Source: a virus. Taken from it: a stretch of 64,000 bases of DNA. Shown here in pieces: positions 1 to 64,000 of this stretch (positions are counted from its first letter, which is position 1; every line of letters starts with the position of its first letter). The notes beneath the pieces are model-generated. The model saw only the letters and a list, made by a program, of their open reading frames with translations. It made no database searches and was not told the DNA's origin. Position numbers and translations under genes: made by a program. The stretch is from IMG/VR virus record IMGVR_UViG_3300033149_003257, positions 32,001 through 96,000 of that record; one strand, 5' to 3'.

Positions 1-498
1 ATCATAACCAATAGATGTTAAAGTGTCTGCAAAAGTAAATACTAAATTATATATAGCATCTAGTTTTTCCCATCTTTCACAATTTTCAGGAATATTATCT
101 GGTTTTGTAACTACTAAGAAATCTTCTCCATCTTTATATAAAATACTATGTTCATTATGAAGTAATAAATCTATTGGATTTTTTATTTGTAAACCACCTA
201 TATCTACTAAAAGATCATAAAATAATGGATTTATTACAGGTATAGGAAGAATTATTTTAGCAAATCTTCTTCTTCTTTCATAATTACTAACAATATCTAC
301 TCCACATTCTTTACATTTTCCACCTGAAAAAGATATACCATAATATTTTCCACATTGACAAGTATAATTTTTCAATGGACCAAAAATTTGTTCAGAAAAT
401 AATCCCTCTGAATGAAATTTTTTCTTATCCATTATTTTAGTTGAAGTAACCTCTTTCAAATCTTTACAAAATTCATTAAAATTTAAAAGTTCTGGCAT
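1..498 (-). CDS. rpoC: RNA polymerase beta' subunit, N-terminal part (second copy; runs off the window edge; missing from ORF track)
   Basis: Manual translation from ATG at 498: MPELLNF...HSEGLFSEQIFGPLKNYTCQCGKYYG...GKCKECGVDIVSNYERRRRFAKIILPIPVINP. Contains the GLFxExIFGP motif and the Cys4 zinc-binding domain of beta'; frame open to position 1. Confidence 0.9.
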   Translation of the reverse strand, partial: MPELLNFNEFCKDLKEVTSTKIMDKKKFHSEGLFSEQIFGPLKNYTCQCGKYYGISFSGGKCKECGVDIVSNYERRRRFAKIILPIPVINPLFYDLLVDIGGLQIKNPIDLLLHNEHSILYKDGEDFLVVTKPDNIPENCERWEKLDAIYNLVFTFADTLTSIGYD

Positions 499-500
499 AT

Positions 501-734
501 TTAATGCTCTCCAAATTCTTCTATAATAAAATTTGCTATTTGAATAAAATGCTCTTTTACAACTGAAGAAACCACTAAATTAATATCTGGCAACAATTCA
601 TTAACTATTTGTTTTAATTCTTCTCTACTCAATTTCTCTTCGTAATTTTTTATTATGTTTGTAATTAATTGAATTAAAGTTTCTTCAATTGTAAGTTTAT
701 TAGTTTCTATTTCATTATTATTTTCTTGTGACAT
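501..734 (-). CDS. hypothetical protein
   Basis: 77 aa ORF, GGAG upstream, packed between neighbours. Confidence 0.6.
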   Translation of the reverse strand: MSQENNNEIETNKLTIEETLIQLITNIIKNYEEKLSREELKQIVNELLPDINLVVSSVVKEHFIQIANFIIEEFGEH

Positions 735-740
735 TAATTA

Positions 741-1109
741 CTAATCTCCTTTACTTAATTGAATAAACATTGAATTTACTTTTTTATATTTTATAGATTT
801 CCACAAAGTATAATAACATTCATCAAAATAAAAAGTTCTCAAATTATTTTCAATTATATTTAAAACTGAATCTGTTGGTTCAACATTTAAATACTTATCA
901 GAAAGACAATAAATATGATTATCTGGATCACAATTTGGATGATAACCATTTAATATTATCTTTTTAATTTTTTGGTGATTCGTTATAATTAAATAACCAT
1001 TTATAATATGATCTTCTGGTAAATCTAAAATAACGTATAAACTTTTTTGGTAAATTATTCGATTTGGAATAATTCTTTTATTTATAAATAAAAAATCAAT
1101 TTTATCCAC
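741..1109 (-). CDS. putative minimal E2/UBC-fold ubiquitin-conjugating-like protein
   Basis: YHPNCDPDNHIYCL matches the E2 signature HPN-x7/8-C-L; lies directly downstream of a ThiF/E1 gene. Confidence 0.55.
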   Translation of the reverse strand: MDKIDFLFINKRIIPNRIIYQKSLYVILDLPEDHIINGYLIITNHQKIKKIILNGYHPNCDPDNHIYCLSDKYLNVEPTDSVLNIIENNLRTFYFDECYYTLWKSIKYKKVNSMFIQLSKGD

Positions 1110-1114
1110 TTTTT

Positions 1115-2086
1115 TTAAGCTGCTCCAGTTTCTTCAATTATTTCAACAAAAGAACCATCATCATCTTTATGAACACTAATAACAAAATTAGAAGTCATAA
1201 ATGGAAAATTGATCATAGAAGAAATAATAGATGTAACATCAGTAGAATCTCTTATATAACATTTAGGTATTGTTTTATTAAATAAGGAATGTTCTTTCTC
1301 ACCAAGACAAATTGTTAATGGATTCTCTTTATTTAATTTTATAATTGGAATAATATGTTCTGATAAATTTACTACTTTATCTGTTTTTTCAGTTGAATTA
1401 TAAATAATATCTATTCTTTTTGATATACTACTATCAATACTTTCTTGTAATAAATTATCTAAAAAATCTAAATGAACTCGATGTATTATTTGATTATTTA
1501 TAAAATAATAGATTTGTTTACTAGCAATTATTTGAGAAGCAAATGATGATGCTTTTTGTATATCAGATTTACTCAGTTTAATTATATATCTTCCTTCATA
1601 TTGATAATTTGTTTTTACATTTTTTCTGCAATCAATAATTAGACTTTTACCTGAAATATATAATCTAATATTTATTTCTTTTGATCTATTACATACAAAA
1701 TCTCTACAATCTATAACTAAATCACAATCAGAAAAACATTTGCATTTTTCTATATATTTATTTTTAAATTTTGTTACAGTTACATCATCTGATATAATTT
1801 CTTCTAAAACATCAACTTTAAACTTACCAATATGTTCATATTTATAAATAGATGTTTTTAGATTTTTATTTTCTACAATATCATTATCTATAATAACAAT
1901 TTCTTTTACATCACTTAAAAATGATAAGTATCTACATAAAAATCCACCTAAAGATCCCAATCCAATTATTGCAATTTTTCTTATTTTATATTTAAAATTA
2001 TCATTAAAGATATTAGTATATATAACATTTAATTTTTCTTCTTTAATCAAAGGTTCCTTATCATTTTGATATCTTTCCTCTTTCAC
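1115..2086 (-). CDS. divergent ThiF/E1-family adenylating enzyme with C-terminal extension
   Basis: IAIIGLGSLGG nucleotide-binding loop, IIDNDIVENKNL, IGKFKVDVL, DLVIDCRD. Confidence 0.8.
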   Translation of the reverse strand: MKEERYQNDKEPLIKEEKLNVIYTNIFNDNFKYKIRKIAIIGLGSLGGFLCRYLSFLSDVKEIVIIDNDIVENKNLKTSIYKYEHIGKFKVDVLEEIISDDVTVTKFKNKYIEKCKCFSDCDLVIDCRDFVCNRSKEINIRLYISGKSLIIDCRKNVKTNYQYEGRYIIKLSKSDIQKASSFASQIIASKQIYYFINNQIIHRVHLDFLDNLLQESIDSSISKRIDIIYNSTEKTDKVVNLSEHIIPIIKLNKENPLTICLGEKEHSLFNKTIPKCYIRDSTDVTSIISSMINFPFMTSNFVISVHKDDDGSFVEIIEETGAA

Positions 2087-2096
2087 AGAGAAACTC

Positions 2097-2342
2097 CTAT
2101 TGATTACTTTCCATTATATTAAGCATTTCATCAATATTGTTCTTTAGAAAAATAAGTTCTTTTTTACTTAATCTTCCCATTTTTCCATATCCAATAGTTT
2201 CATCTTTTTTTACGTAACTTCTAGTTATTTGTAACTTAATTTCTCCTTCATCATATTTCATTAAAGACATTAATAATGATTTATTGTTTTCACCATTCAT
2301 TTCAAATAATTTTATTAAGACATCTTTTTCTGGATCCCACAT
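2097..2342 (-). CDS. PC4/YdbC-like ssDNA-binding protein
   Basis: Pattern SLMKYDEGEIKLQITRSY...GYGKMGRLSKKELIFL resembles the PC4 fold. Confidence 0.45.
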   Translation of the reverse strand: MWDPEKDVLIKLFEMNGENNKSLLMSLMKYDEGEIKLQITRSYVKKDETIGYGKMGRLSKKELIFLKNNIDEMLNIMESNQ

Positions 2343-2361
2343 TTTTCCCCCTTATTAAAAT

Positions 2362-2398
2362 AAATAATCTGGAGAAAAAAATATTCTCCAGATTATTT
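2362..2398 (-). terminator. intrinsic terminator-like hairpin
   Basis: 15-bp inverted repeat AAATAATCTGGAGAA / TTCTCCAGATTATTT just downstream of the ORF ending at 2411. Confidence 0.7.
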
Positions 2399-2410
2399 TT
2401 CAAAAAATTA

Positions 2411-3037
2411 TTAATCTTTTTTTAGTTTACGATCTTTAATTTTAGAAATAATATTCGACTCTGTAAAGCTAGGAATAGGTTTATAAGAAGATTTGTAATC
2501 AAAATCTTTAGATGTAACTACTAATGGATAAATATGAGGTATTCTTAATATAGCACGATGAATCGATTTTCTATCTTTTCTGGTTGCTGTAACTAATTTA
2601 ATTTTATTATATAATTGTATATCAAGTGATTTAAAATGTTCATTTAATTTCTCTATTTCATCTACATCTTTTATTTTTTTTATCTTTAATATTTCTCTAT
2701 TATTCTTATTCCATGTAGAATCAAATGAACCTTTTTTAGAATTATTTTTAATCCATCGATTAACATATGGATTAATTTTATCATCATTTGTTTTTCTATA
2801 TAATGCTTTTACCGCTTTTTTGTAAGAATATGACTTTCCCTTTTGTTTATTATATGTATCTAATAATGAACATATACTAATTCCTCTAGCTAATATATTA
2901 AAATTTTCATCAATTAAAATACAAACTGTATAGACAATAGAAATTTCAGTTGTATTTTTATAAAATCTAATATATTTTACTCCTTTATCTTGAAGATTTT
3001 TCTTAAGAAATCTCCTTTTTTTATTTCCTTTCTTCAT
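2411..3037 (-). CDS. basic hypothetical protein
   Basis: 208 aa ORF with GGAGG RBS; ARGISICSLLDTYNKQKG motif typical of small phage proteins. Confidence 0.7.
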   Translation of the reverse strand: MKKGNKKRRFLKKNLQDKGVKYIRFYKNTTEISIVYTVCILIDENFNILARGISICSLLDTYNKQKGKSYSYKKAVKALYRKTNDDKINPYVNRWIKNNSKKGSFDSTWNKNNREILKIKKIKDVDEIEKLNEHFKSLDIQLYNKIKLVTATRKDRKSIHRAILRIPHIYPLVVTSKDFDYKSSYKPIPSFTESNIISKIKDRKLKKD

Positions 3038-3099
3038 TTCCTCCTATCTCCACAGATAACTTAGATAGTCTATTTAAAATAAAATTATTTATTATTTTT

Positions 3100-3134
3100 A
3101 GGGGATAATATATACAAAATATATATTATCCCCT
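3100..3134. terminator. perfect 15-bp hairpin after the Ubl gene
   Basis: AGGGGATAATATATA-CAAAA-TATATATTATCCCCT. Confidence 0.6.
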
Positions 3135-3154
3135 TTTCATTATTTAATTAATAA

Positions 3155-3622
3155 CTATTTATAACCTTTTCCACCAGCTGGTTTTAGAAATTCTAAATTA
3201 TCACCAAATTGTAAAACATAACCAGATGGAACCTGTTTTCCATTAACTATTCCATCTGCCATTTTGTCAATATTTAAAACTTCCCGAAGAAATTCAGAAA
3301 CCGCACCAACTGTTTTTCCAACAACATCAAAACGACCAGATGCAGCACCACTAGAAACTAAAATTGTTGTTGTGCACCTATCACCAAATCGAGCAGATGG
3401 TTTTGTAAAGCTGCTAGTAAATACAGCACTTATGTCTGTCACTTTATTAGAATCAACATTACTAATAGAAGGAGATGCTCCATATTTTTCTAAAATTGCA
3501 TCAATAACTACATCTTTTCTTTTCTTAGACATACCCGGTATATCTAATTCATAAACACACATAGTTCTAAGATCAGCGACAGTCCTAGCTTCCAACTCTT
3601 CTCTTGTAAATTCTTTTTTCAT
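3155..3622 (-). CDS. ubiquitin-like (beta-grasp) protein with N-terminal Rho-N/HeH helical domain
   Basis: C-terminal IVNGKQV...YVLQFGDNLEFLKPAGGKG(YK) is MoaD/ThiS/PRTRC-C-like; N-terminal LEARTVADLRTMC..LDIPGMSKKRKDVVIDAIL is Rho-N-like. Confidence 0.8.
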   Translation of the reverse strand: MKKEFTREELEARTVADLRTMCVYELDIPGMSKKRKDVVIDAILEKYGASPSISNVDSNKVTDISAVFTSSFTKPSARFGDRCTTTILVSSGAASGRFDVVGKTVGAVSEFLREVLNIDKMADGIVNGKQVPSGYVLQFGDNLEFLKPAGGKGYK

Positions 3623-3634
3623 TTTTTTTTTCTC

Positions 3635-4342
3635 CTAAATAAAAGATTTTAAAAGTTTTTGCTTTGGTTTTCTAATTTTTGAGCTTGCTGACATAGTTTT
3701 TATATCAAAATATATTTCTGAGTAAGTATAATCTTTTAAAACTACAATATTATAAAAAGCCCAACACATAATTGTAGCAACTCCTAAATTAGTAAAATAT
3801 AATTGTGGATCAGACTGAGCTAATTCTTCACAAGACAAATCATCAGGATGATTATCTTGAGCATTAATTATTTCAGGATGATAATCCGTAACTTTTGGAG
3901 TTATATCAACATCATTATATCTAACATATATTTGGACATTTCCATCTGTATATTCATTACCACCAGAAATTAAAATTATATTTGATAATGTACTACAATA
4001 ATCTGAAACTATTCTTCTTGTTTTATGATTATCTACACATACAAAAACTATATCATTATTATAAATATAAGAAGAAATATTATCATCATTTAAAAATTGA
4101 GAAACAAAATTGATGTCTAAATTATTAAATTTTTTTCTCAATTCTTCCATTTTAACTTTTGATTTGTTACCTAACATCATAAAATCTTGTCTTTCAAAAT
4201 TTTTAGGTTCGTATGAATCACCATCAATTAATTTAATATGTGATTCAAAGTTATTTAAATAATTTAAAAATCTACATATTTTTTCTGATAATATAGAACC
4301 AATTCCACCCAAACCAATTATTTTAATATTAATACATTCCAT
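3635..4342 (-). CDS. ThiF/E1 ubiquitin-activating-like enzyme (PRTRC-type)
   Basis: IGLGGIGS, LIDGDSYEPKNFERQ, CVDNHKTR, ISGGNE, LSCEE (putative catalytic Cys), PQLYFTN. Confidence 0.9.
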   Translation of the reverse strand: MECINIKIIGLGGIGSILSEKICRFLNYLNNFESHIKLIDGDSYEPKNFERQDFMMLGNKSKVKMEELRKKFNNLDINFVSQFLNDDNISSYIYNNDIVFVCVDNHKTRRIVSDYCSTLSNIILISGGNEYTDGNVQIYVRYNDVDITPKVTDYHPEIINAQDNHPDDLSCEELAQSDPQLYFTNLGVATIMCWAFYNIVVLKDYTYSEIYFDIKTMSASSKIRKPKQKLLKSFI

Positions 4343-4362
4343 AACTTAATCCTTTTAAGTAT

Positions 4363-5382
4363 TTAAAATTTCAATTTATTGGAATATTCTCTATTTGTTT
4401 TAATAATATCTTCTTGGGAATTATCACTAAAATTATAATTATCTTCATCAACATAAAAAAAATCTTCAACATCTACATCTAAATAATCTTCATTATCTTC
4501 ATCCCATTCTTCTATTTGTAATTTCATTTTATAATTTCTAAATACACATTCATTACATGGATTATATTCTTCATCTTCAATATTATTATTAAATAAGCTA
4601 TAATTAATATTTCCACTTGATAAGAAAGAAGAAGAAAATGGAAAAGATTGTTGATTATTATAAAAACTATAAGGGGACATTGAAAAATTGGAAACATAAA
4701 CTCTTTCAGATACATTTTTAAGCCAATCATTAACATTATAATTACATTTATTTTCATTTATTAAATATCTTAATTTTTTAAAATTATCTACTTCTTTAGA
4801 ATCTTCAGATAAAACAAGACCATCAATATATAAAGTTGGATCTACAATAAATCTAGAACCATTCGAAACTATACATGCAGATATACTAACATTTTCAGTA
4901 GGAATATTACCAATTGTTATATGTAAACCATCAAAATATTTTTCATCGTTGATATCTATACCGGAATGAAAAGCACTCATAAAACCATGAGAATGTATAG
5001 TTGCAATCATAATATAATTTTTTGGGCTTGCATTTCTTGTATATTTAATACCGCCTGGAGAAACTTCTTGCAATGGAGAATCGAAAAAATAACTATTATC
5101 TAACAAATTATAATATATAACTATAATTGACTCTCCTTTATACAAATCATATACTTTTTTGAAAAAAGTTATAATTTTATAAAATTCTTCGTTTGAAATT
5201 TTTGGAATATCTAATTTTGCAGAAGATGAAATACTATTTAATATAGAAATATTATCAACTGGTGTTATACTTTCTAATATCCCAACTTTCTTTTTTAAAA
5301 AAATACCTTCTTTAGCAACTATATAAAATATATCATCATCTGGAATCTCTTCTATTCCATTATTAATAAAAATTTTAAACAC
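4363..5382 (-). CDS. JAB/JAMM metallopeptidase (deubiquitinase-like) with acidic tail
   Basis: TIHSHGFMSAFHSGIDINDE = HxH-x7-S-xx-D JAMM motif; upstream Glu in KGESIIV; DGLHITIG. Confidence 0.9.
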   Translation of the reverse strand: MFKIFINNGIEEIPDDDIFYIVAKEGIFLKKKVGILESITPVDNISILNSISSSAKLDIPKISNEEFYKIITFFKKVYDLYKGESIIVIYYNLLDNSYFFDSPLQEVSPGGIKYTRNASPKNYIMIATIHSHGFMSAFHSGIDINDEKYFDGLHITIGNIPTENVSISACIVSNGSRFIVDPTLYIDGLVLSEDSKEVDNFKKLRYLINENKCNYNVNDWLKNVSERVYVSNFSMSPYSFYNNQQSFPFSSSFLSSGNINYSLFNNNIEDEEYNPCNECVFRNYKMKLQIEEWDEDNEDYLDVDVEDFFYVDEDNYNFSDNSQEDIIKTNREYSNKLKF

Positions 5383-5387
5383 TATTT

Positions 5388-8042
5388 TTATTCTCCTATA
5401 ATATTAATAATTTCTTTGGGGTCTACCATAATCCCATACTCTCTACGAACATTCGTATCTTTTATTTCTGTATAAGAATTATGAAAAGTTGGAATTACTT
5501 TTTTAAATTGATTTTGATTTACAATTTGTTTTAAACTTTTTCTCGGATTTAATATTCCATATCTAGATATTATACCATTTTTTCTAAAATGTCGTGCATA
5601 AGAATGAGAATACTCATCTTTTATAATATTGACTAAATATTTTTTGTGTAATGGTTCATAACTAGAATTTTCTAACATAGTTATGTTATTATTCATAGTC
5701 TCAAAAATGTCACCACCTTGAAAACCAAAAGTAGAGAATAAAATAGAATCATGATTTATTTTTGACCATGATGGCATATCTTTTGTATATAGTTCAAAAT
5801 TTTCTAACAAATCATCAAACCAAATAGTACAACAGTTTGAACATAAAACTAAAGGTTGATTACAACCAGTATCTGTTAAAAAAGCAACAATAATATTTGC
5901 TTTACTTTTTGGAAAACATTTTATTCCTTTTACCTTTGCTTTTATCTTAGTTCCAACTTTTACACCATTATATTCCGAAGAAACATGTCTAATTGTTCCA
6001 GCATTTATTATTCCAGTTCTAAAACTAATAAAATTTTTCTCATAATTAATATTATCATTACTATTCATTGAAATTACCAAATGATGAAAATCATTTACTG
6101 AAAAATTTGTAATTTGTCTAATTTTTAACATATCTACTGGATTTCTCCAATCTACAAAAATAACTTTATCTCCTAGTGAAAATTGTATATCTAAATCAAA
6201 ACTTCTGATTTTAACATGATCATCAGCTAATATATCTTGTATATTAAAATTTCTATTATAATCTAATTTATCAAGTTGATCAATATAATATCCATCTTTT
6301 CTAACATTTATAATTAAATTCTTACTACTATGCTGTAAATATAATCCATTTCTTACAGTTGAAACCATATTAGCATCATTATTTTCAGTTTCATTAACAA
6401 TATTATGATAATTAAAAAAACTATTTATGTCATAAATTTCTACTTCTTTATTACTGTTTTCAAATATACATCCTAAAACATTATCTTCTGTTTCTGTATC
6501 AAAAGCAACAAATTTTAATAATTTATAAAAATGAATAATTGGACTAAATATTCTTCTACTTTTTTTCATACGTTCATTAAAATAATATTTCTTTCCTATT
6601 TCCAATTTAGTACCATTATTTAATACTATATTATTTAAATCTATATGCTCAGCGACAATAGAATCAGATAAATAATTATAATTATCTGTTATTATTTCTG
6701 CTTTACCATCGTAATTAATTCTAATTTTATTTACCTTATTATAAATACCTTCTATTGGAAAAGTAATTTTAATAATATCTCCGCTTTTTATTGTTACACC
6801 ATTTTTTAAAATAATTTCAGATAAAGAATTTGTATCAAAAATTTGATTCATATATTGCATAAATTTATTAGTTAATTTATACTTTACTACTTTACTATTT
6901 TCTCTATCTTCAAAATTAATATATCTAACTTCTTCAAAATTATTCTCAAAACTATTCTTAAAAATTAGAGAATATATATATTTAACTCTTCCATTATTAA
7001 ATTTAACGGAATCTCCAACAGACAATATACGATCATTTAAATAAAGATTTTTTGAAAAACTTTCTACAAGTGTATAATATTCTTCACCTTCTTCACTTAT
7101 TTCTAATTCATCTACAACATCAATACCTTCACTAAAAAAAGAAACTATATCAAAATAACCTATAATATTTTGTCTGTTTTTCTTGATCTTTTTTTGTATA
7201 AGTGTTTCTACTAATCCCTTCAAATGGACGTTAGCCTTTAACCAATTTACATTAAATATAAACATTGGATCTTTCATAGAATAATAAGACCATGTTAAAA
7301 AATCAGATAACTCTAAAGGTCCTTCTCGTTCGTAATCAATATAATGATATGAATAATCTTTATTAAATATATTTTTCCAGAATGCATTAATATAAGCTTC
7401 AATAGTTTCGTTACAGTTTCCATATGTATATTTATTAGTAATTTCGCCTAAACAAACAGAATAATTTGTATTAATATTTGTTAAATTCGGTTTTAAAAGG
7501 TCATCTTCTAAAGAACCAAATGGAGATAATTTAAAAAATACTTTCATTTCTTTTACTATAGGACCATCAAAAATAAATATATATATAATATAAGGAAATG
7601 ATAAAGATATTTTGTATGGAGATTTATTTTCTTGAAGGAAATTTTGTAAATTAAATATATCTATTTTTCCTTCAATTTTTAATTTTTCAATTATAGCTTC
7701 AAAATTAAAATCTATAAAAATAGTTCTTATTCTTGGTTGTTCTTCAATAACAAATATTTTTTTATGTGTTAAATCTTTAAAAAATCTACAGTTTTTAGGA
7801 AGCAACATATCTAAATCAGCATGTGAATCTTGTATTAATATTTTCTGCATATGCTTAAAAAAATCACTTGTGAGTAATGAAAATTTATTTGAAAAAGGTA
7901 CTACATTAGCTTCAGCTTCATTGATATCTTTTTCTACTAAATTTAATTCAGATATTTTTTCATTACTAAATGCTTTTATATTATATAAACCTGTTTTATT
8001 TCTATCAATAATTATACAATCATTTGTTGACATTGTTGACAT
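5388..8042 (-). CDS. large protein with prokaryotic E2-fold (family D / PRTRC-B-like) domain and repeated beta-rich C-terminal modules
   Basis: LSFPYIIYIF...VFFK...LLKPNLTNINTNYSVCLG...INAFWKNIFNKD matches the P-x-x-N...VC-G...FW-x-S/N-x-F pattern; first gene of the E2-JAB-E1-Ubl operon. Confidence 0.75.
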   Translation of the reverse strand: MSTMSTNDCIIIDRNKTGLYNIKAFSNEKISELNLVEKDINEAEANVVPFSNKFSLLTSDFFKHMQKILIQDSHADLDMLLPKNCRFFKDLTHKKIFVIEEQPRIRTIFIDFNFEAIIEKLKIEGKIDIFNLQNFLQENKSPYKISLSFPYIIYIFIFDGPIVKEMKVFFKLSPFGSLEDDLLKPNLTNINTNYSVCLGEITNKYTYGNCNETIEAYINAFWKNIFNKDYSYHYIDYEREGPLELSDFLTWSYYSMKDPMFIFNVNWLKANVHLKGLVETLIQKKIKKNRQNIIGYFDIVSFFSEGIDVVDELEISEEGEEYYTLVESFSKNLYLNDRILSVGDSVKFNNGRVKYIYSLIFKNSFENNFEEVRYINFEDRENSKVVKYKLTNKFMQYMNQIFDTNSLSEIILKNGVTIKSGDIIKITFPIEGIYNKVNKIRINYDGKAEIITDNYNYLSDSIVAEHIDLNNIVLNNGTKLEIGKKYYFNERMKKSRRIFSPIIHFYKLLKFVAFDTETEDNVLGCIFENSNKEVEIYDINSFFNYHNIVNETENNDANMVSTVRNGLYLQHSSKNLIINVRKDGYYIDQLDKLDYNRNFNIQDILADDHVKIRSFDLDIQFSLGDKVIFVDWRNPVDMLKIRQITNFSVNDFHHLVISMNSNDNINYEKNFISFRTGIINAGTIRHVSSEYNGVKVGTKIKAKVKGIKCFPKSKANIIVAFLTDTGCNQPLVLCSNCCTIWFDDLLENFELYTKDMPSWSKINHDSILFSTFGFQGGDIFETMNNNITMLENSSYEPLHKKYLVNIIKDEYSHSYARHFRKNGIISRYGILNPRKSLKQIVNQNQFKKVIPTFHNSYTEIKDTNVRREYGIMVDPKEIINIIGE

Positions 8043-8044
8043 AA

Positions 8045-8416
8045 TTATTCACCTTTCATAAATTTTAACATTTTTGCATATTTTGTTATTATTTTTTTTG
8101 CTGTTTCTTCATGAATCGCAAAAGTCTTTTTTGTTCTTAAACCTTTTCTATTTTTTAGTAAATCTTCAGTTAATGCTGATTGTAAAACTATAATAAATTT
8201 TCCTGGCATTTCTCTTTCTAAATTAAGATAACTTGTTTCATTTTTTGTTTTTCCAGGAACCTGTAAAGATAAAAATATATTTGGCCCTTTTGGTAAATTG
8301 ACATAATCTTGTATTGTAGAAACTTCTTCTTGATAAATACTATCACAAAGTCTTTTTACTTGTTCATCAAGACTACTATCTTCACAGTCGATTAAAACTT
8401 CTTCTAAAAGTGTCAT
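8045..8416 (-). CDS. hypothetical protein
   Basis: 123 aa ORF in operon. Confidence 0.7.
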   Translation of the reverse strand: MTLLEEVLIDCEDSSLDEQVKRLCDSIYQEEVSTIQDYVNLPKGPNIFLSLQVPGKTKNETSYLNLEREMPGKFIIVLQSALTEDLLKNRKGLRTKKTFAIHEETAKKIITKYAKMLKFMKGE

Positions 8417-8417
8417 T

Positions 8418-8768
8418 TTATTCCCCTAAATATGATTCACAAAATTGTTTCATATTAACAAATATTGATTTAAATAATTTTTCTTTATTAATTTTTTTTG
8501 TTGATGATTGATATAATATAAATGCAAATACCTCTTCAATAAAAGTTAAAATATCATCATCCAATTCTTCTACACTATTTGTATTTTGAATATATGCCTG
8601 GTTATTAATTATATCAATAAAATTAAACCTATCTTTCAAATTATTATTATCTTTAAATAAAATATTATTCATTCTTAATATACAACCAAATATATTATTT
8701 AACCATATAACTCCATTTGTTGTATCAATTTCTAAAGTTGCTAGAGGAATTTTTTTAATTAGTCTCAT
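8418..8768 (-). CDS. hypothetical protein
   Basis: 116 aa ORF with GGAGG RBS. Confidence 0.7.
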   Translation of the reverse strand: MRLIKKIPLATLEIDTTNGVIWLNNIFGCILRMNNILFKDNNNLKDRFNFIDIINNQAYIQNTNSVEELDDDILTFIEEVFAFILYQSSTKKINKEKLFKSIFVNMKQFCESYLGE

Positions 8769-8775
8769 AAATTAA

Positions 8776-9081
8776 TCACCTCCGTCTAATACTAAACTTT
8801 TTAGTTGGTGTTTCTAACCATTCTACTTTTTGGAATGGGACAGATCTCCAATCATTTTTTTCTAAATCAAAAACATGAATAATTTTATTATCTTTTAATA
8901 ACTTTAAAATTTTTTCTATATTTACAGATTTTGGTTTTTTGGAATCAGGTATTTTATCAAAATTTAAAGTACATTTCATAATTCTTATACTTCCATCTTG
9001 TTTTTTAAACCTTATATTTACCGAATCCTCTCCTCGAACTTTTCTCCAAAATTCTATTACACTATCTATAAAGTCTTCCAT
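8776..9081 (-). CDS. WYL_2/Sm-like SH3-fold protein
   Basis: FKKQDGSIRIMKCT...IHVFDLEKNDWRS motif. Confidence 0.75.
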   Translation of the reverse strand: MEDFIDSVIEFWRKVRGEDSVNIRFKKQDGSIRIMKCTLNFDKIPDSKKPKSVNIEKILKLLKDNKIIHVFDLEKNDWRSVPFQKVEWLETPTKKFSIRRR

Positions 9082-9095
9082 ATTCCTCCATTAAA

Positions 9096-10121
9096 TTATA
9101 TCCTTTTTTCTCGGTGCATAACAATTTCTGATAAACTAGGGTTTTTTTCAACAATATTTGACATTAACATACATGTCCAATTACATTTTCTACAAAGTTC
9201 TTTTTTATTCTTTTTAATAAAAGAATTTAAAAATGGACTTATTTCTTTATCTTTCAAAAATATTTTATCTGCTGGAAATACTCCAATACTTCCTTTTATT
9301 CGCAAACATAATCTAACCGTTCCATCAGCATCTATTGATAAATTATGTAAATTATTTTCAATTTTACAATCCATCTCAGATGGAAGTATATTTATAATTT
9401 TATTTAAAAAGTTAGATCCCATATGTACATCTAAATTCTCTTTTTGTATTAAATCTATTTGCTCTTCTAAAATTTTTGTTCTACTTACTAAGAGACTTTT
9501 ATCAGAAACATTAGAAAAATCATAATATGGAGTTTTTGCTATATCAATAAAAGTTATAGAACTACTTATATTATAGTCAGATAAATATTTTACTAGAGAA
9601 TATAAATACTCAACATTATTATTATCAACTGTAATTTCAGCAACTAGATCTTTTATAATTCCTTTATATTTAGAAAGATTTATTAATCCCTGTGTACTTT
9701 TTTTCATTCTGTCAGAAAATTCTTCATCAGAGAAAATTAGTGGATCAATTGAAGAAGTCAATCCAGAAATATATGGTACACTAATCATTAAATCTTCTAA
9801 TTTATCTTGAACTTCTTCTGAATTATTTGTAATAATTGTATAATGTATACCTTTCTTATTACAATATACAACTATTTCTGCAAGATCTTCTCTTAATAAT
9901 GGTTCACCACCATAAAATATATGAAACATATCTGAATTATGGTTATAAAATTTTTCTAAACAATTTATAACAAACGAAGTAGACATTTCATTTTCATAAT
10001 AATATTTCATATTTGGATATGCTTTTGGTTTATCTTTATAATTTCTAACAATTCCACAATAAGAACATCTAAGATTACACTTTCTTGTTAATAACCAATT
10101 AACAATTCTAATTTCTGACAT
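9096..10121 (-). CDS. radical SAM protein
   Basis: CNLRCSYC, YGGEPLLR, IITN, C-terminal Cys cluster (CL...CRKCNWTC). Confidence 0.9.
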   Translation of the reverse strand: MSEIRIVNWLLTRKCNLRCSYCGIVRNYKDKPKAYPNMKYYYENEMSTSFVINCLEKFYNHNSDMFHIFYGGEPLLREDLAEIVVYCNKKGIHYTIITNNSEEVQDKLEDLMISVPYISGLTSSIDPLIFSDEEFSDRMKKSTQGLINLSKYKGIIKDLVAEITVDNNNVEYLYSLVKYLSDYNISSSITFIDIAKTPYYDFSNVSDKSLLVSRTKILEEQIDLIQKENLDVHMGSNFLNKIINILPSEMDCKIENNLHNLSIDADGTVRLCLRIKGSIGVFPADKIFLKDKEISPFLNSFIKKNKKELCRKCNWTCMLMSNIVEKNPSLSEIVMHREKRI

Positions 10122-10140
10122 AAAAACTCCTTAATAAAAC

Positions 10141-12351
10141 TTAACTAAACAAAGATAACATTTCATCGCATTCAATTTGATCAATGTGCATATGACTTAT
10201 TATAAAAATAGATTTATCAAGAACGATTTTCTTTAATAATCTAGAAACATATAAAATGTTTTCCTCATCCAAAGAATCAAATATTTCATCCATTAATAAT
10301 AAATTAAATTTAATATGTTGAAAATTACTTTGTAAATCAGATAACATAAGAATAGTAGCAATATCAACAACTCTTGTTTGCCCACCAGAAAGCATATTTC
10401 TTGTATTAGATTTTGTCTGATTATCAAAAACATTTATAGATATCTTATCTCTAACTTCTCCAGATTTTGTAGTTTGTAAAGTATCAAATGATACAATATA
10501 TCTTCCATTAGAAATTTGATCCAAATAATAAGATACTCTATCATTCATAAAAGGAATACTTTCATCAATTAATAAACTAGGTATACCAGTAGATGAAAAG
10601 GCAATTTTCCAAAATTCTAAAATCTTAAGTTCATATTCTTTTTCTTTCTTACTTCTTTCAAATTTTTTGTTTTCATTATTGATTTCATCTATTTTATTTT
10701 TATAATAATGTAAATTACTTTCATCAAAAGTTTCTAATTGTTTACTTTCCAAAGAAGCTTTATTCATTTCTATTTGTATAGTAATATTATTTATTTGTTT
10801 ATTAATATCTTCTATTTCTCTTTCTATACAATCTTTTTTATTTTTTTCTATTTTTAAATTCTGTATTTCCTTTTCAAGATTTAACTTTTTATTTAGTAAA
10901 TCTTTAATAGAATTATCTTGTTTTTCTTTAGCAGAATTTTCTAGTTGTATTAAAACTTTACTAAGTTTTTCATCTATTTCTTTTATTTTAATAGATAATT
11001 GATTTGATAAATGTTTAATCTCTGTTTCAAAATCATTTTTAATTTGTTTCACAATTTCAGATTTCTCTTTTAATTTATCATTTAAATTATCTAACTTTGA
11101 TTTATATGGATTAATATAAATTTCAATTTCTTTAACTTGATTATCTAAATCTTCTATCTCTTTTTTTAAATGAATTTTATGGTCTTCAGTTATATCTTGT
11201 AAACAAAGAGGACATTTTGATGCTTCATTATTTATAGCATTTACAACTTTTTCTTGATCTCTAATTTTTCCCTGTAAATCTATTTCTTTCTTAGCAATAA
11301 TAGATTGAATTTCTTTTGCTTCTTCAATAATTGTTTCTATTTGATTTTCTTGTAAATTTTTTCCTTTTTCAAAATCTTCTTTTATTTTTATTTCATGTTC
11401 AGAAAAAGAAGTTCTAAGATCTTCTTTTTGCTTAAAAGCTAAAGATTTTAATTCAGACTCTTTTACAGATTTAGCAGACAAAATTTCTTGTTTAATATTA
11501 TCAAAATCAGTATTAATTTTATCTATTTCAAAATTAGTTTTTGATATTTTTGAATCTACTTCTCTAACAGATAAAATATCTGAATTCAATTTATTTAACT
11601 TTTGTAACATTTCATCTTTATTATTATTTAATATGATAATATTTTTTTGAATATCCTTAATATATAATTCTTTTTGTATATAAAACTTTTTCTTAGACTC
11701 TTCTATCTTTTGTATTTGTATTTCTGAATCCTTAAGTAGTTCAATATTAACACTTATCTTCTTATCAATTTCAGAAAGAGTTTGTAAAATATTTTCTATT
11801 CTCTTTGAAACTTCTCTATAATATAATACATATCTATCCAATAATAATATCTTTCTGAAAATTTCTTTTCGACTTGTATCATCCAAATCAGTAAAGAAAT
11901 CTTTAACTTTTTGAGAAAAGAAAAGAGTATTCATAAAAACTTTTCTAGAAACTAAAAGTCTTTCAACTTCTGGAACTACTTCTTTATGTCCTTTTTTATA
12001 TGGTTCTTCATCATTAATTCTAAGTGTAGCTAAATTTCCAATTTTATCATATTTCTGATATCTATCAACTCGATATTCTTGACTACTATTTAATTCATTA
12101 TCAAATATTTCAAACGTTACCCAAGTATGACAATTTTTATCTACAATATTGTTTACAACATCATCTCCTTTTTCATTTTTACTTGTTATACCATATAATG
12201 TAAAAGGAAAACACTCAAAAATAGTTGTTTTACCAGAACCATTTGGTCCAGTTATTAAAACTAATTTATTATCTTCAAAATTTATAACTACTGGATCTAT
12301 ATAACATCTAAAATTTTCCATTCCTATTTGTTTAAATTTTACTTGTCTCAA
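10141..12351 (-). CDS. sbcC: SbcC/Rad50/gp46-like recombination ATPase
   Basis: GPNGSGKT Walker A, coiled coil with CPLC hook, LSGGQ signature, LLMDE Walker B, ISH. Confidence 0.95.
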   Translation of the reverse strand: MRQVKFKQIGMENFRCYIDPVVINFEDNKLVLITGPNGSGKTTIFECFPFTLYGITSKNEKGDDVVNNIVDKNCHTWVTFEIFDNELNSSQEYRVDRYQKYDKIGNLATLRINDEEPYKKGHKEVVPEVERLLVSRKVFMNTLFFSQKVKDFFTDLDDTSRKEIFRKILLLDRYVLYYREVSKRIENILQTLSEIDKKISVNIELLKDSEIQIQKIEESKKKFYIQKELYIKDIQKNIIILNNNKDEMLQKLNKLNSDILSVREVDSKISKTNFEIDKINTDFDNIKQEILSAKSVKESELKSLAFKQKEDLRTSFSEHEIKIKEDFEKGKNLQENQIETIIEEAKEIQSIIAKKEIDLQGKIRDQEKVVNAINNEASKCPLCLQDITEDHKIHLKKEIEDLDNQVKEIEIYINPYKSKLDNLNDKLKEKSEIVKQIKNDFETEIKHLSNQLSIKIKEIDEKLSKVLIQLENSAKEKQDNSIKDLLNKKLNLEKEIQNLKIEKNKKDCIEREIEDINKQINNITIQIEMNKASLESKQLETFDESNLHYYKNKIDEINNENKKFERSKKEKEYELKILEFWKIAFSSTGIPSLLIDESIPFMNDRVSYYLDQISNGRYIVSFDTLQTTKSGEVRDKISINVFDNQTKSNTRNMLSGGQTRVVDIATILMLSDLQSNFQHIKFNLLLMDEIFDSLDEENILYVSRLLKKIVLDKSIFIISHMHIDQIECDEMLSLFS

Positions 12352-12397
12352 ACTACATAGCTCCTATAAGTATATTGAAAGGTATTGATGTATTCAC

Positions 12398-13405
12398 TTA
12401 TAATTCTACCTCACTACAAGAATTTACAATATCAATACCAACTGTTTTATAATCAATTCTCTTAGTTTCACTAATTTCTTTAATTTCTAAATATCTATCA
12501 AATCTTTCTGTTTCAGACATAGACATATCAATTCCTCTATTTGTAATATCAACTTGAGTTTTATTTACAATTCTAAAATCTTTATTTATATCATCAGTAT
12601 CAAAATTTTCTTTTTTAACTAAAACAACATCATGTCCATCATCTACTAATTTTTGAGATTCTTGAATTATATCTTGTTTATTTTCTTTTGTAATTATTAA
12701 TTGAAAATGTTTTTTATAACCAGTTGTTAATACACTTTCAATATTATGTTTATTTGTATCAATCACTAAAAATCTTTTTTCTTCATTCTTTTCATTCCAA
12801 TCTAATTGTATAGGAGATCCAACATATATAATATTACCAATTTCTTGAGGTTTATGATAATGTCCAAGCAAACAAGTTTTATAATTTTGTAATTGTGATA
12901 ATCTAATATCAGAAATAATTGATATACCACTACTAAGTTCAGCTTCATTTAATCCAAAATGAGCAATTAAATATTCGGAAGTACCATTTTTAATATCATC
13001 AACCATTTGATTAGACCATGGAATAAACAATATATTTTCTATTTGTTTTGTTTCATGAAACATAAATACATTTTTTTCATTATCTAAACACTTTAAAGAA
13101 GATATTCCACTTATCCCTCTAGAAGACATATCATGATTTCCATCTATAACATAAAAAGTTATATCTTCATTAGATCTTATATAGTCTAATAATACAGATT
13201 GGGCTAAAGAATGAATAATACTTTTAGTATGAAAAATATCTCCTCCAAAAAATATATTATTGATTTTATTTTTATGAGCATAATCAGATATATTATATAG
13301 AACTGTTTGTAAACTATGTAATCTTTCGGGAAGTTTCGTAGTTGATATAATTTTGTCTTGTGAATATAAAGACAAATGTAAATCTGCAGTATATATAAAT
13401 CTCAT
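12398..13405 (-). CDS. sbcD: SbcD/Mre11/gp47-like nuclease
   Basis: ADLH, GGDIFH, GNHD, GHYH metallophosphoesterase motifs; adjacent to sbcC. Confidence 0.92.
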   Translation of the reverse strand: MRFIYTADLHLSLYSQDKIISTTKLPERLHSLQTVLYNISDYAHKNKINNIFFGGDIFHTKSIIHSLAQSVLLDYIRSNEDITFYVIDGNHDMSSRGISGISSLKCLDNEKNVFMFHETKQIENILFIPWSNQMVDDIKNGTSEYLIAHFGLNEAELSSGISIISDIRLSQLQNYKTCLLGHYHKPQEIGNIIYVGSPIQLDWNEKNEEKRFLVIDTNKHNIESVLTTGYKKHFQLIITKENKQDIIQESQKLVDDGHDVVLVKKENFDTDDINKDFRIVNKTQVDITNRGIDMSMSETERFDRYLEIKEISETKRIDYKTVGIDIVNSCSEVEL

Positions 13406-14833
13406 TTAATCTCCCTTAATTATAGAAACTGCTTGATCCTCATCAATTTTAAATATTTTATTATTACTAATTAAAACAAAATTTATATTCCATTTTTTTG
13501 TTTGATAAAATTTTAATCGATTAAAAAATGTTTTTCTAATATCTTCACAACCATAATCAACCATATCTATAATAATTGGTGTTTTCTTTCCTTCTTTAGA
13601 TCTTACAACTCTTCCAGCTAATTGTTTAATATTAGATATTGGTGATGTCATTATAACACAATCTTTATGAGGAGCATCAATTCCATCTCTCATTTTTTGA
13701 GGTGTTGCAAAAACAACTTTATAATTTAATTTGTCTAACTGAGCATTCCCAGTAAACTTAGATTTACTAGACTCACTTACCCAATTATATAATAAATCAA
13801 CAAGTTTTATTCTCTCACATATAACAATTAAATCTCTATTTCTTTGTAATTTACTCAACATTCCTTTAATATTAGATAAAAATGTTTTTGATTTATAAAT
13901 TAAATTTAAATATCGTGCTCTTTGAAACTGCCCCTCCCAATGAAGATATATTCGTCTTTTAGGAATATCAATTTGATAATCTAATAATAAAACAGTAACA
14001 TTTGCATCCATAGTTCCTTCCGCTTCTTCATCAGAATAAACTGGTCCTAAATGATATTCAATAATATCACCATTTCCATCATATCTATAAGGAGTTGCAC
14101 TAAGTCCGTTTACATTAAAAGATGGTATATGTATTGAACATTCAGAAAATGTAGGAGCTCCAATTGTAGTATGAACTTCATCACCAACAAAATATCCAAT
14201 ATTTGCATCTTTTAAAGATTGTATAAATTTATTTCTATTTCTTTTTAATAAAGATATAAAAGTCTGATCTGTTGCTATAATAATTGGTTTTTCTAAATCT
14301 TTAAGAAATGTAGATGAAGAAAGTCGAGAAATATCATTTTCTTGTAAATTTGTAAAAGATAATATTCCTTGCGGTGGATCAGAATCTTTAATTCCCTTCC
14401 ACTGTTCAGCAAGAGAATCACGATGAACTAGAATCATAGTTTTCTTTTTAATAGATGCAATTTTAAATATAGTAATTACTGTTTTTCCTACACCCGGTTC
14501 AAGTTCTAAAATTCCTCTTTCAGAAGATAATAAATATTCTATTGCTCTTTTTTGAGTTTTATTTCTAGGAACAATTTTATGATAGATATCTATATCTTCT
14601 CCATGACTTGTATTATCAATAATTTCAAAATTTTCTATCTCTTCCTCAAGAGGAAAAAATCTAGGAATTAATAAATTTTCATTATGTTCTAAAAAGAATT
14701 TAACAACTACAAAACTCCCAGTAGAATAATCTTTATTCCTTCTAATTAATCTAGATTTTATTTTGTTATAAAATGACTGATCTTTATAATAATTAGGAAT
14801 AATAATTCCACCTCTTCTTGAGAAAGTAAACAT
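13406..14833 (-). CDS. SF2 DNA helicase (UvsW/XPB-like)
   Basis: PGVGKT, DEVH, LSATPYRYDG, QLAGRVVR. Confidence 0.9.
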   Translation of the reverse strand: MFTFSRRGGIIIPNYYKDQSFYNKIKSRLIRRNKDYSTGSFVVVKFFLEHNENLLIPRFFPLEEEIENFEIIDNTSHGEDIDIYHKIVPRNKTQKRAIEYLLSSERGILELEPGVGKTVITIFKIASIKKKTMILVHRDSLAEQWKGIKDSDPPQGILSFTNLQENDISRLSSSTFLKDLEKPIIIATDQTFISLLKRNRNKFIQSLKDANIGYFVGDEVHTTIGAPTFSECSIHIPSFNVNGLSATPYRYDGNGDIIEYHLGPVYSDEEAEGTMDANVTVLLLDYQIDIPKRRIYLHWEGQFQRARYLNLIYKSKTFLSNIKGMLSKLQRNRDLIVICERIKLVDLLYNWVSESSKSKFTGNAQLDKLNYKVVFATPQKMRDGIDAPHKDCVIMTSPISNIKQLAGRVVRSKEGKKTPIIIDMVDYGCEDIRKTFFNRLKFYQTKKWNINFVLISNNKIFKIDEDQAVSIIKGD

Positions 14834-14845
14834 ATTATAAATCCT

Positions 14846-15262
14846 CTAATCTAACGAAAAAGTAGCTTTTGAATTTTCATTTTCATAAATAGTTACATAA
14901 TCCATTTCTATAAGTATACTTATTTGTTTTAATTTATGTGATATTTCTCGATAAAGAATTTGACATAATATTTCAGCTGTTGGATCATAATTAAATTTAA
15001 TGATTTTCATATTTTTTTTCATTAAATCCATACAATCATCCATAGTATTTAACATTAATGCATGATCCCACTTATCTAATATTTCATTAACTATCTTCTT
15101 TAAATCAGAAAAATCTAGAAGCATATCATTATCATTTAAATATTCACTTTTAATTCCAACTAAAATAGTAAAATTATGACCATGAATATTAGAACACAAT
15201 CCACTATGCTTACTTAACCTATGACCCACAGGTATTGTAAATTTCTTTTCTATTTTAAACAA
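14846..15262 (-). CDS. queD: 6-carboxy-5,6,7,8-tetrahydropterin synthase
   Basis: GHRL...CSNIHGHN, LDFSDLK, WDHALMLN, PTAE, YENENS. Confidence 0.92.
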   Translation of the reverse strand: MFKIEKKFTIPVGHRLSKHSGLCSNIHGHNFTILVGIKSEYLNDNDMLLDFSDLKKIVNEILDKWDHALMLNTMDDCMDLMKKNMKIIKFNYDPTAEILCQILYREISHKLKQISILIEMDYVTIYENENSKATFSLD

Positions 15263-15289
15263 ATTTTGTCTCCTTAATTAAAATTAAGA

Positions 15290-15556
15290 TTATAATCGAA
15301 TTCCTTTAATATCTATAACACATTTCAAACCAAGTTGATATAATTGATTATTTAAAAAATTATGTAAAATTGATATATTTTCAAAAATAATACGTCTCAA
15401 TAAACTATAATCTATTTTAATTAAATGCCGGTGTAACATATTATCTATCCAAATAACTTCTCCAAAACCACCACAAAAACTACAAATATTTTGTATTTTA
15501 ACCATTTCTTCAACGATTTTTTCTCCATTACATTTTTCACAAATACATAAATTCAT
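15290..15556 (-). CDS. small CxxCxGxG zinc-finger protein
   Basis: CEKCNG and CSFCGGFGEVIW. Confidence 0.6.
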   Translation of the reverse strand: MNLCICEKCNGEKIVEEMVKIQNICSFCGGFGEVIWIDNMLHRHLIKIDYSLLRRIIFENISILHNFLNNQLYQLGLKCVIDIKGIRL

Positions 15557-16869
15557 ATGAATACCTCATATTGTTTTAATACTAACTGTTGTAAATTCTG
15601 TAAATCAGATTCTATAAGTTTAATTTTTTCTAGTAGTTCTTTTGTATCAGTATTTATAGTTAGTAATTTTCTAATTTTATATTTTGATATTAATTCTTTA
15701 ATTATTTCTTCAGAAACTCCACTATCTTCAGAGATTTTTTTGATAGAAGATTCTATATCAACATTTGAATTCATCAAATGACTTAATGATGGTTTGATCT
15801 TTTCTAGATTATTATATTCTTTAACTAATTGATTATTATAATTTATATCATTTACTAATTTATGTTTGTTAACTTTAGTAAACATATTATAAGTATCAAT
15901 TAACATATTATCAACAGATTTTATACAAACAGAATCGTTTATATAAACAACTATTTCAAATGGAATAGAACCTTTTAAAACTTCTTTCATTTTAGATATA
16001 AGTTTATTAAAAATAGCTTCTCTATTTCTTTGTTTTAAAACTTGAAAAACTATATTTGTTTTATCAGAAGATGAGTCAGTAAATCCAATATCTTGATTTT
16101 CTAATTCTTTCTGAAATTGATTTAAAATAGATTCAAATCTTTTTCCAGGAGGCCAAGATTTTAAAATTAATGTAGAGTTTGTATTATTTCTTCTAAAAAT
16201 TCCTTCAACTTGAATATTACACTTACCAGTAGTTAATAATTTTTTTAAATCTTCTTCTGAAGCAGTTATATTACAATCACTAATTGGTTTGATAACAGGT
16301 TCATCTCCAGATTTTGTAAGTAACCACATTAACCTTTTATATAAATCAGAAGTACTAAAAAATGGTATATAAGTTTTATAGCCAAATCCTATTCCTTGTG
16401 TATATTCTTTTCCCATTAAACAAAATGGAAACATAGTTGGAAGAATTGCAGGTTCCTTTTCTCCAAGATCATTAACTTCCCATTTTAAAGTATTAATATA
16501 TTTAAAAGCGATATTATATGTAAACTCAGATAATTTACATTCAGTATATCTTGACGCAGCAGCTCCAACAGGCTCTATTCCAACATTAGAACCAAAATTG
16601 CCTTGTCCATCTAAAAATCCCTGTTTTACCATTTGAACTAAAGTAGTATAAGCTTCACCATGAGGATGATAATTTCCAGTTGTATATGAATCAACTTGTT
16701 TACTCTTTTTAAATTTATTTCTAGCAATTTGATAAGCAGATAATAAAACTCTTCTTTCTACAGGTTTTAAACCATCTATTTGATATGGAAAACTTCGATA
16801 ATTAGAATATAAACCAAATTCTTTATATAATTTTTTTATAACTCTATCCATATTAAATATCTCCACCAA
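15553..16869 (-). CDS. gyrA: type IIA topoisomerase subunit A (GyrA/ParC/gp52-like, no CTD)
   Basis: DGLKPVERR, YHPHG, GQGNFG, AASRYTE catalytic Tyr. Confidence 0.92.
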   Translation of the reverse strand: MVEIFNMDRVIKKLYKEFGLYSNYRSFPYQIDGLKPVERRVLLSAYQIARNKFKKSKQVDSYTTGNYHPHGEAYTTLVQMVKQGFLDGQGNFGSNVGIEPVGAAASRYTECKLSEFTYNIAFKYINTLKWEVNDLGEKEPAILPTMFPFCLMGKEYTQGIGFGYKTYIPFFSTSDLYKRLMWLLTKSGDEPVIKPISDCNITASEEDLKKLLTTGKCNIQVEGIFRRNNTNSTLILKSWPPGKRFESILNQFQKELENQDIGFTDSSSDKTNIVFQVLKQRNREAIFNKLISKMKEVLKGSIPFEIVVYINDSVCIKSVDNMLIDTYNMFTKVNKHKLVNDINYNNQLVKEYNNLEKIKPSLSHLMNSNVDIESSIKKISEDSGVSEEIIKELISKYKIRKLLTINTDTKELLEKIKLIESDLQNLQQLVLKQYEVFI

Positions 16870-17081
16870 ATTCTTCTAAATTCCAATATGAGGTATATTT
16901 TCGAACCAATAAATACATATCTAATACAAATTTATACATTATTATTCATTAAAATTTTTGTAAGTGGAAAACAATTACAATTTTTCGAAATATAACTAAT
17001 CATTTCTTCTTTTAATTTATTCTTTTCTTCTTCACTTAAATATTTTAAAATCTTCTATATCTGAATTCAATTGTTATGTTG

Positions 17082-17339
17082 TTATGTAACATCTCCATTT
17101 TCTTGTATTTTTATATCTTCATATATAGAAACTTGTTTTCTGTAAAATTCTAATTTAGCACAATCCATAGTAGATATACATCTAGATAAATTAAAATAAC
17201 TTTTTCCTAAACGTTTTAAATACATTAAACAAAGTTTATATATACAATAATTTAATTCCCCATCTGCGTCAATTTTTTTCACTATTTCTTTTAAATGTTC
17301 ATCAAACTTCTCTCTTTGTTCTTTTTCAATATATGGCAT
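17082..17339 (-). CDS. conserved phage hypothetical protein
   Basis: MPYI...GELNY...AKLEFYRK...YEDIKI..NGDV; start moved to the ATG at 17339, coupled to the upstream stop. Confidence 0.7.
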   Translation of the reverse strand: MPYIEKEQREKFDEHLKEIVKKIDADGELNYCIYKLCLMYLKRLGKSYFNLSRCISTMDCAKLEFYRKQVSIYEDIKIQENGDVT

Positions 17340-17497
17340 TATTCTTTTCCTATAAGAGAACATTTTTTATTTCTTTTTTTATTTTCCAATTTTTTCTTTT
17401 TCTTACTCTTTCCCCAACTACAAATAAAATTATAATGTTCATCAATTGATAACAAATTGCAAGACGGACAATCTTTTGTTATTACTTTTTTATACAT
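17339..17497 (-). CDS. 52-aa Cys4 basic protein (missing from ORF track)
   Basis: MYKKVITKDCPSCNLLSIDEHYNFICSWGKSKKKKKLENKKRNKKCSLIGKE; paralogue of 37594-37809. Confidence 0.7.
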   Translation of the reverse strand: MYKKVITKDCPSCNLLSIDEHYNFICSWGKSKKKKKLENKKRNKKCSLIGKE

Positions 17498-19295
17498 CAA
17501 TAATTTCCTTTTCTAAAAGAAGCCTCTTTTCGTCAGAACTAGAAAATAATTTAATAAGATCATCCAAATTTTTACAATAATTCAATTGAACTAATTTTCT
17601 AGTGTTATTATCAACCAAACAATATTTCAATTGATTTGGAGATAATTCACCTAACCCCTTAAATCTACTTATTTTTCTATCATCATTCAATGCAATTTTA
17701 ACTTCATCATTTGACCATAATGGTTTAAAAAAATTCTTTTCATTAATTGCAAATAATGGAGTTTGTGCTATATAATACTTTCCTGAAATAACAATCTCTG
17801 GAACTAGAACAGCAATAATCATGGAAATTAAACATGCTATATGAGAACCATCTGGATCTGCATCAGTAGCACAAATAACTTTACTATATCTTAATTTATT
17901 AATATCAAAATGAGGAGTAACTCCAGTACCAAGAGATTGAATTAATTCACCAACTTCTTTATTTGCTAATATATTTTTCTTTGTAGCAATATTTGGTATT
18001 TTTCCTTTTAATGGTAAAACAGCAACTGTTCTTGGATCTCTACATTGTAATAAAGATCCAGCAGCTGAATCTCCTTCTACAATAAATAATTCTCCAAATC
18101 TACTTGTACAATCTCTTAATTTTGTATATTTAGTAGAAGCTCTTCTATTTACAGTATTAAGCTTTAACTTTTTTGAGTCTAACTTTTTTCTATAATTTTC
18201 AAAATGTTCTAAAAGTTTCTGAGTTAACTCTTGATTTACATTAAAATAATTCTCAATATTTTGTTTTAATTTAGAAGATAATACTTCTAAATAAGATCTT
18301 TTATTAACTAGTTTATCTTTAGTTTGTCCATGAAATTCTGGATTCTTTAAAGAAAGATTAATATAAGCTCTAATACCACATAAACAATCTTGTGGTTGAA
18401 ATTTTATTCCTAATTTCTTAGCTTTATTATTAAATATATCTTTAAGAATATCTACAAACCAATTTACATGAGTTCCTCCACTATCTATATGAAGTAAATT
18501 TACAGATGATAATATTCTAGGAGAAACACTTCCATTAAAAGAATAACAAAACATTACTTGAAAAATTTCAGGATCAATTTTGACCTTACTAGTCACAATT
18601 TCAGTTATATCTTTATCATTTTGTAATAAACAATAATTTTGAAAATAAATATTTCTATCTAATGAAATTACTTCTCTATTTTTATCAACATTTAAAATCA
18701 AAGTAACATTTGGAAGCTCAACTGATGATATAATCAATCTTTTTCTCAATCTATCAATATCTGGTTCTAGTTTCTCAAATATTTTCCGATCTGGCTTAAA
18801 TTCAATTTTAGTAGAAAATGGCCGATCTTTAGTATATTCAACTATATTTTTTCTTAAAAACTTAGCATTTTTAAATTCAAAAATTGCATATTTATTATCT
18901 CTATATATTTCAATTTTATAAGTTTCACTTAAAGCATTTACAGCTACCAAACCAATCCCATGTAAACCACTACTTATTTCATAAACAGATTTTCTATCTT
19001 GAAATTTAGCACCAGTATGTAAATGTTCCGAAATTAAAATTGGTACATCATTTCCGATTGGAATTCCTCTCCCATTATCAAGAACAGATATTACATTCTC
19101 TTTAGTATTTATATTTACTGCAATTACATCAGCACAACCAGCTTGAGCTTCATCTAATGAGTTATCTAAAGCTTCTTCAATAAGATGACAAGGATTGGAT
19201 GTTTCACCGACATACATACTTGGAGTAAGTCGAACATGTGTTATATCATCAATTTTAGATATATCTTTTTCATTATATTCTTTTTTCATTTTCAT
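17490..19295 (-). CDS. gyrB: type IIA topoisomerase subunit B (GyrB/ParE-like)
   Basis: EALDNSLDE, DNGRGIP, GLHGIG, VEGDSAAG, PLKGK, TDADPDG, RFKGLGE. Confidence 0.95.
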   Translation of the reverse strand: MKMKKEYNEKDISKIDDITHVRLTPSMYVGETSNPCHLIEEALDNSLDEAQAGCADVIAVNINTKENVISVLDNGRGIPIGNDVPILISEHLHTGAKFQDRKSVYEISSGLHGIGLVAVNALSETYKIEIYRDNKYAIFEFKNAKFLRKNIVEYTKDRPFSTKIEFKPDRKIFEKLEPDIDRLRKRLIISSVELPNVTLILNVDKNREVISLDRNIYFQNYCLLQNDKDITEIVTSKVKIDPEIFQVMFCYSFNGSVSPRILSSVNLLHIDSGGTHVNWFVDILKDIFNNKAKKLGIKFQPQDCLCGIRAYINLSLKNPEFHGQTKDKLVNKRSYLEVLSSKLKQNIENYFNVNQELTQKLLEHFENYRKKLDSKKLKLNTVNRRASTKYTKLRDCTSRFGELFIVEGDSAAGSLLQCRDPRTVAVLPLKGKIPNIATKKNILANKEVGELIQSLGTGVTPHFDINKLRYSKVICATDADPDGSHIACLISMIIAVLVPEIVISGKYYIAQTPLFAINEKNFFKPLWSNDEVKIALNDDRKISRFKGLGELSPNQLKYCLVDNNTRKLVQLNYCKNLDDLIKLFSSSDEKRLLLEKEIIDV

Positions 19296-19752
19296 CCTGT
19301 TTTTGTTCTTGTTTAACTAAGTATAATCCCTCTTTCATACATTCTATAAAATTAGAAATATGTTTCTCTCCTTGAAATATAAAATCTTCTTCCATATCTA
19401 AATATCCAGTAAAAATTAATTTAATTGAATTTTTTAGTCTATATTTAAAATTATCAAACCAATAAATAAATGTATTATCAAATAAATATAATAACGCTTG
19501 TTTAATTTTTCTTTTTATTACATATTCTTTAAAATTATCAAACCACAAAAGATCTCTACGATCAAATTTAAAAAAAGATACTCTTTTCCAGAATTCTAAA
19601 GATAACATATTTAATTCTTTATCAAAAGAAATATCAATATAAACATCATGAGAAGGATCTCCACATGAACAACTACATCTATATAAAACAGAGTCATCAT
19701 CATATTGATCACATAACATAACACCTTGTTTAAATTTTGACTCGTTTTTCAT
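19273..19752 (-). CDS. hypothetical protein
   Basis: 159 aa, CSCSCG...H motif. Confidence 0.65.
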   Translation of the reverse strand: MKNESKFKQGVMLCDQYDDDSVLYRCSCSCGDPSHDVYIDISFDKELNMLSLEFWKRVSFFKFDRRDLLWFDNFKEYVIKRKIKQALLYLFDNTFIYWFDNFKYRLKNSIKLIFTGYLDMEEDFIFQGEKHISNFIECMKEGLYLVKQEQKQDENEKRI

Positions 19753-21052
19753 TATTTTCTCCTAATCTAACTACAAACCCTGTTCTATCTACTTGACTAG
19801 CAGAACATCCTCTAGAAATAACCCAAATTATTTTTTTTGGAAGTAATTTTCTATTTACTGTATTTATATTTTCACAACCGCCATCAGTGAACATTAAAAC
19901 AACATCTGATTTTTTCTTTTTTGCTTCTATAAGTGCAGGTAATAATACAGTACCACCTCTTCCTTTTATATTAAATTGAATATCTTTAACTTTTTTTACT
20001 TCATAAGTTTTTTGAACTTTAGTATCACATTCAATAACAAATGTTTTACAATATCTATCATTTTCTATAATATTTTTAATACCTGATAATGCTTCTAAAA
20101 TTTCCTCTTTTGACATGCTTCCAGATGTATCTATACCAATAACAATAGAAAATGAAAAATCTCTAGTTCTTCCAGGAAATGGAGATATTACAGGTAAATC
20201 TAAATAATCTTTTAAAACAAAAGTATATGTTCTTTTTCTATTAATTTTTGTGTGAGATCTTATAAATTTACTTAATCTTGTTCCTCTTACAAGTTTTCTA
20301 ATAATCTGATAATAAGGAACTTCTGGCGGTCTTAATAAATTTTCAAGTAAATCATTAATATATGAAGGAAGATTACCTCTTTGTTTATTAAAATTTTTAG
20401 CAGCTTCTTTAGCTATAGTCGAAACATAATTATTAATTTTTCGTGATAAAGAATTTAAATCAGAAACTTGTTCAGAAATATTTTCCCATCTTGAATGATC
20501 ATCAATATTTTTTCCACTACTATTTCCTTCTCCTTTATCATCATCAAAACTTAAATTATTATAATTAACTCTCTTACATCTTTTTAATAATTCTTGATAA
20601 TAAAATTCAGAAAACTTGTTTGGTGGTAAATTATAAATATCTGGAAAACAAAGTTTATATGGTTCAGAATTCACAGTAAGAACTTTTGGTAAATCTGCTT
20701 GTGTATTTACACAACAATCTGCTGCTTTATTCCATATTCTAGATTTTACTTCTTTATTATGATTATTCATTTCATTAGCTAAGACTCTTAACAATCTACT
20801 AATATGTTTATTTAATAAATGCATTCCTTCATGTTTTAATATATAATCTATAGTAGCATCATTAGTATTCTTTACCATTTCAGGTTGATATAATAAACTA
20901 ATGCTACCATCTGGTTCAGGAGCTACTCCCATTATAGCCGGTAATCTCGGTTCTGCTTTTCTTCTAACTCTTGAAAACAAATATCCCCAGTAACTATTTT
21001 CTTTTAATATAGATTTTGCAATTAAATCTTTTAATCTTTCACCTGGTTCCAT
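19730..21052 (-). CDS. DUF2201-type metallopeptidase plus VWA domain protein
   Basis: HEGMH zincin motif; DTSGSM MIDAS, GRGGT, FTDG. Confidence 0.9.
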   Translation of the reverse strand: MEPGERLKDLIAKSILKENSYWGYLFSRVRRKAEPRLPAIMGVAPEPDGSISLLYQPEMVKNTNDATIDYILKHEGMHLLNKHISRLLRVLANEMNNHNKEVKSRIWNKAADCCVNTQADLPKVLTVNSEPYKLCFPDIYNLPPNKFSEFYYQELLKRCKRVNYNNLSFDDDKGEGNSSGKNIDDHSRWENISEQVSDLNSLSRKINNYVSTIAKEAAKNFNKQRGNLPSYINDLLENLLRPPEVPYYQIIRKLVRGTRLSKFIRSHTKINRKRTYTFVLKDYLDLPVISPFPGRTRDFSFSIVIGIDTSGSMSKEEILEALSGIKNIIENDRYCKTFVIECDTKVQKTYEVKKVKDIQFNIKGRGGTVLLPALIEAKKKKSDVVLMFTDGGCENINTVNRKLLPKKIIWVISRGCSASQVDRTGFVVRLGENNEKRVKI

Positions 21053-21161
21053 TTTATTTCACCCATTCACTAATTTTTTCACGTTTTTTTATTTTAAAAT
21101 ACTCTTCTTCTGGTAATATCCACATATTTTTTACCCACCCCTTACCCTTATAACCATTTTA

Positions 21162-22376
21162 TTATTCTTTAGCACATTTTACTATGCTTTCATAAAAATT
21201 CTTTTTATAATCTATTGACTTTTTCATCAATTTAGAATGTATATTAGTAATATATTTAAATTCATCAGTACTTCTACCAAAAGAATCAATTTTAGAAACA
21301 AAAATTGCAGCTGTATCAATTGGCATTATACTTAAAAAACTTGCAATATTATTCAATTCTTTATCAGTATATTCTGGTCTAGAAGTAGTTAAATAAGTAC
21401 AAAAGCCAATCATTAATTCACCAAGTTTTGAATTATTATTATCATTAATTAGTTTCATTATTTGTGGTTTAACTTTGTCAAAATTTAAGAATACATCTTT
21501 TGGAGCAATATCTTTTTGATCTCTTATAAACTCTATAAACATTCTAGTTTTACTAATATTTAATAAACCAGATGCAAGACTTTCTATATCATTATAATGA
21601 GATCTAATTCCACCATTCATTTCAAATTTCCACATATGGTGTGACAATTTTTCCCAACTTGCTGGATTTGAATATACTGAACCGACTTTTTGTGCTTTAA
21701 AATCATATAAATAATCAGGATGTGCTTGAATAAATTCAATCACAGATGGGTGAAAATCATTTTCAATTGCATATTTTAAAAAGTCTGGAACACTAACTTC
21801 AGAATAAATATGCAATTGTCGTCTAAGTCCAGCAGCATCTTCTAAAGTATCCATACTATATTCTTGATCATCAGGATTATCAATAGATATAACAAACCAT
21901 CCTTGTGGAAAATGATATCTATGAATAGAATATTCATTCTGTACTTGCCAAAGTAATTGCTGTAAAGAGTGGTCTCCTCTTGAAAATTCATCTATAACAA
22001 AAAGACCATAACTATGTTTATCTTTTGGAACAAAATCTGAATATAACATCTTAAAACTTGTTTCTCCATCATTTACAACTGGAAATGGAATAATAAAATC
22101 ATCTCTAGAAAGTACAGGAGCTTTAACCATAATAATATCAAAATTTATATTTAGTTCTTTAGTAAGTTCATTAGCTATTTGATAACAAATTTGAGTTTTT
22201 CCAACTCCTGCTGGACCAATTATATGAAAACATTGTCTTTCTACCTGCCTTCCTTTATTCCAAGCATTTAAAGTATTTTTAATATCATTTTTAATTATAT
22301 CTTTAATTTTAGAAATTGATAAAATAGAAATATTTAATCTATCTACATATTTTAATTCTTCACCATTCTCCGACAT
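21162..22376 (-). CDS. MoxR-like AAA+ ATPase
   Basis: GPAGVGKT, FVIDEFSR, SNPASWE; adjacent to VWA gene. Confidence 0.85.
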   Translation of the reverse strand: MSENGEELKYVDRLNISILSISKIKDIIKNDIKNTLNAWNKGRQVERQCFHIIGPAGVGKTQICYQIANELTKELNINFDIIMVKAPVLSRDDFIIPFPVVNDGETSFKMLYSDFVPKDKHSYGLFVIDEFSRGDHSLQQLLWQVQNEYSIHRYHFPQGWFVISIDNPDDQEYSMDTLEDAAGLRRQLHIYSEVSVPDFLKYAIENDFHPSVIEFIQAHPDYLYDFKAQKVGSVYSNPASWEKLSHHMWKFEMNGGIRSHYNDIESLASGLLNISKTRMFIEFIRDQKDIAPKDVFLNFDKVKPQIMKLINDNNNSKLGELMIGFCTYLTTSRPEYTDKELNNIASFLSIMPIDTAAIFVSKIDSFGRSTDEFKYITNIHSKLMKKSIDYKKNFYESIVKCAKE

Positions 22377-23296
22377 TAAAATTCTCCATCAAAATCAATA
22401 TCATCAAAACTTACAAAAGTCTCACCAATGTCTTCTTTTGGTTTCTCCTCCACTTTTTCTTGTCCTTGAGGAGAATCAAACTTTTGTGAATCAGAAACTT
22501 GAGTTTCTGCATAACCAGTTATATCTCTTCTATTTTTCGACCAATCAAATTTTTCATTAAAATTAGAAAGAGTTTTCTTAGAAATTTTTAAAATCTGTTT
22601 AACTGTTTCATCTTGTACTTGATTTCCTTCTTCTAATTTAAAAACTTTTCTATTTCCAAAATTAGTAGGAACTTCAGTTATAGTTACTTTTGTAACAAAT
22701 CTTTTATTATTGACAACAGCTTTTTCAAATCTAGTAGATTCTGGAGTTACAGGTTTAAATAATGGAGAAAGATCTTTTTGGGCCATTTCATTAAGATATT
22801 CTGAAACATTTGAATATCTTACTCCTTTAGCTCTAATAAAAAGAAATATTGGTTTTTTATCTTGACCAACTATTGGTTTTCCACTTTCTTCACAATAAAT
22901 TCCTGTAACAATTAATTGAGCTCTACAAGCATTACAAAACTCATCAGAAGCTCTTTCTGCTGAATTAGAACCACATACTTTACCACTTGTTCCTTTCCAA
23001 GGAAGTGGACCACTTTGAAATGAAAAACATTCTACACTATCTCTTCCTTGTTTAGAAATTACTTTTGCTAAAACTTGTTTAACATGAGTAATAATCATAT
23101 AAACAGAATCTAAATTATATTCTACTCCTCTTAATTGAATCTTACCTGCTTGTTCTGTAACATTAATATGATTATTTCTAGTTTGACCAGCAATATAAAT
23201 AGAATGAAAAAATTCATCTTCTGGAGCAATTGGTTGTTTACTTTCAAAACCTGTACTATCCAACCCTTCAAATTCTTCCATACTAAAATCTTCCAT
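22376..23296 (-). CDS. putative single-stranded DNA-binding protein
   Basis: 306 aa, beta-rich with Cys cluster and acidic tail ending DDIDFDGEF; function inferred. Confidence 0.45.
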   Translation of the reverse strand: MEDFSMEEFEGLDSTGFESKQPIAPEDEFFHSIYIAGQTRNNHINVTEQAGKIQLRGVEYNLDSVYMIITHVKQVLAKVISKQGRDSVECFSFQSGPLPWKGTSGKVCGSNSAERASDEFCNACRAQLIVTGIYCEESGKPIVGQDKKPIFLFIRAKGVRYSNVSEYLNEMAQKDLSPLFKPVTPESTRFEKAVVNNKRFVTKVTITEVPTNFGNRKVFKLEEGNQVQDETVKQILKISKKTLSNFNEKFDWSKNRRDITGYAETQVSDSQKFDSPQGQEKVEEKPKEDIGETFVSFDDIDFDGEF

Positions 23297-23506
23297 TTAT
23301 AATTCTCCTTCTGTATTGTTTTTTAAAAAAGGTTTATAATAATTAGAAAATATTTTTAAATTTTCTATATAATTTTTATTATTCTTTTCTTTTTCTTTTT
23401 TATCTAGTTTTTTAAGACAATGATGAGTATATATTATATTTTTCTTACATCAAGAATGTTCTTTACATATACAAGAAACTAAACAATTTTTACATGGATC
23501 TTCCAT
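23297..23506 (-). pseudogene. 69-codon PCxxC ORF interrupted by one in-frame TGA (nonsense mutation or recoding)
   Basis: MEDPCKNCLVSCICKEHS*CKKNIIYTHHC...NTEGEL; TGA at 23450-23452; frame ends exactly at the next gene's ATG. Confidence 0.55.
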
Positions 23507-23777
23507 TAAAATTTTAATGCACTCCATAATGAAATAAATATTAAGATTACTGCTAAAAAGATAAATAAAGGAAAAATATATTCGCCTACATTAAATTTTC
23601 TTTTTTGTAACTTTTGTACTCCGTTAAAATCTACATAATAATTTTCTTCTTTTATATTCTCTTTTTGATATTTTTTAATATTATTTTTTTTCATTTTCAA
23701 TAAAATATTTTTTTAAATTCATCACATAATTCATTACAATTATTTTTAAACAAACAATCTTTACATGGGTTTTCCAT
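23506..23777 (-). pseudogene. PCxxC protein with C-terminal membrane helix, split by a frameshift in an A7 run
   Basis: MENPCKDCLFKNNCNELCDEFKK (ATG at 23777) stops at 23697; one extra A would fuse it to ORF 23506-23700. Confidence 0.5.
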
Positions 23778-23803
23778 TTTATAACTTCATCATTTTTTAA
23801 TTT

Positions 23804-24376
23804 TTATTTATTTGGAAATAAACACCAATTACTTGAATTCCGATCATTAGGTATAGTAACTAAAGAAAATTCATTATTAAACCAACATTTCATATATTTT
23901 TCTGTTAATTCACTTGAAATAAATTCCCTTACTTCTTCAAATGAAAATTCATGATCTATATTTTCAATAGTTATTGGACTTACTTTTCTTACTTTTGAAT
24001 CAGTTATTTCACCACTTATTAATTTTGGATGAGGACAATAAACAATAACTAATTTATTACCAACTAATCTGAATATTTCATTTTTATACAAAAAACAATT
24101 TAAATCTAAATCATATGTAACTTTTTTTGCATTTAATACTCTGTCTATAGAAGTATGTTGTCTGCAAAGAATTCCTTCATCCTTTTTAGATTTACAAATT
24201 TCACAATCGTCTGGAGATAATGTATATTTAGTACCACGTATTTCAAATGTTGGATCAGCAGCTCTTTGGAAATATGATAATATTCTTCTTCTGTTTAACA
24301 ATAACTTTATTACCGTAATTGGATACAAATCACAAGCTAATCTTTCAATAAATTTTTCAGTAGATTCTAATTTCAT
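23804..24376 (-). CDS. hypothetical protein with CxxC...C..H zinc site
   Basis: 190 aa, GGAGG RBS, CEIC...LCRQH. Confidence 0.75.
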   Translation of the reverse strand: MKLESTEKFIERLACDLYPITVIKLLLNRRRILSYFQRAADPTFEIRGTKYTLSPDDCEICKSKKDEGILCRQHTSIDRVLNAKKVTYDLDLNCFLYKNEIFRLVGNKLVIVYCPHPKLISGEITDSKVRKVSPITIENIDHEFSFEEVREFISSELTEKYMKCWFNNEFSLVTIPNDRNSSNWCLFPNK

Positions 24377-24460
24377 TTAAAAAACTACCTCCTAGTTTTT
24401 TGAGTTTTTTCCAACAAAAATTTGATTTTGAAACAAAAACAACAATTAAATTTATAGAAA

Positions 24461-24556
24461 CTTCTGTCATTATTATTATTAGCAATAACTAATATTTACA
24501 TATCAATAAAAATGATTGTAGATAAAAGCTATTGCTAACAGTCATAATGACAGAAG
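24461..24556. other. long imperfect intergenic hairpin
   Basis: CTTCTGTCATTAT/ATAATGACAGAAG plus nested TTAGCAATAACT/AGCTATTGCTAA and TACA-ATCA/TGAT-TGTA arms. Confidence 0.65.
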
Positions 24557-24623
24557 CCTTGCGATTACCAAACTAATAATATATCAACTATATTAATAAT
24601 TGGTATATTACTTTAAAATTTTA

Positions 24624-24788
24624 TTATTCCATATTATCATTATCATTATTATTTAGTAAATTTTTTTGTACTGGAATATTTAGAAATTTTGCTAATTTAA
24701 TTAAAAGAGAAACATTAGATTTCCTAACTGAATCTATTATTCTATTTCTTAATTTTTTAATTTGTTTTATTCTTTCTGTTTCAAACAT
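24624..24788 (-). CDS. small hypothetical protein
   Basis: Start MFETER follows an AAGGTGGAG RBS. Confidence 0.55.
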   Translation of the reverse strand: MFETERIKQIKKLRNRIIDSVRKSNVSLLIKLAKFLNIPVQKNLLNNNDNDNME

Positions 24789-24870
24789 AAACTCTCCACC
24801 TTTATTTTTGTTGTAAAAATCCCATAATAATTTTTTCAAAAAATAAAACAACCTTCTATTTCTATCAATA

Positions 24871-24883
24871 ATTTATATATATA
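24871..24883 (-). promoter_or_regulatory. candidate promoter motif TATATATATWAWT
   Basis: Same 13-mer pattern at 38054-38066 and 49807-49819; all intergenic and oriented toward downstream genes. Confidence 0.4.
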
Positions 24884-24889
24884 GAAAAA

Positions 24890-25144
24890 TTATTTATCCA
24901 ATAATTCTAAAGAAGCCGGTTGTTTGTAATTAGATAAATCAATCAATACATTTCCGTTTTCAAATCTATCAGCAGCTTTAATTCTCTCTTTCACTTCTAG
25001 TGGCATAGCAGTATCAGTTAGATATACATAAATACCATTCTTAAAATTAAAAACCATACCATCACTGGTTTGTTCTACTTGAACAAAATCCTTCCTATCT
25101 GAACTAATATTAATAGAACCTTTTTTTATTTTAATCAATTGCAT
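24890..25144 (-). CDS. hypothetical protein
   Basis: 84 aa ORF. Confidence 0.7.
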   Translation of the reverse strand: MQLIKIKKGSINISSDRKDFVQVEQTSDGMVFNFKNGIYVYLTDTAMPLEVKERIKAADRFENGNVLIDLSNYKQPASLELLDK

Positions 25145-25736
25145 TAATCTTTTCCTTATTCTCAGAAATTTTTAAAACTACCAACATTCTAGATTTTTGG
25201 GAAATCCTTACAAACCATTCTAATAAATCATCTTTATTATATGTTCTCAAAAATTCTGATATCATCCAAGTATTTAAATGTGTATCTATTTGTTCTAAAA
25301 TAGCTTTTTCAATTAATACACTATTTTGTTTACAAAAACTATTAATATTAATAGATTTTAAATCTACTCCCATAAAGTTCCAAACAAATGATAAAAAATC
25401 TATATGATTGAATTCTAAAAATTCTAAATATATATATATATTATCACAATCAATTTGTTCAAAAATATTTATATTTTCCATAAATTCAAAATTATATATT
25501 TCTAAAATCTTTTCCAAAACTCTGCGACAAAATATTATTTGATCTTCTAAAATAGTTTGTTTTATATATATAATCTCATTTAAATAAATATTCTTAAATT
25601 CATCTTTACCAATATTTTCAAGGATCTCTAAATAACTATATTCACGATTTACTTCTAATATACTTTGTTGATCTTCATCATCCATCTCTAAAACATGAAA
25701 TGAATTTCCCCATAAAACTTCATTTGCTACATCCAC
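25131..25736 (-). CDS. hypothetical protein
   Basis: 201 aa ORF directly downstream of rpoB. Confidence 0.7.
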   Translation of the reverse strand: MDVANEVLWGNSFHVLEMDDEDQQSILEVNREYSYLEILENIGKDEFKNIYLNEIIYIKQTILEDQIIFCRRVLEKILEIYNFEFMENINIFEQIDCDNIYIYLEFLEFNHIDFLSFVWNFMGVDLKSININSFCKQNSVLIEKAILEQIDTHLNTWMISEFLRTYNKDDLLEWFVRISQKSRMLVVLKISENKEKINAID

Positions 25737-25739
25737 AAT

Positions 25740-28700
25740 TTATCTCCCTAACATAAGTGATACAAAATAAGAATTTAATAATTCTCTAGTTGGTGATGAT
25801 TTAGATTCTCTATATTCTGCTGAACCTGTTTGAATAATATCTGAAATAATCTCATTTTTTGTAACATGATCATCACTTAATGGTCCAAAAAATTCAGATA
25901 AAATTTTTGGACAATTATAAGACACTAAAGCCCAAGTATCTTGTTCACCAACTCTTTGTCCTCCTTCTCGTCTCTTTCCAGATAATGGTTGTAAAGTTTT
26001 TTGTTTAACTGGACCAGTAGATCTAGTATGTATTTTTGAAGAAGCAAGATGTTCCATTTTTTCAATATACATATAACCAATCGGAACAACATTATAAGTT
26101 TTTGTATTAAATTCTGGAAGTTTTAAATAATAACCAGATTTTAAATTTAATATTTTCATACATTGTAAAATATCTTTATAAGATGGTGCTTTAAAAGGTG
26201 GAATAATTATTGGAACAAAACCATTATTTTTAATTTGATTAATCATTTCTTTAAATTTATTATCACTCATTTTAGAAATATTATTAGTTAAAGATGATAT
26301 AAATTTTTGTCCTTTTGATTTATCTAATGGTTTTAAAACTGAATTTAAAATATTTACTACCTTAGATTTTGTATTATTTTCTATTATTATATTTGCTAAT
26401 TTTTTTGAAATTAAACCACAATATAATTCATATATTTGACCCATATTCATTCTACCGATGACTCCGAGTGGATTTAAAATAATATCTACTGTTTCACCCC
26501 AAGGAGTTCTGGGCATCAAAGAATCTTTTTCAATTAATGAAATAATACCTTTGTTTCCATATCTATTACATAATTTATCTCCAATTTGAACTTTTAATTC
26601 TTGTTCAATTTTAAATTTTATAAGTACACCTTTTATAGAAACTCCTCTTATTGTAAACCGTTCTTTTTTCTTTCTTTCATATCTTTTATTAGTTCTTTTA
26701 ATTAAATCTTGTAATATTGGAAACTTATCTTCATTAATATTACAAAACACCTCTATATCAACAACTATTCCACCAGGACTTTTCTTTATATATTGACCAG
26801 AAGATATTTCTGAATTTTCATCTTCTAATTCTTCTATTCCAATTAATTCTTCTATTTCTCCAATTGATCTCCTTAAAAGAGGTTTTCCTTTTTCAATATG
26901 TTCTCCAATTTTACAAATATATAATAATCTATCTTCAGAAGATACAGGAGCTTCTTCTATAATACCATGTAATGAAGTCAACATATCATTAGAAACCAAT
27001 CTTTCATTTATAACAATTCCATCTTCAAAATTATATCCTTTATATGGCATAAGAGCTACTAATAAAGTTCTGCCTAAAGATATACTTCCTCCAGATACAC
27101 AAGCTCCTTCAGCAACTATTTCATTATTCTTTACAATCTGACCTTTTTTAACTTTTACTTTAAAAACACTTAATGTATCTTTTCCAGAACCAGATTTCAA
27201 ATGAAATGGTGATATATCTAGTTCATGTTTATCACCATTTTTACATATAATAATAATACTATCTTTTGTTATATTAAAAACTTTACCATTACATGGAGAT
27301 CTTTTAATAAAACTATCAGATAATACATTACTAAGAATAGACTCATAACCAGATTGTATTACCGGAGGTGATGGATTTTTTAATGGTAATGCTTGTCTTG
27401 CTTGACTACATGAAAACATAACTCTTGGACCATCATTATTTTCTATAAATGGAACCATACAAGAAGCAGATGACAACATTCCAGAATATTCATTGTCAGA
27501 AATATCTTTTGTTGTAAATAAACCTCTAGCAGATGTAATTAAAGCATCAACAGTTAAATATTGGATAATTCCAACATTACTACCTTCTGGAGTATCCAAT
27601 GGATCAATATTTCCAAAATAAGATGGATGTACATTTCTAGCTTCTAATTGTATAGCTCCCTTATCTGGGATTCCACCAATATTCTTTCCAACAGGAGAAA
27701 CTCTTGTCATAACTGATAATTCTTCAATAGGATTTGCATATTCCATATTAGAAACGATTTCAGAATTTATAAAATCTCTTAAAACTTTATCTGAAACTAA
27801 GTTAAACACTGCATTTTTATTTCCAGATAATACTTGTTCTTTATATTCTGTATAAGCAGCAAGAATTTGTTTTTGTGCTAAATTTACCAAAACTTCTGAA
27901 TTTCTTATTCTTTGATTAGATAAATCATTTCTTTTTTCTTCAAAACCAGTTACAACTTTACTGGCCATATATTTCATAATATCATCTAATTCAGTAGGTA
28001 ATTGTTTATTTACTAAAATTTGTTTAACAACCGGATCAACAATATTTTCTAAATTAGTTGATAAGAGATAAGTAGAATTTACTCTTCCAGTAATTTTTGT
28101 AATTAAACTATTAAAATACTCTTTACTTCCAAAAGGATATTGTATATTAAATTCATCCGGTTTACTTCTAGAAAAAGATTCACATAATTCAAATTTTAAA
28201 TCATTATCTACATTCTCAAAAACAACATATTCATTTTCATTTATTTTTGTAAACATCTCATCTTTTTTGGGTTTACTTTGAACAATTTTATATTTTAAAT
28301 TATATTTCTTAATTGTATTTTCAAAACCAAAACTATAACATAAAACTATAAATAATGATAATTTATATGAACCCATATATATTTCTAACCAATGATTTTT
28401 TCTGGTTCTTTTACTTTGTATATGAAATTTTGAATATGAACTTTCAAATTTCGAATCATAAGCTTTTGGAAATGTTATTGGACATAAAACTAATTGATTA
28501 ATTAAAATCTTCTTATCACCATTTAATCTAAAAACTCCAAATTTATCAATTTTAGGAACTTCAATTTCAACTTCATGTGTATTACCAAACTCATCTTTTA
28601 AAATTGTTTTTATAATAGATATATCAGATTTATCTATTTCAGTTGCTTTACTTTGTTTATCAACAATATTCATAGATACTATTTTTAATGGAATTTCTTT

Positions 28701-29831
28701 CCTTTCTAAAACTTTAAAAGAATTTTCCATATCTTTTTTCAAATTAATTTCAAAATCAATTTGTCTCTTTTGAAACAAATGTTCTGGTGATTTATCATCA
28801 ACCATTTTTGGAATATTTAATAACTCATTTATCATATTATCAGATAAAGAAATAGTTTTCTCTGGTTTTAATAATTCATCTGAATATGTATTATCAACAT
28901 TTTTTAAAGCTGTTTTAGTTTTATCTTTTGGAATCATTTTAGATAATCTATTAGATTTTTCCAAATCTCCACTAGTTTGATAAAGTATTGAAGCAACTGT
29001 TAATTTATCTATTTCTTCATCATTTAATTCATCTGAATTTATAGAATCTACTAAATCTGGTTGATTTTTTAAATAAGAAGATACTGCATTTTGAACTTTT
29101 GAAGAAGTATTCTTATTAATTACATCAGACACTTTTTTAATAACATTAGTAGATGCTTTATTAACTTCTACTTCCTCATCTTTTTCTAGATCAATTAATT
29201 TAATATTTCGAACATATTGTAATAATCTAGAAAATTGATAATTTTTATCTTTTATTAAAACTCTATATTTTGAACTATCAAGAGAGACAATATTTAATAA
29301 CATATGATCAAATAGAAAGTCATTATCTTTTAATTGCTGAACAATTGGAAATATCTTTCTATTAACAAATTGATTTAAATTTTTTGTAACATTAATAGAA
29401 TAAAATAAAACCTTTCTATAATTTTGTGGAAATTCATCTTGTATTTTTAGTAAAATATTCTTAATTAAAAATCCAGATCTTTGTCTATAATTAGTCGGTT
29501 TATAAATAGAATCTATTGCTTGTAAATAAGCTGATAAATCAAAAAATAAATTTTTATCAGAAGGAAATTTCATTGCAGTACTAAAAGCAAATAATTTATA
29601 GGATTTATATAATTTTCTAGTATCAGATAATAATCTTGTTCTCGGTATTTTTGTAATTGGAATAACAACATTTTTAACATCAATATTTCTAATTCCTAAT
29701 TTTGTATAATCATCTAATAATGTAGAATTTTCAGGAAAGAAAATAAGTAAATAAGGTCTTTCTCTATCTTGAGGAAATCTAATATTACTTACTACTCTTG
29801 TATATTGTTTTATATCATCAAATTTTAACAA
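25740..29831 (-). CDS. rpoB: DNA-directed RNA polymerase beta subunit (phage, unsplit, N-terminally extended)
   Basis: RNVHPSYFG..DP.DTPEG, GYNFEDG, GDKLCNRYGNKG, NPLGVIGRMNMGQ, EHLASSKIHTRSTGP, GGQRVGEQD. Confidence 0.95.
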   Translation of the reverse strand: MLKFDDIKQYTRVVSNIRFPQDRERPYLLIFFPENSTLLDDYTKLGIRNIDVKNVVIPITKIPRTRLLSDTRKLYKSYKLFAFSTAMKFPSDKNLFFDLSAYLQAIDSIYKPTNYRQRSGFLIKNILLKIQDEFPQNYRKVLFYSINVTKNLNQFVNRKIFPIVQQLKDNDFLFDHMLLNIVSLDSSKYRVLIKDKNYQFSRLLQYVRNIKLIDLEKDEEVEVNKASTNVIKKVSDVINKNTSSKVQNAVSSYLKNQPDLVDSINSDELNDEEIDKLTVASILYQTSGDLEKSNRLSKMIPKDKTKTALKNVDNTYSDELLKPEKTISLSDNMINELLNIPKMVDDKSPEHLFQKRQIDFEINLKKDMENSFKVLERKEIPLKIVSMNIVDKQSKATEIDKSDISIIKTILKDEFGNTHEVEIEVPKIDKFGVFRLNGDKKILINQLVLCPITFPKAYDSKFESSYSKFHIQSKRTRKNHWLEIYMGSYKLSLFIVLCYSFGFENTIKKYNLKYKIVQSKPKKDEMFTKINENEYVVFENVDNDLKFELCESFSRSKPDEFNIQYPFGSKEYFNSLITKITGRVNSTYLLSTNLENIVDPVVKQILVNKQLPTELDDIMKYMASKVVTGFEEKRNDLSNQRIRNSEVLVNLAQKQILAAYTEYKEQVLSGNKNAVFNLVSDKVLRDFINSEIVSNMEYANPIEELSVMTRVSPVGKNIGGIPDKGAIQLEARNVHPSYFGNIDPLDTPEGSNVGIIQYLTVDALITSARGLFTTKDISDNEYSGMLSSASCMVPFIENNDGPRVMFSCSQARQALPLKNPSPPVIQSGYESILSNVLSDSFIKRSPCNGKVFNITKDSIIIICKNGDKHELDISPFHLKSGSGKDTLSVFKVKVKKGQIVKNNEIVAEGACVSGGSISLGRTLLVALMPYKGYNFEDGIVINERLVSNDMLTSLHGIIEEAPVSSEDRLLYICKIGEHIEKGKPLLRRSIGEIEELIGIEELEDENSEISSGQYIKKSPGGIVVDIEVFCNINEDKFPILQDLIKRTNKRYERKKKERFTIRGVSIKGVLIKFKIEQELKVQIGDKLCNRYGNKGIISLIEKDSLMPRTPWGETVDIILNPLGVIGRMNMGQIYELYCGLISKKLANIIIENNTKSKVVNILNSVLKPLDKSKGQKFISSLTNNISKMSDNKFKEMINQIKNNGFVPIIIPPFKAPSYKDILQCMKILNLKSGYYLKLPEFNTKTYNVVPIGYMYIEKMEHLASSKIHTRSTGPVKQKTLQPLSGKRREGGQRVGEQDTWALVSYNCPKILSEFFGPLSDDHVTKNEIISDIIQTGSAEYRESKSSPTRELLNSYFVSLMLGR

Positions 29832-29842
29832 AAATTAATCTC

Positions 29843-32839
29843 CTAAAAAGTTCCAGATAAAATTCTATCTAAAATAGATGGTTCAAATTTATCTTCACTT
29901 GTTAACCCGGTTTGTATAGCTTTTCCAATATTTTCAAAAGCTAGTCCACTAACAAAACTAGAATTGAATATAACTTCTTTTATATTTATCAAAACTGGAT
30001 CCCATGTTTTTCCCAATCTTGCTGGAATATTAATATCATCTTTATTTCTTAAAACATTACTCATTAATACTTCTATATGAACAGAATCCATATCTCCTGA
30101 TGGCCATTTATTAGTTATTTTTTTAAATAAATTAGTAGTATCTTTAAACAACTCTCTTCCACCAATTAATCGTTCCATATAATTAGCTTGATCTTTTAAT
30201 TCACTAGTTTCTAATGACGTTTCTAAAATAATATCTCCTTGTTTATAATTTAAAACAATTTGTTTATTAATTTCCTCAAAATTTCTTTTTTGTATAATAA
30301 CAGAATAATCCAAAACTATATTAAATATTAAATTATCAAACTCTATTGTCGAAATTAAATTAGATACCCATATAGAATTATCTTCAATACGAATATTATT
30401 ATTCATATTATAAACATTTAAATCAAGTTTTAAAATACAATCTTTTTTACAAATTAAACCATTTTCTTCTTGTTGTATATACTCATTTAACTTATTTTCA
30501 TTTATATCTAATAAAGGATCATTTTCTAAAATATCTTTTAATAAATTTTTATCAGTTATTGAAACTGCTCCGCCAAGGTGAAACGTTCGCATGATTAGCT
30601 GGGTTCCTCGTTCCCCAATAGCCATCCCAGCAATTGTTCCAATATATGGAGATTTATGTCTTAACAAAAGTTTCCCATAACAGGTATGACATATTTTATA
30701 AGATTTACAAAATATTGGAGATCTTAATTGAATAGTTTCTCCAACTTTATGTTCTTCCGGAATAAACTCTTCTATTCTTCCTTTATTTAAAAAATATCTT
30801 CCTTTAAGTCTTTTTATTAAATCTTTATCTAATCTTACATTTAAATATTTTTTTGTTCCACAATCTTTTAAATATGGATCTGCTTCAACATTACTTAACA
30901 AATAAACAAGTTTACGAGACAAATAACCTGTAGTAGACGTATTCAATGCACGGTCAATCATTCCTTTTCTACCGCCCTGAGACATCTCAAAAAATTCTTT
31001 ATTTGTTAAACCATCAGAATATGATCCACTAATTGGATCTAAAACTTTACCAGTTGGATCTGCAATAATACCCTTTGCTATTAAAATTTGTGTTGGTTGA
31101 TCCCATCCTTTTGCTGCTCCAGATTCAACTAGATCATATAATCCAGTATTTTTTAAATGTTTTATCAATATTTGTTTAGCTTTATTAATTAATATAGATG
31201 CTTGTTCAACTGTTGCTCCATTTATTTGTTTTTTTATTTCATAAATTTCATCTGGAAGTTCTATATCATCAATTTTTATAGATGGAGCAGAAATAGTAGC
31301 AAATTTAAAACCAATCTTCTCTAATTTAGAAAAGACATCTATAGCAATATTTTCACCATACTTTTCTAGAATTGTATTAATATAACTATTTATAATTTTT
31401 TTCGTTACTGTTTTATCTATAAATTCAAAATCAGGCGGAAAAGCATTATTTAAAATTGCTTTCCCCATGGTAGTATTTTTTCCTCTAAATTTAACTGGAA
31501 TATATGGATTAGTAGCATTTTCTAAATCTTCTTCATTAACTATTATAGGAGACTTATTTATCAATACATTTTTTGTTATAATATATAAACCAACAGCCAT
31601 TTCTTTAGAAAGGTCAAATGAAACATCTGTTGAAGAAGTTCCAGTTGTTCCTTTCATCATTTTCTCTTTAGCTTCTTGTTGAGCTTCATTTGTGAGAGGA
31701 TGATAAATAGCCATAACATCACCATCGAAATCAGCATTATGTTGACCAACTTGTAATGTACATACTTGAATAGTATCGCCTTCAATTAATCTAGGATAAT
31801 ATGCTCTATAAGATTCAGCATGTAAAACTGGATCTCTTTTCGCTAATACTACTCTACCTTCCATTACTGATTCTGTAGCATCAAAAAATATTTTATACAA
31901 CTCATCTGGAATAACATCTTTATTACGAATTGCTTTAATAACTCTCTGAACACTATCAACAGATAAACTAACATTATCAAAATTTTTTATTTCATCTTCC
32001 AAATTACTCTCATTAATTTTACCAGAATATAATAAACGATGAATTAAAAATGGTTCAAATAAAGTAGTAGCCATTCTAAATGGAATACCAATTTCATTAA
32101 CTTTTAAATTTGGTCCAGGAACAATAACTCCTCTTCCACTAAAATCTACTCGTTTTCCCATTAAATCAGATCGTATTAAACCACTTTTCTTTTGTATTCT
32201 ATTTTGAATAAAAGCATCATGATTAATAACTGCTTGTTGAACTCCATATGATAATAAATCAAATAATGGTCCACTTTTACTAACAGTTTTTATTTGAAAA
32301 GATTTTCTTAAAATTGATAAATATATTTCATTTAATTCGTCACTTGTCCAATTCCCAGATTCATCTTGAAAAATTGGTCTAAAATCTGGTGGAATTACAG
32401 GAACTTTACTTACAAATAAAGTTTTATCTTTATATGATCTTTGTAATAATTCTATAAAATTCTCTCTAGTTTTAGTTTCTCCTCTAAATTTTATATTTGG
32501 AAAAATATCAATAAAATTTGATAATCCTGTTACACCATCTGGATCAATTTTTAATGTTCCATCTTTATCTAAACTAAAATTTTCTTCCGTTGATATAAAT
32601 TTCTCTATTCTTCTATCTAATCTATATAAAATTTTATAAGCAGATGGATGAATAACTTCTATATTAATATCAATATATGAATATTTTTTCGTTCTATCAA
32701 TTGATCCAACTACTCCGAATATACTTTCAGAAAATAAACCCTCTGGATTAAAATCTCCACCTCTAGTAAAAAATTCTGTAGAAGTAATTGGAGTTAAATT
32801 AGATACAAATTTATTCACATCAAGAAATTTAATAAACAC
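29843..32839 (-). CDS. rpoC: DNA-directed RNA polymerase beta' subunit (phage, lacks N-terminal Zn domain)
   Basis: GLFSESIFG, PVIPPDFRP, GKRVDFSGR, NADFDGD catalytic motif, TGYLSRKL, QLIMRTFH. Confidence 0.96.
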   Translation of the reverse strand: MFIKFLDVNKFVSNLTPITSTEFFTRGGDFNPEGLFSESIFGVVGSIDRTKKYSYIDINIEVIHPSAYKILYRLDRRIEKFISTEENFSLDKDGTLKIDPDGVTGLSNFIDIFPNIKFRGETKTRENFIELLQRSYKDKTLFVSKVPVIPPDFRPIFQDESGNWTSDELNEIYLSILRKSFQIKTVSKSGPLFDLLSYGVQQAVINHDAFIQNRIQKKSGLIRSDLMGKRVDFSGRGVIVPGPNLKVNEIGIPFRMATTLFEPFLIHRLLYSGKINESNLEDEIKNFDNVSLSVDSVQRVIKAIRNKDVIPDELYKIFFDATESVMEGRVVLAKRDPVLHAESYRAYYPRLIEGDTIQVCTLQVGQHNADFDGDVMAIYHPLTNEAQQEAKEKMMKGTTGTSSTDVSFDLSKEMAVGLYIITKNVLINKSPIIVNEEDLENATNPYIPVKFRGKNTTMGKAILNNAFPPDFEFIDKTVTKKIINSYINTILEKYGENIAIDVFSKLEKIGFKFATISAPSIKIDDIELPDEIYEIKKQINGATVEQASILINKAKQILIKHLKNTGLYDLVESGAAKGWDQPTQILIAKGIIADPTGKVLDPISGSYSDGLTNKEFFEMSQGGRKGMIDRALNTSTTGYLSRKLVYLLSNVEADPYLKDCGTKKYLNVRLDKDLIKRLKGRYFLNKGRIEEFIPEEHKVGETIQLRSPIFCKSYKICHTCYGKLLLRHKSPYIGTIAGMAIGERGTQLIMRTFHLGGAVSITDKNLLKDILENDPLLDINENKLNEYIQQEENGLICKKDCILKLDLNVYNMNNNIRIEDNSIWVSNLISTIEFDNLIFNIVLDYSVIIQKRNFEEINKQIVLNYKQGDIILETSLETSELKDQANYMERLIGGRELFKDTTNLFKKITNKWPSGDMDSVHIEVLMSNVLRNKDDINIPARLGKTWDPVLINIKEVIFNSSFVSGLAFENIGKAIQTGLTSEDKFEPSILDRILSGTF

Positions 32840-32855
32840 TTATTTTTCTCCAATT

Positions 32856-33299
32856 TTATTTTCGCACATCATCTAAATAATTCTTAAACTTATCAACCAT
32901 CTTACTAATTATAGCTTTTTTAGCTGCAACATTAGCTGGTTTTGGAACTTCTTTCGAATATTTAGAATGTAATCTTTTCAATTTTGCAAGAATTACTTCC
33001 ACTTGTCCAGCATCTATACCTGGCTCTTGAAGTAATCTTTCTGCATATTTCATTGAAAATGAAATTATTTTTGGATCTATCATTCCAAGTCTATTACATA
33101 TAGAGAAAAAATAATTATTAACTTCTGGATTTCCTTTTATAACTAAAAAACATTTTGGAAACTTTCCATATAATCTATCCCTTAAATCTTTTCTCTGTAA
33201 AGCAGCTAATGTATCTTTATATGTATAAGGTGATAATACATCATTTACTTTCCTTAATAATTCTGTTAATTTAGTGAAATCTTTCTTATTATCTGACAT
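32856..33299 (-). CDS. hypothetical protein leading the RNAP operon
   Basis: 147 aa, GGAGG RBS. Confidence 0.75.
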   Translation of the reverse strand: MSDNKKDFTKLTELLRKVNDVLSPYTYKDTLAALQRKDLRDRLYGKFPKCFLVIKGNPEVNNYFFSICNRLGMIDPKIISFSMKYAERLLQEPGIDAGQVEVILAKLKRLHSKYSKEVPKPANVAAKKAIISKMVDKFKNYLDDVRK

Positions 33300-33330
33300 A
33301 TTTTTATTACCTCCAATGTAACGTCATTTA

Positions 33331-33340
33331 TAATTTGTTC
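33331..33340 (-). promoter_or_regulatory. candidate phage promoter GAACAAATTA
   Basis: Immediately after a terminator and before the rpoC/rpoB operon; repeated at other intergenic sites. Confidence 0.55.
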
Positions 33341-33354
33341 TATAATAAACAAAA

Positions 33355-33392
33355 AAAATGGGTAAATTTAGAAAATCAAATTTACCCATTTT
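33355..33392 (-). terminator. intrinsic terminator
   Basis: AAAATGGGTAAATTT / AAATTTACCCATTTT with U-tract on the minus strand. Confidence 0.75.
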
Positions 33393-33408
33393 AACATTTT
33401 AAATAAAC

Positions 33409-33936
33409 TTATTCCAATTTTTCTTTTGGAAAAATTGGAATAACAAATAATCTACAAGTTCTTCTCGAAACTCTATTTAATCGTTTTAGTTCTTCTATTT
33501 CTAATTTACAACAATATATAGAATTTGTATATGATTCCATTTTTTCAACCATTTTTAAAATCATTTCATTAGTCTTAATATCTGGAAATTTTGCAAAAAG
33601 TAAATTAGATGATTTTATAGAAGAAAATACTAATTCAAGTATTTCCTTTTCATATTGTTTATATTCAGTTAACAAATAGGTTTTCATTTCTTCAAATACA
33701 TTTTCAACTTTAGATTTATAAATTTTTATTTTTTCATTTTCTTGAATTATTTTTTCTTCACGATTTATATAATCATACATAATTATAAATTGAAATACAA
33801 ATCCAACCATAATAGTTATTATAGAAAAAATAATAAAAAATATATCCAATCCTTGAATATCATATCCTTTAGTTTCATAATAAGAAAGAATATAAGATAT
33901 TAAATAAAAAGATACAGTTAAAATAATAAATAGCAT
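33409..33936 (-). CDS. membrane protein (two N-terminal TM helices, coiled coil)
   Basis: Two hydrophobic stretches followed by a charged helical region. Confidence 0.7.
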   Translation of the reverse strand: MLFIILTVSFYLISYILSYYETKGYDIQGLDIFFIIFSIITIMVGFVFQFIIMYDYINREEKIIQENEKIKIYKSKVENVFEEMKTYLLTEYKQYEKEILELVFSSIKSSNLLFAKFPDIKTNEMILKMVEKMESYTNSIYCCKLEIEELKRLNRVSRRTCRLFVIPIFPKEKLE

Positions 33937-33957
33937 TATTTATCCTTTCAAAATAAA

Positions 33958-34137
33958 TTAATTTTCTTTTAAAGGATTCTGTTTTATAATTTTATAAATA
34001 TTTGTCCAACATGGTCTATTTCTAATATCCAATGACAAACAAGTTTTACATGGTTCTTTATCTGAATTATTATTAAAATATAAACAATGAACACACCATC
34101 TTGTAAAATCAACTGGAAGAAGGTCAAAAGAATACAT
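33958..34137 (-). CDS. 59-aa Cys-rich protein (missing from ORF track)
   Basis: MYSFDLLPVDFTRWCVHCLY...EPCKTCLS...RPCW; fills the gap between genes. Confidence 0.55.
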   Translation of the reverse strand: MYSFDLLPVDFTRWCVHCLYFNNNSDKEPCKTCLSLDIRNRPCWTNIYKIIKQNPLKEN

Positions 34138-34139
34138 AA

Positions 34140-34925
34140 TTATGTCTCCACTAAATGTCCATAATAAGCAGTTTTTATTGAATCATACCATGTATCTTCA
34201 TTAAGTAAAGGTAAATTTCCTTGTGGACATGTATATGCAGTCCCATCAGGAAATACCCACATAGCTTTTAAAGTTATACATTTTTTAGTACATCCATTAC
34301 ATACTCTTCCTCTATTTTCTTGTAAACCAGTAAATCTAGAAGATATAAATTTCGGAAATTTCTCATACATTTTAATTATTAAATCATCAAGAGATTTATC
34401 TTCTGAAAAGAAATCCCTAAATAATTTAATTTGTATTCCTTGACTAACATAAAATTGTACAATTGATAATAATTCATTTTCTGTAATATTTTCTGTAACT
34501 ACTATTTGTACTTTTATATTTAAATCTCTAAATCCAGAAAGATCAATTTTTTCAGTAACTCCAATATGCCAAAAATCTACATAACAACCATTGTCTAAAG
34601 CAGTTCCATTAGTAACAACTTTTACTATTGAATCATATCCTTTTGCAACAGTACATAATAATTTTAAATGTGGATGAAAACCAGGTTCACCGCCAGAAAA
34701 AGTTATAATTGGTGTAAGATTCATCTTTTTCATAAACAAACAATAGCTTTGAATAATCTCAAAAGCATAAAAAGTATTTAAAAATTTAACTGGTTCAGAT
34801 TTACTAGGTTTTTTTTGAAAATCATTTAAACAAAAAGAGCAATTTTTATTACAAGAATTAGTAAGAAGTAATCTTAATCTAAATTCATGTTGATGTATCT
34901 TCTTATCCCATATTTCCAACTTCAA
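34140..34925 (-). CDS. radical SAM protein
   Basis: CNKNCSFC, FSGGEP, VTNG, C-terminal CNGC...C...CP. Confidence 0.88.
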   Translation of the reverse strand: MKLEIWDKKIHQHEFRLRLLLTNSCNKNCSFCLNDFQKKPSKSEPVKFLNTFYAFEIIQSYCLFMKKMNLTPIITFSGGEPGFHPHLKLLCTVAKGYDSIVKVVTNGTALDNGCYVDFWHIGVTEKIDLSGFRDLNIKVQIVVTENITENELLSIVQFYVSQGIQIKLFRDFFSEDKSLDDLIIKMYEKFPKFISSRFTGLQENRGRVCNGCTKKCITLKAMWVFPDGTAYTCPQGNLPLLNEDTWYDSIKTAYYGHLVET

Positions 34926-35064
34926 CCTCTCTGTAAATTTCTGTAATTGGAATTATATCCCAATTTTCATCTTTCTCATTAGTTTTAAATATTTCACAAA
35001 TTTCTTTTTGTTTTTCTTTATTTAAATCTTTAAAGAAAATATCAATTATTCTTAATTCTTTCAT
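34903..35064 (-). CDS. 53-aa hypothetical protein (missing from ORF track)
   Basis: MKELRIIDIFFKDLNKEKQKEICEIF...NWDIIPI. Confidence 0.55.
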   Translation of the reverse strand: MKELRIIDIFFKDLNKEKQKEICEIFKTNEKDENWDIIPITEIYREVEVGNMG

Positions 35065-35070
35065 TTTATT

Positions 35071-35358
35071 TTATGAATTACTTATTACTCCTTTTTCAAA
35101 ATCAGATTTTTTACAGATTGGTTCATAAATAGAAAAACCAAAGAAATATATAGGAGCAATAACAGTTTCAATTAAAATTATTCCCCATACTACATTTCCA
35201 GTAATTAACTCATATTGAATGTCATCATTTTTTGCTGTATTTGAATTTAGTAAACCATATGTTTCATATTCTTTTCCATCAATAAATTTTGGATCTCCAC
35301 AAGAACAAAAACAAAACATAAAACAAATAATTAATATTATTGAAATAATCTTTTTCAT
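35071..35358 (-). CDS. putative lipoprotein/membrane protein
   Basis: Signal peptide ending in Cys; ETYGL...GNVVWGIILIET..AP motif. Confidence 0.7.
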   Translation of the reverse strand: MKKIISIILIICFMFCFCSCGDPKFIDGKEYETYGLLNSNTAKNDDIQYELITGNVVWGIILIETVIAPIYFFGFSIYEPICKKSDFEKGVISNS

Positions 35359-35381
35359 TAATAATACTCCTTTTTAGATTC

Positions 35382-35816
35382 TTAAATTAATTCAAGTTCT
35401 TCAACTTGTTTTTTCAATTTTTCATAAAATTCAAATCCTCTGACATTTCCCTCATCACTTCCCATATAAACATTCCCATTAGAAAAATCAATCTTTGTAG
35501 CATTTTCAATCATTATCCAAGTATCATGTAACAATTTCCTTACTTTAGATAATGGATGTTTTGGACATTCTTTAATATGTTCATATAATACTTTATCTCT
35601 AACATCAGGAGTTCCAGGAGGATATCTATGACCACAATATACACAATTTATATATAATCCAGATTGTAAGTCAGATATCCATTTCTTTAGAGATTCTATT
35701 TCTTTTTTTAATTCCTTATTTTCTTCTTCTAATTCATCACATTTTATTGATTTGTATTCAATTTCATCTTGAAGAGTTTTCCACATTTTTATATACCTCT
35801 TTATATTAAAAATCAA
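35382..35816 (-). CDS. coiled-coil plus zinc-finger hypothetical protein
   Basis: CVYCGH...HIKECPKHP. Confidence 0.7.
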   Translation of the reverse strand: MIFNIKRYIKMWKTLQDEIEYKSIKCDELEEENKELKKEIESLKKWISDLQSGLYINCVYCGHRYPPGTPDVRDKVLYEHIKECPKHPLSKVRKLLHDTWIMIENATKIDFSNGNVYMGSDEGNVRGFEFYEKLKKQVEELELI

Positions 35817-37257
35817 TATTCATTAGTCTTCTTAATTCATTAATTTCAGATTCTAATTTCGAACCAAAATATAAAGTATAAAATTCTATTGAATCAACTT
35901 CTATTTTACTTAATGGAATTCCAACCATTCTTTTTCCAGTAACGGTATTAGAAAAATCTATTCTTGAAATTCTACCAACAAAATTACATATAATTTTATA
36001 TGGAAGAATTTTAGTACTAAAACCATAGAAATCTCTAGTTTTTTGTTGTATATTAATATATTCATTTACAGACTTAATTAGATAAGTCGTAGTAATTGAA
36101 GGCTGAGTTATAGGATAATAATCCAATAAAGAAAATAAATTTTTAAATTCATTAGAAAAAACTTTCTTCAAAAGATTATAAACATAAACAGATAATACTG
36201 CAGCCTGTTCTGGAGAAACAGTTTTAAAATGATTATAGGGAATATTAGTTATTCTAGATAATATAGGAAAAGCTAATGTTTCACAAATTGGAGAAATATA
36301 TTCAACATCAGAAACTCTATTTTGAAAATCAGTAATTAATTCATCTGAAGATTCTTCATTTTGTCCAATTTTAGAAATAGCATCTCTTTCAAGCTTATCA
36401 TAAATCTGTTCATATGCAATACCCTTTAATCTTCCAAGAGTATCATTATAAGCATATGTTCTTAAATTATTAACATCTAATCCTTGTATATCCTCAGTTG
36501 AAATCGAATCTTCATATATAACAGAACCCTTATATACGGACCTTAAAAACCATTTAATACTTTCATCTATTACACCAACAAAATATGTAATTGGATTTCT
36601 TCCATCACATAGTATTATAATATTATTCATAATAAAATTAAAAATTTCAATAATATGATCATCAATTGTTTTACATTGAATTGTTTTTATATAAGTCCAC
36701 ATATATTTATCTGTTAAATTATATCGAAAAGTTTTAGTTTTAATAACATTAAATATCTTATAAATTACTTGACTATTTGTTATATCTTTAGCTAATTCAT
36801 TATATATTTTTTTATGTAAATAATGTGGTAATTTTAAATTATCACTATTAGAAATAATAGAGTAAATTTTCAAATAACCAGATAATTTAATAATTTTTTC
36901 TATTTCATCTTCAGAAAATAATATTGATGATTTTTTAGCTTTTGATTCATCTACAAACTTAGACATATCTAAATCTTTTATTTCACTAAAATTATCAATA
37001 AAATATTTCATTTTATCTAAGTTAGAAAAAATAAGATTATAATAATTTTCAAAATCAGATTCTTTACAACTAAGAATCAAATTCATAAACCAATCATCAA
37101 ATTCATCTTTATATTCTTTAGATAATCGTTTTAGAAAATCTGTAATTATAAAAAATTTATTTGTTATTGATGTAGTACTTAACTCTAATTTTATTAAACT
37201 ATTATTATTTCTAACAACTCGCCAAATTTTTGAACTATCTTGTTTGAATGAAATCAA
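35806..37257 (-). CDS. large hypothetical protein
   Basis: 483 aa ORF, TTG start behind GAGGAG. Confidence 0.8.
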   Translation of the reverse strand: MISFKQDSSKIWRVVRNNNSLIKLELSTTSITNKFFIITDFLKRLSKEYKDEFDDWFMNLILSCKESDFENYYNLIFSNLDKMKYFIDNFSEIKDLDMSKFVDESKAKKSSILFSEDEIEKIIKLSGYLKIYSIISNSDNLKLPHYLHKKIYNELAKDITNSQVIYKIFNVIKTKTFRYNLTDKYMWTYIKTIQCKTIDDHIIEIFNFIMNNIIILCDGRNPITYFVGVIDESIKWFLRSVYKGSVIYEDSISTEDIQGLDVNNLRTYAYNDTLGRLKGIAYEQIYDKLERDAISKIGQNEESSDELITDFQNRVSDVEYISPICETLAFPILSRITNIPYNHFKTVSPEQAAVLSVYVYNLLKKVFSNEFKNLFSLLDYYPITQPSITTTYLIKSVNEYINIQQKTRDFYGFSTKILPYKIICNFVGRISRIDFSNTVTGKRMVGIPLSKIEVDSIEFYTLYFGSKLESEINELRRLMNIDF

Positions 37258-37299
37258 AAATGATATCTCCTCTTTTATAGTTTTTCTCTACATCTACAT

Positions 37300-37524
37300 A
37301 ACCACCAAATGGGTAATTCAAAATCTATAATTAATGGGGAATTATGATTCATACCTCTTCTTATCATTTCTAATGCAAGTTCTTCATGTCTTTCATATAT
37401 TTTTGCTGGTTCAACATAGTTTTTCCTTTTTTAATTATACCAAACAAAACATATGTATTTCAAAATGTCCTCCACATAAATGCTGATCACACATCCTTTT
37501 TGGATCAACTAACCACATTTTCAT
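37300..37524 (-). pseudogene. decayed pyrimidine-dimer DNA glycosylase (endonuclease V-like) family gene
   Basis: MKMWLVDPKRMCDQHLCGGHFEIHMF then stop; YVEPAKIYERHEELALEMIRRGMNHNSPL continues in another frame; left boundary approximate. Confidence 0.65.
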
Positions 37525-37549
37525 AAAATTATACCATAAAAAATTAAAA

Positions 37550-37578
37550 AAAATGATCCTATGTATTAGGATCATTTT
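37550..37578 (-). terminator. intrinsic terminator
   Basis: AAAATGATCCTA / TAGGATCATTTT plus U-tract on the minus strand. Confidence 0.75.
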
Positions 37579-37593
37579 CATCAGTGGTAAACT

Positions 37594-37809
37594 TTAAATA
37601 AGCGAACATTCTTCTTTCACAGGCTGAACAAGAATTTTTTTCTTCTTAGCCTTTCCCCACATACAAAAGGAAGAGACAACTCTCTCTGGTTTTGGGAGAT
37701 TAAAAAGCTTAATCCAGAAAGACCGGAATTTTGAAACCTTTATATCTTCTCTTTGTTGTTCACAAAGATCACATTTAACACAATCTTTTGTTATTCTCTT
37801 TTTATACAT
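37594..37809 (-). CDS. small Cys4 basic protein
   Basis: MYKKRITKDCVKC...CMWGKAKKKK...CSLI; paralogue of 17339-17497. Confidence 0.7.
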   Translation of the reverse strand: MYKKRITKDCVKCDLCEQQREDIKVSKFRSFWIKLFNLPKPERVVSSFCMWGKAKKKKILVQPVKEECSLI

Positions 37810-37834
37810 AATATATTCCCCTTAATAAAAAATC

Positions 37835-37874
37835 CTGTCTTCACAGAGCATTTATAATAACCCTGTGAAGACAG
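37835..37874 (-). terminator. 12-bp hairpin in a leader (terminator/attenuator-like)
   Basis: CTGTCTTCACAG / CTGTGAAGACAG followed by GATTTTTATT on the minus strand. Confidence 0.55.
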
Positions 37875-38097
37875 TTCCAAAAAAGAAGGATAGTGAATAA
37901 TATTATACTGCAAGTAATTTCCGCTTTCTAAAAAGTTTGTTTTGGTTTTGTCGGTTTTCTTAATTTATTTACTTCATTGGAATCACCCCCCTCAACTGAT
38001 TGAGAAAAGAAAAGAATATAACAAATAAAACTAAACCAACCACTAATTCATTTATTAATATATATAAGAAATATATTTTTAAAAGAATAAGAATAAA

Positions 38098-38613
38098 TTA
38101 AGAATTAATTGCTTTATTTAAATTGGTAGGAAGTTGCTTCCACCATTTAATCCATTCTTCTTGTTTATCACAATTATAATATAATGGGGTAGCACAAACA
38201 AAACGTGGTCTTTCTTCTGTTCCAATATCCCAACCACATTTTGTATATGGATATTTATTAAGGCGAGAACAAACTTTGTTTAAAAAACTTTTATTTTTAT
38301 CAAATTTTGGAGCAAGTCGAAATGCAATATATGAAACCCAATCTTTAGAATGACCTTCACATGATCCCCTCATTTCTAAATTTTTTATATTATTTAACTT
38401 ATTCAACCATTCTTTTTCCAAATGTTCATCAACTGAAATACCATTCCACATCTTACTTTTATGAGGTAATGGACATTGTCCAGATCTCCAACCTCCGGGA
38501 ACTGATTTTCCATAAATAAGTTCATATGCAAAAGTAGGAGATGGTTTTCTCTTTATACCACCCTTTCCCATCTCACGTTGTTCTTGAATATATTCTAAAT
38601 ATTTTCCTATCAT
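38098..38613 (-). CDS. hypothetical protein (possible virion/ejected protein)
   Basis: MIGKYLEYIQE leader; GSCEGH motif. Confidence 0.7.
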   Translation of the reverse strand: MIGKYLEYIQEQREMGKGGIKRKPSPTFAYELIYGKSVPGGWRSGQCPLPHKSKMWNGISVDEHLEKEWLNKLNNIKNLEMRGSCEGHSKDWVSYIAFRLAPKFDKNKSFLNKVCSRLNKYPYTKCGWDIGTEERPRFVCATPLYYNCDKQEEWIKWWKQLPTNLNKAINS

Positions 38614-38630
38614 TATTTTTTATAAACCTC

Positions 38631-39809
38631 CTAACATATTTTAGTTGCTAAATTTCCAGTAGAACATTCTGTTCCAGATTTATGCCCATATTTATAATGA
38701 CAATCTTTACAAACTGAAATTGCATAATCTGGATCTAAAGCAAAAAATGGTTCTAGTTTTTGTGGTCTTGTGTGATGTACATATTCTGCTTTTTCTCCAC
38801 AATAAATGCACTTGTAATCATCTCGTTTTAATACTTCTTCTCTAAATACTTGATATTCTTCTGAAGTATAATAAAGATCATTCCCTTTATATGTTCCTTG
38901 TTCTATTTCTACTTCTTTAATAATTTGTTTTACTGTTTTTTTATAAAGTGGACAAATTTGTTTACATTCTTGTGAACAATATAAATAACCAGCATCATTT
39001 CCATTATCTCTTTCTAAACAAATAATTCTTTCATATAATTGGATATATGTTGGAGTAAACCAACCATTCATCTCTTTCGAATTAGGACAATTATGATTCT
39101 TACAATGTACTTGTATTTCTTTTTCTCCAGGCTTATCTGGATTATATCTCATCTCTTCTATTTTAGAAAAGAAAGGATATCTCTTCTTTATTTGTTTTAT
39201 AGTAATTTTATTTTTTGTCTTTCCCTTATTATATTTACTTATTTTTTTCCTTGTCTCTTTAGAAACTTTTCTTCCTTTATTAATATTACTTAACTTCTCT
39301 TTAGTTTCTTTTGAAAGTTTTTTTCCTTTATTAATTTCGCTTAATTTTTTCTTATGTCTTTCAGAGAAATTTTTCCCTTTATGAGATTCACTTAGCTTTG
39401 TTCTGGTTTTTTCAGAAATCCTTCTTCCTTTATTAGATTTACTTATTTTTTCTTTATGATCTTTAGAACGTATCTTACCCTCATTAGCTTTTCCTATTTT
39501 TTTCTTATGCTCCTCAGAGAGATTTTTACCTTTTTGAGAATTACTCATCTTCTTTCTAGTTTCTTCAGAACAAATTTTACCCTTTTTTGATCTACTCATT
39601 TTCTCTAAAGTTTCTTCACTTAAATTTTCTCTTTTATGTAATTCACCCATTTTCTTTTTAGTTTTTTCAGTATGTGTTATACCCATACTATTTTTACTAT
39701 TTTTCTTCCTTATATTTGGACATTTATTCTGAGTTTTTTCACAACACCATTTCCCATTTTTAAACTGATATTTCGCTTCTCTTCCACAACCATAGTCACA
39801 AATTATCAT
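38631..39809 (-). CDS. NUMOD3-repeat HNH homing endonuclease-like protein (copy 1)
   Basis: CDYGCG N-terminus, many SEETRKKMS repeats, [11 protein letters not shown]...VHH...CKDCH. Confidence 0.85.
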
Positions 39810-40321
39810 TTTATTACAAACCTTCTAACCATAGATATAATTATTTCTTTATCCACAAAATCACCCGGACAAGTTAGTTCTTTATTATCAGACACTTCTC
39901 TATGAAGTTTAATTTTAGCAGGAGATATTTTGAATAATTTTAAAGCAGGATTTAAGATTTTATAAGCAAGGACTTCATATAATCTCTTTTCCGGCACTTT
40001 AAAATCGTAACTGCCCAACAAAGCCACGTGCAATGCTCTATTATTTATATCATCAGAAATATCTGGCCAATCACATAAATAAGAAAATGGTCTACAAATA
40101 ACAGGTATATAATCATCTTTTATCTTATCAATAACATAATGATATTCAACGTCTCCTTGTTTCTTTTCTAAAACTCCTTTAAATATACCATACATTTGAT
40201 ATTTAGGATTATCAATTCTAACTTCTGGAGCATCATATAATTCAGCAGTATGATGTAAAATTATCCATTTTATACTTTGTCTTCTAATCTTCAACATGCT
40301 TGGTTTAAAAGGTATTTTCAT
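39806..40321 (-). CDS. N-acetylmuramoyl-L-alanine amidase (Amidase_2-like)
   Basis: IILHHTA, YHYVID, LHREV, TCPG. Confidence 0.8.
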
Positions 40322-40322
40322 A

Positions 40323-41060
40323 TTAACTCCGTGCTCTTAGACTCAAAACTTTAATTCTATCTATACCATTATTTATAGATTCTGCAGCAGAATTCATTTT
40401 TCCTTGAACAGAAGATACAGAAGCATTCATATTTAAAATATCAGAAGCAGAAATTCCAGCATCTGTATATATAGAATCTGTATCTAGTATTCCAGAATCA
40501 CTAATTTTCATCGCTGACATTGCAGAATTTAATGCTGCAGTTTCTGAAGATACATCGACTCCCAAGTCATCTAAACAAGTCAATAAAGCATCAGCATCTG
40601 AAATTAATTCTGAAATTCCTAAACTATCAAATATTTTTGTAATATTACTCATACTTAATGAAATCGAAAATTCTGGAAGACCAGATGCAATAGTGGAAAT
40701 TGCTGTAGATATACCACTTCTTAAATCATTTAATAAATCTTTTGAAGCATTTCTAATTAAATTAAATGGATCACTCAAAATATCATGATTTTTTAAAAAT
40801 TCACAACCATTAATTAATGTTTGCAAATCATTAAAAGTAGAAACAGTAGTAAAATCTGGAATATCAACATTAGTAGAAATAGTATTAGCAGCATCTTCAA
40901 TATCTTGATATGGAGAAAATACAGCACCACTTAAATCACTTACAACTGAATCAATTCTATTAGATATATCTGTTTGAGCATCTGTAAGAACATTTAAACT
41001 AGCATTAAAATTAGATAACAAAACATCTTCGACTGATGTTTGTAAATTAACTTGTACCAT
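40323..41060 (-). CDS. probable virion (baseplate-associated) protein
   Basis: Ser/Asp/Ala-rich helical protein directly after the gp5-like gene; start taken at MVQVNLQ to avoid a 120-nt overlap. Confidence 0.6.
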   Translation of the reverse strand: MVQVNLQTSVEDVLLSNFNASLNVLTDAQTDISNRIDSVVSDLSGAVFSPYQDIEDAANTISTNVDIPDFTTVSTFNDLQTLINGCEFLKNHDILSDPFNLIRNASKDLLNDLRSGISTAISTIASGLPEFSISLSMSNITKIFDSLGISELISDADALLTCLDDLGVDVSSETAALNSAMSAMKISDSGILDTDSIYTDAGISASDILNMNASVSSVQGKMNSAAESINNGIDRIKVLSLRARS

Positions 41061-41061
41061 A

Positions 41062-42210
41062 TTATGTATCCCTTTCTCCTTCTGGGGTTGCATCAATAGC
41101 TGGAGTTGCAGGTTGAGCATCTTTCGAAGCAGTTGCATCACCAGCATCAGAAGCAGAATCACTTCCTTGCATATCAATTCCATTTGAACATTTTACAACT
41201 ATTCTATCATCAGTTTCCAAAATTATTTTATCAACTGTTTTACTATGCATTTCTTCACCAGATTCACTATACATATTTTCTGCAGCTTTAATATTTATAT
41301 CCTTATCAGATTCCATATTCATATCATCACCTGATTTATGATGCATTTTTTCGTCTGCTTCTACATATGTATTTTTATCTGATTTAACATATAAATTTCT
41401 ATCTGTCGATTGAGTCATATCTTTTCCAGATTTAATATTCATCTCATAAACAGACTCTTGATTTAATTTTTGATTAGATAAAATATTCATATCTTCCAAA
41501 GATTCATGATACATAGATTTATGAGATTTCACATGAATATTTTCTAAAGCAGTTAAATAAATTGATTTATGACTCTTTATTTCTATATCATCAGCAAACT
41601 CAGCCTGAAGTTTTCTTTCATCTATATCAATATGAAAAAAATCTCCATGAACAGTACGAATTAAAACTTTTTCTTTACCCTCTCTTTCATCAAAGAGAAT
41701 AGTCGTCATATTATCATCTATTTGATAAACACTTTCAGTATCACCAGTTGGTGGATTTGTCATTTGTCTCTTCTTGCCACCGATTTCAACTCTTTCGTCA
41801 TCCGGATCATCTGATAATACAATAACTCTACCCATATGAGTTTTTAAAACTGTCCATTTATCTTCATAATTAGTTCCAAGTTGATTTTCCGGCAGAACCA
41901 TTGTATTTTCTAAATCAAGTGCACCAAAATAATATGGATTATTTATATCTCCAGCTTCAAAAAAACACCACATCCAAGAACCAATTTTCGGAATATATGA
42001 TGATCCAGAATAATGGTGTTCAGAATCATTTTCCATATTTCGACCACCCATAGGATTATTTCCAGGACGCGCCCACACTCCAGTCTCATCACTTACATCT
42101 GGCATAAGAACAGGAATCCATATTAATACCCTACCAAACTTCTCTGGATCTTTGTTATTTACAACTTTACATCTATAAAACCCAAAAAGTGGTCCGGAAA
42201 GATCATTCAT
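41062..42210 (-). CDS. baseplate hub/spike, gp5/VgrG-like
   Basis: OB-fold YRCKVVNNKDPEKFGRV...IPKIGSWMWCFFEAGDINNPYYFG; 8-residue beta-helix repeats. Confidence 0.88.
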   Translation of the reverse strand: MNDLSGPLFGFYRCKVVNNKDPEKFGRVLIWIPVLMPDVSDETGVWARPGNNPMGGRNMENDSEHHYSGSSYIPKIGSWMWCFFEAGDINNPYYFGALDLENTMVLPENQLGTNYEDKWTVLKTHMGRVIVLSDDPDDERVEIGGKKRQMTNPPTGDTESVYQIDDNMTTILFDEREGKEKVLIRTVHGDFFHIDIDERKLQAEFADDIEIKSHKSIYLTALENIHVKSHKSMYHESLEDMNILSNQKLNQESVYEMNIKSGKDMTQSTDRNLYVKSDKNTYVEADEKMHHKSGDDMNMESDKDINIKAAENMYSESGEEMHSKTVDKIILETDDRIVVKCSNGIDMQGSDSASDAGDATASKDAQPATPAIDATPEGERDT

Positions 42211-42221
42211 TTAAAATATCC

Positions 42222-43244
42222 TTACAAACAAATCCTATTTGCTAAATTTCCAGTAGAACATTCTGTTCCAGTTTTATGTCCAAATAAAAAATGACAATTC
42301 TCACACGTAGATATAGCATAATCTGGATCTAAAGCAAAAAATGGTTCTAATTTTTGTGGACGAGTATGATGAACATGTTCTGCTTGTTCTCCACAATAAA
42401 CACATTTATAATCATCTCGTTTTAACACTTCTTGTCTAAATATTTGATATTCTTCTTGATTATAATAAATTTCATCAGATAATATATCATTTTTTATTTT
42501 TAAATTATATAAAGGACAAACATTTTTACATTTTTCTGAACAATAAAAATAACATCCTCCATTACCATAATCTTTTTCTAATTGTCTAATTCTTTCATAT
42601 AATTGTGAACCAGTTGGAGTAAACCAACCTCCCATCTCTTTTGAATTAGTACAATTATGATTTTTACAATGTACTTGAATTTCTTTTTCTCCAGGTTTAT
42701 CTGGATTATATCTCATCTCTTCTATTTTAGAAAAGAAAGGATATCTTTTTTGTATTTGTTTAATATTTAGCTTTCTTGATATGCTTATATTTTTTCCAAT
42801 TCTTCTTATTTTTTCTGATTTATTTATATCTAAACCTTTATTCCATGGAATAATACCTTCTTTATCTTTGGCCATTTTCATAATTATATTATTATTATTT
42901 TTTGTTAATCCTTTATTCCACGCTACACGTCCTTTTAAAGAATTAGATAATTTCATTCTGGTTTCCAAACTTAAATTTTCTTTTTTACTTGACTCACTTA
43001 ATTTTCTCCTAGTTTCTTTACTTAAATTCTCTTTTTTAGATGATTCACTAAGTCTCTTCAACGTTTCTTCTGAAAAACAATTCTTCACTTCCTTATTCCA
43101 GGGTATGTTCCCTTTTACTTTTTCTCTTTGTATTTCAATTTTTCCCGGGCAACTATTAAAATTTTCACTACAACACCATTTTGTCATTCCTTTTCTGGGA
43201 GGATATTTTGCTTCTCTTCCACATCCGTAATCACATAAAATCAT
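42222..43244 (-). CDS. NUMOD3-repeat HNH homing endonuclease-like protein (copy 2)
   Basis: Same architecture and near-identical C-terminal half as copies 1, 3 and 4. Confidence 0.85.
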   Translation of the reverse strand: MILCDYGCGREAKYPPRKGMTKWCCSENFNSCPGKIEIQREKVKGNIPWNKEVKNCFSEETLKRLSESSKKENLSKETRRKLSESSKKENLSLETRMKLSNSLKGRVAWNKGLTKNNNNIIMKMAKDKEGIIPWNKGLDINKSEKIRRIGKNISISRKLNIKQIQKRYPFFSKIEEMRYNPDKPGEKEIQVHCKNHNCTNSKEMGGWFTPTGSQLYERIRQLEKDYGNGGCYFYCSEKCKNVCPLYNLKIKNDILSDEIYYNQEEYQIFRQEVLKRDDYKCVYCGEQAEHVHHTRPQKLEPFFALDPDYAISTCENCHFLFGHKTGTECSTGNLANRICL

Positions 43245-43259
43245 GTAACATACTCCATA

Positions 43260-44150
43260 TTAAAAAATTCTTTTTGTTAATAATAAAATTTTATTAAACT
43301 CTACTTCATTATATCGAAATAAAAAAGATGGAACAAATCGAACACCTGGAATATTTGAAGCAAGTATTGTTGAGATAAATCTTGAAATATCTTCAAGTGC
43401 TGGTAACATATTTATTGATAAAAGTTTTAAAACTCTAGAAGCAAATTTATGTTGAGTTAACCCTTTCATTACTCCAAAATCTGATAAGGATTTAATAAAA
43501 TCATTTATATCTGAAAAATCATATTTACTTAATTGTTCAGAAATATCAGTATAATTAAAAGATGATATACTAGATGCTTTTCTATATAAATCTTTATTAT
43601 TAGAAAGACCAAAAAATGAACAAAAAATATAACAAGATAATAAAAATTTTAACTTATTAATTTCTCCAGAATATATACCCAACAATCCATATTCCTTACC
43701 AAATAATCTTATAAAAACACTCAGTAAAAAATTAATAATAGAAGAAGAAAAATCTAATGAAATTTTCAATTTTCCTCTAATCATTTCTGAAAAACAATAT
43801 GAATAAGTTAATAAAGAATAAAAATTTCGTGAATCTAATGAAGCAATTTCATTCACTCCAAATGGTTTTAAATTTATAACTATATCTTTTGTAGACATAT
43901 TAAAAGTAGATGGTAATATATATTTATCAAAATTTACAACTTTTAAATTTTCTCTTTCTTTAACATTACTAATATATTTAAAAATAGTATCTTTTGTAAA
44001 ATGATTAATTTTATTTTTATTTAAATTCAAAAAAATAAATACATGTCTTGGATCGTTATCTTCACTAACATAAGCATTAATAATTGATTCAGAAAAATCT
44101 ATTATATTATCAACATTTTTTAAAATAGAAAACTTCTTTTTTATAATCAT
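43260..44150 (-). CDS. hypothetical protein
   Basis: 296 aa ORF in the structural region. Confidence 0.75.
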   Translation of the reverse strand: MIIKKKFSILKNVDNIIDFSESIINAYVSEDNDPRHVFIFLNLNKNKINHFTKDTIFKYISNVKERENLKVVNFDKYILPSTFNMSTKDIVINLKPFGVNEIASLDSRNFYSLLTYSYCFSEMIRGKLKISLDFSSSIINFLLSVFIRLFGKEYGLLGIYSGEINKLKFLLSCYIFCSFFGLSNNKDLYRKASSISSFNYTDISEQLSKYDFSDINDFIKSLSDFGVMKGLTQHKFASRVLKLLSINMLPALEDISRFISTILASNIPGVRFVPSFLFRYNEVEFNKILLLTKRIF

Positions 44151-44165
44151 TTTATTATCTTCTCA

Positions 44166-44555
44166 TTACCATGCTATAGAAGTAAGATCTACAACATCCT
44201 TTTCAGGAAAATTATCTTGACAAATAGTCACAATTGCTTGATATGAAGGAATAACAACAGTATCTAAATCAAAATCTTCCATACAAGCAACATTATTTAC
44301 AAACATTAAAAGTTGTGATAAAACAACCGTGCCATATTTATCATATGAAAGATTATATGGTTTAAATCTATATTGTGGTTGAAATTTTTCTAGTGTTGAA
44401 TTTCTTAATAGAAAAAATAAATTTTTTTCTATTGTCCATAATGTAGGAGATACAAAAGAATAATAATCATTATCTGTCTTATATCTATCAGCCATTCTAT
44501 CCATATTTATTGGTAGACTTTTTTGCTGAAGAGACTCATCTTTTATTGTAATCAT
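44166..44555 (-). CDS. LysM/gp53-like baseplate wedge protein
   Basis: PYNLSYDKYGT...LLMFVNN...VVIPS pattern. Confidence 0.6.
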   Translation of the reverse strand: MITIKDESLQQKSLPINMDRMADRYKTDNDYYSFVSPTLWTIEKNLFFLLRNSTLEKFQPQYRFKPYNLSYDKYGTVVLSQLLMFVNNVACMEDFDLDTVVIPSYQAIVTICQDNFPEKDVVDLTSIAW

Positions 44556-44568
44556 TTAAATATCTCCT

Positions 44569-45543
44569 TCAACAAATCCTATTTGCTAAATTTCCAGTAG
44601 AACATTCTGTTCCAGTTTTATGACCATATTTATAATGACATTCTTTACAAACAGATATAGCATAATCAGGATCTAGTGAAAAAAATGGTTCTAATTTTTG
44701 TGGACGAGTATGATGAACATGTTCTGCTTTTTCTCCACAATAAATACATTTGTAATCATCTCGTTTTAGAACAATTTCTCTAAATGTTTGATATTCTTCT
44801 GAAGAATATAACTCTTCTATTTCATAAGTTCCTTGTTGAATTTCTACTTCTTTTATAAGTTGATTTACAGTTTTACCATAAAGAGGACAAATATTTTTAC
44901 ATTCTTTTGAACAATAGAAATAAGAAGAACAATTTCCCCAATCATTTTCTAATTGTCTAATTCTTTCATATAATTGGATATATGTTGGAGTAAACCAACC
45001 ACCTTGTTCTTTTGAATTAGGACAATTATGGTTTTTACAATGTACTTGTATTTCTTTTTCTCCAAGTTTATCTGGATTATATCTCATCTCTTCAATTCTA
45101 GAAAAAAACGGATATCTTTTCTTTATTTGTTTAATAGTTAATCTTAAACCCTTATGTCCTTTATGAGACTCACTTAATTTTCTCCTAGTTTCTTTACTTA
45201 AATTCTCTTTTTTAGAAGATTCCCTCATCTTTTCTATAGTTTTTTCACTACATTTATAACCTATATGAGACTCACTTAACTTTCTTCTAGTTTCTTTACT
45301 CTTTACACATCCTCTTAAAGCATTACTAATCTTTATTCTAGTTTCTTCAGAACAACTATGCCCTTTATGAGACTCACTCATCTTTTTTCTAACTATTTCA
45401 GAATGGTTTTTACCTTTAAATTTCTTTCTTACTTCCGAACATTTATTTACATTTTTTTCACAACACCATTTCCCATTTTTAAATTGATATTTTGCTTCTT
45501 TTCCACAACCATAATCACATAATTTCATTTCAAATTCCAGCAA
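44569..45543 (-). CDS. NUMOD3-repeat HNH homing endonuclease-like protein (copy 3)
   Basis: CDYGCG, KETRRKLSESH repeats, HVHH...CKECH. Confidence 0.85.
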   Translation of the reverse strand: MLEFEMKLCDYGCGKEAKYQFKNGKWCCEKNVNKCSEVRKKFKGKNHSEIVRKKMSESHKGHSCSEETRIKISNALRGCVKSKETRRKLSESHIGYKCSEKTIEKMRESSKKENLSKETRRKLSESHKGHKGLRLTIKQIKKRYPFFSRIEEMRYNPDKLGEKEIQVHCKNHNCPNSKEQGGWFTPTYIQLYERIRQLENDWGNCSSYFYCSKECKNICPLYGKTVNQLIKEVEIQQGTYEIEELYSSEEYQTFREIVLKRDDYKCIYCGEKAEHVHHTRPQKLEPFFSLDPDYAISVCKECHYKYGHKTGTECSTGNLANRIC

Positions 45544-46141
45544 TACTTAATCCTGGATAATTATCTACAGACCACTCACAATTTGTTTCTTGAATTGATA
45601 ATCTAGAATTTAAAACTTCTAAATCATCATTATCTAAATATTTCGAATAATTATTTAAATAAAATTGATAATCACCTTTCACAAGACTAATAGGAATATT
45701 TAAATATCCATTATGAAATTTTTCATGCATTGTTTTTATTAAAGTAACATAACCAATTTTATTCATAAAATGTAATTTAATTGCATCTAAAGAAATATCA
45801 AAAGAAGAAAATTCTTCATTGTTTTCAATCTTTTTATTTATAATAGATTTTACTAAAACAAACAAACTCGGAACATGATGATGTAATTGAATATCAACTT
45901 CACTAATTTTTTCATGTGTAATCATACAAGTATTAATTCCAAGAATATCAATTATATAATCTCTCCATAATTTATATTCTATACTATTTCTTATCATATT
46001 CTCACATTTTTTTATAAACTTATTATAGTCACTTTCACTTTGAAAATTTTTAATTCTCAACGATAATCGAAATGGATACTGGTCACTATATAACTCCAAT
46101 CCCTCAACATTTGATTTAATTGTTATATCTTCTGTTTCCAT
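45530..46141 (-). CDS. hypothetical protein with HNH-like His pattern
   Basis: IQLHHH...TMHEKFHNG. Confidence 0.6.
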   Translation of the reverse strand: METEDITIKSNVEGLELYSDQYPFRLSLRIKNFQSESDYNKFIKKCENMIRNSIEYKLWRDYIIDILGINTCMITHEKISEVDIQLHHHVPSLFVLVKSIINKKIENNEEFSSFDISLDAIKLHFMNKIGYVTLIKTMHEKFHNGYLNIPISLVKGDYQFYLNNYSKYLDNDDLEVLNSRLSIQETNCEWSVDNYPGLSIAGI

Positions 46142-46165
46142 TATTTCATTATCCCGAATTATTTT

Positions 46166-46810
46166 TTATTGACCAATATATTTATACATATATGCACAAA
46201 TAAGAGAAAAACAAATAAATACAAACCCCCACATAATAAATCCTTTATACGTTAATAAAAAAAGAAAAACTGAAAAAAGAAATTTTAAAATAAAATAACC
46301 CAAACCAATACCAGTACCTACAGCAACCCCACCAACAGCCAAATCAGTTTTTACTTGATCTGGAATTTTTACTCTTTGAGAATCATCTCTTATATTTTTT
46401 ATAGCTTTCTTCAAATTATCTTTAGTATTAGATATAACATCTTTTTCTTGATAAGAAGAGATAAAAGCAATAGCCGCTGCAAAAGGATTTGCTATTTCAT
46501 CAGGTAGTTTAGGTAAAGAATTCTTAATAACTTTACTTGACAAATCATATGATTTTTCAAAATCTGGAGATACTTTTTTACCAAAATCTTTTAAAGAAGA
46601 TAATTTAATAGTGGGTATTTTCTTTACATCTTCAAACATTTTTTTCAATTTTCCCTCTTTAAAATCAGAATGTAAATTATTTATTAACTTCTTCGGATTC
46701 ATAGATTTTAATTTATCAATTATTTTATTAATTTTTTCACCCTCTTCTAACATCATAACCTGCTCAAGAATAAACAAATCATTTAAATAATTATCTATAT
46801 AATTTTCCAT
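46166..46810 (-). CDS. probable virion protein with C-terminal membrane helices
   Basis: NYLNDLFILE leader; hydrophobic C-terminus. Confidence 0.6.
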   Translation of the reverse strand: MENYIDNYLNDLFILEQVMMLEEGEKINKIIDKLKSMNPKKLINNLHSDFKEGKLKKMFEDVKKIPTIKLSSLKDFGKKVSPDFEKSYDLSSKVIKNSLPKLPDEIANPFAAAIAFISSYQEKDVISNTKDNLKKAIKNIRDDSQRVKIPDQVKTDLAVGGVAVGTGIGLGYFILKFLFSVFLFLLTYKGFIMWGFVFICFSLICAYMYKYIGQ

Positions 46811-46815
46811 TATTA

Positions 46816-47973
46816 CTATCCTCTCTTTGAAAACTTATCTAATAAAACTTTTGATAATCGTTCAGATAACATATTACTCATATTAGTTCTTCTACTAAAA
46901 ATAGAACTAGATGCTTTTCTAACATCTTCTAAACTTTCAAATGCTTTTGCATGTCCTAATGAAGAATAAATATATGAATAAGGAACAACAGAACAAACTC
47001 CTTTAAATTCCTTCATACAATAAATAGCTCTTTTATTAACATCATCAGTTATAATAAATGAATTCCAACCTAATTTAAATAATTTTCTAACTCCTCCAGC
47101 ACTCCTAAAAAAATCATCATTTAGATCCAAATAATTAATACAAACAAATGTATCAGAAATAGATGTTCTAGCCATTATAATATCTTTTCTAGGATCTCCA
47201 GATACATTTCTTTCTCCTTTACCAACAAATGGAATTCTACTTTTAATATCATACCAATTTTTCCACATCTTTCTAATTATTTTTCTACCAGTTGCAATTA
47301 ATATAGTTTGTATTTTTCCAATTTGTCGGTCATATAACATTAAAGATGCTAAATTCTCATCAGATTTTACTGGAAAAGGAACAACTTTAACCCCAATAAA
47401 ACTAGGTGTTTTTACTCCACTTTTTTCAATATCAACTTGAATCCAAGTTGGTTCAATTGTTAAAGATTTTCCAAAAAATTCTGTGTGACGAATAGAAACA
47501 GAAGAGGACTTTAAATCTCTTTCTTGTTTTTCTTTCTCTCTTTGATATTTATCTAAATCTCTCTTATATTTATCTAATTCCCTTTCTTCTTTTTCTTTTT
47601 TTTCTCTTTCATCATTAATTTTCTGTTTATTTCTTTCTTCATCTTCTTCTTCTAATTTCTTCATTCTTTTTTCTCGTTCAGCAATCTGTCCCTTAAGATT
47701 TTGTATTTTTAAATTTAACTCCTCTTCTCTTTTAGATTCCAAATCATCTTTCTTACCTTTATTACCAGAATCTGCATCTCTAGTTGGACCAGCTTCTTTT
47801 AAATATAACTTAGATCCTCTAGAATATAATTTAGAAGACGTTTGTTTTCTAACGCCTGCTATCATATCATCAAGTTCATATACTAACATAAATATTTCTA
47901 AAGTTTTCGCAATTCCAGGTAAAACAGATGGAGAAACAGTACTTGAAGTAAGCATTGGCTTAAAATAAATCAT
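46816..47973 (-). CDS. hypothetical protein with charged coiled coil
   Basis: 385 aa; E/K/R-rich central helix. Confidence 0.75.
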   Translation of the reverse strand: MIYFKPMLTSSTVSPSVLPGIAKTLEIFMLVYELDDMIAGVRKQTSSKLYSRGSKLYLKEAGPTRDADSGNKGKKDDLESKREEELNLKIQNLKGQIAEREKRMKKLEEEDEERNKQKINDEREKKEKEERELDKYKRDLDKYQREKEKQERDLKSSSVSIRHTEFFGKSLTIEPTWIQVDIEKSGVKTPSFIGVKVVPFPVKSDENLASLMLYDRQIGKIQTILIATGRKIIRKMWKNWYDIKSRIPFVGKGERNVSGDPRKDIIMARTSISDTFVCINYLDLNDDFFRSAGGVRKLFKLGWNSFIITDDVNKRAIYCMKEFKGVCSVVPYSYIYSSLGHAKAFESLEDVRKASSSIFSRRTNMSNMLSERLSKVLLDKFSKRG

Positions 47974-47989
47974 CTAACATTATCCTCCA

Positions 47990-48904
47990 TTATAACAAAA
48001 ACACATCGTCTTGTTTCTCTTCTTTTTTCTTATCTATAATTTTTGATTTAATTTTTGATCCATCTTTATCACAAAACTTTTTATATAAACAATATTTACA
48101 TTGTTTTGTAGTAAACCCAATAGGTTCAGGAACTTCTTTTGTTCTTATACTATTTTGAAGGAGAGTTGATCTTTCTAGAAAGGATTTAGCTAATTCACTA
48201 TTAAATTTAATATCAAATGCAACCACTTTTCTTAGATTTCGAAACACATATATAATAGTAACATTTTCAATATTATAATTATATTCATTATTCAAAATAT
48301 AAACATATATAATAGCTTGAAAATAATGTTCTTTATCATAATTATTTTTAAATCTATTATCATCAACACTTTTTATCTCATAAAGAAACTTATCCTTAAT
48401 TGCATCAACTCGTCCTTTAACTTTATATATTTCACTAACAACTGTTTTTTCAATCTCAGAAAAATTATAAATATCTTGAATTATATTATGTATTTCATTA
48501 CCAACTTTTTGCATCATATATAAATATGAAAATTGATATTGTTTCTTTATATCTACTGGATATTTTAATCTTTTATAATAACTTTCTCTTATACATGAAC
48601 ATAATTCAGTAACAGAGATATATGGTCTTTCATAGCTCTGTATTCTCTTATGATCATCTATTAATCTAGCTCTCATAAGAGATTCAAACAAATTTACATT
48701 AAAACCAACAGAAGAATTATTTCTATAATTATTAATGTCAGCATGAATATCAAAAAATTCTTCTGGAATACTATTTTTTTCTTGCTTAATCTCAACAACT
48801 TTTTCTTTTTTCTTTAAATTTTTCGAAATATCTATAACTGTATTACTATTAGGTTTCTGACTTTCTAAATATGAAAGAAGTTCTTTATATTCATTACTTT
48901 GCAC
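47990..48904 (-). CDS. Cas4-like PD-(D/E)xK exonuclease
   Basis: C...GNEIH...GRVDAI...YEIKS...QAIIY...CKYCLYKKFC. Confidence 0.85.
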   Translation of the reverse strand: MQSNEYKELLSYLESQKPNSNTVIDISKNLKKKEKVVEIKQEKNSIPEEFFDIHADINNYRNNSSVGFNVNLFESLMRARLIDDHKRIQSYERPYISVTELCSCIRESYYKRLKYPVDIKKQYQFSYLYMMQKVGNEIHNIIQDIYNFSEIEKTVVSEIYKVKGRVDAIKDKFLYEIKSVDDNRFKNNYDKEHYFQAIIYVYILNNEYNYNIENVTIIYVFRNLRKVVAFDIKFNSELAKSFLERSTLLQNSIRTKEVPEPIGFTTKQCKYCLYKKFCDKDGSKIKSKIIDKKKEEKQDDVFLL

Positions 48905-49460
48905 TATAATTCTCTAAAATAGAAATAGCACTTTCTACAAGATTATCTCTTAAAATTTTATATGCATCTTCGATAATCTTACCAGTCCAATCATTCAATT
49001 TATCATAATTTTTAGATTCAGAAATAGTTCTTGCAATTAGTAAATTATCTACTGCTAAAGAAAATGCTTTTTCTCGAATTTTAGTTTCAATCAAATTTGT
49101 AACATCAACAGAATCTTTTTTCTTATTTTCTAAAATTTCTTTTAAACTATTTTTAATATCTTTTCTGGCTTTTTCATTAGAAACTAATTTCTGACAATTT
49201 TCTCTGGCAATTTTTGCACTATTTTTAGCCATAGAATGAAGAGATTTTGTATCAATTTTTTCCTGAATAGCTTTTGGAGAAAAATCAATAAGTTTAAACA
49301 TCTCCATAACTACGGACAATATTGCACCTTTAATAGATAAATAATCTTCAGCCATAATTGGACAACATCCATTTAACTTCTTCACATTCTTTCCAAACAA
49401 AACATAATCAAGACTATAAAAATTTTCAAGAATCCTGATTTTTGACTCTTTAGTTAACAT
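48894..49460 (-). CDS. hypothetical protein
   Basis: 188 aa, GGAGG RBS. Confidence 0.75.
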   Translation of the reverse strand: MLTKESKIRILENFYSLDYVLFGKNVKKLNGCCPIMAEDYLSIKGAILSVVMEMFKLIDFSPKAIQEKIDTKSLHSMAKNSAKIARENCQKLVSNEKARKDIKNSLKEILENKKKDSVDVTNLIETKIREKAFSLAVDNLLIARTISESKNYDKLNDWTGKIIEDAYKILRDNLVESAISILENYSAK

Positions 49461-49484
49461 AATATTACACCTCCAAAAAAATTA

Positions 49485-49775
49485 TTATTTATAAGAAAAG
49501 CTTGAATTTTCATCTTCAATAACTTCTAATAATACCCGTCTAGAATCAGAAGGGAACTTAGTATTTTTAACAGCTAAACATAAAACTTTAAGTGCATCAA
49601 TAGTTCTGCCTTTCTTTCCAATAACTTTACCAAAATCTGAAGTATTTACTTCAAGTTGAATTATAATTGCTTTTGTAGAAATAGAAATCTTAACTTTTAC
49701 ATTTTCAGAAAAATCAACAATCTTCTCTACATTATACAGAACAAAATCTTCTAGTAACTGGGACATAGATTTCAT
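49485..49775 (-). CDS. khpA: KH-domain RNA-binding protein, KhpA-like
   Basis: IVDFSENV...DFGKVIGKKGRTIDALK (GxxG loop). Confidence 0.85.
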   Translation of the reverse strand: MKSMSQLLEDFVLYNVEKIVDFSENVKVKISISTKAIIIQLEVNTSDFGKVIGKKGRTIDALKVLCLAVKNTKFPSDSRRVLLEVIEDENSSFSYK

Positions 49776-49831
49776 AAAAATTTCTCCTTTTCATTAATAT
49801 TTACTTAATTATATATATACCTCTTAATTTT

Positions 49832-49841
49832 TAATTTGTTC
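49832..49841 (-). promoter_or_regulatory. candidate phage promoter GAACAAATTA
   Basis: Exact repeat of 33331-33340, intergenic. Confidence 0.5.
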
Positions 49842-49871
49842 TATATAATAGTTGTTATTAGAAAGAAATCT

Positions 49872-51161
49872 TTATATAATTTCAGGATCGTATTTCTCTT
49901 TAATATCTCTTTGAATAGCATCTTTTGTAAGTTCATCAAAAGCATCTTTAAAAGTTTCATCAGTTCTATATAAAGAATGTGCATCTTTAGTTCGAAAACT
50001 TTTATTTGGTAAATTTATTAAATGACACCATGCAGCTGAATTTATTCTTTTAGTTTCTTTCAAAAATTCATAATTTGTCCAAAAATTAGAAAAACCTCTA
50101 ACGAAATCTCCAATAATTTTTACTTCAATATTTGGAGTAAATAGTTTATTTTTAACCATATTAACTCCAACAAGTATACCATCAAAACCATATGTCTCAG
50201 ATTTCAATATTCCTCTGATTTTCATTTCAGCTAAATGAAATGAATTATATCGAAGAATATTTCCACCACCCATTGTTTTACCACTTGATAAAAACCTAAG
50301 ATCTTTAACCCCAGAAAATGGTCCTATATTAACATCATCTCTTAATTGTTGAACAGCAATTAAACTGATATTATAATGTCCAAGTTTTGTAATATATTTA
50401 GGTAATAACAAAGAAAGTAATTTTGCTTTGTATCCAATTACAGAATTCGGATCATCTGCTTCTCTTTCTTTTTGTGATAAAGTATTTGCAATTGAATCCC
50501 ATATAACAACAGATGGAACGTCAACCATTTTCTTTTGTTCTTTAAATAAACATAACCCCTCTAAAAATTGGAAAACTTTCTCTACAGTAATATCAGTATA
50601 TGGTTTAATTTTTGGATATCTAACTCCAAGATTTGAAAGTCTAATTGTGGTTGTAGCTTCTTCAGAATCTAAAAATGCAGAAATTGATTTTCCTTTATAT
50701 TTTAATTGACTCTGTCCTAAAGTTTGAATTGCTAACATAGACTTTCCACTTCCAGCTTGACCAACAACTATATTAAATGCTCCAACCGCAAAACCACCAC
50801 CTAATATAGCATCTAATACATCAATTCCTGTAGGAACAGTCTGTTTTACTCCAAGATCTTGAACTAAAGTAGTTTTCTTTTCTATAAATGAATTAAATTC
50901 AGCATATAAATCATTACTTTCTTTATTTACTTCATCTTTAATTTTATTATCTTCAACATTCAGATTTTGTTTTTCTTCTTCATTATTTATCTCAACTTTT
51001 TCAATCTCTTCTTCATTATCATCTTTTAATTTTATAGAATCCATTACTTCATCAACATCTAGATTTGGAAACTCCTTATCATTATTTTCTACAACATTTT
51101 TATCTTCTTCAATTATTGAATCACTAGTTTCATTTTGTTCTTCTTGAATGATATCTTCCAT
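49872..51161 (-). CDS. recA: RecA/UvsX recombinase with acidic N-terminal extension
   Basis: PTGIDVLDAILGGG, GQAGSGKS, FLDSE, IWDSIA, QLR, GGNILRY, VKNK. Confidence 0.9.
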   Translation of the reverse strand: MEDIIQEEQNETSDSIIEEDKNVVENNDKEFPNLDVDEVMDSIKLKDDNEEEIEKVEINNEEEKQNLNVEDNKIKDEVNKESNDLYAEFNSFIEKKTTLVQDLGVKQTVPTGIDVLDAILGGGFAVGAFNIVVGQAGSGKSMLAIQTLGQSQLKYKGKSISAFLDSEEATTTIRLSNLGVRYPKIKPYTDITVEKVFQFLEGLCLFKEQKKMVDVPSVVIWDSIANTLSQKEREADDPNSVIGYKAKLLSLLLPKYITKLGHYNISLIAVQQLRDDVNIGPFSGVKDLRFLSSGKTMGGGNILRYNSFHLAEMKIRGILKSETYGFDGILVGVNMVKNKLFTPNIEVKIIGDFVRGFSNFWTNYEFLKETKRINSAAWCHLINLPNKSFRTKDAHSLYRTDETFKDAFDELTKDAIQRDIKEKYDPEII

Positions 51162-51181
51162 AATTACTCCATAATAATAAT

Positions 51182-51607
51182 TTATGATAAAACAGAAACT
51201 TTATCTAATACTTTTTCTTTACTGTCTTCTAATTTATCTCTAGAAAACTTTTGAAAACTCTCAACTTTCTTAGCTATCTTTTTAATATCTAAAAAATCAG
51301 CAATATCATCATCTTTACCGGTTTTATCTAATTTTCTTCTCAACTCAATTTCATCTTTTACACTTTTAATAATTTCTTTCCTCATATCTAATAAACTATT
51401 AAAAAATAATGTTAAAGTTTTCATTCTCTCTTCAAAATAAAATTTAAATCTTTTATCTATACTTTCTGGAATAAGAGTATTTATATTCTCTTTCAAACTT
51501 TCCATTTCAACAATCATATTTTTTATTGCTTGTCTATGAGAATTATATTCATTTAATAAACCATCAATCAATAATTCATCTTTATTTTCAACATTATTAT
51601 TTTCCAT
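51182..51607 (-). CDS. helical hypothetical protein
   Basis: 141 aa ORF. Confidence 0.7.
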   Translation of the reverse strand: MENNNVENKDELLIDGLLNEYNSHRQAIKNMIVEMESLKENINTLIPESIDKRFKFYFEERMKTLTLFFNSLLDMRKEIIKSVKDEIELRRKLDKTGKDDDIADFLDIKKIAKKVESFQKFSRDKLEDSKEKVLDKVSVLS

Positions 51608-51611
51608 ATTC

Positions 51612-51818
51612 TTACTCCATAATAACTTTCATTTTTCCAGTAACATCAAGTGAATTTCTTAAATATCCAGTATTTATAAAACTACCATCTTCTTTTATAA
51701 AATTACATTTAAATTCAGTATTTCTATTTGGATTAGTTCCTTGACAAAAATCTATACCATCTCTTACATAAGGACAATTAGCAGAATATTTACAAACTTG
51801 ACCAGGTTTTAATAACAT
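51612..51818 (-). CDS. small Cys-containing protein
   Basis: C..CPY...CQG...C. Confidence 0.6.
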   Translation of the reverse strand: MLLKPGQVCKYSANCPYVRDGIDFCQGTNPNRNTEFKCNFIKEDGSFINTGYLRNSLDVTGKMKVIME

Positions 51819-52030
51819 TTTTGACTCCTCATTTTATCTACTCTTGATATTTTTTTAATATTTTTAAATTTTATTTTAATAATTTCATGACCATTATCTT
51901 TAACATTATTTATTTCAAAAGCATATTTCAAAGCACATTTTTTAGAACAAATCATATTTATCATACAATTTTTACATGGATCAAATAATGGTTTTTTTAC
52001 TAAACCATATATTGCTTTCAAACATTCCAT
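51809..52030 (-). CDS. small PCxxC-x5-C-x3-C protein
   Basis: DPCKNCMINMICSKKC. Confidence 0.6.
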   Translation of the reverse strand: MECLKAIYGLVKKPLFDPCKNCMINMICSKKCALKYAFEINNVKDNGHEIIKIKFKNIKKISRVDKMRSQKCY

Positions 52031-52045
52031 ATCAAACCTTTTTAA

Positions 52046-52055
52046 TAATTTGTTC
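52046..52055 (-). promoter_or_regulatory. candidate phage promoter GAACAAATTA
   Basis: Exact repeat, 15 nt before an ATG. Confidence 0.5.
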
Positions 52056-52128
52056 CAAATTATATTTTACATTTCCCACCTTTCTTTAAAAACATTGAAT
52101 AAAATATATTTATATATCTATTTTTATA

Positions 52129-53007
52129 TTAACAAATTCTATTAGCTAAATTTCCAGTGTTACATTCATCTTTATGTCCGTACTTGTAATGACATTCTTT
52201 ACAAACAGAAATTCCAAAGTCTGGATCTAATGAGAAAAATGGTTCTAATTTTTGTGGACGAGTATGATGAACATGTTCTGCTTTTTCTCCACAATAAACA
52301 CACTTATAATCATCTCGTTTTAGAACAATTTCTCTAAATGTTTGATATTCTTCTTGATTATATTGAAAACCACTCCCTTTATAAGTTCCCTGTTTTATTT
52401 CTACTTCTTTTATTAATTGTGATACTTTTTTACCATAAAGAGGACAAATATTTTTACATTCTTTTGAACAATAGAAATTCGATTCACCAAATCCTTTTGG
52501 TTTTTCAATAGCTCTTATTCTAGCACTTATTTGATCATTAGTTGGAGTAAACCAACCACCTTGTTCTTTCGAATTAAGACAATTATGATTTTTACAATGT
52601 ACTTGTATTTCTTTTTCTCCAGGTTTATCTGGATTATATCTCATTTCTTCTATTTTAGAAAAAAATGGATATTTTTCTCGAATCATTTCAATTGTAAATT
52701 TATTTGGTCCCTGTCTTCCTTTACAACTCTTAACTAATTTTTTGGAATACTTTTGAATTCTTATATCGTTTTCTTTATTTAAACCCTTATTCCATGGTTT
52801 CTTACCAAACATTGGATTTGATATTCCAATATTCTTATTTCTTAATCTTTTAATTGTTTCTTTCGAATGTTTTCTATTTACAGAAGATATTCTAAATTTT
52901 TCTCGATTAACTGGACAACTTTGCCAATTCTTTTCACAACAATATTTTTTAATATGTTTAAGAAAATATTTTCCTTCTCTTCCACAACCATAATAACATA
53001 ATTGCAT
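52129..53007 (-). CDS. NUMOD3-HNH homing endonuclease-like protein (copy 4)
   Basis: CYYGCG, SNPMFGK, shared C-terminal half; abuts the nrdJ stop. Confidence 0.85.
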   Translation of the reverse strand: MQLCYYGCGREGKYFLKHIKKYCCEKNWQSCPVNREKFRISSVNRKHSKETIKRLRNKNIGISNPMFGKKPWNKGLNKENDIRIQKYSKKLVKSCKGRQGPNKFTIEMIREKYPFFSKIEEMRYNPDKPGEKEIQVHCKNHNCLNSKEQGGWFTPTNDQISARIRAIEKPKGFGESNFYCSKECKNICPLYGKKVSQLIKEVEIKQGTYKGSGFQYNQEEYQTFREIVLKRDDYKCVYCGEKAEHVHHTRPQKLEPFFSLDPDFGISVCKECHYKYGHKDECNTGNLANRIC

Positions 53008-53009
53008 AT

Positions 53010-54746
53010 TTATATCTCACAAGAACCATTAGCACATTTATAATCATCTTCTTGTCTTTTGCCAAAAACTTCAGAACTATTTGTAGTAAGCTCAAAAGAA
53101 ACTTCTTCTGAAGTAAGTCTATTTAATATCTGATTATCTCTACTTCCATCTACATAAACAGTAACACCTTTTAAATCTTTTATATATTCTAATAAAAGAT
53201 TATCTAACTCTTGTACAGTTGTATCTTTAGGAAGGTTAATCGTCTTCGATACAGCGCCATCAACATATTTTTGAACTATAGATTGAACTTCAAAATGATC
53301 TTGCGGTTTAATATCAAAAGAATCTACAAACCATTCTGGAATTTCTTGTCCATTTTCAATACATTCTCTATATAAATCATGAATATAAACTCTAGAACTA
53401 ACTTCATCATCTCTTCTATATGCTTTAGAAAATAAAGGCTCAATTCCACTTGTAACATCTGCTAATAAAGAGATAGTTCCAGTTGGAGCAATAGCCATAC
53501 CTGTAACACATCTAACTCCTTTTTTCTTAATATCCATTCTTAATGGAGCTGGAAGTTTTCTTATAAAAGAAGCTTTTAAATATTGAATTGAATCAAATTT
53601 AGGAAAAGCACCTTTTTCTACAGATAATTCAACTAGAGATTCATAAACATTATCTCTAATAAATTTCATTAATTTCTCAATTTCAATAATTGATCTTTCA
53701 GACCCATATTGAACTTGTTTTGCAAATAAATATTCAGCTAAACCCATAACACCAATTCCAATTCTTCTTGAAGTATGAGCTTTTATATCAATTTCTTTTA
53801 AAACATATTTATTTACATCTATAACATTATCTAGAAATCTTACTGCAAGTTTAATTGTTTGACTTAATTTTCTCCAGTTAGTATTTACATTACCCGTAAT
53901 AAAATTGGGTAAAACAAGAGACCCCAAATCACATACATCATGTGGTGAAAGTATCGCTTCTCCACATGGATTGGTAGAAACAACTGGATCATAATAATAA
54001 GAATTATTTTTTAATAAATTTGTAAAATTTAACAAACCAGGTTCAGCACATAATACCATATTTTTAAGAATTTTATTCCATATATCTCTTGCTTTTACTT
54101 TTTCATAACTTCTTTGTTTAAATTTAAATTCCCAATCAGAATCCATTTCAACACATTCTAAAAATTTATTAGTTATACCAGCTGAAATATTATAGCAATT
54201 CAATTTTCCATGAACTAATTTTGAATCTATAAAATTAAGAATTTCTGGATGAGTTATATCAACACAAGCTAAAGCTGCAGCTCTCCTACTTCCACCACTT
54301 TCAATTGTTTCTGCCACAAAATTAGATGCTTCTAAAAAACTAACGAGTCCAGAAGATGTTCCTCCTTTTCCAAGTATCTCATCACCTTTTGGTCTAAGAG
54401 ATGAAAAATTTACTCCAACTCCTCCTCCTTCAGACCATAAAATCAAAGCGTCTTTTATAAATTGTCCTATCTCTTCAATTGAATCTCCAATAGGTAAAAC
54501 ATAACAATTAAATAAAGAACCTCTTGGTCTTCCAGAATTTCTAATAATTCTGCCACCCGGAAGAAAATCCATATTGTAAATCATCTCATGAAATTTCTTT
54601 GTATACTCTGATCTTTTACCAGATTCTGCTTGAGCAACAATATCTGAAACTCTATATGTAGCAGATTCCCAATTTTCACCATCCAAAAAATATCTTTTTC
54701 TTGCTACTTCAAAAGCATTACCTGATAACATAACTTTTTTTGTCAT
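53010..54746 (-). CDS. nrdJ: adenosylcobalamin-dependent (class II) ribonucleotide reductase
   Basis: FLPGGR, LFNCYV, GGGVG, TNPCGE, CDLGS, RRIGIG, IAPTGTIS, C-terminal CANGSC; no small subunit nearby. Confidence 0.88.
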   Translation of the reverse strand: MTKKVMLSGNAFEVARKRYFLDGENWESATYRVSDIVAQAESGKRSEYTKKFHEMIYNMDFLPGGRIIRNSGRPRGSLFNCYVLPIGDSIEEIGQFIKDALILWSEGGGVGVNFSSLRPKGDEILGKGGTSSGLVSFLEASNFVAETIESGGSRRAAALACVDITHPEILNFIDSKLVHGKLNCYNISAGITNKFLECVEMDSDWEFKFKQRSYEKVKARDIWNKILKNMVLCAEPGLLNFTNLLKNNSYYYDPVVSTNPCGEAILSPHDVCDLGSLVLPNFITGNVNTNWRKLSQTIKLAVRFLDNVIDVNKYVLKEIDIKAHTSRRIGIGVMGLAEYLFAKQVQYGSERSIIEIEKLMKFIRDNVYESLVELSVEKGAFPKFDSIQYLKASFIRKLPAPLRMDIKKKGVRCVTGMAIAPTGTISLLADVTSGIEPLFSKAYRRDDEVSSRVYIHDLYRECIENGQEIPEWFVDSFDIKPQDHFEVQSIVQKYVDGAVSKTINLPKDTTVQELDNLLLEYIKDLKGVTVYVDGSRDNQILNRLTSEEVSFELTTNSSEVFGKRQEDDYKCANGSCEI

Positions 54747-54762
54747 TTATATTTACTCCTTA

Positions 54763-55617
54763 TTAATAATCTGTAGTAATTGTTAAATGAAATGGATTAG
54801 AACATTCTTTTCTTCTAGACCATAACCACATATCAATATTTGCAATTGACATTTTTGTATTTTCTTGTATTTTTTTACAAACTAATATAGTTGCTGATCT
54901 AATTTCAGCTTCCATTAATGAACCTTTTTCTATTAGCTCAAAATTTCTTATTTTATTTTCTAACCCATAGGAATATGAAATACACCCATAATTTTTAAGA
55001 ACACGAGGAAGTTGATAATCTGCAGGAACAAATACATTATTTAAATAATTATGAAAACAACCAAATTTTCTATTCATTGTGAGAAAAAACAGAGAAGCTC
55101 GTTTTAAGAATATGTCTGAAGCATATCCCGGGAAAAATCTAATTAGTTCTTGTAATGGAGGTTCATATCCATTTTGTAGATGACGTAAAAATATACTAGA
55201 AAAGTCAAACCATAATTCATTAACTTCTTTTAAATGTTTTATTCTATCTTCTAAAAGTGGAAATCTATAAATAATTAATTGATCAATAAAATGATCTAAA
55301 AATTCTAAATCACCACCTAATTTAAGATTTTCATAAAATGTTTTATCCAATAATTCATACATTTTCATTGCTGAAGAATTTCCAGGTCTAAAATATGGAG
55401 AAGCATACCAATAACAATAGTTTATAGAATTAGCAACAAGTTCAAAAGTTATCTCATCAATAGTAGGTTCTAAAACTTTAAAAGAATTATTATTCTCAAT
55501 ATTCTGTAATATAATATTAGATAATATTTCAACATTTTCATAATGAATATTAACATATTTTGGATTTTTCATAAAATAATTTACTGCATCAAAAACACCT
55601 TTCCATATATCATCCAT
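54763..55617 (-). CDS. queuosine salvage hydrolase (Qng1/DUF2419 family)
   Basis: NSINYCYW, FLKRASL, PADYQLPRVL, GSLMEAEIR, IDMWLW, PFHLTITTDY. Confidence 0.85.
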   Translation of the reverse strand: MDDIWKGVFDAVNYFMKNPKYVNIHYENVEILSNIILQNIENNNSFKVLEPTIDEITFELVANSINYCYWYASPYFRPGNSSAMKMYELLDKTFYENLKLGGDLEFLDHFIDQLIIYRFPLLEDRIKHLKEVNELWFDFSSIFLRHLQNGYEPPLQELIRFFPGYASDIFLKRASLFFLTMNRKFGCFHNYLNNVFVPADYQLPRVLKNYGCISYSYGLENKIRNFELIEKGSLMEAEIRSATILVCKKIQENTKMSIANIDMWLWSRRKECSNPFHLTITTDY

Positions 55618-55647
55618 TTAATTCTCCCTTCAATTTCAAAAAAAAAA

Positions 55648-55989
55648 TTATATTAATTCTTCTAATTCTTTTTCTGCTTCATCTTCAGCATTTTCATGTT
55701 GGGAATCCAACATTTCTAATAATTCTTCAAATTCTCCAAAATGAACTTTTTCTTCATAAGCAACATCTAATAATACTTCTTTTACTCGATCATTTGTTGC
55801 TATTTGAGCCATTCTCTCATATAAATTTACTGCATCAGTTTCTGCAATAATTGCTAATCTTAATAACTGAATATCTTTATAATCACCTGAAGTTTTTTCT
55901 ATATCATTTAACTTCATAAATAGTTCTGTTAAAATTTTTCCTTTATTTTCTTTTGTTTCTTGTAATTTATTTAAATAATATTTCAGCAT
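55648..55989 (-). CDS. ferritin-like (rubrerythrin/encapsulin-cargo-type) protein
   Basis: LRLAIIAETDAVNLYE...LLDVAYEEKVHFGEF. Confidence 0.85.
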   Translation of the reverse strand: MLKYYLNKLQETKENKGKILTELFMKLNDIEKTSGDYKDIQLLRLAIIAETDAVNLYERMAQIATNDRVKEVLLDVAYEEKVHFGEFEELLEMLDSQHENAEDEAEKELEELI

Positions 55990-55991
55990 CT

Positions 55992-56405
55992 TTATTTTTC
56001 CTCTTTAGATTTAAATAACATATAATGTTGTTCTTTATAATCAGCAGTTTTTCTTCTAGTTACTGCTACATTAATAAAATGATATCTTCCTTTAATTTTC
56101 TTTCCAAAAAAATCTATAACAATATGTGCATTTGTATATTGTTCAATTTCACAAGAACCAATGTCAAATTTTTTAAGAGTTCCAGCACCATAACCAGATT
56201 CAATTTTTCCAACAAATAATGCTTCTTTTTCACTATGATCATGAGTTCTAATTGCTAAAACTCTTTCACCACTTTTTAATGGAACCCCTTTTCTAATTGC
56301 AAATGAAGCCCAATTATTTGAATTTGGAATCCGAAACCTTAGATCTTGATGCTTCTTAGCTTTTTTTGCATCATGATCAATAACTATAAATTTAGAAGTT
56401 GTCAT
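55992..56405 (-). CDS. stand-alone LigD 3'-phosphoesterase domain
   Basis: FIVIDHDA...HQDLRF...SFAIRKGVP...LAIRTHDH...GYGAG...D.G. Confidence 0.85.
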   Translation of the reverse strand: MTTSKFIVIDHDAKKAKKHQDLRFRIPNSNNWASFAIRKGVPLKSGERVLAIRTHDHSEKEALFVGKIESGYGAGTLKKFDIGSCEIEQYTNAHIVIDFFGKKIKGRYHFINVAVTRRKTADYKEQHYMLFKSKEEK

Positions 56406-56414
56406 AAAATCCTC

Positions 56415-56663
56415 TTATTTTATTTTAAATACTTCTACTGTAAAATGAATTTCTGGAATTGAATCACCTTGTTTATAAGAAACTTCTTCTTTTAAAATTG
56501 GAACAAAATCTCCAGATTTTAAATTTTTTTCTGAAGTTACAAAATCATCTATAGGAACTTTAAACAATTCATATTTACCCATTCCCCTATCTTTACTATT
56601 TGAGTTTGGAAGTTCTAAATAATCTTTCAAATATATTTCAGGAATATCATTATTATTACTCAT
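56415..56663 (-). CDS. hypothetical protein
   Basis: 82 aa ORF. Confidence 0.55.
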   Translation of the reverse strand: MSNNNDIPEIYLKDYLELPNSNSKDRGMGKYELFKVPIDDFVTSEKNLKSGDFVPILKEEVSYKQGDSIPEIHFTVEVFKIK

Positions 56664-56875
56664 TCCTCTCTCCTCTGTATATTTTAATAAATTAGAACCA
56701 TATAAAGGATTTAACCAAAATTCTCCAACATAAAGAAATAATTCTACTTCCTTTCCAACAATATCTTTTTCTCTTCATACATAATTAATATTTTTTTTGA
56801 TTATGTATATCATTCTTAAAACAAAAATCTTTAAATTGTTTATAATTTCCAGAAATAACCGCTATCTAATAATTA

Positions 56876-57340
56876 TTATTCCTCAAGTGCCAATCTAGCC
56901 AAAGAATAAGCATCTGCCAAATTGTCATCATCAAATTCAACTCCCCACTTTTTAAAAACTTTAAGAAGCATTAAATTTTTTTTCGCATTTCCTTTTCCAG
57001 TAACAAATTTCTTTAAAGATCCCGGAGGAATAACTTTATAATTCATTTTATTTTGATAAAAATATATTCTTATATAATAATTAAGAGCTCCCATTTCTAA
57101 AATAGATTGACCTTTTGATTGATAACTAGGACCCTCAATATATATAGATAATAAATTATCATTATTTTTTAGAACGTTATCAATACTTCTAATAATTTCA
57201 TTAAGTATAAATAAAATTCTAAATTCTATTTCATCTCCTGTTTTACTCTTTATTAATTGTTTTTCTATAATCTCAGCACTTTCATTTAAAATAATTAAAC
57301 CAGTTCCATCAAATGATAAATCTAATCCACAATATAACAT
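56876..57340 (-). CDS. ruvC: RuvC-like Holliday junction resolvase
   Basis: GLDLSFDGTG, IYIEG, PGSLKKFVTGKGNAKK, DNLADA. Confidence 0.9.
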   Translation of the reverse strand: MLYCGLDLSFDGTGLIILNESAEIIEKQLIKSKTGDEIEFRILFILNEIIRSIDNVLKNNDNLLSIYIEGPSYQSKGQSILEMGALNYYIRIYFYQNKMNYKVIPPGSLKKFVTGKGNAKKNLMLLKVFKKWGVEFDDDNLADAYSLARLALEE

Positions 57341-57360
57341 AATAAATCCTTTATTTTAAC

Positions 57361-58080
57361 TTATCCAAAATCTACTACAATATTCATTAAAGGTCCCATA
57401 GAAAGTTTTTCTATTAATTCTCTTTTCTTCTCTTTTCCCTCATCCAAAACATCACCTTCTAAAGGAATTTCACCAAATGGAGTTCTTAAATTTCCTCCAC
57501 CATATTTTTTTCTTATGCGACCTAATATGATCATGATATCAGCCAAACAAAAATCACAAAATAGAATTTGAAATTCATTTGGAATTCCTCTAAAATCTGA
57601 TGGTTGCATTCTCTCATATACAACTGTTAATTGTGTTTCATTATTTGGTGTTGGAGAAATTCTTACTATATTTGGATGTTTAAATTCAAAACCATAATCC
57701 CAAGAAGAAAAATGTTTAATCATCATTGAAACTTCGACATCTAAAGCCCATTCTCTGAGTTCAGATAATGTAAATGGACCAATGGGAGGATGTCCAAACA
57801 TAATTAAATTAGACTGAGGAAAAATAATATCAACTACATTTAAAATTTCAAGACCTTCAGGTTCATTAAGATAATATTCATTGCTTCTTCCAGGAACTTG
57901 ATTACTTTCTAAAGTAGTATTTAATGACATATTTTTTGGTTGAGGAACATAATAAGAAAACTCTCTTAAAGTATATTGTTTTATATGATTAATAATTACA
58001 TCATCATCCATTTCAACACCAACATATGGAAACCCTAAATTAGATTTTATATAATTTAAAACTCTACTTTCATTTAACAT
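57361..58080 (-). CDS. neck/head-completion protein (T4 gp13-like)
   Basis: YIKSNLGFPYVGVE...LGRIRKKY...TPFGEIPLEG...EGKEKKRELIEKL. Confidence 0.65.
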   Translation of the reverse strand: MLNESRVLNYIKSNLGFPYVGVEMDDDVIINHIKQYTLREFSYYVPQPKNMSLNTTLESNQVPGRSNEYYLNEPEGLEILNVVDIIFPQSNLIMFGHPPIGPFTLSELREWALDVEVSMMIKHFSSWDYGFEFKHPNIVRISPTPNNETQLTVVYERMQPSDFRGIPNEFQILFCDFCLADIMIILGRIRKKYGGGNLRTPFGEIPLEGDVLDEGKEKKRELIEKLSMGPLMNIVVDFG

Positions 58081-58097
58081 AAAATAAACTCCTAATT

Positions 58098-59228
58098 TTA
58101 ATTAGAAAAATATAGAACATCAATATCTTCACCAATTATAATTCCAGATCTTTGTAATGCAAGTTTCATTGACTCTTTGTTAGCAATAGAATTATCAGAT
58201 AGTATATTTTGAATATGTTTCTTTTTATCTAAAATTTCCGTACTACTAGGATCATCTAATTCTCTAGATAATAATTCAAAGGAAACTAATTTCAGATTAT
58301 TAGAAATAGTACTATTTTTGATCTCTTCATTAATAACAATACTCAAATATTTGTTCAATTCATTACTAGAATCAATATTAAATATAATTTCATTGTTTCT
58401 AACTTTATCATATATAGTATTCATATTTCCAGATAATTTTAATAAATCATCAAATATACTTATAAATCTCTTAGAACCAATCCCTTTTACTCCATAAACA
58501 TCATCTCCAGAATCTCCAATAATACTCATAGCTAAAGGTAAAAACTCATCTGGAATATGAGTATCAACATGTAAAAAAGAAGACATTACTTTTCCACATT
58601 TTACCAACTTTTTATGTTTTGGAACTTTAGAAAAAACAGAACAATTTTGTTTTACACATTGAAATAAATCATGATCATTTGAATAAACTAAATGATAAAT
58701 ATCATCTCCATCTTCAACTAAATTTCTAGTCATCAAATAATATGGTACAAAATCAGCTTCTAAATTTGGAAGTCTAATAAATTTTATATTCGGAATTTTA
58801 TTAAATACTTTTTCAGACAACAAAAAATTAGAATGTAAAACTTGAAAAAATAAATCTCTTTTATCTCTATCTAAACCATATAAATCATCAATTTTTCTAG
58901 ATATTTTATATTTTTTACTAATATTCTTATGATAATAAGATATTCCACTTTCTAAAAAAATATACACATTTATATTAATATTTCTCTTAACTGCATATAT
59001 TTTATGAAAAGATAAAAAAGATAATATTGAAGAGAAAACAGATGTATCAAACCTTTTAGTTCCTAAAGAACTTTCTACTATATTTAAAATTGCATGTTCC
59101 ATATATATAGTTTGTAAATTATTTTTCAAATCAATATATATATTTAATGTTTTACAATCATTTCCAGAAATAACTTCATCAAGAATGCTATAACTTGGAT
59201 AATAAGATAAAAGGCTAGCAGGATGCAT
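58098..59228 (-). CDS. 5'-3' flap exonuclease / T4 RNase H-like
   Basis: LEADF, SNDHDLFQ, IIGDSGDDVYGVKGIG. Confidence 0.88.
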   Translation of the reverse strand: MHPASLLSYYPSYSILDEVISGNDCKTLNIYIDLKNNLQTIYMEHAILNIVESSLGTKRFDTSVFSSILSFLSFHKIYAVKRNININVYIFLESGISYYHKNISKKYKISRKIDDLYGLDRDKRDLFFQVLHSNFLLSEKVFNKIPNIKFIRLPNLEADFVPYYLMTRNLVEDGDDIYHLVYSNDHDLFQCVKQNCSVFSKVPKHKKLVKCGKVMSSFLHVDTHIPDEFLPLAMSIIGDSGDDVYGVKGIGSKRFISIFDDLLKLSGNMNTIYDKVRNNEIIFNIDSSNELNKYLSIVINEEIKNSTISNNLKLVSFELLSRELDDPSSTEILDKKKHIQNILSDNSIANKESMKLALQRSGIIIGEDIDVLYFSN

Positions 59229-59231
59229 ATA

Positions 59232-60017
59232 TCACTCCAATGTATCTATAGAAGATCTTATAAATACATTAACTCCAACATTATTAATACAAGTATTAAA
59301 TCTACTAATGCAAATATTTTCTCTTTCTCTAAACATATTAAATTTAATATCACCATCATGATCTATAATAAATGGTATAACAACTAAATTAGAATATGAA
59401 TTTTCAATAGAAACATCAGTTTCTACATGAATATTACCAATCAATTTAGCAAATTGGTCCTTCGATTGAGTTTCAGTAACAAGATCTGCAAACTCCCCAT
59501 TAAATAAAAGTTGCAAAGAATTCATATTGAAAGATTTAGAAATAATACTTATTCTATTTGAAAAAGATTCTTTTATATCAAGTTCTAAAATTGGTGATTG
59601 TCCATCTAGAACAAAAATACTATCTAGTTCCTCTTGACTCATAAATTTATTATCCATAAATTCAAGATTTGGATTAGCAAACTTTAATATAGTTTGACTA
59701 TCTGAAAAAGAAAAAGAAGAACTATTTACTTTTATTTCAACAATTTCATTCAAAAAACATTTTAATAAATCTATTTTTTGTCTTATATTAGTTAATGGTA
59801 TATTTAAATTAAAAGCTCCAGGCGAATCAGAAATAATATTAGAAATATCAATTTCAAAAATACAACTATGGTCATCACTTCTTTGTCTAATTACACCATC
59901 CCGAATATCTACATCACTACATAAATCTCTCAACAAAGATATAGTTCTAATAAAATCTTCATATTGTTGAGCATCTAAATTTATAATTCTTTCTTCTTGA
60001 ACTTGAGTATCAGACAT
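59232..60017 (-). CDS. putative DNA sliding clamp
   Basis: 261 aa, acidic, two-domain alpha/beta pattern; near clamp loader, primase and flap nuclease. Confidence 0.5.
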   Translation of the reverse strand: MSDTQVQEERIINLDAQQYEDFIRTISLLRDLCSDVDIRDGVIRQRSDDHSCIFEIDISNIISDSPGAFNLNIPLTNIRQKIDLLKCFLNEIVEIKVNSSSFSFSDSQTILKFANPNLEFMDNKFMSQEELDSIFVLDGQSPILELDIKESFSNRISIISKSFNMNSLQLLFNGEFADLVTETQSKDQFAKLIGNIHVETDVSIENSYSNLVVIPFIIDHDGDIKFNMFRERENICISRFNTCINNVGVNVFIRSSIDTLE

Positions 60018-60175
60018 TTAACAACTCCTTTCCTATTAAACCTCTTTGATATAATTTTCTAACTTTTTTCTTTATTTGTTTTAAATTCATGTCTTCAGTA
60101 TTATTATAATATGATCTTAAAAGTAAAAGAATTTTTGGGTTTTTAAAAATAGCTTTATTTATTCTTTTACACATC

Positions 60176-60340
60176 CTACCATTCATAAGCAGTATCCTCC
60201 ATTAATTCATAAATATCATTAACTTTATTTTCAATATCATGAGAATTTAGTATTATCTCTTTAATTTTATTTTTTATTTCAACATTGAAATCTAAACCCT
60301 TCTCATATATCTCATCAATAAAATCAAAATATTTTGACAT
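60176..60340 (-). CDS. small hypothetical protein
   Basis: Start at MSKYFDF behind AAGGA. Confidence 0.5.
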   Translation of the reverse strand: MSKYFDFIDEIYEKGLDFNVEIKNKIKEIILNSHDIENKVNDIYELMEDTAYEW

Positions 60341-60344
60341 AATA

Positions 60345-60725
60345 TTATTCCTTGTTAATTTTCTTAACAATAGTTATATATACAAATTTATCTTCAGTTA
60401 CTTCAATAGAATGAACATAATCAAGAGTAACAAAATATTCTTCAGTTTTAGTTAAAATTTCCATTACTCTTTCAGCAAGTTTTTTCAACCTACTTTCTTC
60501 AGTATTGATTGGAATACAAAAAATCATTAATATACTATCAAAACCATTAAAATCATATTGAAACATACAAACATTATTTCCAAGAACCATGTGCATTTGA
60601 TCAGAACTAGCAGCTTTACAAACTAAACTATAATAATTAATTTTATCTAATCTACCATCATATTTAATACCAGATTCAACAGTAGAATCAAAAATATCTC
60701 TTATCTTTTCTTTAAAAAGGTCCAT
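60345..60725 (-). CDS. hypothetical protein
   Basis: 126 aa ORF. Confidence 0.7.
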   Translation of the reverse strand: MDLFKEKIRDIFDSTVESGIKYDGRLDKINYYSLVCKAASSDQMHMVLGNNVCMFQYDFNGFDSILMIFCIPINTEESRLKKLAERVMEILTKTEEYFVTLDYVHSIEVTEDKFVYITIVKKINKE

Positions 60726-60796
60726 TCTATTTATTTTCCTTAACTAAATTAATATAAATTTTATTTTTGTTCATAATTTATACAATATATTCTAAA

Positions 60797-61771
60797 CTAA
60801 AGAATTATCTTTGTAGGTTCAACAGATTTACTTCCGAAATCTTTTCCATTTTTATTATAGTATACAGTTAACGTATCAATTTTAGAAAACTTTTTAATTT
60901 TTTTATAATAATCAAGAGAAATACCATTATCAGATAAAATAATAACATCTGGAAAAAATATAGATTCATAAAACTTTATACTATTAATTAATGAAGCATA
61001 TTTAGAAGATAAAGCTGATGCATATATAGAAACTTCATCTTTTAAATTTATATAATCAAATAAACTTTCATTAAAAATATCAAAAATACCTTCTGCTAAA
61101 ATAATTTTTTTACTAAATTTATTATTACCAGGTATCCTATAATAATCAAGAAATAAAGGATTATATAAATTTAATTTAAAATATGAAAAATTAGAATTGT
61201 CATTAATATTTCTAAAAACTACTTTTGATTGATTATTAGTTAAAAATCCAACAAAATTAGAATGTAAAAAATCTCTAATTCTAAAAAGAGTTTGATTAAT
61301 TGGAATATCATTAATATTTAGAAATTCATCTATATCAAAAATCAAACCTTTAATTTCTGATATACTTATATTGAAGAATTTTAACCTTTTTTTAATATAT
61401 AAATATTTATTTGAAAATTTATTAATATCAATAGAAGGTATTTTATAATCTCTTTTTATTTCTATTTTATCATTTAAATTAATATTATTCTGAATATTTC
61501 TTACTTTATCTTGATCTACATATTTATTAGAAATATCATATCCAGAAATTTTTGAAATTAATTTATGTATTAATCCACTTTCTCCACAATCACCAAAAAA
61601 ACAATGAAATATTGGAGCTTCTAAAGATATATATAAATGATAATGTTTCTTATCTTTTTGATATTCACACCATGGACACCTACATACTATATTTTTACTC
61701 TTTACTTTTACAGGATCGCCCAAATTTTTTATTAGATAATCAATAAATTCATCTTTATATATACCAATCAT
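60797..61771 (-). CDS. DNA primase (Zn-binding domain plus TOPRIM)
   Basis: CPWC...H...FHCFFGDC; LAEGIFD; LSDNG; KDFG. Confidence 0.85.
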   Translation of the reverse strand: MIGIYKDEFIDYLIKNLGDPVKVKSKNIVCRCPWCEYQKDKKHYHLYISLEAPIFHCFFGDCGESGLIHKLISKISGYDISNKYVDQDKVRNIQNNINLNDKIEIKRDYKIPSIDINKFSNKYLYIKKRLKFFNISISEIKGLIFDIDEFLNINDIPINQTLFRIRDFLHSNFVGFLTNNQSKVVFRNINDNSNFSYFKLNLYNPLFLDYYRIPGNNKFSKKIILAEGIFDIFNESLFDYINLKDEVSIYASALSSKYASLINSIKFYESIFFPDVIILSDNGISLDYYKKIKKFSKIDTLTVYYNKNGKDFGSKSVEPTKIIL

Positions 61772-61773
61772 TT

Positions 61774-62082
61774 TTAACCTCTAAGATTTTGTAGCCAATC
61801 TAAAAAACCATGATTATTACATTTTGAACATCCACTTCCATTACAATTATCACATATAAATATAAGATTTTCAAAAGAATTACAATCAAATCCAGTTCCA
61901 TGACAATATTCACATTCACCACCACTCCAAGAAAATCCAAAAGTCATTTTATAAACACCTGATAAACCAGTTCCATTACAATGTTTACATTTAGATAGTG
62001 GAATAGAAGAATTTTCAGAAAGTCTATTTAAAAAAACAAAAAGAGAATTTTTATCTATATGTTCTAAATTAATGTTTTCCAT
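61774..62082 (-). CDS. DnaJ-type CxxCxGxG zinc-finger protein
   Basis: CKHCNGTG, CEYCHGTG, CDNCNGSG, CSKCNNHG..DW. Confidence 0.7.
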   Translation of the reverse strand: MENINLEHIDKNSLFVFLNRLSENSSIPLSKCKHCNGTGLSGVYKMTFGFSWSGGECEYCHGTGFDCNSFENLIFICDNCNGSGCSKCNNHGFLDWLQNLRG

Positions 62083-63061
62083 TTAAAATAGTATTCCTAT
62101 ATTCATTAAGAACTTTAATAATTTCAAATATCATAGACATAAAATTCATTGATGGAACCAAACAATTAGAATGTGAATTAGTATATTTATTTATTATAAT
62201 TTTTGCATGTGATGGAATATTAGAAGTAAAAAATAAAGAAGAATATATTCCTCTATAATCTAAGTCAAAATCATTTAACAAATTAAGAATGTTATTAATT
62301 ATTTGACTTATTTTATGTTTCTCACCTTTTTCTAATAAACTAATAATTTCAACTATATTTGATATTAAAACCTTTTCATTTGTTGTTATTAATTCTCTAT
62401 TTACAAATAACTTTCCAGATAATGAAGATTTTTGTAATAAATTAACAATTCTTCTAATATCTGGATATAAATTATCAACAATAAATTTTATATCATAATC
62501 TTCATAAGGAATTGATTCACTTTTTAATATTTCTTTACAATAGTTTACAACAAATTCAATTGGTAATTGTTTAAAAGAATATAACATAAATCTTGATTGA
62601 ATTGGTTCTGGTATTTTAGAAATATAATTACAAGTAAATATAAATCTACCACTTTCTTCTTGATATTTATTAATTAAATATCTTAATGAATTAAAACTTG
62701 CATCTGTTAAATAATCAGCTTCATCTATAAAAACAATTCTATAATTATCTTGTCCAGCAGGTGGAATTTTTAGAAATGGTTCTATTACATCATCCACAAA
62801 ATTAATTCCTCTAGATTTTTTAGCAGAACCATTAATCTCTAGTAAATTATCTCTTGGATTATTTAAAACACCATTTTTAGATGATAATATTCTAGAGAGA
62901 ACTGTTTTACCACCACCAGGAGGACCATAAAATAATAAATTACCAATTTCTTTTTTATAAATACATTTTTCAAAATCTTTTCTATAAACATCTGGTAAAA
63001 CTAAATCTTCTATTTTTTTTGGTCTATATTTTTCAACCCATATATTATTCAAAAATTCCAT
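62069..63061 (-). CDS. clamp loader AAA+ subunit (RFC-small/gp44-like)
   Basis: WVEKYRP, GPPGGGKT, FIDEAD, FIFTCNY, PIQSR, PDIRR. Confidence 0.93.
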   Translation of the reverse strand: MEFLNNIWVEKYRPKKIEDLVLPDVYRKDFEKCIYKKEIGNLLFYGPPGGGKTVLSRILSSKNGVLNNPRDNLLEINGSAKKSRGINFVDDVIEPFLKIPPAGQDNYRIVFIDEADYLTDASFNSLRYLINKYQEESGRFIFTCNYISKIPEPIQSRFMLYSFKQLPIEFVVNYCKEILKSESIPYEDYDIKFIVDNLYPDIRRIVNLLQKSSLSGKLFVNRELITTNEKVLISNIVEIISLLEKGEKHKISQIINNILNLLNDFDLDYRGIYSSLFFTSNIPSHAKIIINKYTNSHSNCLVPSMNFMSMIFEIIKVLNEYRNTILNGKH

Positions 63062-63068
63062 AAAACTC

Positions 63069-63473
63069 CTAACAGTTATAAGTTGGACTAGTATGTAAAA
63101 TTGCTAGTTGAGTTTGTTCCTTTACAAAATTAGAAATTATTCTTTTTTCTATATTTTTTTCAAAATTATTTAATGCATCTTTTCCAAATATTATTTTATT
63201 GTTCTCATCAAAATCATGAACTTCTACAACAATAACGTCCTTTAACCACTCAAATTTATTTAATATTAACATATATAAAGCAGCCTGGTCTGGTAATACT
63301 GATACTTTAAATGAAACTTTTATTGAATCACCTTTTTTATCAAAATATAACATCATATCATTATTTGAAAAAACATAACCTTTTTTTATATCAGTAACAT
63401 TTATAATATTAATATTATATTTAGAAAGTTCTTTTTTAATATCCTCCACTTTTTTCAATATAATATCCTCCAT
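63069..63473 (-). CDS. hypothetical protein
   Basis: Start trimmed to MEDIILK; the upstream part of the listed ORF looks intergenic and contains GAACAAAATA. Confidence 0.6.
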   Translation of the reverse strand: MEDIILKKVEDIKKELSKYNINIINVTDIKKGYVFSNNDMMLYFDKKGDSIKVSFKVSVLPDQAALYMLILNKFEWLKDVIVVEVHDFDENNKIIFGKDALNNFEKNIEKRIISNFVKEQTQLAILHTSPTYNC

Positions 63474-63579
63474 ATTTTTGTATTTTGTTCTAAATGAAAA
63501 AAATAAATTCTTTATAACAAAACAACAAAAAAAAGACAATATAATATTTTATATTATCTTTTTTAAATACAAAATTAAA

Positions 63580-63810
63580 CTACTTTTTTTTCTTTCTTTG
63601 TTTCTGAGGTCTAGTTTTTTTATTATTACTATCAATATAATTTTTCTTTTCATTAGTATCAAATAATGGACATTTACCAATTCTCCATCTACTTTGAGGA
63701 GAAATATAAGAACAACAAAAATTCTTTTCGTCTTCATTTAAAATTCTTAAACAACCATTACATTCAGGAATAATTTCTTCACGAAGATTTTTTAAAGATA
63801 AAATTTTCAC
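63580..63810 (-). CDS. small Cys-rich basic protein
   Basis: GGGAGG RBS with GTG start; ECNGC...CCSY..P...WRIGKCP. Confidence 0.65.
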   Translation of the reverse strand: MKILSLKNLREEIIPECNGCLRILNEDEKNFCCSYISPQSRWRIGKCPLFDTNEKKNYIDSNNKKTRPQKQRKKKK

Positions 63811-63833
63811 AATTAAACCTCCCTTTAATAATT

Positions 63834-64000
63834 TTATTCAAATAATTCTCCTGTAACACTTACAACATTTGGCCATAAAACATCTTTATATGGGCCTGCA
63901 TTAATATCTGTTTTACTATATTCTATTTGTCTTTCAATTTCATCTATTGCATCTAATTTAAGATAATAACTTTTTGATATTAAAAGAATATGACCATATC
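63834..64000 (-). CDS. C-terminal part of a hypothetical protein (starts outside the window)
   Basis: Open frame ...YYLKLDAIDEIERQIEY...NVVSVTGELFE*. Confidence 0.5.
   Translation of the reverse strand, partial: YGHILLISKSYYLKLDAIDEIERQIEYSKTDINAGPYKDVLWPNVVSVTGELFE

Follow-up and report, generated by a model that had tools for sequence, protein, structure and literature searches.

A two-gene kit encoding an E1-like protein (E1') and a minimal E2-like protein (E2') lies beside RNA polymerase (RNAP) genes in a large, uncultured tailed phage, and is common to more than 100 relatives of this phage. The reading that we favour, with somewhat better than even confidence, is that the pair works as a module by itself: E1' would activate the C-terminal tail that it carries and hand it to E2'. 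If this is true, an E1 can act as its own tag, a terminal Ala can stand in for Gly-Gly in a ubiquitin-like (Ubl) register, and the chemistries of a Tyr-type E1 and a Cys-type E2 can possibly mix. The prokaryotic Ubl conjugation systems in the papers cited below are host-encoded and mostly anti-phage; E1'-E2' is phage-encoded, lineage-wide and composed of two small genes.

The window, that is, the whole stretch of DNA analysed, comprises 64,000 nucleotides (positions 32,001 to 96,000 of IMG/VR record IMGVR_UViG_3300033149_003257). The record is a 152-kb tailed phage with a GC content of 24.8%, in which terminase and baseplate genes are present. It carries two complete beta/beta' RNAP pairs, one at 25740-32839 of the window and one at 26752-32498 of the whole record (G000), with NADFDGD intact in both beta' subunits, so that the second rpoC reported by the first-pass annotation is borne out. 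The two pairs are possibly virion and non-virion polymerases. The gene content matches that of mReC phages, which combine tailed-phage genes with beta and beta' RNAP (PMC7481178), a likeness drawn from gene content; ThiF, JAB and ubiquitin are not mentioned in that paper. A Cys-rich motif is shared at the start of many ORFs at 39000-45500 of the window and elsewhere in the record, and these ORFs probably represent a homing endonuclease family or a repeated Zn-binding domain. The genes around the pair are the following.

1-498, minus strand: 5' end of the second RNAP beta' gene (rpoC), 901 aa in the whole genome, followed by beta
501-734, minus strand: 77-aa ORF between E2' and rpoC, found in most related loci
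741-1109, minus strand: E2', putative minimal UBC-like enzyme of 122 aa, GTG start, 134 homologues
1115-2086, minus strand: E1', 323 aa, ThiF/E1 domain (residues ~35-222) plus a fused C-terminal candidate modifier, GTG start, 167 homologues
2097-2342, minus strand: 81-aa ORF (so-called PC4-like), accessory, in 18 of 82 related loci

The E1-like and minimal E2 ORFs are indeed where they had been placed, 5 nt apart (1110-1114). They had also been described as lying directly upstream of rpoC, which has to be corrected, as the conserved 77-aa ORF intervenes. This ORF has no family match; it is conserved next to rpoC even in L069-L071, which lack E2' and where it measures 116-140 aa, and it may encode an accessory RNAP subunit of the phage. 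No Pfam or PDB match backs the PC4-like label of the 81-aa ORF.

Locus counts refer to 120 non-redundant loci anchored on E1', with denominators that vary by feature. E2' adjoins E1' in 107 of 111 non-redundant loci, stop and start often overlapping, and rpoC lies within 1.8 kb of E1' in all 93 loci (93/93), so both the E1-E2 co-occurrence and the linkage to rpoC that the first-pass annotation had proposed as checks hold in relatives. Some members of the clade (L246, L262 and L275) have rpoC without an upstream E1'-E2', indicating that the polymerase gene does not depend on that neighbour. In three loci (L069-L071), E1' persists together with its tail although E2' is not adjacent; throughout the clade of L069, L070, L071 and L302, Tyr167 and the tail are kept, the adjacent E2' is absent and residue 153 is Ser or Thr in place of Cys. 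None of the cultured phages and plasmids searched has a full-length relative, and the sole full-length GTDB match stands on a MAG contig of 10 kb, where the genes are arranged as in the phage. Locus L169 (CBDUWI010000019.1), binned in a bacterial MAG, shows the full phage gene order; it is probably a mis-binned phage fragment and offers a possible lead to a host. In another virus (L168:8976-10624), a different 225-aa ThiF gene, outside the E1' family, follows a 322-aa ORF.

The E2 assignment is carried by the active-site motif.

906-908, minus strand: E2' Cys68, putative active-site Cys
933-941, minus strand: E2' His57-Pro-Asn59, HPN motif

The HPN...C signature claimed for the 122-aa ORF spans residues 57-68 and is conserved in homologues. 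A profile-free search found 134 relatives, of which 122 were aligned; His57 and Cys68 are the sole invariant columns at a mean column identity of 17%, and Asn59 occurs in 99%. The spacing from HPN to Cys is 8 residues, as in Pex4, in 89 of 117 locus-derived copies. In about 50,000 ORF residues of this genome, the pattern HPN-x7/8-C is matched once, by E2'. Since the signature is conserved family-wide, it is not a chance occurrence.

The AlphaFold2 (AF2) model of E2' has a pLDDT of 95.5, and each of its first 25 structural matches is an entry with a UBC fold or an E2; they agree with the UBC-like fold that had been anticipated, but the matches are weak (best Z 4.8, rmsd 3.6, 90 aligned residues). 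Foldseek likewise returned UBC-type matches at a non-significant E of 0.2, and PF00179 is matched by only 2 of 122 members, below threshold. E2' shares with eukaryotic UBC E2s (PF00179) the HPN-x8-C-hydrophobic motif, the beta-meander and the active-site helix, but falls below the Pfam threshold, has an extra N-terminal strand set, and in its model lacks helix 1 and the C-terminal helix pair. We read E2' as a minimal E2, for which the motif is firm and the modelled fold consistent but weak. In P0180, P0181, P0190 and L139:10882-11700, E2' is duplicated or fused in tandem with one copy minus Cys or HPN, reminiscent of an E2/UEV pair.

A second conjugation-type cassette, similar to 6d/PRTRC operons, lies upstream of the pair, beyond a hairpin.

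2362-2398, minus strand: stem-loop of 15 bp, T-rich tail, ahead of the E1'/E2'/rpoC unit
3100-3134: second 15-bp inverted repeat, which together with 2362-2398 brackets a 208-aa ORF
3155-8042, minus strand: 6d/PRTRC-like cassette (Prok-E2_D-like, JAB, ThiF, Ubl)
3155-3622, minus strand: cassette Ubl, ending G-x-K-G
3635-4342, minus strand: cassette ThiF, with normal NxERQ and crossover Cys
4363-5382, minus strand: cassette JAB
5388-8042, minus strand: Prok-E2_D-like protein, without HPN

E2' therefore differs in type from the protein at 5388-8042, as had been noticed. A Rho_N-like domain (E=1e-9 in a homologue) lies at the N-terminus of the cassette Ubl and may link the first cassette to nucleic acid or RNAP. 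The G-x-K-G end of this Ubl recurs in 100 homologues; about one third of them add a Cys, and the protein of this phage adds two residues.

The first-pass annotation had taken the pair for a further branch, or a relay, of the cassette's pathway. In such a scheme the Ubl handled by E1'-E2' would be that of the cassette, and E1' would have in its C-terminal domain either a docking site for E2 resembling a ubiquitin-fold domain (UFD) or an autoinhibitory pseudo-substrate. Canonical E1s do recruit their E2 by a C-terminal UFD (10.1101/2022.03.31.486616), and the Ubl gene lies within 2.2 kb in 81 of 82 loci of the E1'-anchored set. Nevertheless, each module is found without the other at syntenic sites. 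E1'-E2' is kept and the syntenic interval holds no cassette in L126, L129, L131, the P0073 contig, L245 and L296, and the cassette is kept with no E1'-E2' nearby in L262, L339, L344, L346 and L365, all on incomplete contigs where either module may have been relocated. Moreover, E2' lacks helix 1, which is the usual UFD-binding surface of UBC proteins, and E1' has a candidate tag of its own (see below).

The distribution of hairpins also argues against a relay. Two 15-bp stems were found, compared with 0.3 +/- 0.6 in shuffled sequences. In related loci, stems of at least 9 bp follow the Ubl gene in 34 of 98 cases, but downstream of E1' or of E2' and ahead of rpoC they occur in 0-1 of about 100, in windows that are mostly coding; relatives have G/C-run stems at the same junction. 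The hairpin at 2362-2398 is likely a transcription boundary, and E1', E2', the 77-aa ORF and rpoC probably form one transcription unit, apart from the cassette. The co-transcription with rpoC that had been suggested is thus plausible, from linkage and stem-loop distribution. The two 15-bp repeats could be terminators or phage promoter hairpins; a sigma-70 promoter scan gave background level. Separate gain and loss, together with the hairpin between the modules, speak against E1'-E2' being a branch of the upstream cassette, and we regard the relay as rather improbable. In the clade of L131, an acyl-carrier-like (PP-binding) gene (L131:2425-2739) stands where the 6d cassette is missing.

The adenylation domain of E1' has the following features.

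1586-1588, minus strand: Tyr167 in the predicted crossover loop, which precedes helix 173-188; present in 213/213 sequences
1700-1711, minus strand: DCRD motif, residues 126-129; R128 replaces Thr in close members
1850-1867, minus strand: KNLKTS loop, residues 74-79; N75 in 94%, Arg at position 78 in 8%
1943-1963, minus strand: GxGxxGG nucleotide-binding loop, residues 42-48; G42, G44 and G47 in 100% of 211 sequences

E1' matches Pfam ThiF at E=2.5e-14 (53.4 bits against a cut-off of 28.1), and its AF2 model has a pLDDT of 84. The closest structure is the Cap2 E1 (7tsq; Z 18.5, rmsd 3.8, 177 aligned residues), and MoeB scores Z 16.6. Across 213 E1' sequences, the G-loop, D67, D69, K90, D126, D129 and R134 are conserved at 99-100%, in a family whose members go down to 30-45% identity; K90 (100%) aligns with the phosphate-binding K86 of MoeB, and D129 (99%) with the Mg-binding D130. 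As judged from these residues, the ATP/Mg site is kept.

Other parts of the site are altered. E1' has KNLKTS at residues 74-79, as had been reported, where E. coli MoeB and ThiF have SNLQRQ; the E1' loop is one residue shorter, and the arginine of NLxRQ (R73 in MoeB) is lost across the whole family. In most members, which start at strand 1, the N-terminal segment with the Arg finger (R14 in MoeB) is also absent. The proposal that adenylation is altered therefore stands as far as the arginine is concerned, and does not extend to the nucleotide loop, K90 and the Mg-binding Asp, which are kept. R128 might substitute for the lost arginine; it is S, T or A in four divergent members.

With the NLxRQ arginine and the R14 segment missing, the activity of E1' could be low or absent. 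It could then be a scaffold, the inactive half of a heterodimer with the upstream ThiF, or a decoy tail that jams host E1s of the CBASS/Bil type, and the absence of a crossover Cys and the resemblance to the Cap2 E1 would fit such roles. We find this very doubtful. Even at 30-45% identity, hardly any sequence departs from the G-loop, K90, D126 or D129, the partner E2' keeps its invariant His and Cys, and mutation of the adenylation Arg in Bub only reduced activity (PMC11601596). Moreover, the adjacent ThiF is missing in two lineages that bear E1'.

No conserved crossover-loop Cys was found in the E1' family: C153 is present in 90% and the other Cys residues of the loop in at most 27%. C153 was rejected as the catalytic Cys, being replaced by F, G, S or T in 10% of members. 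The sole invariant residue of the crossover loop in 213 sequences is Tyr167, which is kept in 16 of the 18 divergent rows that cover the position and is Phe in L245 and L296 (one lineage). By analogy with Bub, Tyr167 is a candidate oxyester nucleophile. L245 (6884-8322) and L296 are the most divergent pair, with a Cys later in the loop and a tail ending Met-Gln-Ala.

The first-pass annotation had missed that E1' carries a fused C-terminal domain with a conserved Ala-ended tail.

1115-1132, minus strand: fixed-length tail ETGAA plus stop, with codons that overlap the ribosome-binding site of E2'
1118-1375, minus strand: fused C-terminal domain, residues 238-323 (~85 aa); a helix, then beta-beta-alpha-beta-beta in the AF2 model

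In 213 close members, the tail has Glu in 92%, Thr in 92% and Gly(-3) in ~100%, then Ala, Ser or Gly, and a terminal Ala in 96%; where the last residue is not Ala it is Thr or Ser, and a free conserved C-terminal Gly is absent. Counted from the C-terminus, Pro(-6) and the hydrophobic residues at -8 and -10 align with the tail of E. coli MoaD, a register that puts the terminal Ala at the position of the reactive terminal Gly of MoaD. Pro(-6) is also common to the phage's own Ubl.

As the tail codons overlap a ribosome-binding site, its conservation could have been a by-product of that site. Codon usage and a comparison with control genes led to the rejection of this reading: the Gly and both Ala are each encoded by all four codons, and Gly-Glu/Asp is never seen, whereas one neighbour gene ends in Gly-Glu, as an overlapping ribosome-binding site predicts, and the tails of other neighbour enzymes are unconserved. 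The codon variety and the control-gene tails show that selection acts on the tail peptide itself. Readthrough of the stop codon after E1' was rejected as well, as all three stops are used.

Sequence and profile comparisons of the C-terminal domain with MoaD, ThiS and the phage Ubl gave no similarity, and an Atlas search was empty; by contrast, the phage Ubl matches MoaD at E=0.003. No stand-alone gene for the domain was found among shorter proteins or 57 IMG/VR tail matches, nor did a split form turn up among divergent E2' contigs or loci anchored on rpoC and ThiF; coevolution analysis gave noise (effective depth ~149). On the strength of its modelled topology, the domain is a candidate beta-grasp built-in modifier. 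The tail in the monomer model is of low confidence (pLDDT 46) and does not dock in cis. When the adenylation dimer and the C-terminal domain were predicted as a complex, the score was 0.60 against 0.00 for the best control, with run agreement of at least 82%, a partner pLDDT of at least 78 and no contacts given. The mark for this score was reached by 58 of 80 solved and 2 of 110 mismatched pairs, 7 of the 80 solved pairs and both mismatches reaching it at no more than 0.60, and the partners here both come from a single gene, as its halves, and may score by likeness to solved E1-Ubl complexes; the prediction thus gives weak support.

If the fused domain is a modifier, its last two residues might first be removed by JAB to expose a Gly, as in Bil and Bub pre-proteins. 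Gly(-3) is found in ~100% of the 213 close members, a JAB gene is usually nearby, and in Bil, where BilA is cut after its conserved Gly, an Ala following that Gly blocks ATP and needs trimming (PMC10557695). However, Bil extensions vary in length and sequence (PMC10557695), while that of E1' always consists of two small residues; the register shared with MoaD and the phage Ubl already places Ala323 at the reactive position; and an adjacent JAB is absent in some lineages. In addition, eight divergent members without Gly(-3) still keep the terminal Ala, and the divergent members had been found via rpoC or E2' and were not picked by their tails. Loss of Gly(-3) with retention of Ala favours an untrimmed Ala, and we hold trimming by JAB to be highly unlikely. 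Least probable of all is an activation of the C-terminus for chemistry other than on protein lysines (lipid, nucleic acid, small molecule or sulfur), for although MccB, PaaA, TcdA and MoeB score near Cap2 in the structure search, E1' appears obligately coupled to an HPN-Cys E2 and sulfur-relay or rhodanese genes are absent nearby.

We propose that the E1'-E2' module works in three steps. The Ala-ended tail of one chain would enter the adenylation site of the ThiF homodimer and be adenylated with ATP/Mg, with no trimming. There is a precedent in Cap2, the E1 of which adenylates the Ala-ended tail of a CD-NTase, also when this tail is fused to the E1 (10.1101/2022.03.31.486616). The activated tail would then pass to Cys68 of E2', less certainly, through an oxyester on Tyr167 or by direct attack of the Cys on the adenylate. 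The E1 Cys of Cap2 is dispensable in vitro (10.1101/2022.03.31.486616); for transfer from a Tyr oxyester to a Cys thioester, no precedent was found in the literature. Finally E2', with its HPN motif, would join E1' in its entirety to an amine of the target. The unit continues into rpoC-rpoB, so the module likely acts in the same infection stage as this polymerase. That RNAP or the transcription machinery is the target is a guess from the order of the genes in a phage clade of high synteny. The most complete version, in which E1' is its own modifier, its Ala is adenylated and passed from a Tyr oxyester to the Cys of E2', and E1' is attached to phage or host transcription proteins, we consider unlikely.

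A literature search, mostly of open-access papers, found no paper on this E1'-E2' layout, and the closest known systems each share some of its features. Type II CBASS Cap2 also has a homodimeric ThiF-type E1, a substrate with an Ala-ended tail and conjugation of a whole large protein (10.1101/2022.03.31.486616). There, however, E2 and E1 are fused and the substrate is the CD-NTase tail, whereas the phage has separate E1 and E2 genes, E1' lacks a crossover Cys and the candidate substrate is its own tail. No CD-NTase or effector neighbours were found in 164 loci, and PADLOC matches to E1' cover the N-terminal ThiF part only.

Bub (6E/DUF6527) resembles the module in having an E1 without crossover Cys and an E2 without C-terminal helices, and perhaps in the Tyr of the E1. 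Bub E1s have no crossover Cys and use an invariant crossover Tyr, as shown by mutation (PMC11601596); Tyr167, by its predicted loop position, may correspond to Y370 of BubCD. BubCD and BubB are among the structural matches, with Z 15.3 and 3.6. In contrast to E2' with its HPN-Cys, the Bub E2 uses Ser, and the phage module has neither a JAB-E1 or E2-E1 fusion nor a separate or E2-fused Gly-ended Ubl; DUF6527 (BubE) had no match among the flanking proteins scanned.

Like the phage, Bil (BilABCD) has separate E1 and Cys-type E2 genes, and its tag precursor can end in Gly-Ala (PMC10557695). BilD, however, has an IAD-AAD-CYS architecture with a catalytic Cys and Zn, whereas E1' has a single adenylation domain, and the match of BilD to E1' is 15 bits over 67 residues. 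Moreover, BilA is a separate gene, the product of which is trimmed by BilC, and Bil is a host defence.

Operon type 6d/PRTRC, in the part of Iyer, Burroughs and Aravind 2006 (PMC1779556) considered here, describes the phage's upstream cassette (E2_D, JAB, ThiF, Ubl), from which the E1'-E2' pair differs in lacking E2_D, JAB and a separate Ubl; E1' and the upstream ThiF have only 29 aligned residues in common. In the fusions covered by that part of the paper (PMC1779556), the Ub-like domain is N-terminal to ThiF and has no free C-terminus. The E1'-E2' module resembles conjugation by Cap2, Bil and Bub, yet is a member of none of these systems.

Follow-up and report, generated by a model that had tools for sequence, protein, structure and literature searches.

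Ubiquitin-style tagging in bacteria has so far been studied mainly as an anti-phage defence. The nearest described relative of the viral cassette reported here is the PRTRC (ParB-related, ThiF-related) cassette of plasmids, ICEs and genomic islands, represented by the models TIGR03735 (PRTRC_A), TIGR03737 (PRTRC_B), TIGR03738 (PRTRC_C), and TIGR03736 (PRTRC_ThiF); like the viral cassette, it has a JAB, a Prok-E2_D-type E2, a small ubiquitin-like protein (Ubl) ending in GxKG, and a ThiF of about 240 aa. ThiS-ThiF and MoaD-MoeB pairs also match a beta-grasp protein with a C-terminal Gly to a ThiF-type adenylating enzyme, and in CysO/Mec+ and QbsE/QbsD a JAB trims a short tail of the beta-grasp protein; however, these sulfur-carrier systems have no E2, and they have their own sulfur donors and acceptor enzymes, which are absent from the phage cassette. 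Bil (BilABCD, types I and II) shares separate Ubl, E2, JAB, and E1 genes and the same cascade logic, and its Ubls can have N-terminal domains (PMC11601603), but it is a host defence rather than virus-borne, and no significant sequence match to Bil proteins was obtained (BilC, E=0.32). Type II CBASS Cap2/Cap3 and Bub (BubABCD) use the same E1 and E2 superfamilies, and PADLOC E1-E2 models match the viral E1 (E1a) at 5e-6; however, their E2 is fused to the E1, CBASS takes the CD-NTase C-terminus, not a Ubl, as its substrate, and Bub has a serine peptidase and diverged chemistry (PMC11601596). The experimentally characterised bacterial E1/E2/JAB systems are all antiphage pathways whose substrates are phage or immune proteins (PMC11601596). 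In the literature that we searched, the one phage-encoded Ubl/JAB pair already under discussion is the tail-assembly pair gpI/gpK (TAPI/TAPK) of lambda (PMC1779556; PMC12908700), which has neither E1 nor E2 and whose Ubl is cleaved from a structural protein, not conjugated; an E1/E2/JAB/Ubl system encoded by a phage was not described in any paper that our search returned.

The window, a stretch of 64,000 nucleotides, belongs to an IMG/VR virus record of 152 kb that is estimated to be half complete. Four minus-strand genes packed within positions 3155-8042 encode a UBC-fold protein (E2L), a JAB peptidase, E1a, and a Ubl (Table 1). The intergenic gaps are 5, 20, and 12 nt (E2L-JAB, JAB-E1a, and E1a-Ubl), compared to medians of -10.5, -4, and +13 nt across 62 loci, and E2L starts 2 nt past the stop of the upstream gene. 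The first-pass annotation had described four co-oriented, closely spaced ORFs whose composition matches their phage surroundings, and the coordinates, strand, gaps, and G+C content (21-25% throughout) all agree; the E2, JAMM, E1, and beta-grasp motifs that it quoted were all found, each conserved far beyond chance in homologs. The perfect hairpin said to close the operon is also real. In gene orientation an A-run, not the U-run of a textbook intrinsic terminator, comes after its stem; candidate roles are a phage-polymerase terminator, an RNA processing site, or a stability element.

Table 1. Features of the conjugation-type locus and its neighbours (positions in the window)
Feature	Coordinates	Strand	Description
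RNA polymerase beta' gene start	1..498	-	phage multisubunit; ORF, context
p77	501..734	-	small conserved protein before RNA polymerase beta' gene; 45 loci
mE2	741..1109	-	122 aa; HPN...C protein, candidate minimal E2
E1b	1115..2086	-	323 aa; second ThiF-like protein; Pfam ThiF 2.5e-14; 53/62 loci
p81	2097..2342	-	small conserved protein; 14 loci by HMM
Second hairpin	2362-2398		after p208 gene
p208	2411..3037	-	conserved, no assigned family; between the two enzyme sets; 24 loci
Hairpin	3100..3134	.	perfect 15-bp stem, 5-nt loop; between Ubl gene and next gene
Ubl precursor	3155..3622	-	155 aa
Ubl tail YK	3158-3163		2 residues past Gly153
Ubl beta-grasp	3164-3385		residues about 80-153, ends ...PAGGKG
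Ubl HeH/Rho_N-like domain	3485-3598		residues 9-46, then Ser-rich linker
E1a	3635..4342	-	235 aa; minimal ThiF-type adenylating enzyme; candidate catalytic Cys171
JAB	4363..5382	-	339 aa; JAB/JAMM metallopeptidase, PRTRC_A-like; acidic C-terminal extension with CxxC
E2L	5388..8042	-	884 aa; UBC/E2-fold domain, then array of small beta-barrels
E2L C-terminal ~580 residues	5391..7142	-	four to five SH3/Tudor/KOW-like beta-barrels
E2 (UBC-fold) core	7233..7808	-	residues about 79-270
Predicted catalytic Cys197 of E2L	7452-7454		codon; Asn189 8 residues before
p123	8045..8416	-	123 aa, directly upstream of E2L; same position in 50/62 loci
Conserved upstream neighbours	8418..10121	-	rSAM, WYL_2, p116; Pfam
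p116	8418-8768	-	conserved upstream neighbour
WYL_2 protein	8776-9081	-	54 loci, same order
Radical SAM/SPASM protein	9096-10121	-	52 loci, same order

E1a matches Pfam ThiF at 5e-19, and its best NCBIfam match, nearly full length, is PRTRC_ThiF (2.9e-13). The ATP-binding, Arg-Gln, and Mg-Asp residues and one single Cys are invariant in its 54 orthologs (G10/G12/G13, D40, R51, Q52, D104, and C171, in the motifs GLGGIG, NFERQ, and LSCEE), which bears out its assignment as a ThiF/E1 enzyme. Its PDB neighbours are MoeB, Uba4, ThiF, and UBA5, and it has neither a separate catalytic-Cys domain nor a ubiquitin-fold domain, which counts against a cascade in which it would hand over to an E2. In JAB, the JAMM motif (E...HxH-x7-S-x2-D) is complete, with E84, H130, H132, S140, and D143 invariant in 54 orthologs; Prok-JAB of Pfam matches 52 of these (best 1.7e-7), and PRTRC_A is the best NCBIfam match (residues 20-174, E=1.1e-8), so that the peptidase assignment also stands. 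The nearest PDB sequence at the motif is BilC (8tyx), not significant at E=0.32. The beta-grasp assignment of the Ubl is backed by TGS and ThiS matches (15 and 4 of 50 orthologs, respectively) and by its Atlas structure, which aligns with ThiS/MoaD clusters at TM 0.76-0.82; Rho_N matches 38 of the 50 (best 3e-15). K152-G153 is invariant in all 50, and the family C-terminus always reads ...GxKG, either terminal or followed by a variable tail of 1-16 residues. The terminus is exactly ...KG in 51 of 120 further members, the remainder having short variable tails, and in many members a one-residue Cys cap follows the terminal Gly. To judge from these sequences, the tail pattern is that of processed Ubl precursors.

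In E2L, N189 and C197 (NINTNYSVCLG) are invariant in 67/67 homologous ORFs (62 IMG/VR loci) and in two representative sets of 80 and 130 sequences; the family comprises 1930 clusters at E<=1e-3. Pfam Prok-E2_D aligns with residues 181-237 below threshold (E=0.009; 16 bits vs a cut-off of 25), and Foldseek gave no significant match of the domain in the PDB (best UBC E=0.69). The AF2 models have a pLDDT of 83.9 (full length) and 84.6 (residues 1-295). When the latter was aligned with 48,161 representative PDB chains using VIA-align, the 38 top chains were all of UBC/UEV fold, the matches spanning about 120 of about 150 E2 residues. The best Z was modest, at 5.2 (UbcH5c 8uqe_B, rmsd 5.1, 118 aligned), the bacterial matches included CdnG-E2 (8hsb_B, Z 4.1), BubCD (Z 3.8), and Cap2 (Z 3.7), and the full-length model gave the same E2 matches. 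The helix pattern after Cys197 in the model is what we take to be the canonical E2 pattern, by comparison with UbcH5. The E2 fold proposed earlier for this protein is thus supported by the predicted structure, though with scores that are modest (Z near 5, rmsd near 5 A); against a catalytic E2 counts the classical HPN triad, which lacks its His and reads LTN. The C-terminal barrels resemble Spt5 KOW arrays (Foldseek E 2e-5), the SETDB1 tandem Tudor, and UBE2O (1.5e-3), and residues 406-471, 476-555, 604-688, and 690-761 gave VIA Z 5-6 with Tudor, BAH, KOW, CarD, and UvrD Tudor domains; this array is a candidate substrate-recognition part.

The four-gene set itself was confirmed, but the conserved unit is larger: the first-pass annotation had left out the E1b/mE2 pair and the fixed placement beside RNA polymerase genes. 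In about 50 contigs, the cassette lies within a larger fixed block with E1b and mE2, directly upstream of the phage RNA polymerase genes. In 45 of 52 loci, mE2 is followed within 2.5 kb by the start of a beta' ORF with NADFDGD, and RNA_pol_Rpb1 domains (Pfam) are present in syntenic contigs. The E1b profile matches MoeB at 1.3e-13; GxGxxG, D67, K90, D126, and C127 are invariant, the Arg-Gln motif is degenerate (NLKTS where NLxRQ is expected), and 44 of 53 orthologs end in [ED]TG[AGS]A (here ...ETGAA). In 46 mE2 orthologs, H57 and C68 never vary and P58 and N59 hardly do, with weak similarity to UBC enzymes (PDB 5nkz, E=0.11 at the motif; Pfam UQ_con, 1/46). The pair is a frequent add-on whose members may form a second transfer route or else act as regulatory partners. 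Pfam and NCBIfam searches with p123 returned no significant match to any family.

The window holds phage-type RNA polymerase beta/beta', topoisomerase II, SbcC, and RNR (PHROG matches: phage RNA polymerase, topoisomerase II, and SbcC), and the contig that bears the cassette also encodes a T4-like large terminase. These genes and the virus record confirm the phage setting, so the objection that the contig might prove cellular or plasmid fails. Synteny in related phage contigs, proposed earlier as a check, was found as well: 61 IMG/VR contigs, the largest of 527 kb, share the cassette order, all four genes occur together in 61 of 62 usable loci, and more distant phages have minimal four-gene versions.

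Matches between the window and the PRTRC models all fall far short of the curated cut-offs, E2L and the Ubl have none at all to PRTRC_B or PRTRC_C, and PRTRC_D/E/F and ParB-like partners are missing. Unlike PRTRC, the phage cassette has an E2 fused to about 600 aa of beta-barrels, a Ubl fused to a HeH/Rho_N domain, and an extra ThiF-like/HPN-C pair, and it resides in a jumbo phage of lytic type instead of on a plasmid or ICE. The two are bridged by cultured Bacillus jumbo phages, in which the four parts lie side by side, annotated as hypothetical, PRTRC_A domain, or ThiF: vB_BauM_KLEB27-3 gp194-gp199 (OM634661.1), vB_BceM_WH1 gp211-gp216 (LC597490.1), and Edson (PV796108.1). Their poly-Prok_Ub matches Pfam PF14454 (5e-27) and, above its cut-off, PRTRC_C; their E2 matches Prok-E2_D (2.7e-4), PRTRC_B (1e-3), and, over the E2 core, our E2L HMM (1.3e-9); their JAB matches PRTRC_A (3e-7) and our JAB HMM (1e-18); and their ThiF matches PRTRC_ThiF (7.7e-31) and our E1a HMM (8e-27). 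The Ubl C-terminal signature ...F-E/K-V-K/Q-A-G-x-K-G is common to them and the window. Unlike the window Ubl, however, theirs is a head-to-tail tetramer/pentamer of a 57-aa Prok_Ub unit; the E2 stands alone (241-255 aa), preceded by a separate 509-559-aa protein, and the cassette has no second E1/E2 pair and another neighbourhood.

Collectively, the locus combines the four folds or families with conserved catalytic residues, a conserved terminal Gly, a fixed gene order, and a phage record, and it is probably a phage-encoded Ubl activation/transfer cascade, a distant viral relative of the PRTRC enzymatic core. That the cassette conjugates its Ubl is inferred from homology and architecture, and so are the individual chemical steps, the choice of proteins as targets, and the biological role; on conjugation, its targets, and a possible action against host Ubl defences, the first-pass annotation had been suitably cautious. 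JAB would cut the tail off the Ubl precursor and expose Gly153, which E1a would adenylate with ATP before holding the Ubl as a thioester on Cys171; the Ubl would then be handed to Cys197 in the UBC-fold domain of E2L. The barrels would choose the target, making E2L a combined E2/E3, and the Ubl with its N-terminal nucleic-acid-binding HeH/Rho_N-type domain would be joined to it, most likely at lysine; JAB may also undo the modification. Further points against such a cascade are that no target, E3, or recognisable tag reader was found for the cassette and that ThiS/MoaD-like proteins with ThiF-type E1s and JAB maturases also serve as sulfur carriers.

It is doubtful, nevertheless, that the Ubl is a ThiS/MoaD-type carrier that is trimmed by JAB, adenylated by E1a, and made a thiocarboxylate, with its sulfur going to a small molecule, tRNA, or phage DNA base and the conserved Cys of E2L relaying sulfur instead of carrying a Ubl thioester. 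The Ubl is indeed nearest to ThiS/MoaD/TGS beta-grasps, two relatives are named 'molybdopterin converting factor small subunit' by JGI, and MoeB, Uba4, and ThiF are among the neighbours of E1a; the Cys cap past the Gly resembles the QbsE tail GG-CF, a radical SAM gene is among the conserved neighbours, and one relative has a PTPS/QueD-like gene close by. However, Pfam and NCBIfam revealed no rhodanese, cysteine desulfurase, or acceptor enzyme (ThiG, MoaE, CysM, or TtuA type) in the block, a UBC-fold protein with invariant Asn-x7-Cys accompanies the other three genes in all loci, and PRTRC A/B/C/ThiF, not the cofactor pathways, supply the nearest families. The nucleic-acid-binding HeH domain of the Ubl and the head-to-tail poly-Ubl of the Bacillus phages are also easier to reconcile with a protein tag than with a sulfur carrier.

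It is unlikely, too, that the cassette mainly neutralises host Ubl immunity (Bil, type II CBASS, or Bub), with the phage JAB stripping host Ubl or CD-NTase conjugates off phage proteins and the phage E1/E2/Ubl competing with or mis-tagging the host machinery. The uniformly antiphage nature of the characterised bacterial systems (PMC11601596) would suit such a role, as would the deconjugating activity of JAB enzymes and the position of BilC as best, though not significant, PDB sequence neighbour of the JAB motif. Yet the cassette occupies a constant position among the core replication/transcription genes of a large phage clade instead of lying in a variable accessory region; a simple deconjugase would need neither a dedicated Ubl nor an E2 with so large an extension for target binding; and PADLOC gave no Bil/Cap similarity above noise except E1a vs Cap2 E1 domains (5e-6). 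Finally, it is most improbable that E1a alone transfers the Ubl, in the manner of archaeal SAMP/UbaA or Urm1/Uba4, or that the acceptor is nucleic acid or lipid, with E2L serving as a scaffold and its UBC-like domain as a UEV/RWD-type module devoid of catalysis: the structural match does cover the whole UBC/UEV/RWD superfold, including non-catalytic Tsg101, Vps23, and RWD domains, the HPN His is missing, and the Ubl bears a nucleic-acid-binding domain, but catalytic E2s outrank UEV and RWD entries, and none of the 67 + 80 homologs departs from the Cys or from the Asn eight residues ahead of it, a constancy that one would not expect in a UEV without catalytic function.

The conjugation cascade thus remains the reading that we favour. 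The cassette is fixed within a replication/transcription gene block, directly upstream of the phage RNA polymerase genes, and the cascade would most likely act in early/middle infection on DNA- or transcription-associated proteins of the host or the phage. This large uncultured phage, together with dozens of related phages, appears to own a full tagging kit: a tag, an activating enzyme, a carrier, and a trimming protease.

The first-pass annotation had described a complete E2-JAB-E1-Ubl operon, closed by a hairpin. The four ORFs were found where it put them, on the minus strand, encoding an E2-like protein (E2L), a JAB-like protein (JAB), a ThiF-like protein (E1a), and a ubiquitin-like protein (Ubl), and every motif that it quoted is present in its ORF. 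The genes are separated by gaps of 5, 20, and 12 nt, and the hairpin beyond Ubl is perfect, as described, with a 15-bp stem; there are no grounds to name it a terminator, because an A-run instead of a U-run follows the stem in the direction of transcription. A second perfect 15-bp hairpin lies further downstream, and the two bracket the gene of p208, a conserved protein without assigned family, so that the block falls into three units. Five terminator-like sites were counted, where shuffled sequence predicts one.

Coordinates of the ubiquitin-like block, its neighbors, and the related precursor genes of two cultured Bacillus phages
Feature	Record	Position	Length (aa)	Remark
RNA polymerase beta'/beta, first set	window	1-498		unsplit genes; directly downstream of the Ubl block
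mE2	window	741-1109	122	HPN...C protein
E1b	window	1115-2086		second ThiF-like protein
Hairpin	window	2362-2398		perfect 15-bp stem
p208	window	2411-3037		conserved protein
Hairpin	window	3100-3134		perfect 15-bp stem
Ubl	window	3155-3622	155	cassette gene
E1a	window	3635-4342	235	cassette gene
JAB	window	4363-5382	339	cassette gene
E2L	window	5388-8042	884	cassette gene
WYL_2 protein	window	8776-9081		Sm-like SH3 barrel
Radical SAM protein	window	9096-10121		possible SPASM domain
RNA polymerase beta'/beta, second set	window	25740-32839		unsplit genes
Poly-Ubl, four units	L067	742-1449		vB_BauM_KLEB27-3 gp199; short C-terminal extension after units
Poly-Ubl, five units	L068	667-1566		vB_BceM_WH1 gp211; short C-terminal extension after units

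The window spans bases 32001–96000 of an IMG/VR virus record that is 151,964 bp long with a CheckV completeness of 49%, which puts the full genome at roughly 300 kb. Throughout the window, G+C is 21–30% and strand skew is uniform, and the minus strand holds nearly all genes. The larger ORFs matched PHROG families for the beta and beta' subunits of phage multisubunit RNA polymerase, topoisomerase II, an SbcC-like nuclease, a helicase, and ribonucleotide reductase, and the same contig encodes a T4-type large terminase that shares 31% identity (E 2e-58) with terminases of Flavobacterium and Microcystis phages. Together with the virus record itself, these phage genes and the terminase identify the window, on sequence grounds, as a jumbo-phage fragment that is neither cellular nor plasmid, so the phage origin assumed at first reading is borne out. 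RNA polymerase beta'/beta genes occur as two sets in the window, and in one relative (the ENA contig with P0007) the beta' gene that follows the cassette contains an intein (Pfam Intein_splicing; 1256 aa).

The E1 and JAB assignments of the first reading were upheld. E1a, a bona fide ThiF-family enzyme, scored well above the Pfam ThiF cut-off (68.8 versus 28.1 bits, E 5e-19); its nearest solved structures by sequence are MoeB, Uba4, ThiF, and UBA5. Among NCBIfam models, PRTRC_ThiF fits it best (E 2.9e-13 over residues 4–218 of 235, far below the curated cut-off). The residues G10, G12, G13, D40, R51-Q52 (in NFERQ), D104, and C171 (in LSCEE) are invariant in 54 orthologs, among which C171 is the sole invariant Cys; it is the candidate catalytic Cys and lies about 67 residues past the Mg-site Asp, at the place of the crossover-loop Cys of ThiF and MoeB. 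JAB reached 21.5 bits against Prok-JAB (E 2e-4), below the cut-off of 25, and 34.9 bits (1.1e-8) against its best NCBIfam model, PRTRC_A, whose cut-off is 101.8. Nearly all of its orthologs (52 of 54) match Prok-JAB at E ≤ 0.01 (best 1.7e-7), and the JAMM signature, E84...H130-x-H132-x7-S140-x2-D143, is invariant in all 54; several orthologs carry zinc-ribbon modules in a C-terminal extension. Compared with the PDB, the JAB profile gave sub-significant matches only, to the expected BilC, AMSH, and Rpn11.

By sequence, the E2 domain of E2L is the weakest assignment, detected by profiles at sub-threshold level. Pfam Prok-E2_D scored 16.1 bits over residues 181–237 (E 0.009; cut-off 25), and three of nine homologs matched it weakly; PRTRC_B gave no match for the window E2 domain, the family profile found nothing in the PDB at E ≤ 10, and the 201 stand-alone E2-domain relatives bear no precomputed Pfam label. 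A full HMMER scan placed 1930 clusters in the E2L family at E ≤ 1e-3 and 322 at ≤1e-30. N189 and C197 do not vary in sets of 80 and 130 representatives, nor in any of the 67 homologous ORFs from the IMG/VR loci. The classical HPN His is replaced (LTN) in E2L; it is likewise missing in some prokaryotic E2 families (PMC1779556).

The UBC fold expected in this 884-aa protein emerged from our AlphaFold2 models, which cover E2L at full length (80-sequence alignment, pLDDT 83.9) and over residues 1–295 (pLDDT 84.6, above 90 over residues 80–280). Foldseek returned nothing significant for the domain model against the PDB. In an exhaustive VIA-align comparison with 48,161 PDB representatives, the first 38 rows were all of the UBC/UEV fold, at modest scores (best Z 5.2, rmsd ~5 Å, an alignment of ~120 residues between positions 79 and ~270 of the model). 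They comprise eukaryotic and viral E2s (UbcH5, Ubc8, Ube2K, UbcH7, E2S, UbcH10, Pex4, Ubc13, Ubc12, Ubc9, and ASFV I215L), bacterial E2s (CdnG-E2, BubCD, and Cap2), UFC1, and the non-catalytic Tsg101 UEV. A chance match is unlikely, because the list is exclusively UBC/UEV and about 80% of the E2 core is covered. With the full-length model, for which C-terminal barrels dominated the Foldseek and VIA lists, three E2s were matched to the same segment. The model runs from a strand through Asn189, eight residues, and Cys197 to a short helix, a long helix (210–223), and two more helices, the order of a canonical E2. Residues 79–270 are modeled as a divergent E2 domain that is probably catalytic.

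In the model, the rest of the protein (residues ~300–880) is a series of four to five small SH3/Tudor/KOW-type beta-barrels, which are generic binding modules. Foldseek related the array to Spt5 KOW arrays (E 2e-5), the SETDB1 tandem Tudor, and UBE2O (E 1.5e-3), and VIA matched residues 406–471, 476–555, 604–688, and 690–761 at Z 5–6 to Tudor, BAH, KOW, and CarD domains and the Tudor domain of UvrD. The simplest reading of the fusion of E2 and barrels, from the model, is that the E2 brings along its own part for recognizing substrates. A tblastn search of E2L against 50,697 deposited phage genomes gave no match.

Ubl begins with a helix-extended-helix (HeH) module, which a Ser-rich linker joins to a beta-grasp domain. 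Of 50 orthologs, 38 match Rho_N in the first module (best 3e-15) and three more match SAP, and in the PDB the Ubl profile gave a sub-significant match to the Rho N-terminal domain (E 0.007). The beta-grasp assignment gained support from TGS matches in 15 and ThiS matches in 4 of the 50 orthologs (at best 6.7e-5 and 3.2e-4, none reaching the curated cut-offs), and from an ESM Atlas model of the exact Ubl sequence, in which residues 80–154 match ThiS/MoaD clusters at TM 0.76–0.82. At the C-terminus, K152-G153 is invariant. Most orthologs among the loci terminate at ...GxKG, and the others add a tail (C, R, F, YK, LA, VILTK, DRKGC, or IDVGL; 1–16 residues overall); among 120 further family members, 51 end in ...KG and 63 in ...KGC. 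An invariant terminal Gly with a short, unconserved cap is a hallmark of a Ubl precursor that needs peptidase trimming, and the adjacent JAB would explain the capped Gly. Additional matches of the Ubl HMM upstream of E2L in five loci were rejected, since these HeH-domain proteins lack the GxKG end.

E2L has homologs on 61 IMG/VR contigs, the largest of 527 kb, and also on ENA contigs. HMMs built from the window genes recovered the order E2L, JAB, E1a, Ubl in 62 loci (median gaps −10.5, −4, and +13 nt), which answers the synteny check proposed at first reading. About 50 loci hold a longer fixed block, namely SbcC, radical SAM/SPASM, WYL_2, (p116), p123, E2L, JAB, E1a, Ubl, (p208), (p81), E1b, mE2, and p77, followed by the RNA polymerase beta' and beta genes, where the genes in parentheses are absent from some loci. 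In 45 of 52 loci, a beta' ORF with NADFDGD begins no more than 2.5 kb from mE2. More distant phages (L059–L065) have the four-gene core alone, and the 152-kb record holds no further paralogs. A role in counter-defence against host Ubl immunity is possible; the fixed place of the cassette within a core replication and transcription block gives no hint of it.

Two neighbors also keep fixed places in this block. In 52 loci, the radical SAM gene precedes the Ubl genes; among NCBIfam families, its product is closest to prokaryotic viperin (1.6e-14, below cut-off). Between it and the Ubl genes, 54 loci have the WYL_2 gene (Pfam 1.4e-11; phrog_1086 3.7e-15). On three IMG/VR contigs of 239, 120, and 527 kb (L056, L063, and L064), from more distant phages, two tandem stand-alone E2-domain genes (~320–450 aa) replace the long E2 fusion, and the Ubls are shorter (108–122 aa). 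These genes were rejected as 'split' E2L, being tandem E2-domain paralogs that each have the invariant Cys.

The longer block includes a second pair, E1b and mE2. E1b matches Pfam ThiF (2.5e-14) and, by profile, MoeB (1.3e-13), and it retains the glycine loop, D67, K90, and a DCxD Mg site; its adenylation activity is doubtful, since NLKTS stands in place of the NLxRQ ATP motif (NFERQ in E1a). The C-terminus of E1b reads [ED]-T-G-[AGS]-A, with small residues, in 44 of 53 orthologs. Homology of this end to the window Ubl was unsupported (hhalign probability 0.1%), and an ESM Atlas search with it returned nothing. In mE2, H57 and C68 are invariant within an HPN...C motif, the classical E2 active-site signature; the protein is too short for a full UBC domain. 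Searches of families and the PDB with mE2 gave no significant match, the sub-significant ones being to E2 enzymes (UBC, Pex4), and hhalign with E2L aligned the two Cys motifs at a probability of 1.7%. E1b/mE2 is a frequent add-on that may provide a second transfer route, a heterodimer partner, or a self-conjugated tail.

Cultured relatives, the Bacillus jumbo phages vB_BauM_KLEB27-3 and vB_BceM_WH1, were reached through E1a; Edson is another Bacillus jumbo phage with the related cassette. In KLEB27-3 and WH1, the ThiF protein matches PRTRC_ThiF (7.7e-31) and the E1a HMM (8e-27). The gene before it encodes a JAB (PRTRC_A 3e-7, JAB HMM 1e-18), which is preceded by an E2 of 241–255 aa (Prok-E2_D 2.7e-4, PRTRC_B 1e-3, E2L HMM 1.3e-9) and, further upstream, by a 509–559-aa protein without assigned function and a small protein. 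The last gene encodes four or five near-identical 57-aa Prok_Ub units arranged head to tail, each ending in ...KAGVKG or ...QAGTKG (Pfam Prok_Ub PF14454 5e-27; NCBIfam PRTRC_C above cut-off). It reads as a polyubiquitin-style precursor gene with the same C-terminal signature as the window Ubl; hhalign of the two families aligned just the last 17 columns. In WH1, this gene is annotated as 'virion structural protein'. Judged by their profile matches, the Bacillus cassettes bridge the window cassette and the PRTRC family.

PRTRC cassettes, found on plasmids, ICEs, and genomic islands, are the nearest named family: E1a and JAB have PRTRC_ThiF and PRTRC_A as their best matches, both sub-threshold, and the nine block proteins scanned gave no match to PRTRC_B, C, D, E, or F and include no ParB component. 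For these reasons, the window cassette is likened to a PRTRC core and falls outside the family by curated cut-offs. PRTRC itself surfaced in the literature as incidental mentions, without characterization. With Bil, Bub, and type II CBASS, the cassette has logic and superfamilies in common, whereas E1 architecture, fusions, and peptidase type differ (PMC11601596, PMC11601603). In PADLOC (PADLOC-DB 2023, from which Bil/Bub models may be absent), E1a alone matched, weakly, to CBASS E1-E2 models (5e-6), and Ubl, JAB, and E2L had no match. A literature search, with most subscription journals outside its coverage, turned up no paper on an E1/E2/JAB/Ubl system encoded by a phage, and a comparative survey of jumbo phages mentions none (PMC7824862). 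The only phage Ubl/JAB pair found discussed is lambda gpI/gpK, which has neither E1 nor E2. Collectively, the chemistry and superfamilies are known, but the carrier and architectures are new.

The best-supported reading of these sequences and models is a JAB-E1a-E2L cascade. JAB would trim YK from Ubl, E1a would adenylate Gly153 and form a Ubl thioester on Cys171, and Ubl would be handed to Cys197 of E2L, whose barrel array would pick the target; JAB may also reverse the mark. The alternative, a sulfur-carrier pathway, is less likely: it leaves the invariant-Cys UBC domain, the HeH-tagged carrier, and the poly-Ubl precursor unexplained, and sulfur donors and acceptors are absent from the block. 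As for what the conjugation cascade would modify, transcription or nucleoid proteins are a speculative suggestion drawn from three features taken together: RNA polymerase genes lie next to the cassette, the barrels are KOW/Tudor-like, and the tag has a domain that binds nucleic acid. The barrel array resembles RNA polymerase-docking modules (Spt5/NusG KOW, CarD, and the UvrD Tudor). It is conceivable, albeit improbable in our estimate, that all of these features belong to one phage system acting on the transcription or nucleoid machinery, in which the array docks the E2 on RNA polymerase or a DNA-bound protein, Ubl grafts its HeH/Rho_N domain onto the target, and E1b/mE2 adds another arm or makes up a heterodimeric E1 like that of eukaryotes. 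If true, this would amount to a virus-run ubiquitin-like switch over the hand-over between transcription of host and phage, evolutionarily independent of eukaryotic ubiquitin signaling.

To our knowledge, prokaryotic Ubl conjugation has so far been demonstrated solely for bacterial operons (type II CBASS, Bil, and Bub), all interpreted as anti-phage immunity. Here, such predicted machinery is a conserved, core-embedded trait of a large jumbo-phage clade, with unusual architectures that include an E2 joined to a putative array for substrate recognition, a tag with a nucleic-acid-binding domain, a second E1-like/E2-like pair, and, in the Bacillus phages, a polyubiquitin-style head-to-tail precursor. 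The culturable Bacillus jumbo phages with related cassettes make the question directly testable. If proteins are conjugated, this would give a first lead on the function of the uncharacterized PRTRC family, and bacterial viruses would be users, not just victims, of ubiquitin-like tagging.

Follow-up and report, generated by a model that had tools for sequence, protein, structure and literature searches.

What would a virus gain from a ubiquitin-like protein (Ubl) that carries a putative nucleic-acid-binding domain at its N-terminus and two extra residues after its C-terminal glycine? This question is raised by a gene at positions 3155-3622, on the minus strand, of the window analysed here, a 64,000-nucleotide stretch corresponding to bases 32001-96000 of an IMG/VR virus record of 151,964 bp. 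With the record only about 49% complete, some partner genes may lie outside the available sequence. The window has a G+C content of 24.5% and also encodes an SbcC/Rad50-like ATPase, an Mre11-type phosphoesterase, a helicase and pieces of a multisubunit RNA polymerase that are about 26% identical to their counterparts in phiKZ-type and other jumbo phages. These neighbouring genes and polymerase pieces suggest that the element is a distant, uncultured relative of the jumbo phages that encode an RNA polymerase.

Gene layout and the N-terminal HeH domain

The Ubl open reading frame is a real gene, with an ATG start 12 nt past the stop codon of the preceding E1 gene and an AGGAGA ribosome-binding site ahead of it. 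It encodes 155 amino acids plus a stop codon, arranged as a helix-extended-helix (HeH) domain, a linker, a conserved motif, a beta-grasp and a Tyr-Lys cap. Pfam, the structural model and the alignment of homologues all agree with the layout given in a preliminary description of this DNA, which had read a Rho-N/HeH domain, a linker and a beta-grasp with an AGGKG-YK end. Family-specific HMMs detected no second copy of the beta-grasp or of the HeH in the window. Just downstream of the Ubl stop codon, between it and the next gene, lies a perfect 15-bp, terminator-like hairpin (3100-3134, scored on the plus strand), which likely marks the end of the transcription unit; its T run is on the plus side, and the genes here are on the minus strand.

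The Ubl belongs to a sizeable family of uncultured viral proteins. A word-indexed search returned 273 homologues, which are 143-221 aa long; for the 120 that were listed, identities lie between 50% and 62%. A profile was also run exhaustively against 1.84 billion cluster representatives, with clusters formed at 50% identity; 1072 of them scored E<=1e-3, 260 reached E<=1e-10 and 69 reached E<=1e-30. The corresponding ESM Atlas clusters are annotated as "hypothetical protein" and are 98-100% viral, and 79 viral loci in IMG/VR carry a homologue. When the Ubl was searched by tblastn in 50,697 phage records, no match emerged, and megablast of a 12-kb segment gave none either; by the tblastn result, no cultured phage in that collection carries this Ubl. 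PHROGs likewise holds no family for the Ubl, the JAB or the E2.

Residues 7-47 (3482-3604, minus strand) are predicted to form a three-helix domain with the helix-extended-helix fold. Pfam Rho_N (PF07498) matched residues 9-46 of the window Ubl with E=5.5e-4 and 20.3 bits, or 22.5 bits in the genome search, against a gathering score of 24.9. Among the 36 aligned homologues, 22 matched Rho_N at E<=1e-3 (best 3.4e-7), and two relatives with two HeH copies (P0126 and P0151) reached 50.5 and 59.9 bits. An AlphaFold2 model built from this 36-sequence alignment places helices at residues 7-11, 15-25 and 36-47 with a pLDDT of 86-95. When this model was compared with 48,161 PDB chains by VIA-align, the top structural match was the N-terminal domain of Rho (1a62_A; Z 5.9, rmsd 2.1 Å over 46 residues, 24% identity), followed at lower rank by the SAP domains of FAN1 and Hcc-1 and the C-terminal domain of YqbF. 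The VIA-align Z-scores of the Ubl and E2 models are modest (5-6), in a range that may reflect common structural arrangements, and the Foldseek E-values of both models are weak, so that VIA-align was needed to bring out the Rho_N and E2 folds clearly. A sequence-based profile search of the PDB with the Ubl yielded chance-level matches only (DUN1 FHA, E 0.018; Rho, E 1.9). Sequence and structural predictions for the HeH nevertheless agree, despite these modest scores.

Conservation within the domain centres on G30, K33 and K36, which are invariant, and on K34, present in 89% of homologues; the mean net charge is +2.2. The preliminary description had named absence of the N-terminal domain from close homologues as a finding that would speak against it. 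The domain is in fact retained in 77 of the 79 viral loci, as a single copy in 75 and a double copy in 2, and of the two remaining genes one is cut by a contig end and the other appears broken. The seemingly broken Ubl gene (L080:7763-8141) consists of a 101-aa ORF holding the HeH only, with the beta-grasp match (residues 107-153) lying outside it. As a separate observation, residue 22 (3557-3559) is Cys in 91% of homologues and in the window, and residue 91 (3350-3352) is Cys in 86% of homologues and Ser in the window.

A variable, low-complexity linker follows at residues 48-65 (3428-3481, minus strand; pLDDT about 48-51), ranging from 12 to 83 aa in relatives and rich in A, G, S and K. Residues 66-85 (3368-3427, minus strand) form a conserved 20-residue motif with the consensus F.S.LTKP.A.FG.RTTT, in which S70, P75, G80 and T85 are conserved at 97%, 95%, 96% and 99%, respectively; the motif has low model confidence and was recognised in some relatives only. 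The model shows a disordered stretch across residues 50-85. The Ser-rich linker proposed earlier thus holds in composition, with 8 Ser and 5 Thr among the 38 residues 48-85, and needs correction in extent, as its second half is the conserved motif.

The HeH is expected, from its distribution in the family, to be an add-on payload or targeting module, since it is doubled in some relatives, absent in distant ones and joined through a linker of free length. Beta-grasp-only forms also adjoin E1, JAB and E2 genes, which argues that the enzymes need no HeH for recognition. To our knowledge, nucleic-acid binding has not been proven for Rho_N-type HeH domains in every context; a role as a nucleic-acid tether is plausible for this one.

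The beta-grasp, its C-terminal end and related architectures

In the model, residues 86-153 (68 aa; 3164-3367, minus strand) adopt a ThiS/MoaD-like beta-grasp fold, with strands at 86-91, 94-99, 124-126 and 143-145, a helix at 105-116 and a pLDDT of 84-91. Its fold matches, all of them weak, include SAMP1, MoaD, TGS, ThiS-like proteins, ubiquitin and ISG15. VIA-align placed ISG15, ubiquitin, MoaD and SAMP1 at Z 4.3-5.2, and Foldseek of the Ubl model returned TGS, SAMP1, MoaD and TtuB at E of about 0.1. Pfam ThiS scored 16.3 bits on the window Ubl, below its cut-off of 22.5, and TGS also matched weakly at the C-terminus; on a relative with tandem beta-grasps (P0218), ThiS reached 67.8 bits.

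The protein ends, as had been described, in AGGKG-YK: Gly153 is followed by Tyr154-Lys155 (3158-3163, minus strand; codons TAT AAA) and a TAG stop codon (3155-3157). K147, G150, K152 and G153 are invariant in the alignment of homologues, and Gly151 of the window is unusual, given the family consensus PAG[K/R]KG. A C-terminal Gly-Gly is absent; the sequence reads Lys152-Gly153 and then Tyr-Lys, and the penultimate residue before the cap is always Lys.

A survey of homologues ending exactly at KG, which the preliminary description had proposed, covered 169 distinct sequences: 87 stop at KG and 82 are tailed. The tails consist of one Cys in 65 cases, Phe in 5 and other sequences of 1-7 residues in 12, with YK occurring once. 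On a 176-sequence tree made without the tails, the tail state was gained or lost at least 33 times. Roughly three in four tails are a Cys. Of 49 untailed Ubl genes, 48 have TAA or TAG as their stop codon. The Cys cap is encoded by TGC followed by TAA or TAG; it is therefore a genuine extra codon, and TGA read-through as its origin was ruled out.

Distant relatives bear on how such ends may be processed. Among the best 149 representatives, 91 have the HeH-beta-grasp architecture, 18 have HeH-HeH-beta-grasp, 27 have the beta-grasp alone or with another N-terminus, and 8 are head-to-tail arrays of 2-4 units; the HeH is absent from about 35. Every unit of the tandem arrays P0166, P0218, P0219 and P0229 ends in G-x-K-G and abuts the next unit. 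Arrays also occur in P0178, P0257, L085:1773-2201 and L086:791-1423, and short tails of the array proteins are C, ESK, MLIE and VVRIG. In L085, the poly-Ubl array gene sits in an operon with E2, JAB and E1; P0166, which has four tandem units, found no relative in IMG/VR. Three further loci encode a Ubl-E2 fusion as a single ORF of 355-382 aa (L122:301-1368, L126:4881-5984 and L135:1-1149), an arrangement that implies cleavage after the Ubl. Arrays and fusions mirror polyubiquitin and the BubAB precursor, so that cleavage after Lys-Gly is the natural reading.

The preliminary description had regarded the terminal glycine as masked. Variable tails with at least 33 changes, poly-Ubl arrays and Ubl-E2 fusions near JAB genes lend this view strong comparative support, and by this evidence Gly153 would be the mature end and the tail a removable cap.

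In metagenomes, HeH-less beta-grasp relatives occur in compact operons of E2 (210-280 aa), JAB, E1 and Ubl. A related operon in L082, L083 and L133 has the order JAB-E1-Ubl followed by two paralogous E2 proteins of about 900 aa. The N-terminus of the 139-aa Ubl in this operon is HeH-like, and Lys-Ala replaces Lys-Gly at its C-terminal end; L083 is a 234-kb contig binned as Candidatus Uhrbacteria. The cultured Bacillus jumbo phage vB_BauM_KLEB27-3 (L081; OM634661.1 161722-174378; 217 kb) encodes a trio of E2-like gp196, JAB gp195 (annotated with a PRTRC_A domain) and ThiF gp194, and no Ubl or beta-grasp of the HeH-Ubl family was detectable in it. Its E1 ends in ...TTTEA, and similar ThiF genes are found on large Bacillus and Clostridium plasmids.

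The operon, a proposed mechanism and its rivals

The Ubl is the last gene of an operon whose order, E2-JAB-E1-Ubl, is kept in about 75 IMG/VR loci. The ThiF-type E1 (235 aa; 3635-4342, minus strand) matched Pfam ThiF at 5e-19, and its best NCBIfam match was PRTRC_ThiF (2.9e-13; 49.7 bits against a cut-off of 144.75). GxGGxG, R51-Q52, D104 and Cys171 are invariant in 66 homologues, and we infer that Cys171 is the thioester site. The JAB/JAMM metallopeptidase (339 aa; 4363-5382, minus strand) matched Prok-JAB at 2.2e-4 and the NCBIfam model PRTRC_A at 1.1e-8 (34.9 bits against a cut-off of 101.8); E84, H130-x-H132, S140 and D143 are invariant. Across L002-L079 its homologues span about 300 to 627 aa, owing to a C-terminal extension that differs between them, and C276 and C279 (window numbering) are conserved at 92%.

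The E2 protein (884 aa; 5388-8042, minus strand) has a Prok-E2_D-like N-terminal third, followed by a C-terminal extension of about 600 aa. Among 18 homologues of residues 1-280, 12 matched Prok-E2_D (best 4e-7). The model, with a pLDDT of 82.9, had almost exclusively E2/UEV chains among its best 30 VIA-align matches (Z 4-5.2 over about 125 aa), including the bacterial proteins CdnG-E2, BubB and Cap2. The signature N189-x7-Cys197 is invariant in homologues; catalytic-residue invariance was judged over 60-67 homologues. Profile matches and the model together indicate that this protein holds a predicted E2-fold domain with an invariant Cys.

The wider gene order, SbcC-like/radical SAM/WYL_2/p123/E2/JAB/E1/Ubl/.../second E1/mini-E2/RNAP beta', is likewise conserved, and its genes from SbcC-like to RNAP beta' recur in 72-79 of the 79 viral loci. 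Downstream of the Ubl, positions 741-2086 (minus strand) encode a divergent second ThiF-type E1 (323 aa, with a conserved C-terminal T-G-x-A end) and a mini-E2 of 122 aa with an HPN...C pattern; both are kept in 73-79 of 79 loci. Directly upstream of the E2 gene, positions 8776-10121 (minus strand) encode a radical SAM protein (341 aa) and a WYL_2/Sm-like SH3 protein (101 aa). This pair is kept in 65 of 79 loci and could be either part of the E2-JAB-E1-Ubl functional module or independent of it.

JAB is present in all 73 loci that cover its position, including 46 in which the Ubl is untailed. Since JAB stands beside untailed Ubls, trimming cannot be its sole role, and the cap-trimming argument taken alone does not explain its presence; a further role would most simply be deconjugation. 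The assignment of trimming to JAB draws on its invariant JAMM motif, its constant adjacency and precedent.

With E2, JAB, E1 and Ubl travelling together in a large jumbo-phage clade, we judge it slightly better than an even chance that the Ubl is the modifier of a phage-borne conjugation system, in which JAB trims the cap, E1 and E2 transfer the Ubl, and the HeH places it on nucleic acid. The Tyr-Lys cap would block the carboxylate of Gly153 until it is cut off, most likely by JAB. Gly153 would then be adenylated by E1, and the Ubl would be passed via Cys171 to Cys197 of the E2 and onward to target lysines. Lying at the N-terminus, the HeH would, by this proposal, stay on the conjugate, where it would most likely place the Ubl or its target on nucleic acid; it may tether the target, concentrate conjugation on DNA- or RNA-associated proteins, or do both. 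As JAB is kept where no cap exists, it probably also reverses conjugation. A bolder version holds that these jumbo phages use a cascade of their own to anchor or relocate proteins on DNA or RNA through a covalently attached HeH, with neither degradation nor steric block involved, and that JAB both arms the modifier and erases the mark; we offer this tentatively and consider it on the unlikely side. In that case the cascade might act on nucleoid or transcription factors of the host, or on the polymerase and replication proteins of the phage.

Other readings accommodate parts of this evidence. The HeH may instead be a protein-protein docking module, contacting the E2 extension, the nearby phage RNA polymerase or a virion or host protein, with the conjugation chemistry unchanged. 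HeH-Ubls do occur mostly with E2s of 800-970 aa and beta-grasp-only relatives mostly with E2s of 210-280 aa, and RNA polymerase genes lie directly next to the operon. Exceptions to the Ubl-E2 pairing exist, however, as L124 and L144 combine E2s of 720-770 aa with 68-aa Ubls; moreover, the invariant G30/K33/K36 loop, K34 at 89% and the positive charge fit the pattern of nucleic-acid-binding HeH/SAP domains, and the best structural match is an RNA-binding domain, that of Rho. Docking appears improbable to us. A further reading questions conjugation itself: Tyr-Lys would be neutral stop-codon drift and the Ubl would act non-covalently, for example by holding E1, E2 and JAB together on DNA or by luring host Ubl defences away. 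That half of the homologues are untailed, that YK is unique to this phage and that no conjugate has ever been observed are all compatible with drift. Such a scheme nonetheless sits poorly with a Lys-Gly that is invariant at the end in every architecture, with an adjoining E1 that has a complete set of adenylation motifs, with a single residue, Cys, encoded by a genuine extra codon, accounting for about three quarters of tails, and with tandem arrays that need cutting after KG to give units. We regard it as very unlikely.

The Ubl could also be a sulfur carrier that bears a thiocarboxylate at Gly153, as do ThiS, MoaD and TtuB, while the HeH brings in a nucleic-acid substrate and the E2-like protein and JAB are accessory. 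By sequence and fold the beta-grasp is indeed closest to ThiS, MoaD, SAMP1 and TtuB, two homologues are annotated at source as "molybdopterin converting factor small subunit", and a conserved radical SAM gene lies about 5.5 kb upstream. Yet the 152-kb record contains neither a rhodanese nor a cysteine desulfurase, although it is incomplete and the host could supply them; its sole PP-loop match is sub-threshold and about 110 kb away, and the E1 lacks a rhodanese domain. Every locus keeps a JAMM peptidase and an E2 whose Cys is invariant, and the poly-Ubl arrays and Ubl-E2 fusions of relatives are features of conjugation systems. Sulfur transfer consequently seems to us a highly improbable function, and we retain conjugation as the preferred reading.

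Bacterial Ubl conjugation has so far been studied as an antiphage defence of the host (Bil, CBASS Cap2 and Bub), and the proposed conjugation system would reverse this arrangement: the full E1-E2-JAB-Ubl set belongs to the conserved core of a large group of uncultured jumbo phages, and its modifier has an HeH of its own. If the HeH binds nucleic acid, the modifier would be a covalent tag functioning in localisation and would open the uncharacterised PRTRC/6d class to experiment. Relatives with poly-Ubl arrays or Ubl-E2 fusions further point to precursors being processed, in the manner of polyubiquitin, in viruses of prokaryotes or in mobile elements. With Lys-Gly as the mature end, a modified lysine would keep one Gly (+57.02 Da) after trypsin digestion, a mass identical to that of carbamidomethylation, so that standard di-Gly proteomics would miss the conjugates.

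Comparison with known Ubl systems

The four-part gene set of the phage operon is shared with PRTRC loci and with operon type 6d, which comprises a Prok_Ub Ubl, a Prok-E2_D E2, a JAB with JAB-N and a ThiF-type E1 (Iyer, Burroughs and Aravind 2006; PMC1779556). The best family matches of the phage E1 (PRTRC_ThiF), JAB (PRTRC_A) and E2 (Prok-E2_D) are all PRTRC components. In two canonical plasmid PRTRC loci, protein B corresponds to Prok-E2_D (106 bits for a canonical protein B), protein A to DUF2016 plus Prok-JAB, and protein C to Prok_Ub. PRTRC models score best on the phage proteins, yet far below the NCBIfam cut-offs, which marks these proteins as relatives rather than members. For the Ubl, identity with PRTRC protein C/Prok_Ub was ruled out by HMM and profile comparison: TIGR03738 and PF14454 had no match in the record, nor in 10 beta-grasp-only relatives at E<=1, and hhalign against a canonical protein C gave a probability of 0.1%. 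ParB_N had no match in the 152-kb record, itself about 49% complete. The two canonical C proteins end in TKG and thus have a Lys-Gly end in common with the phage Ubl. The earlier statement that PRTRC Ubls end in GxKG is borne out for the terminal KG, found in protein C of both annotated plasmids (VKTKG and LGTKG), and only partly for the full pattern, as LGTKG alone fits G-x-K-G. The phage system differs from PRTRC in its ThiS/MoaD-like, HeH-bearing Ubl, in its 884-aa E2 and in being encoded by a virus. Our literature search found no experimentally known function for PRTRC, and no phage-encoded HeH-Ubl or phage PRTRC-like system.

Bil resembles the phage system in having separate genes for E1, E2, a JAB-type peptidase and a Ubl, and in its thioester-type catalytic Cys. 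However, Bil defends the host by tagging a phage tail protein, the system described here is carried by the phage itself, and the protein families differ. Some Type II Bil Ubls bear extra N-terminal domains (10.1101/2024.11.21.623966); those published for bacterial Ubls of the Bil type are N/G-rich tails, coiled coils and DUF1508, in contrast to the HeH of the phage Ubl. The HeH itself shares with the N-domain of the Rho termination factor and with SAP and LEM domains a three-helix arrangement with a conserved Gly-x-[ST]-Lys-Lys loop. In Rho it is accompanied by an OB-fold RNA-binding subdomain, whereas the phage HeH stands without one and is fused to a Ubl, an architecture that our literature search did not find.

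In Bub systems (6E/DUF6527), the BubAB Ubl-E2 fusion is cut by the peptidase BubCD, which frees the Ubl (PMC11601596), and the same maturation was predicted for JAB by Iyer et al. 2006 (PMC1779556). This precursor logic is also that of the phage family's distant Ubl-E2 fusions and multi-beta-grasp relatives. Bub differs in forming Tyr/Ser oxyesters without a catalytic Cys, whereas Cys171 of the phage E1 and Cys197 of the E2 are invariant, and the peptidase of the phage system, unlike that of Bub, is a separate JAMM enzyme.

Head-to-tail arrays and short removable C-terminal caps are found in eukaryotic polyubiquitin and capped precursors as they are in the phage family, and in the archaeal SAMP/HvJAMM1 comparison, the beta-grasps of SAMP1 and MoaD are among the best fold matches of the phage Ubl. 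There the end is Gly-Gly, whereas that of the phage Ubl is Lys-Gly. Ribosomal-protein fusions to ubiquitin are C-terminal and are released; the extra domain of the phage Ubl is N-terminal, so it would remain after conjugation. Collectively, these sequence comparisons indicate that the phage system is an architectural variant within a PRTRC-like branch of prokaryotic Ubl systems, with PRTRC/6d as its nearest known relative.
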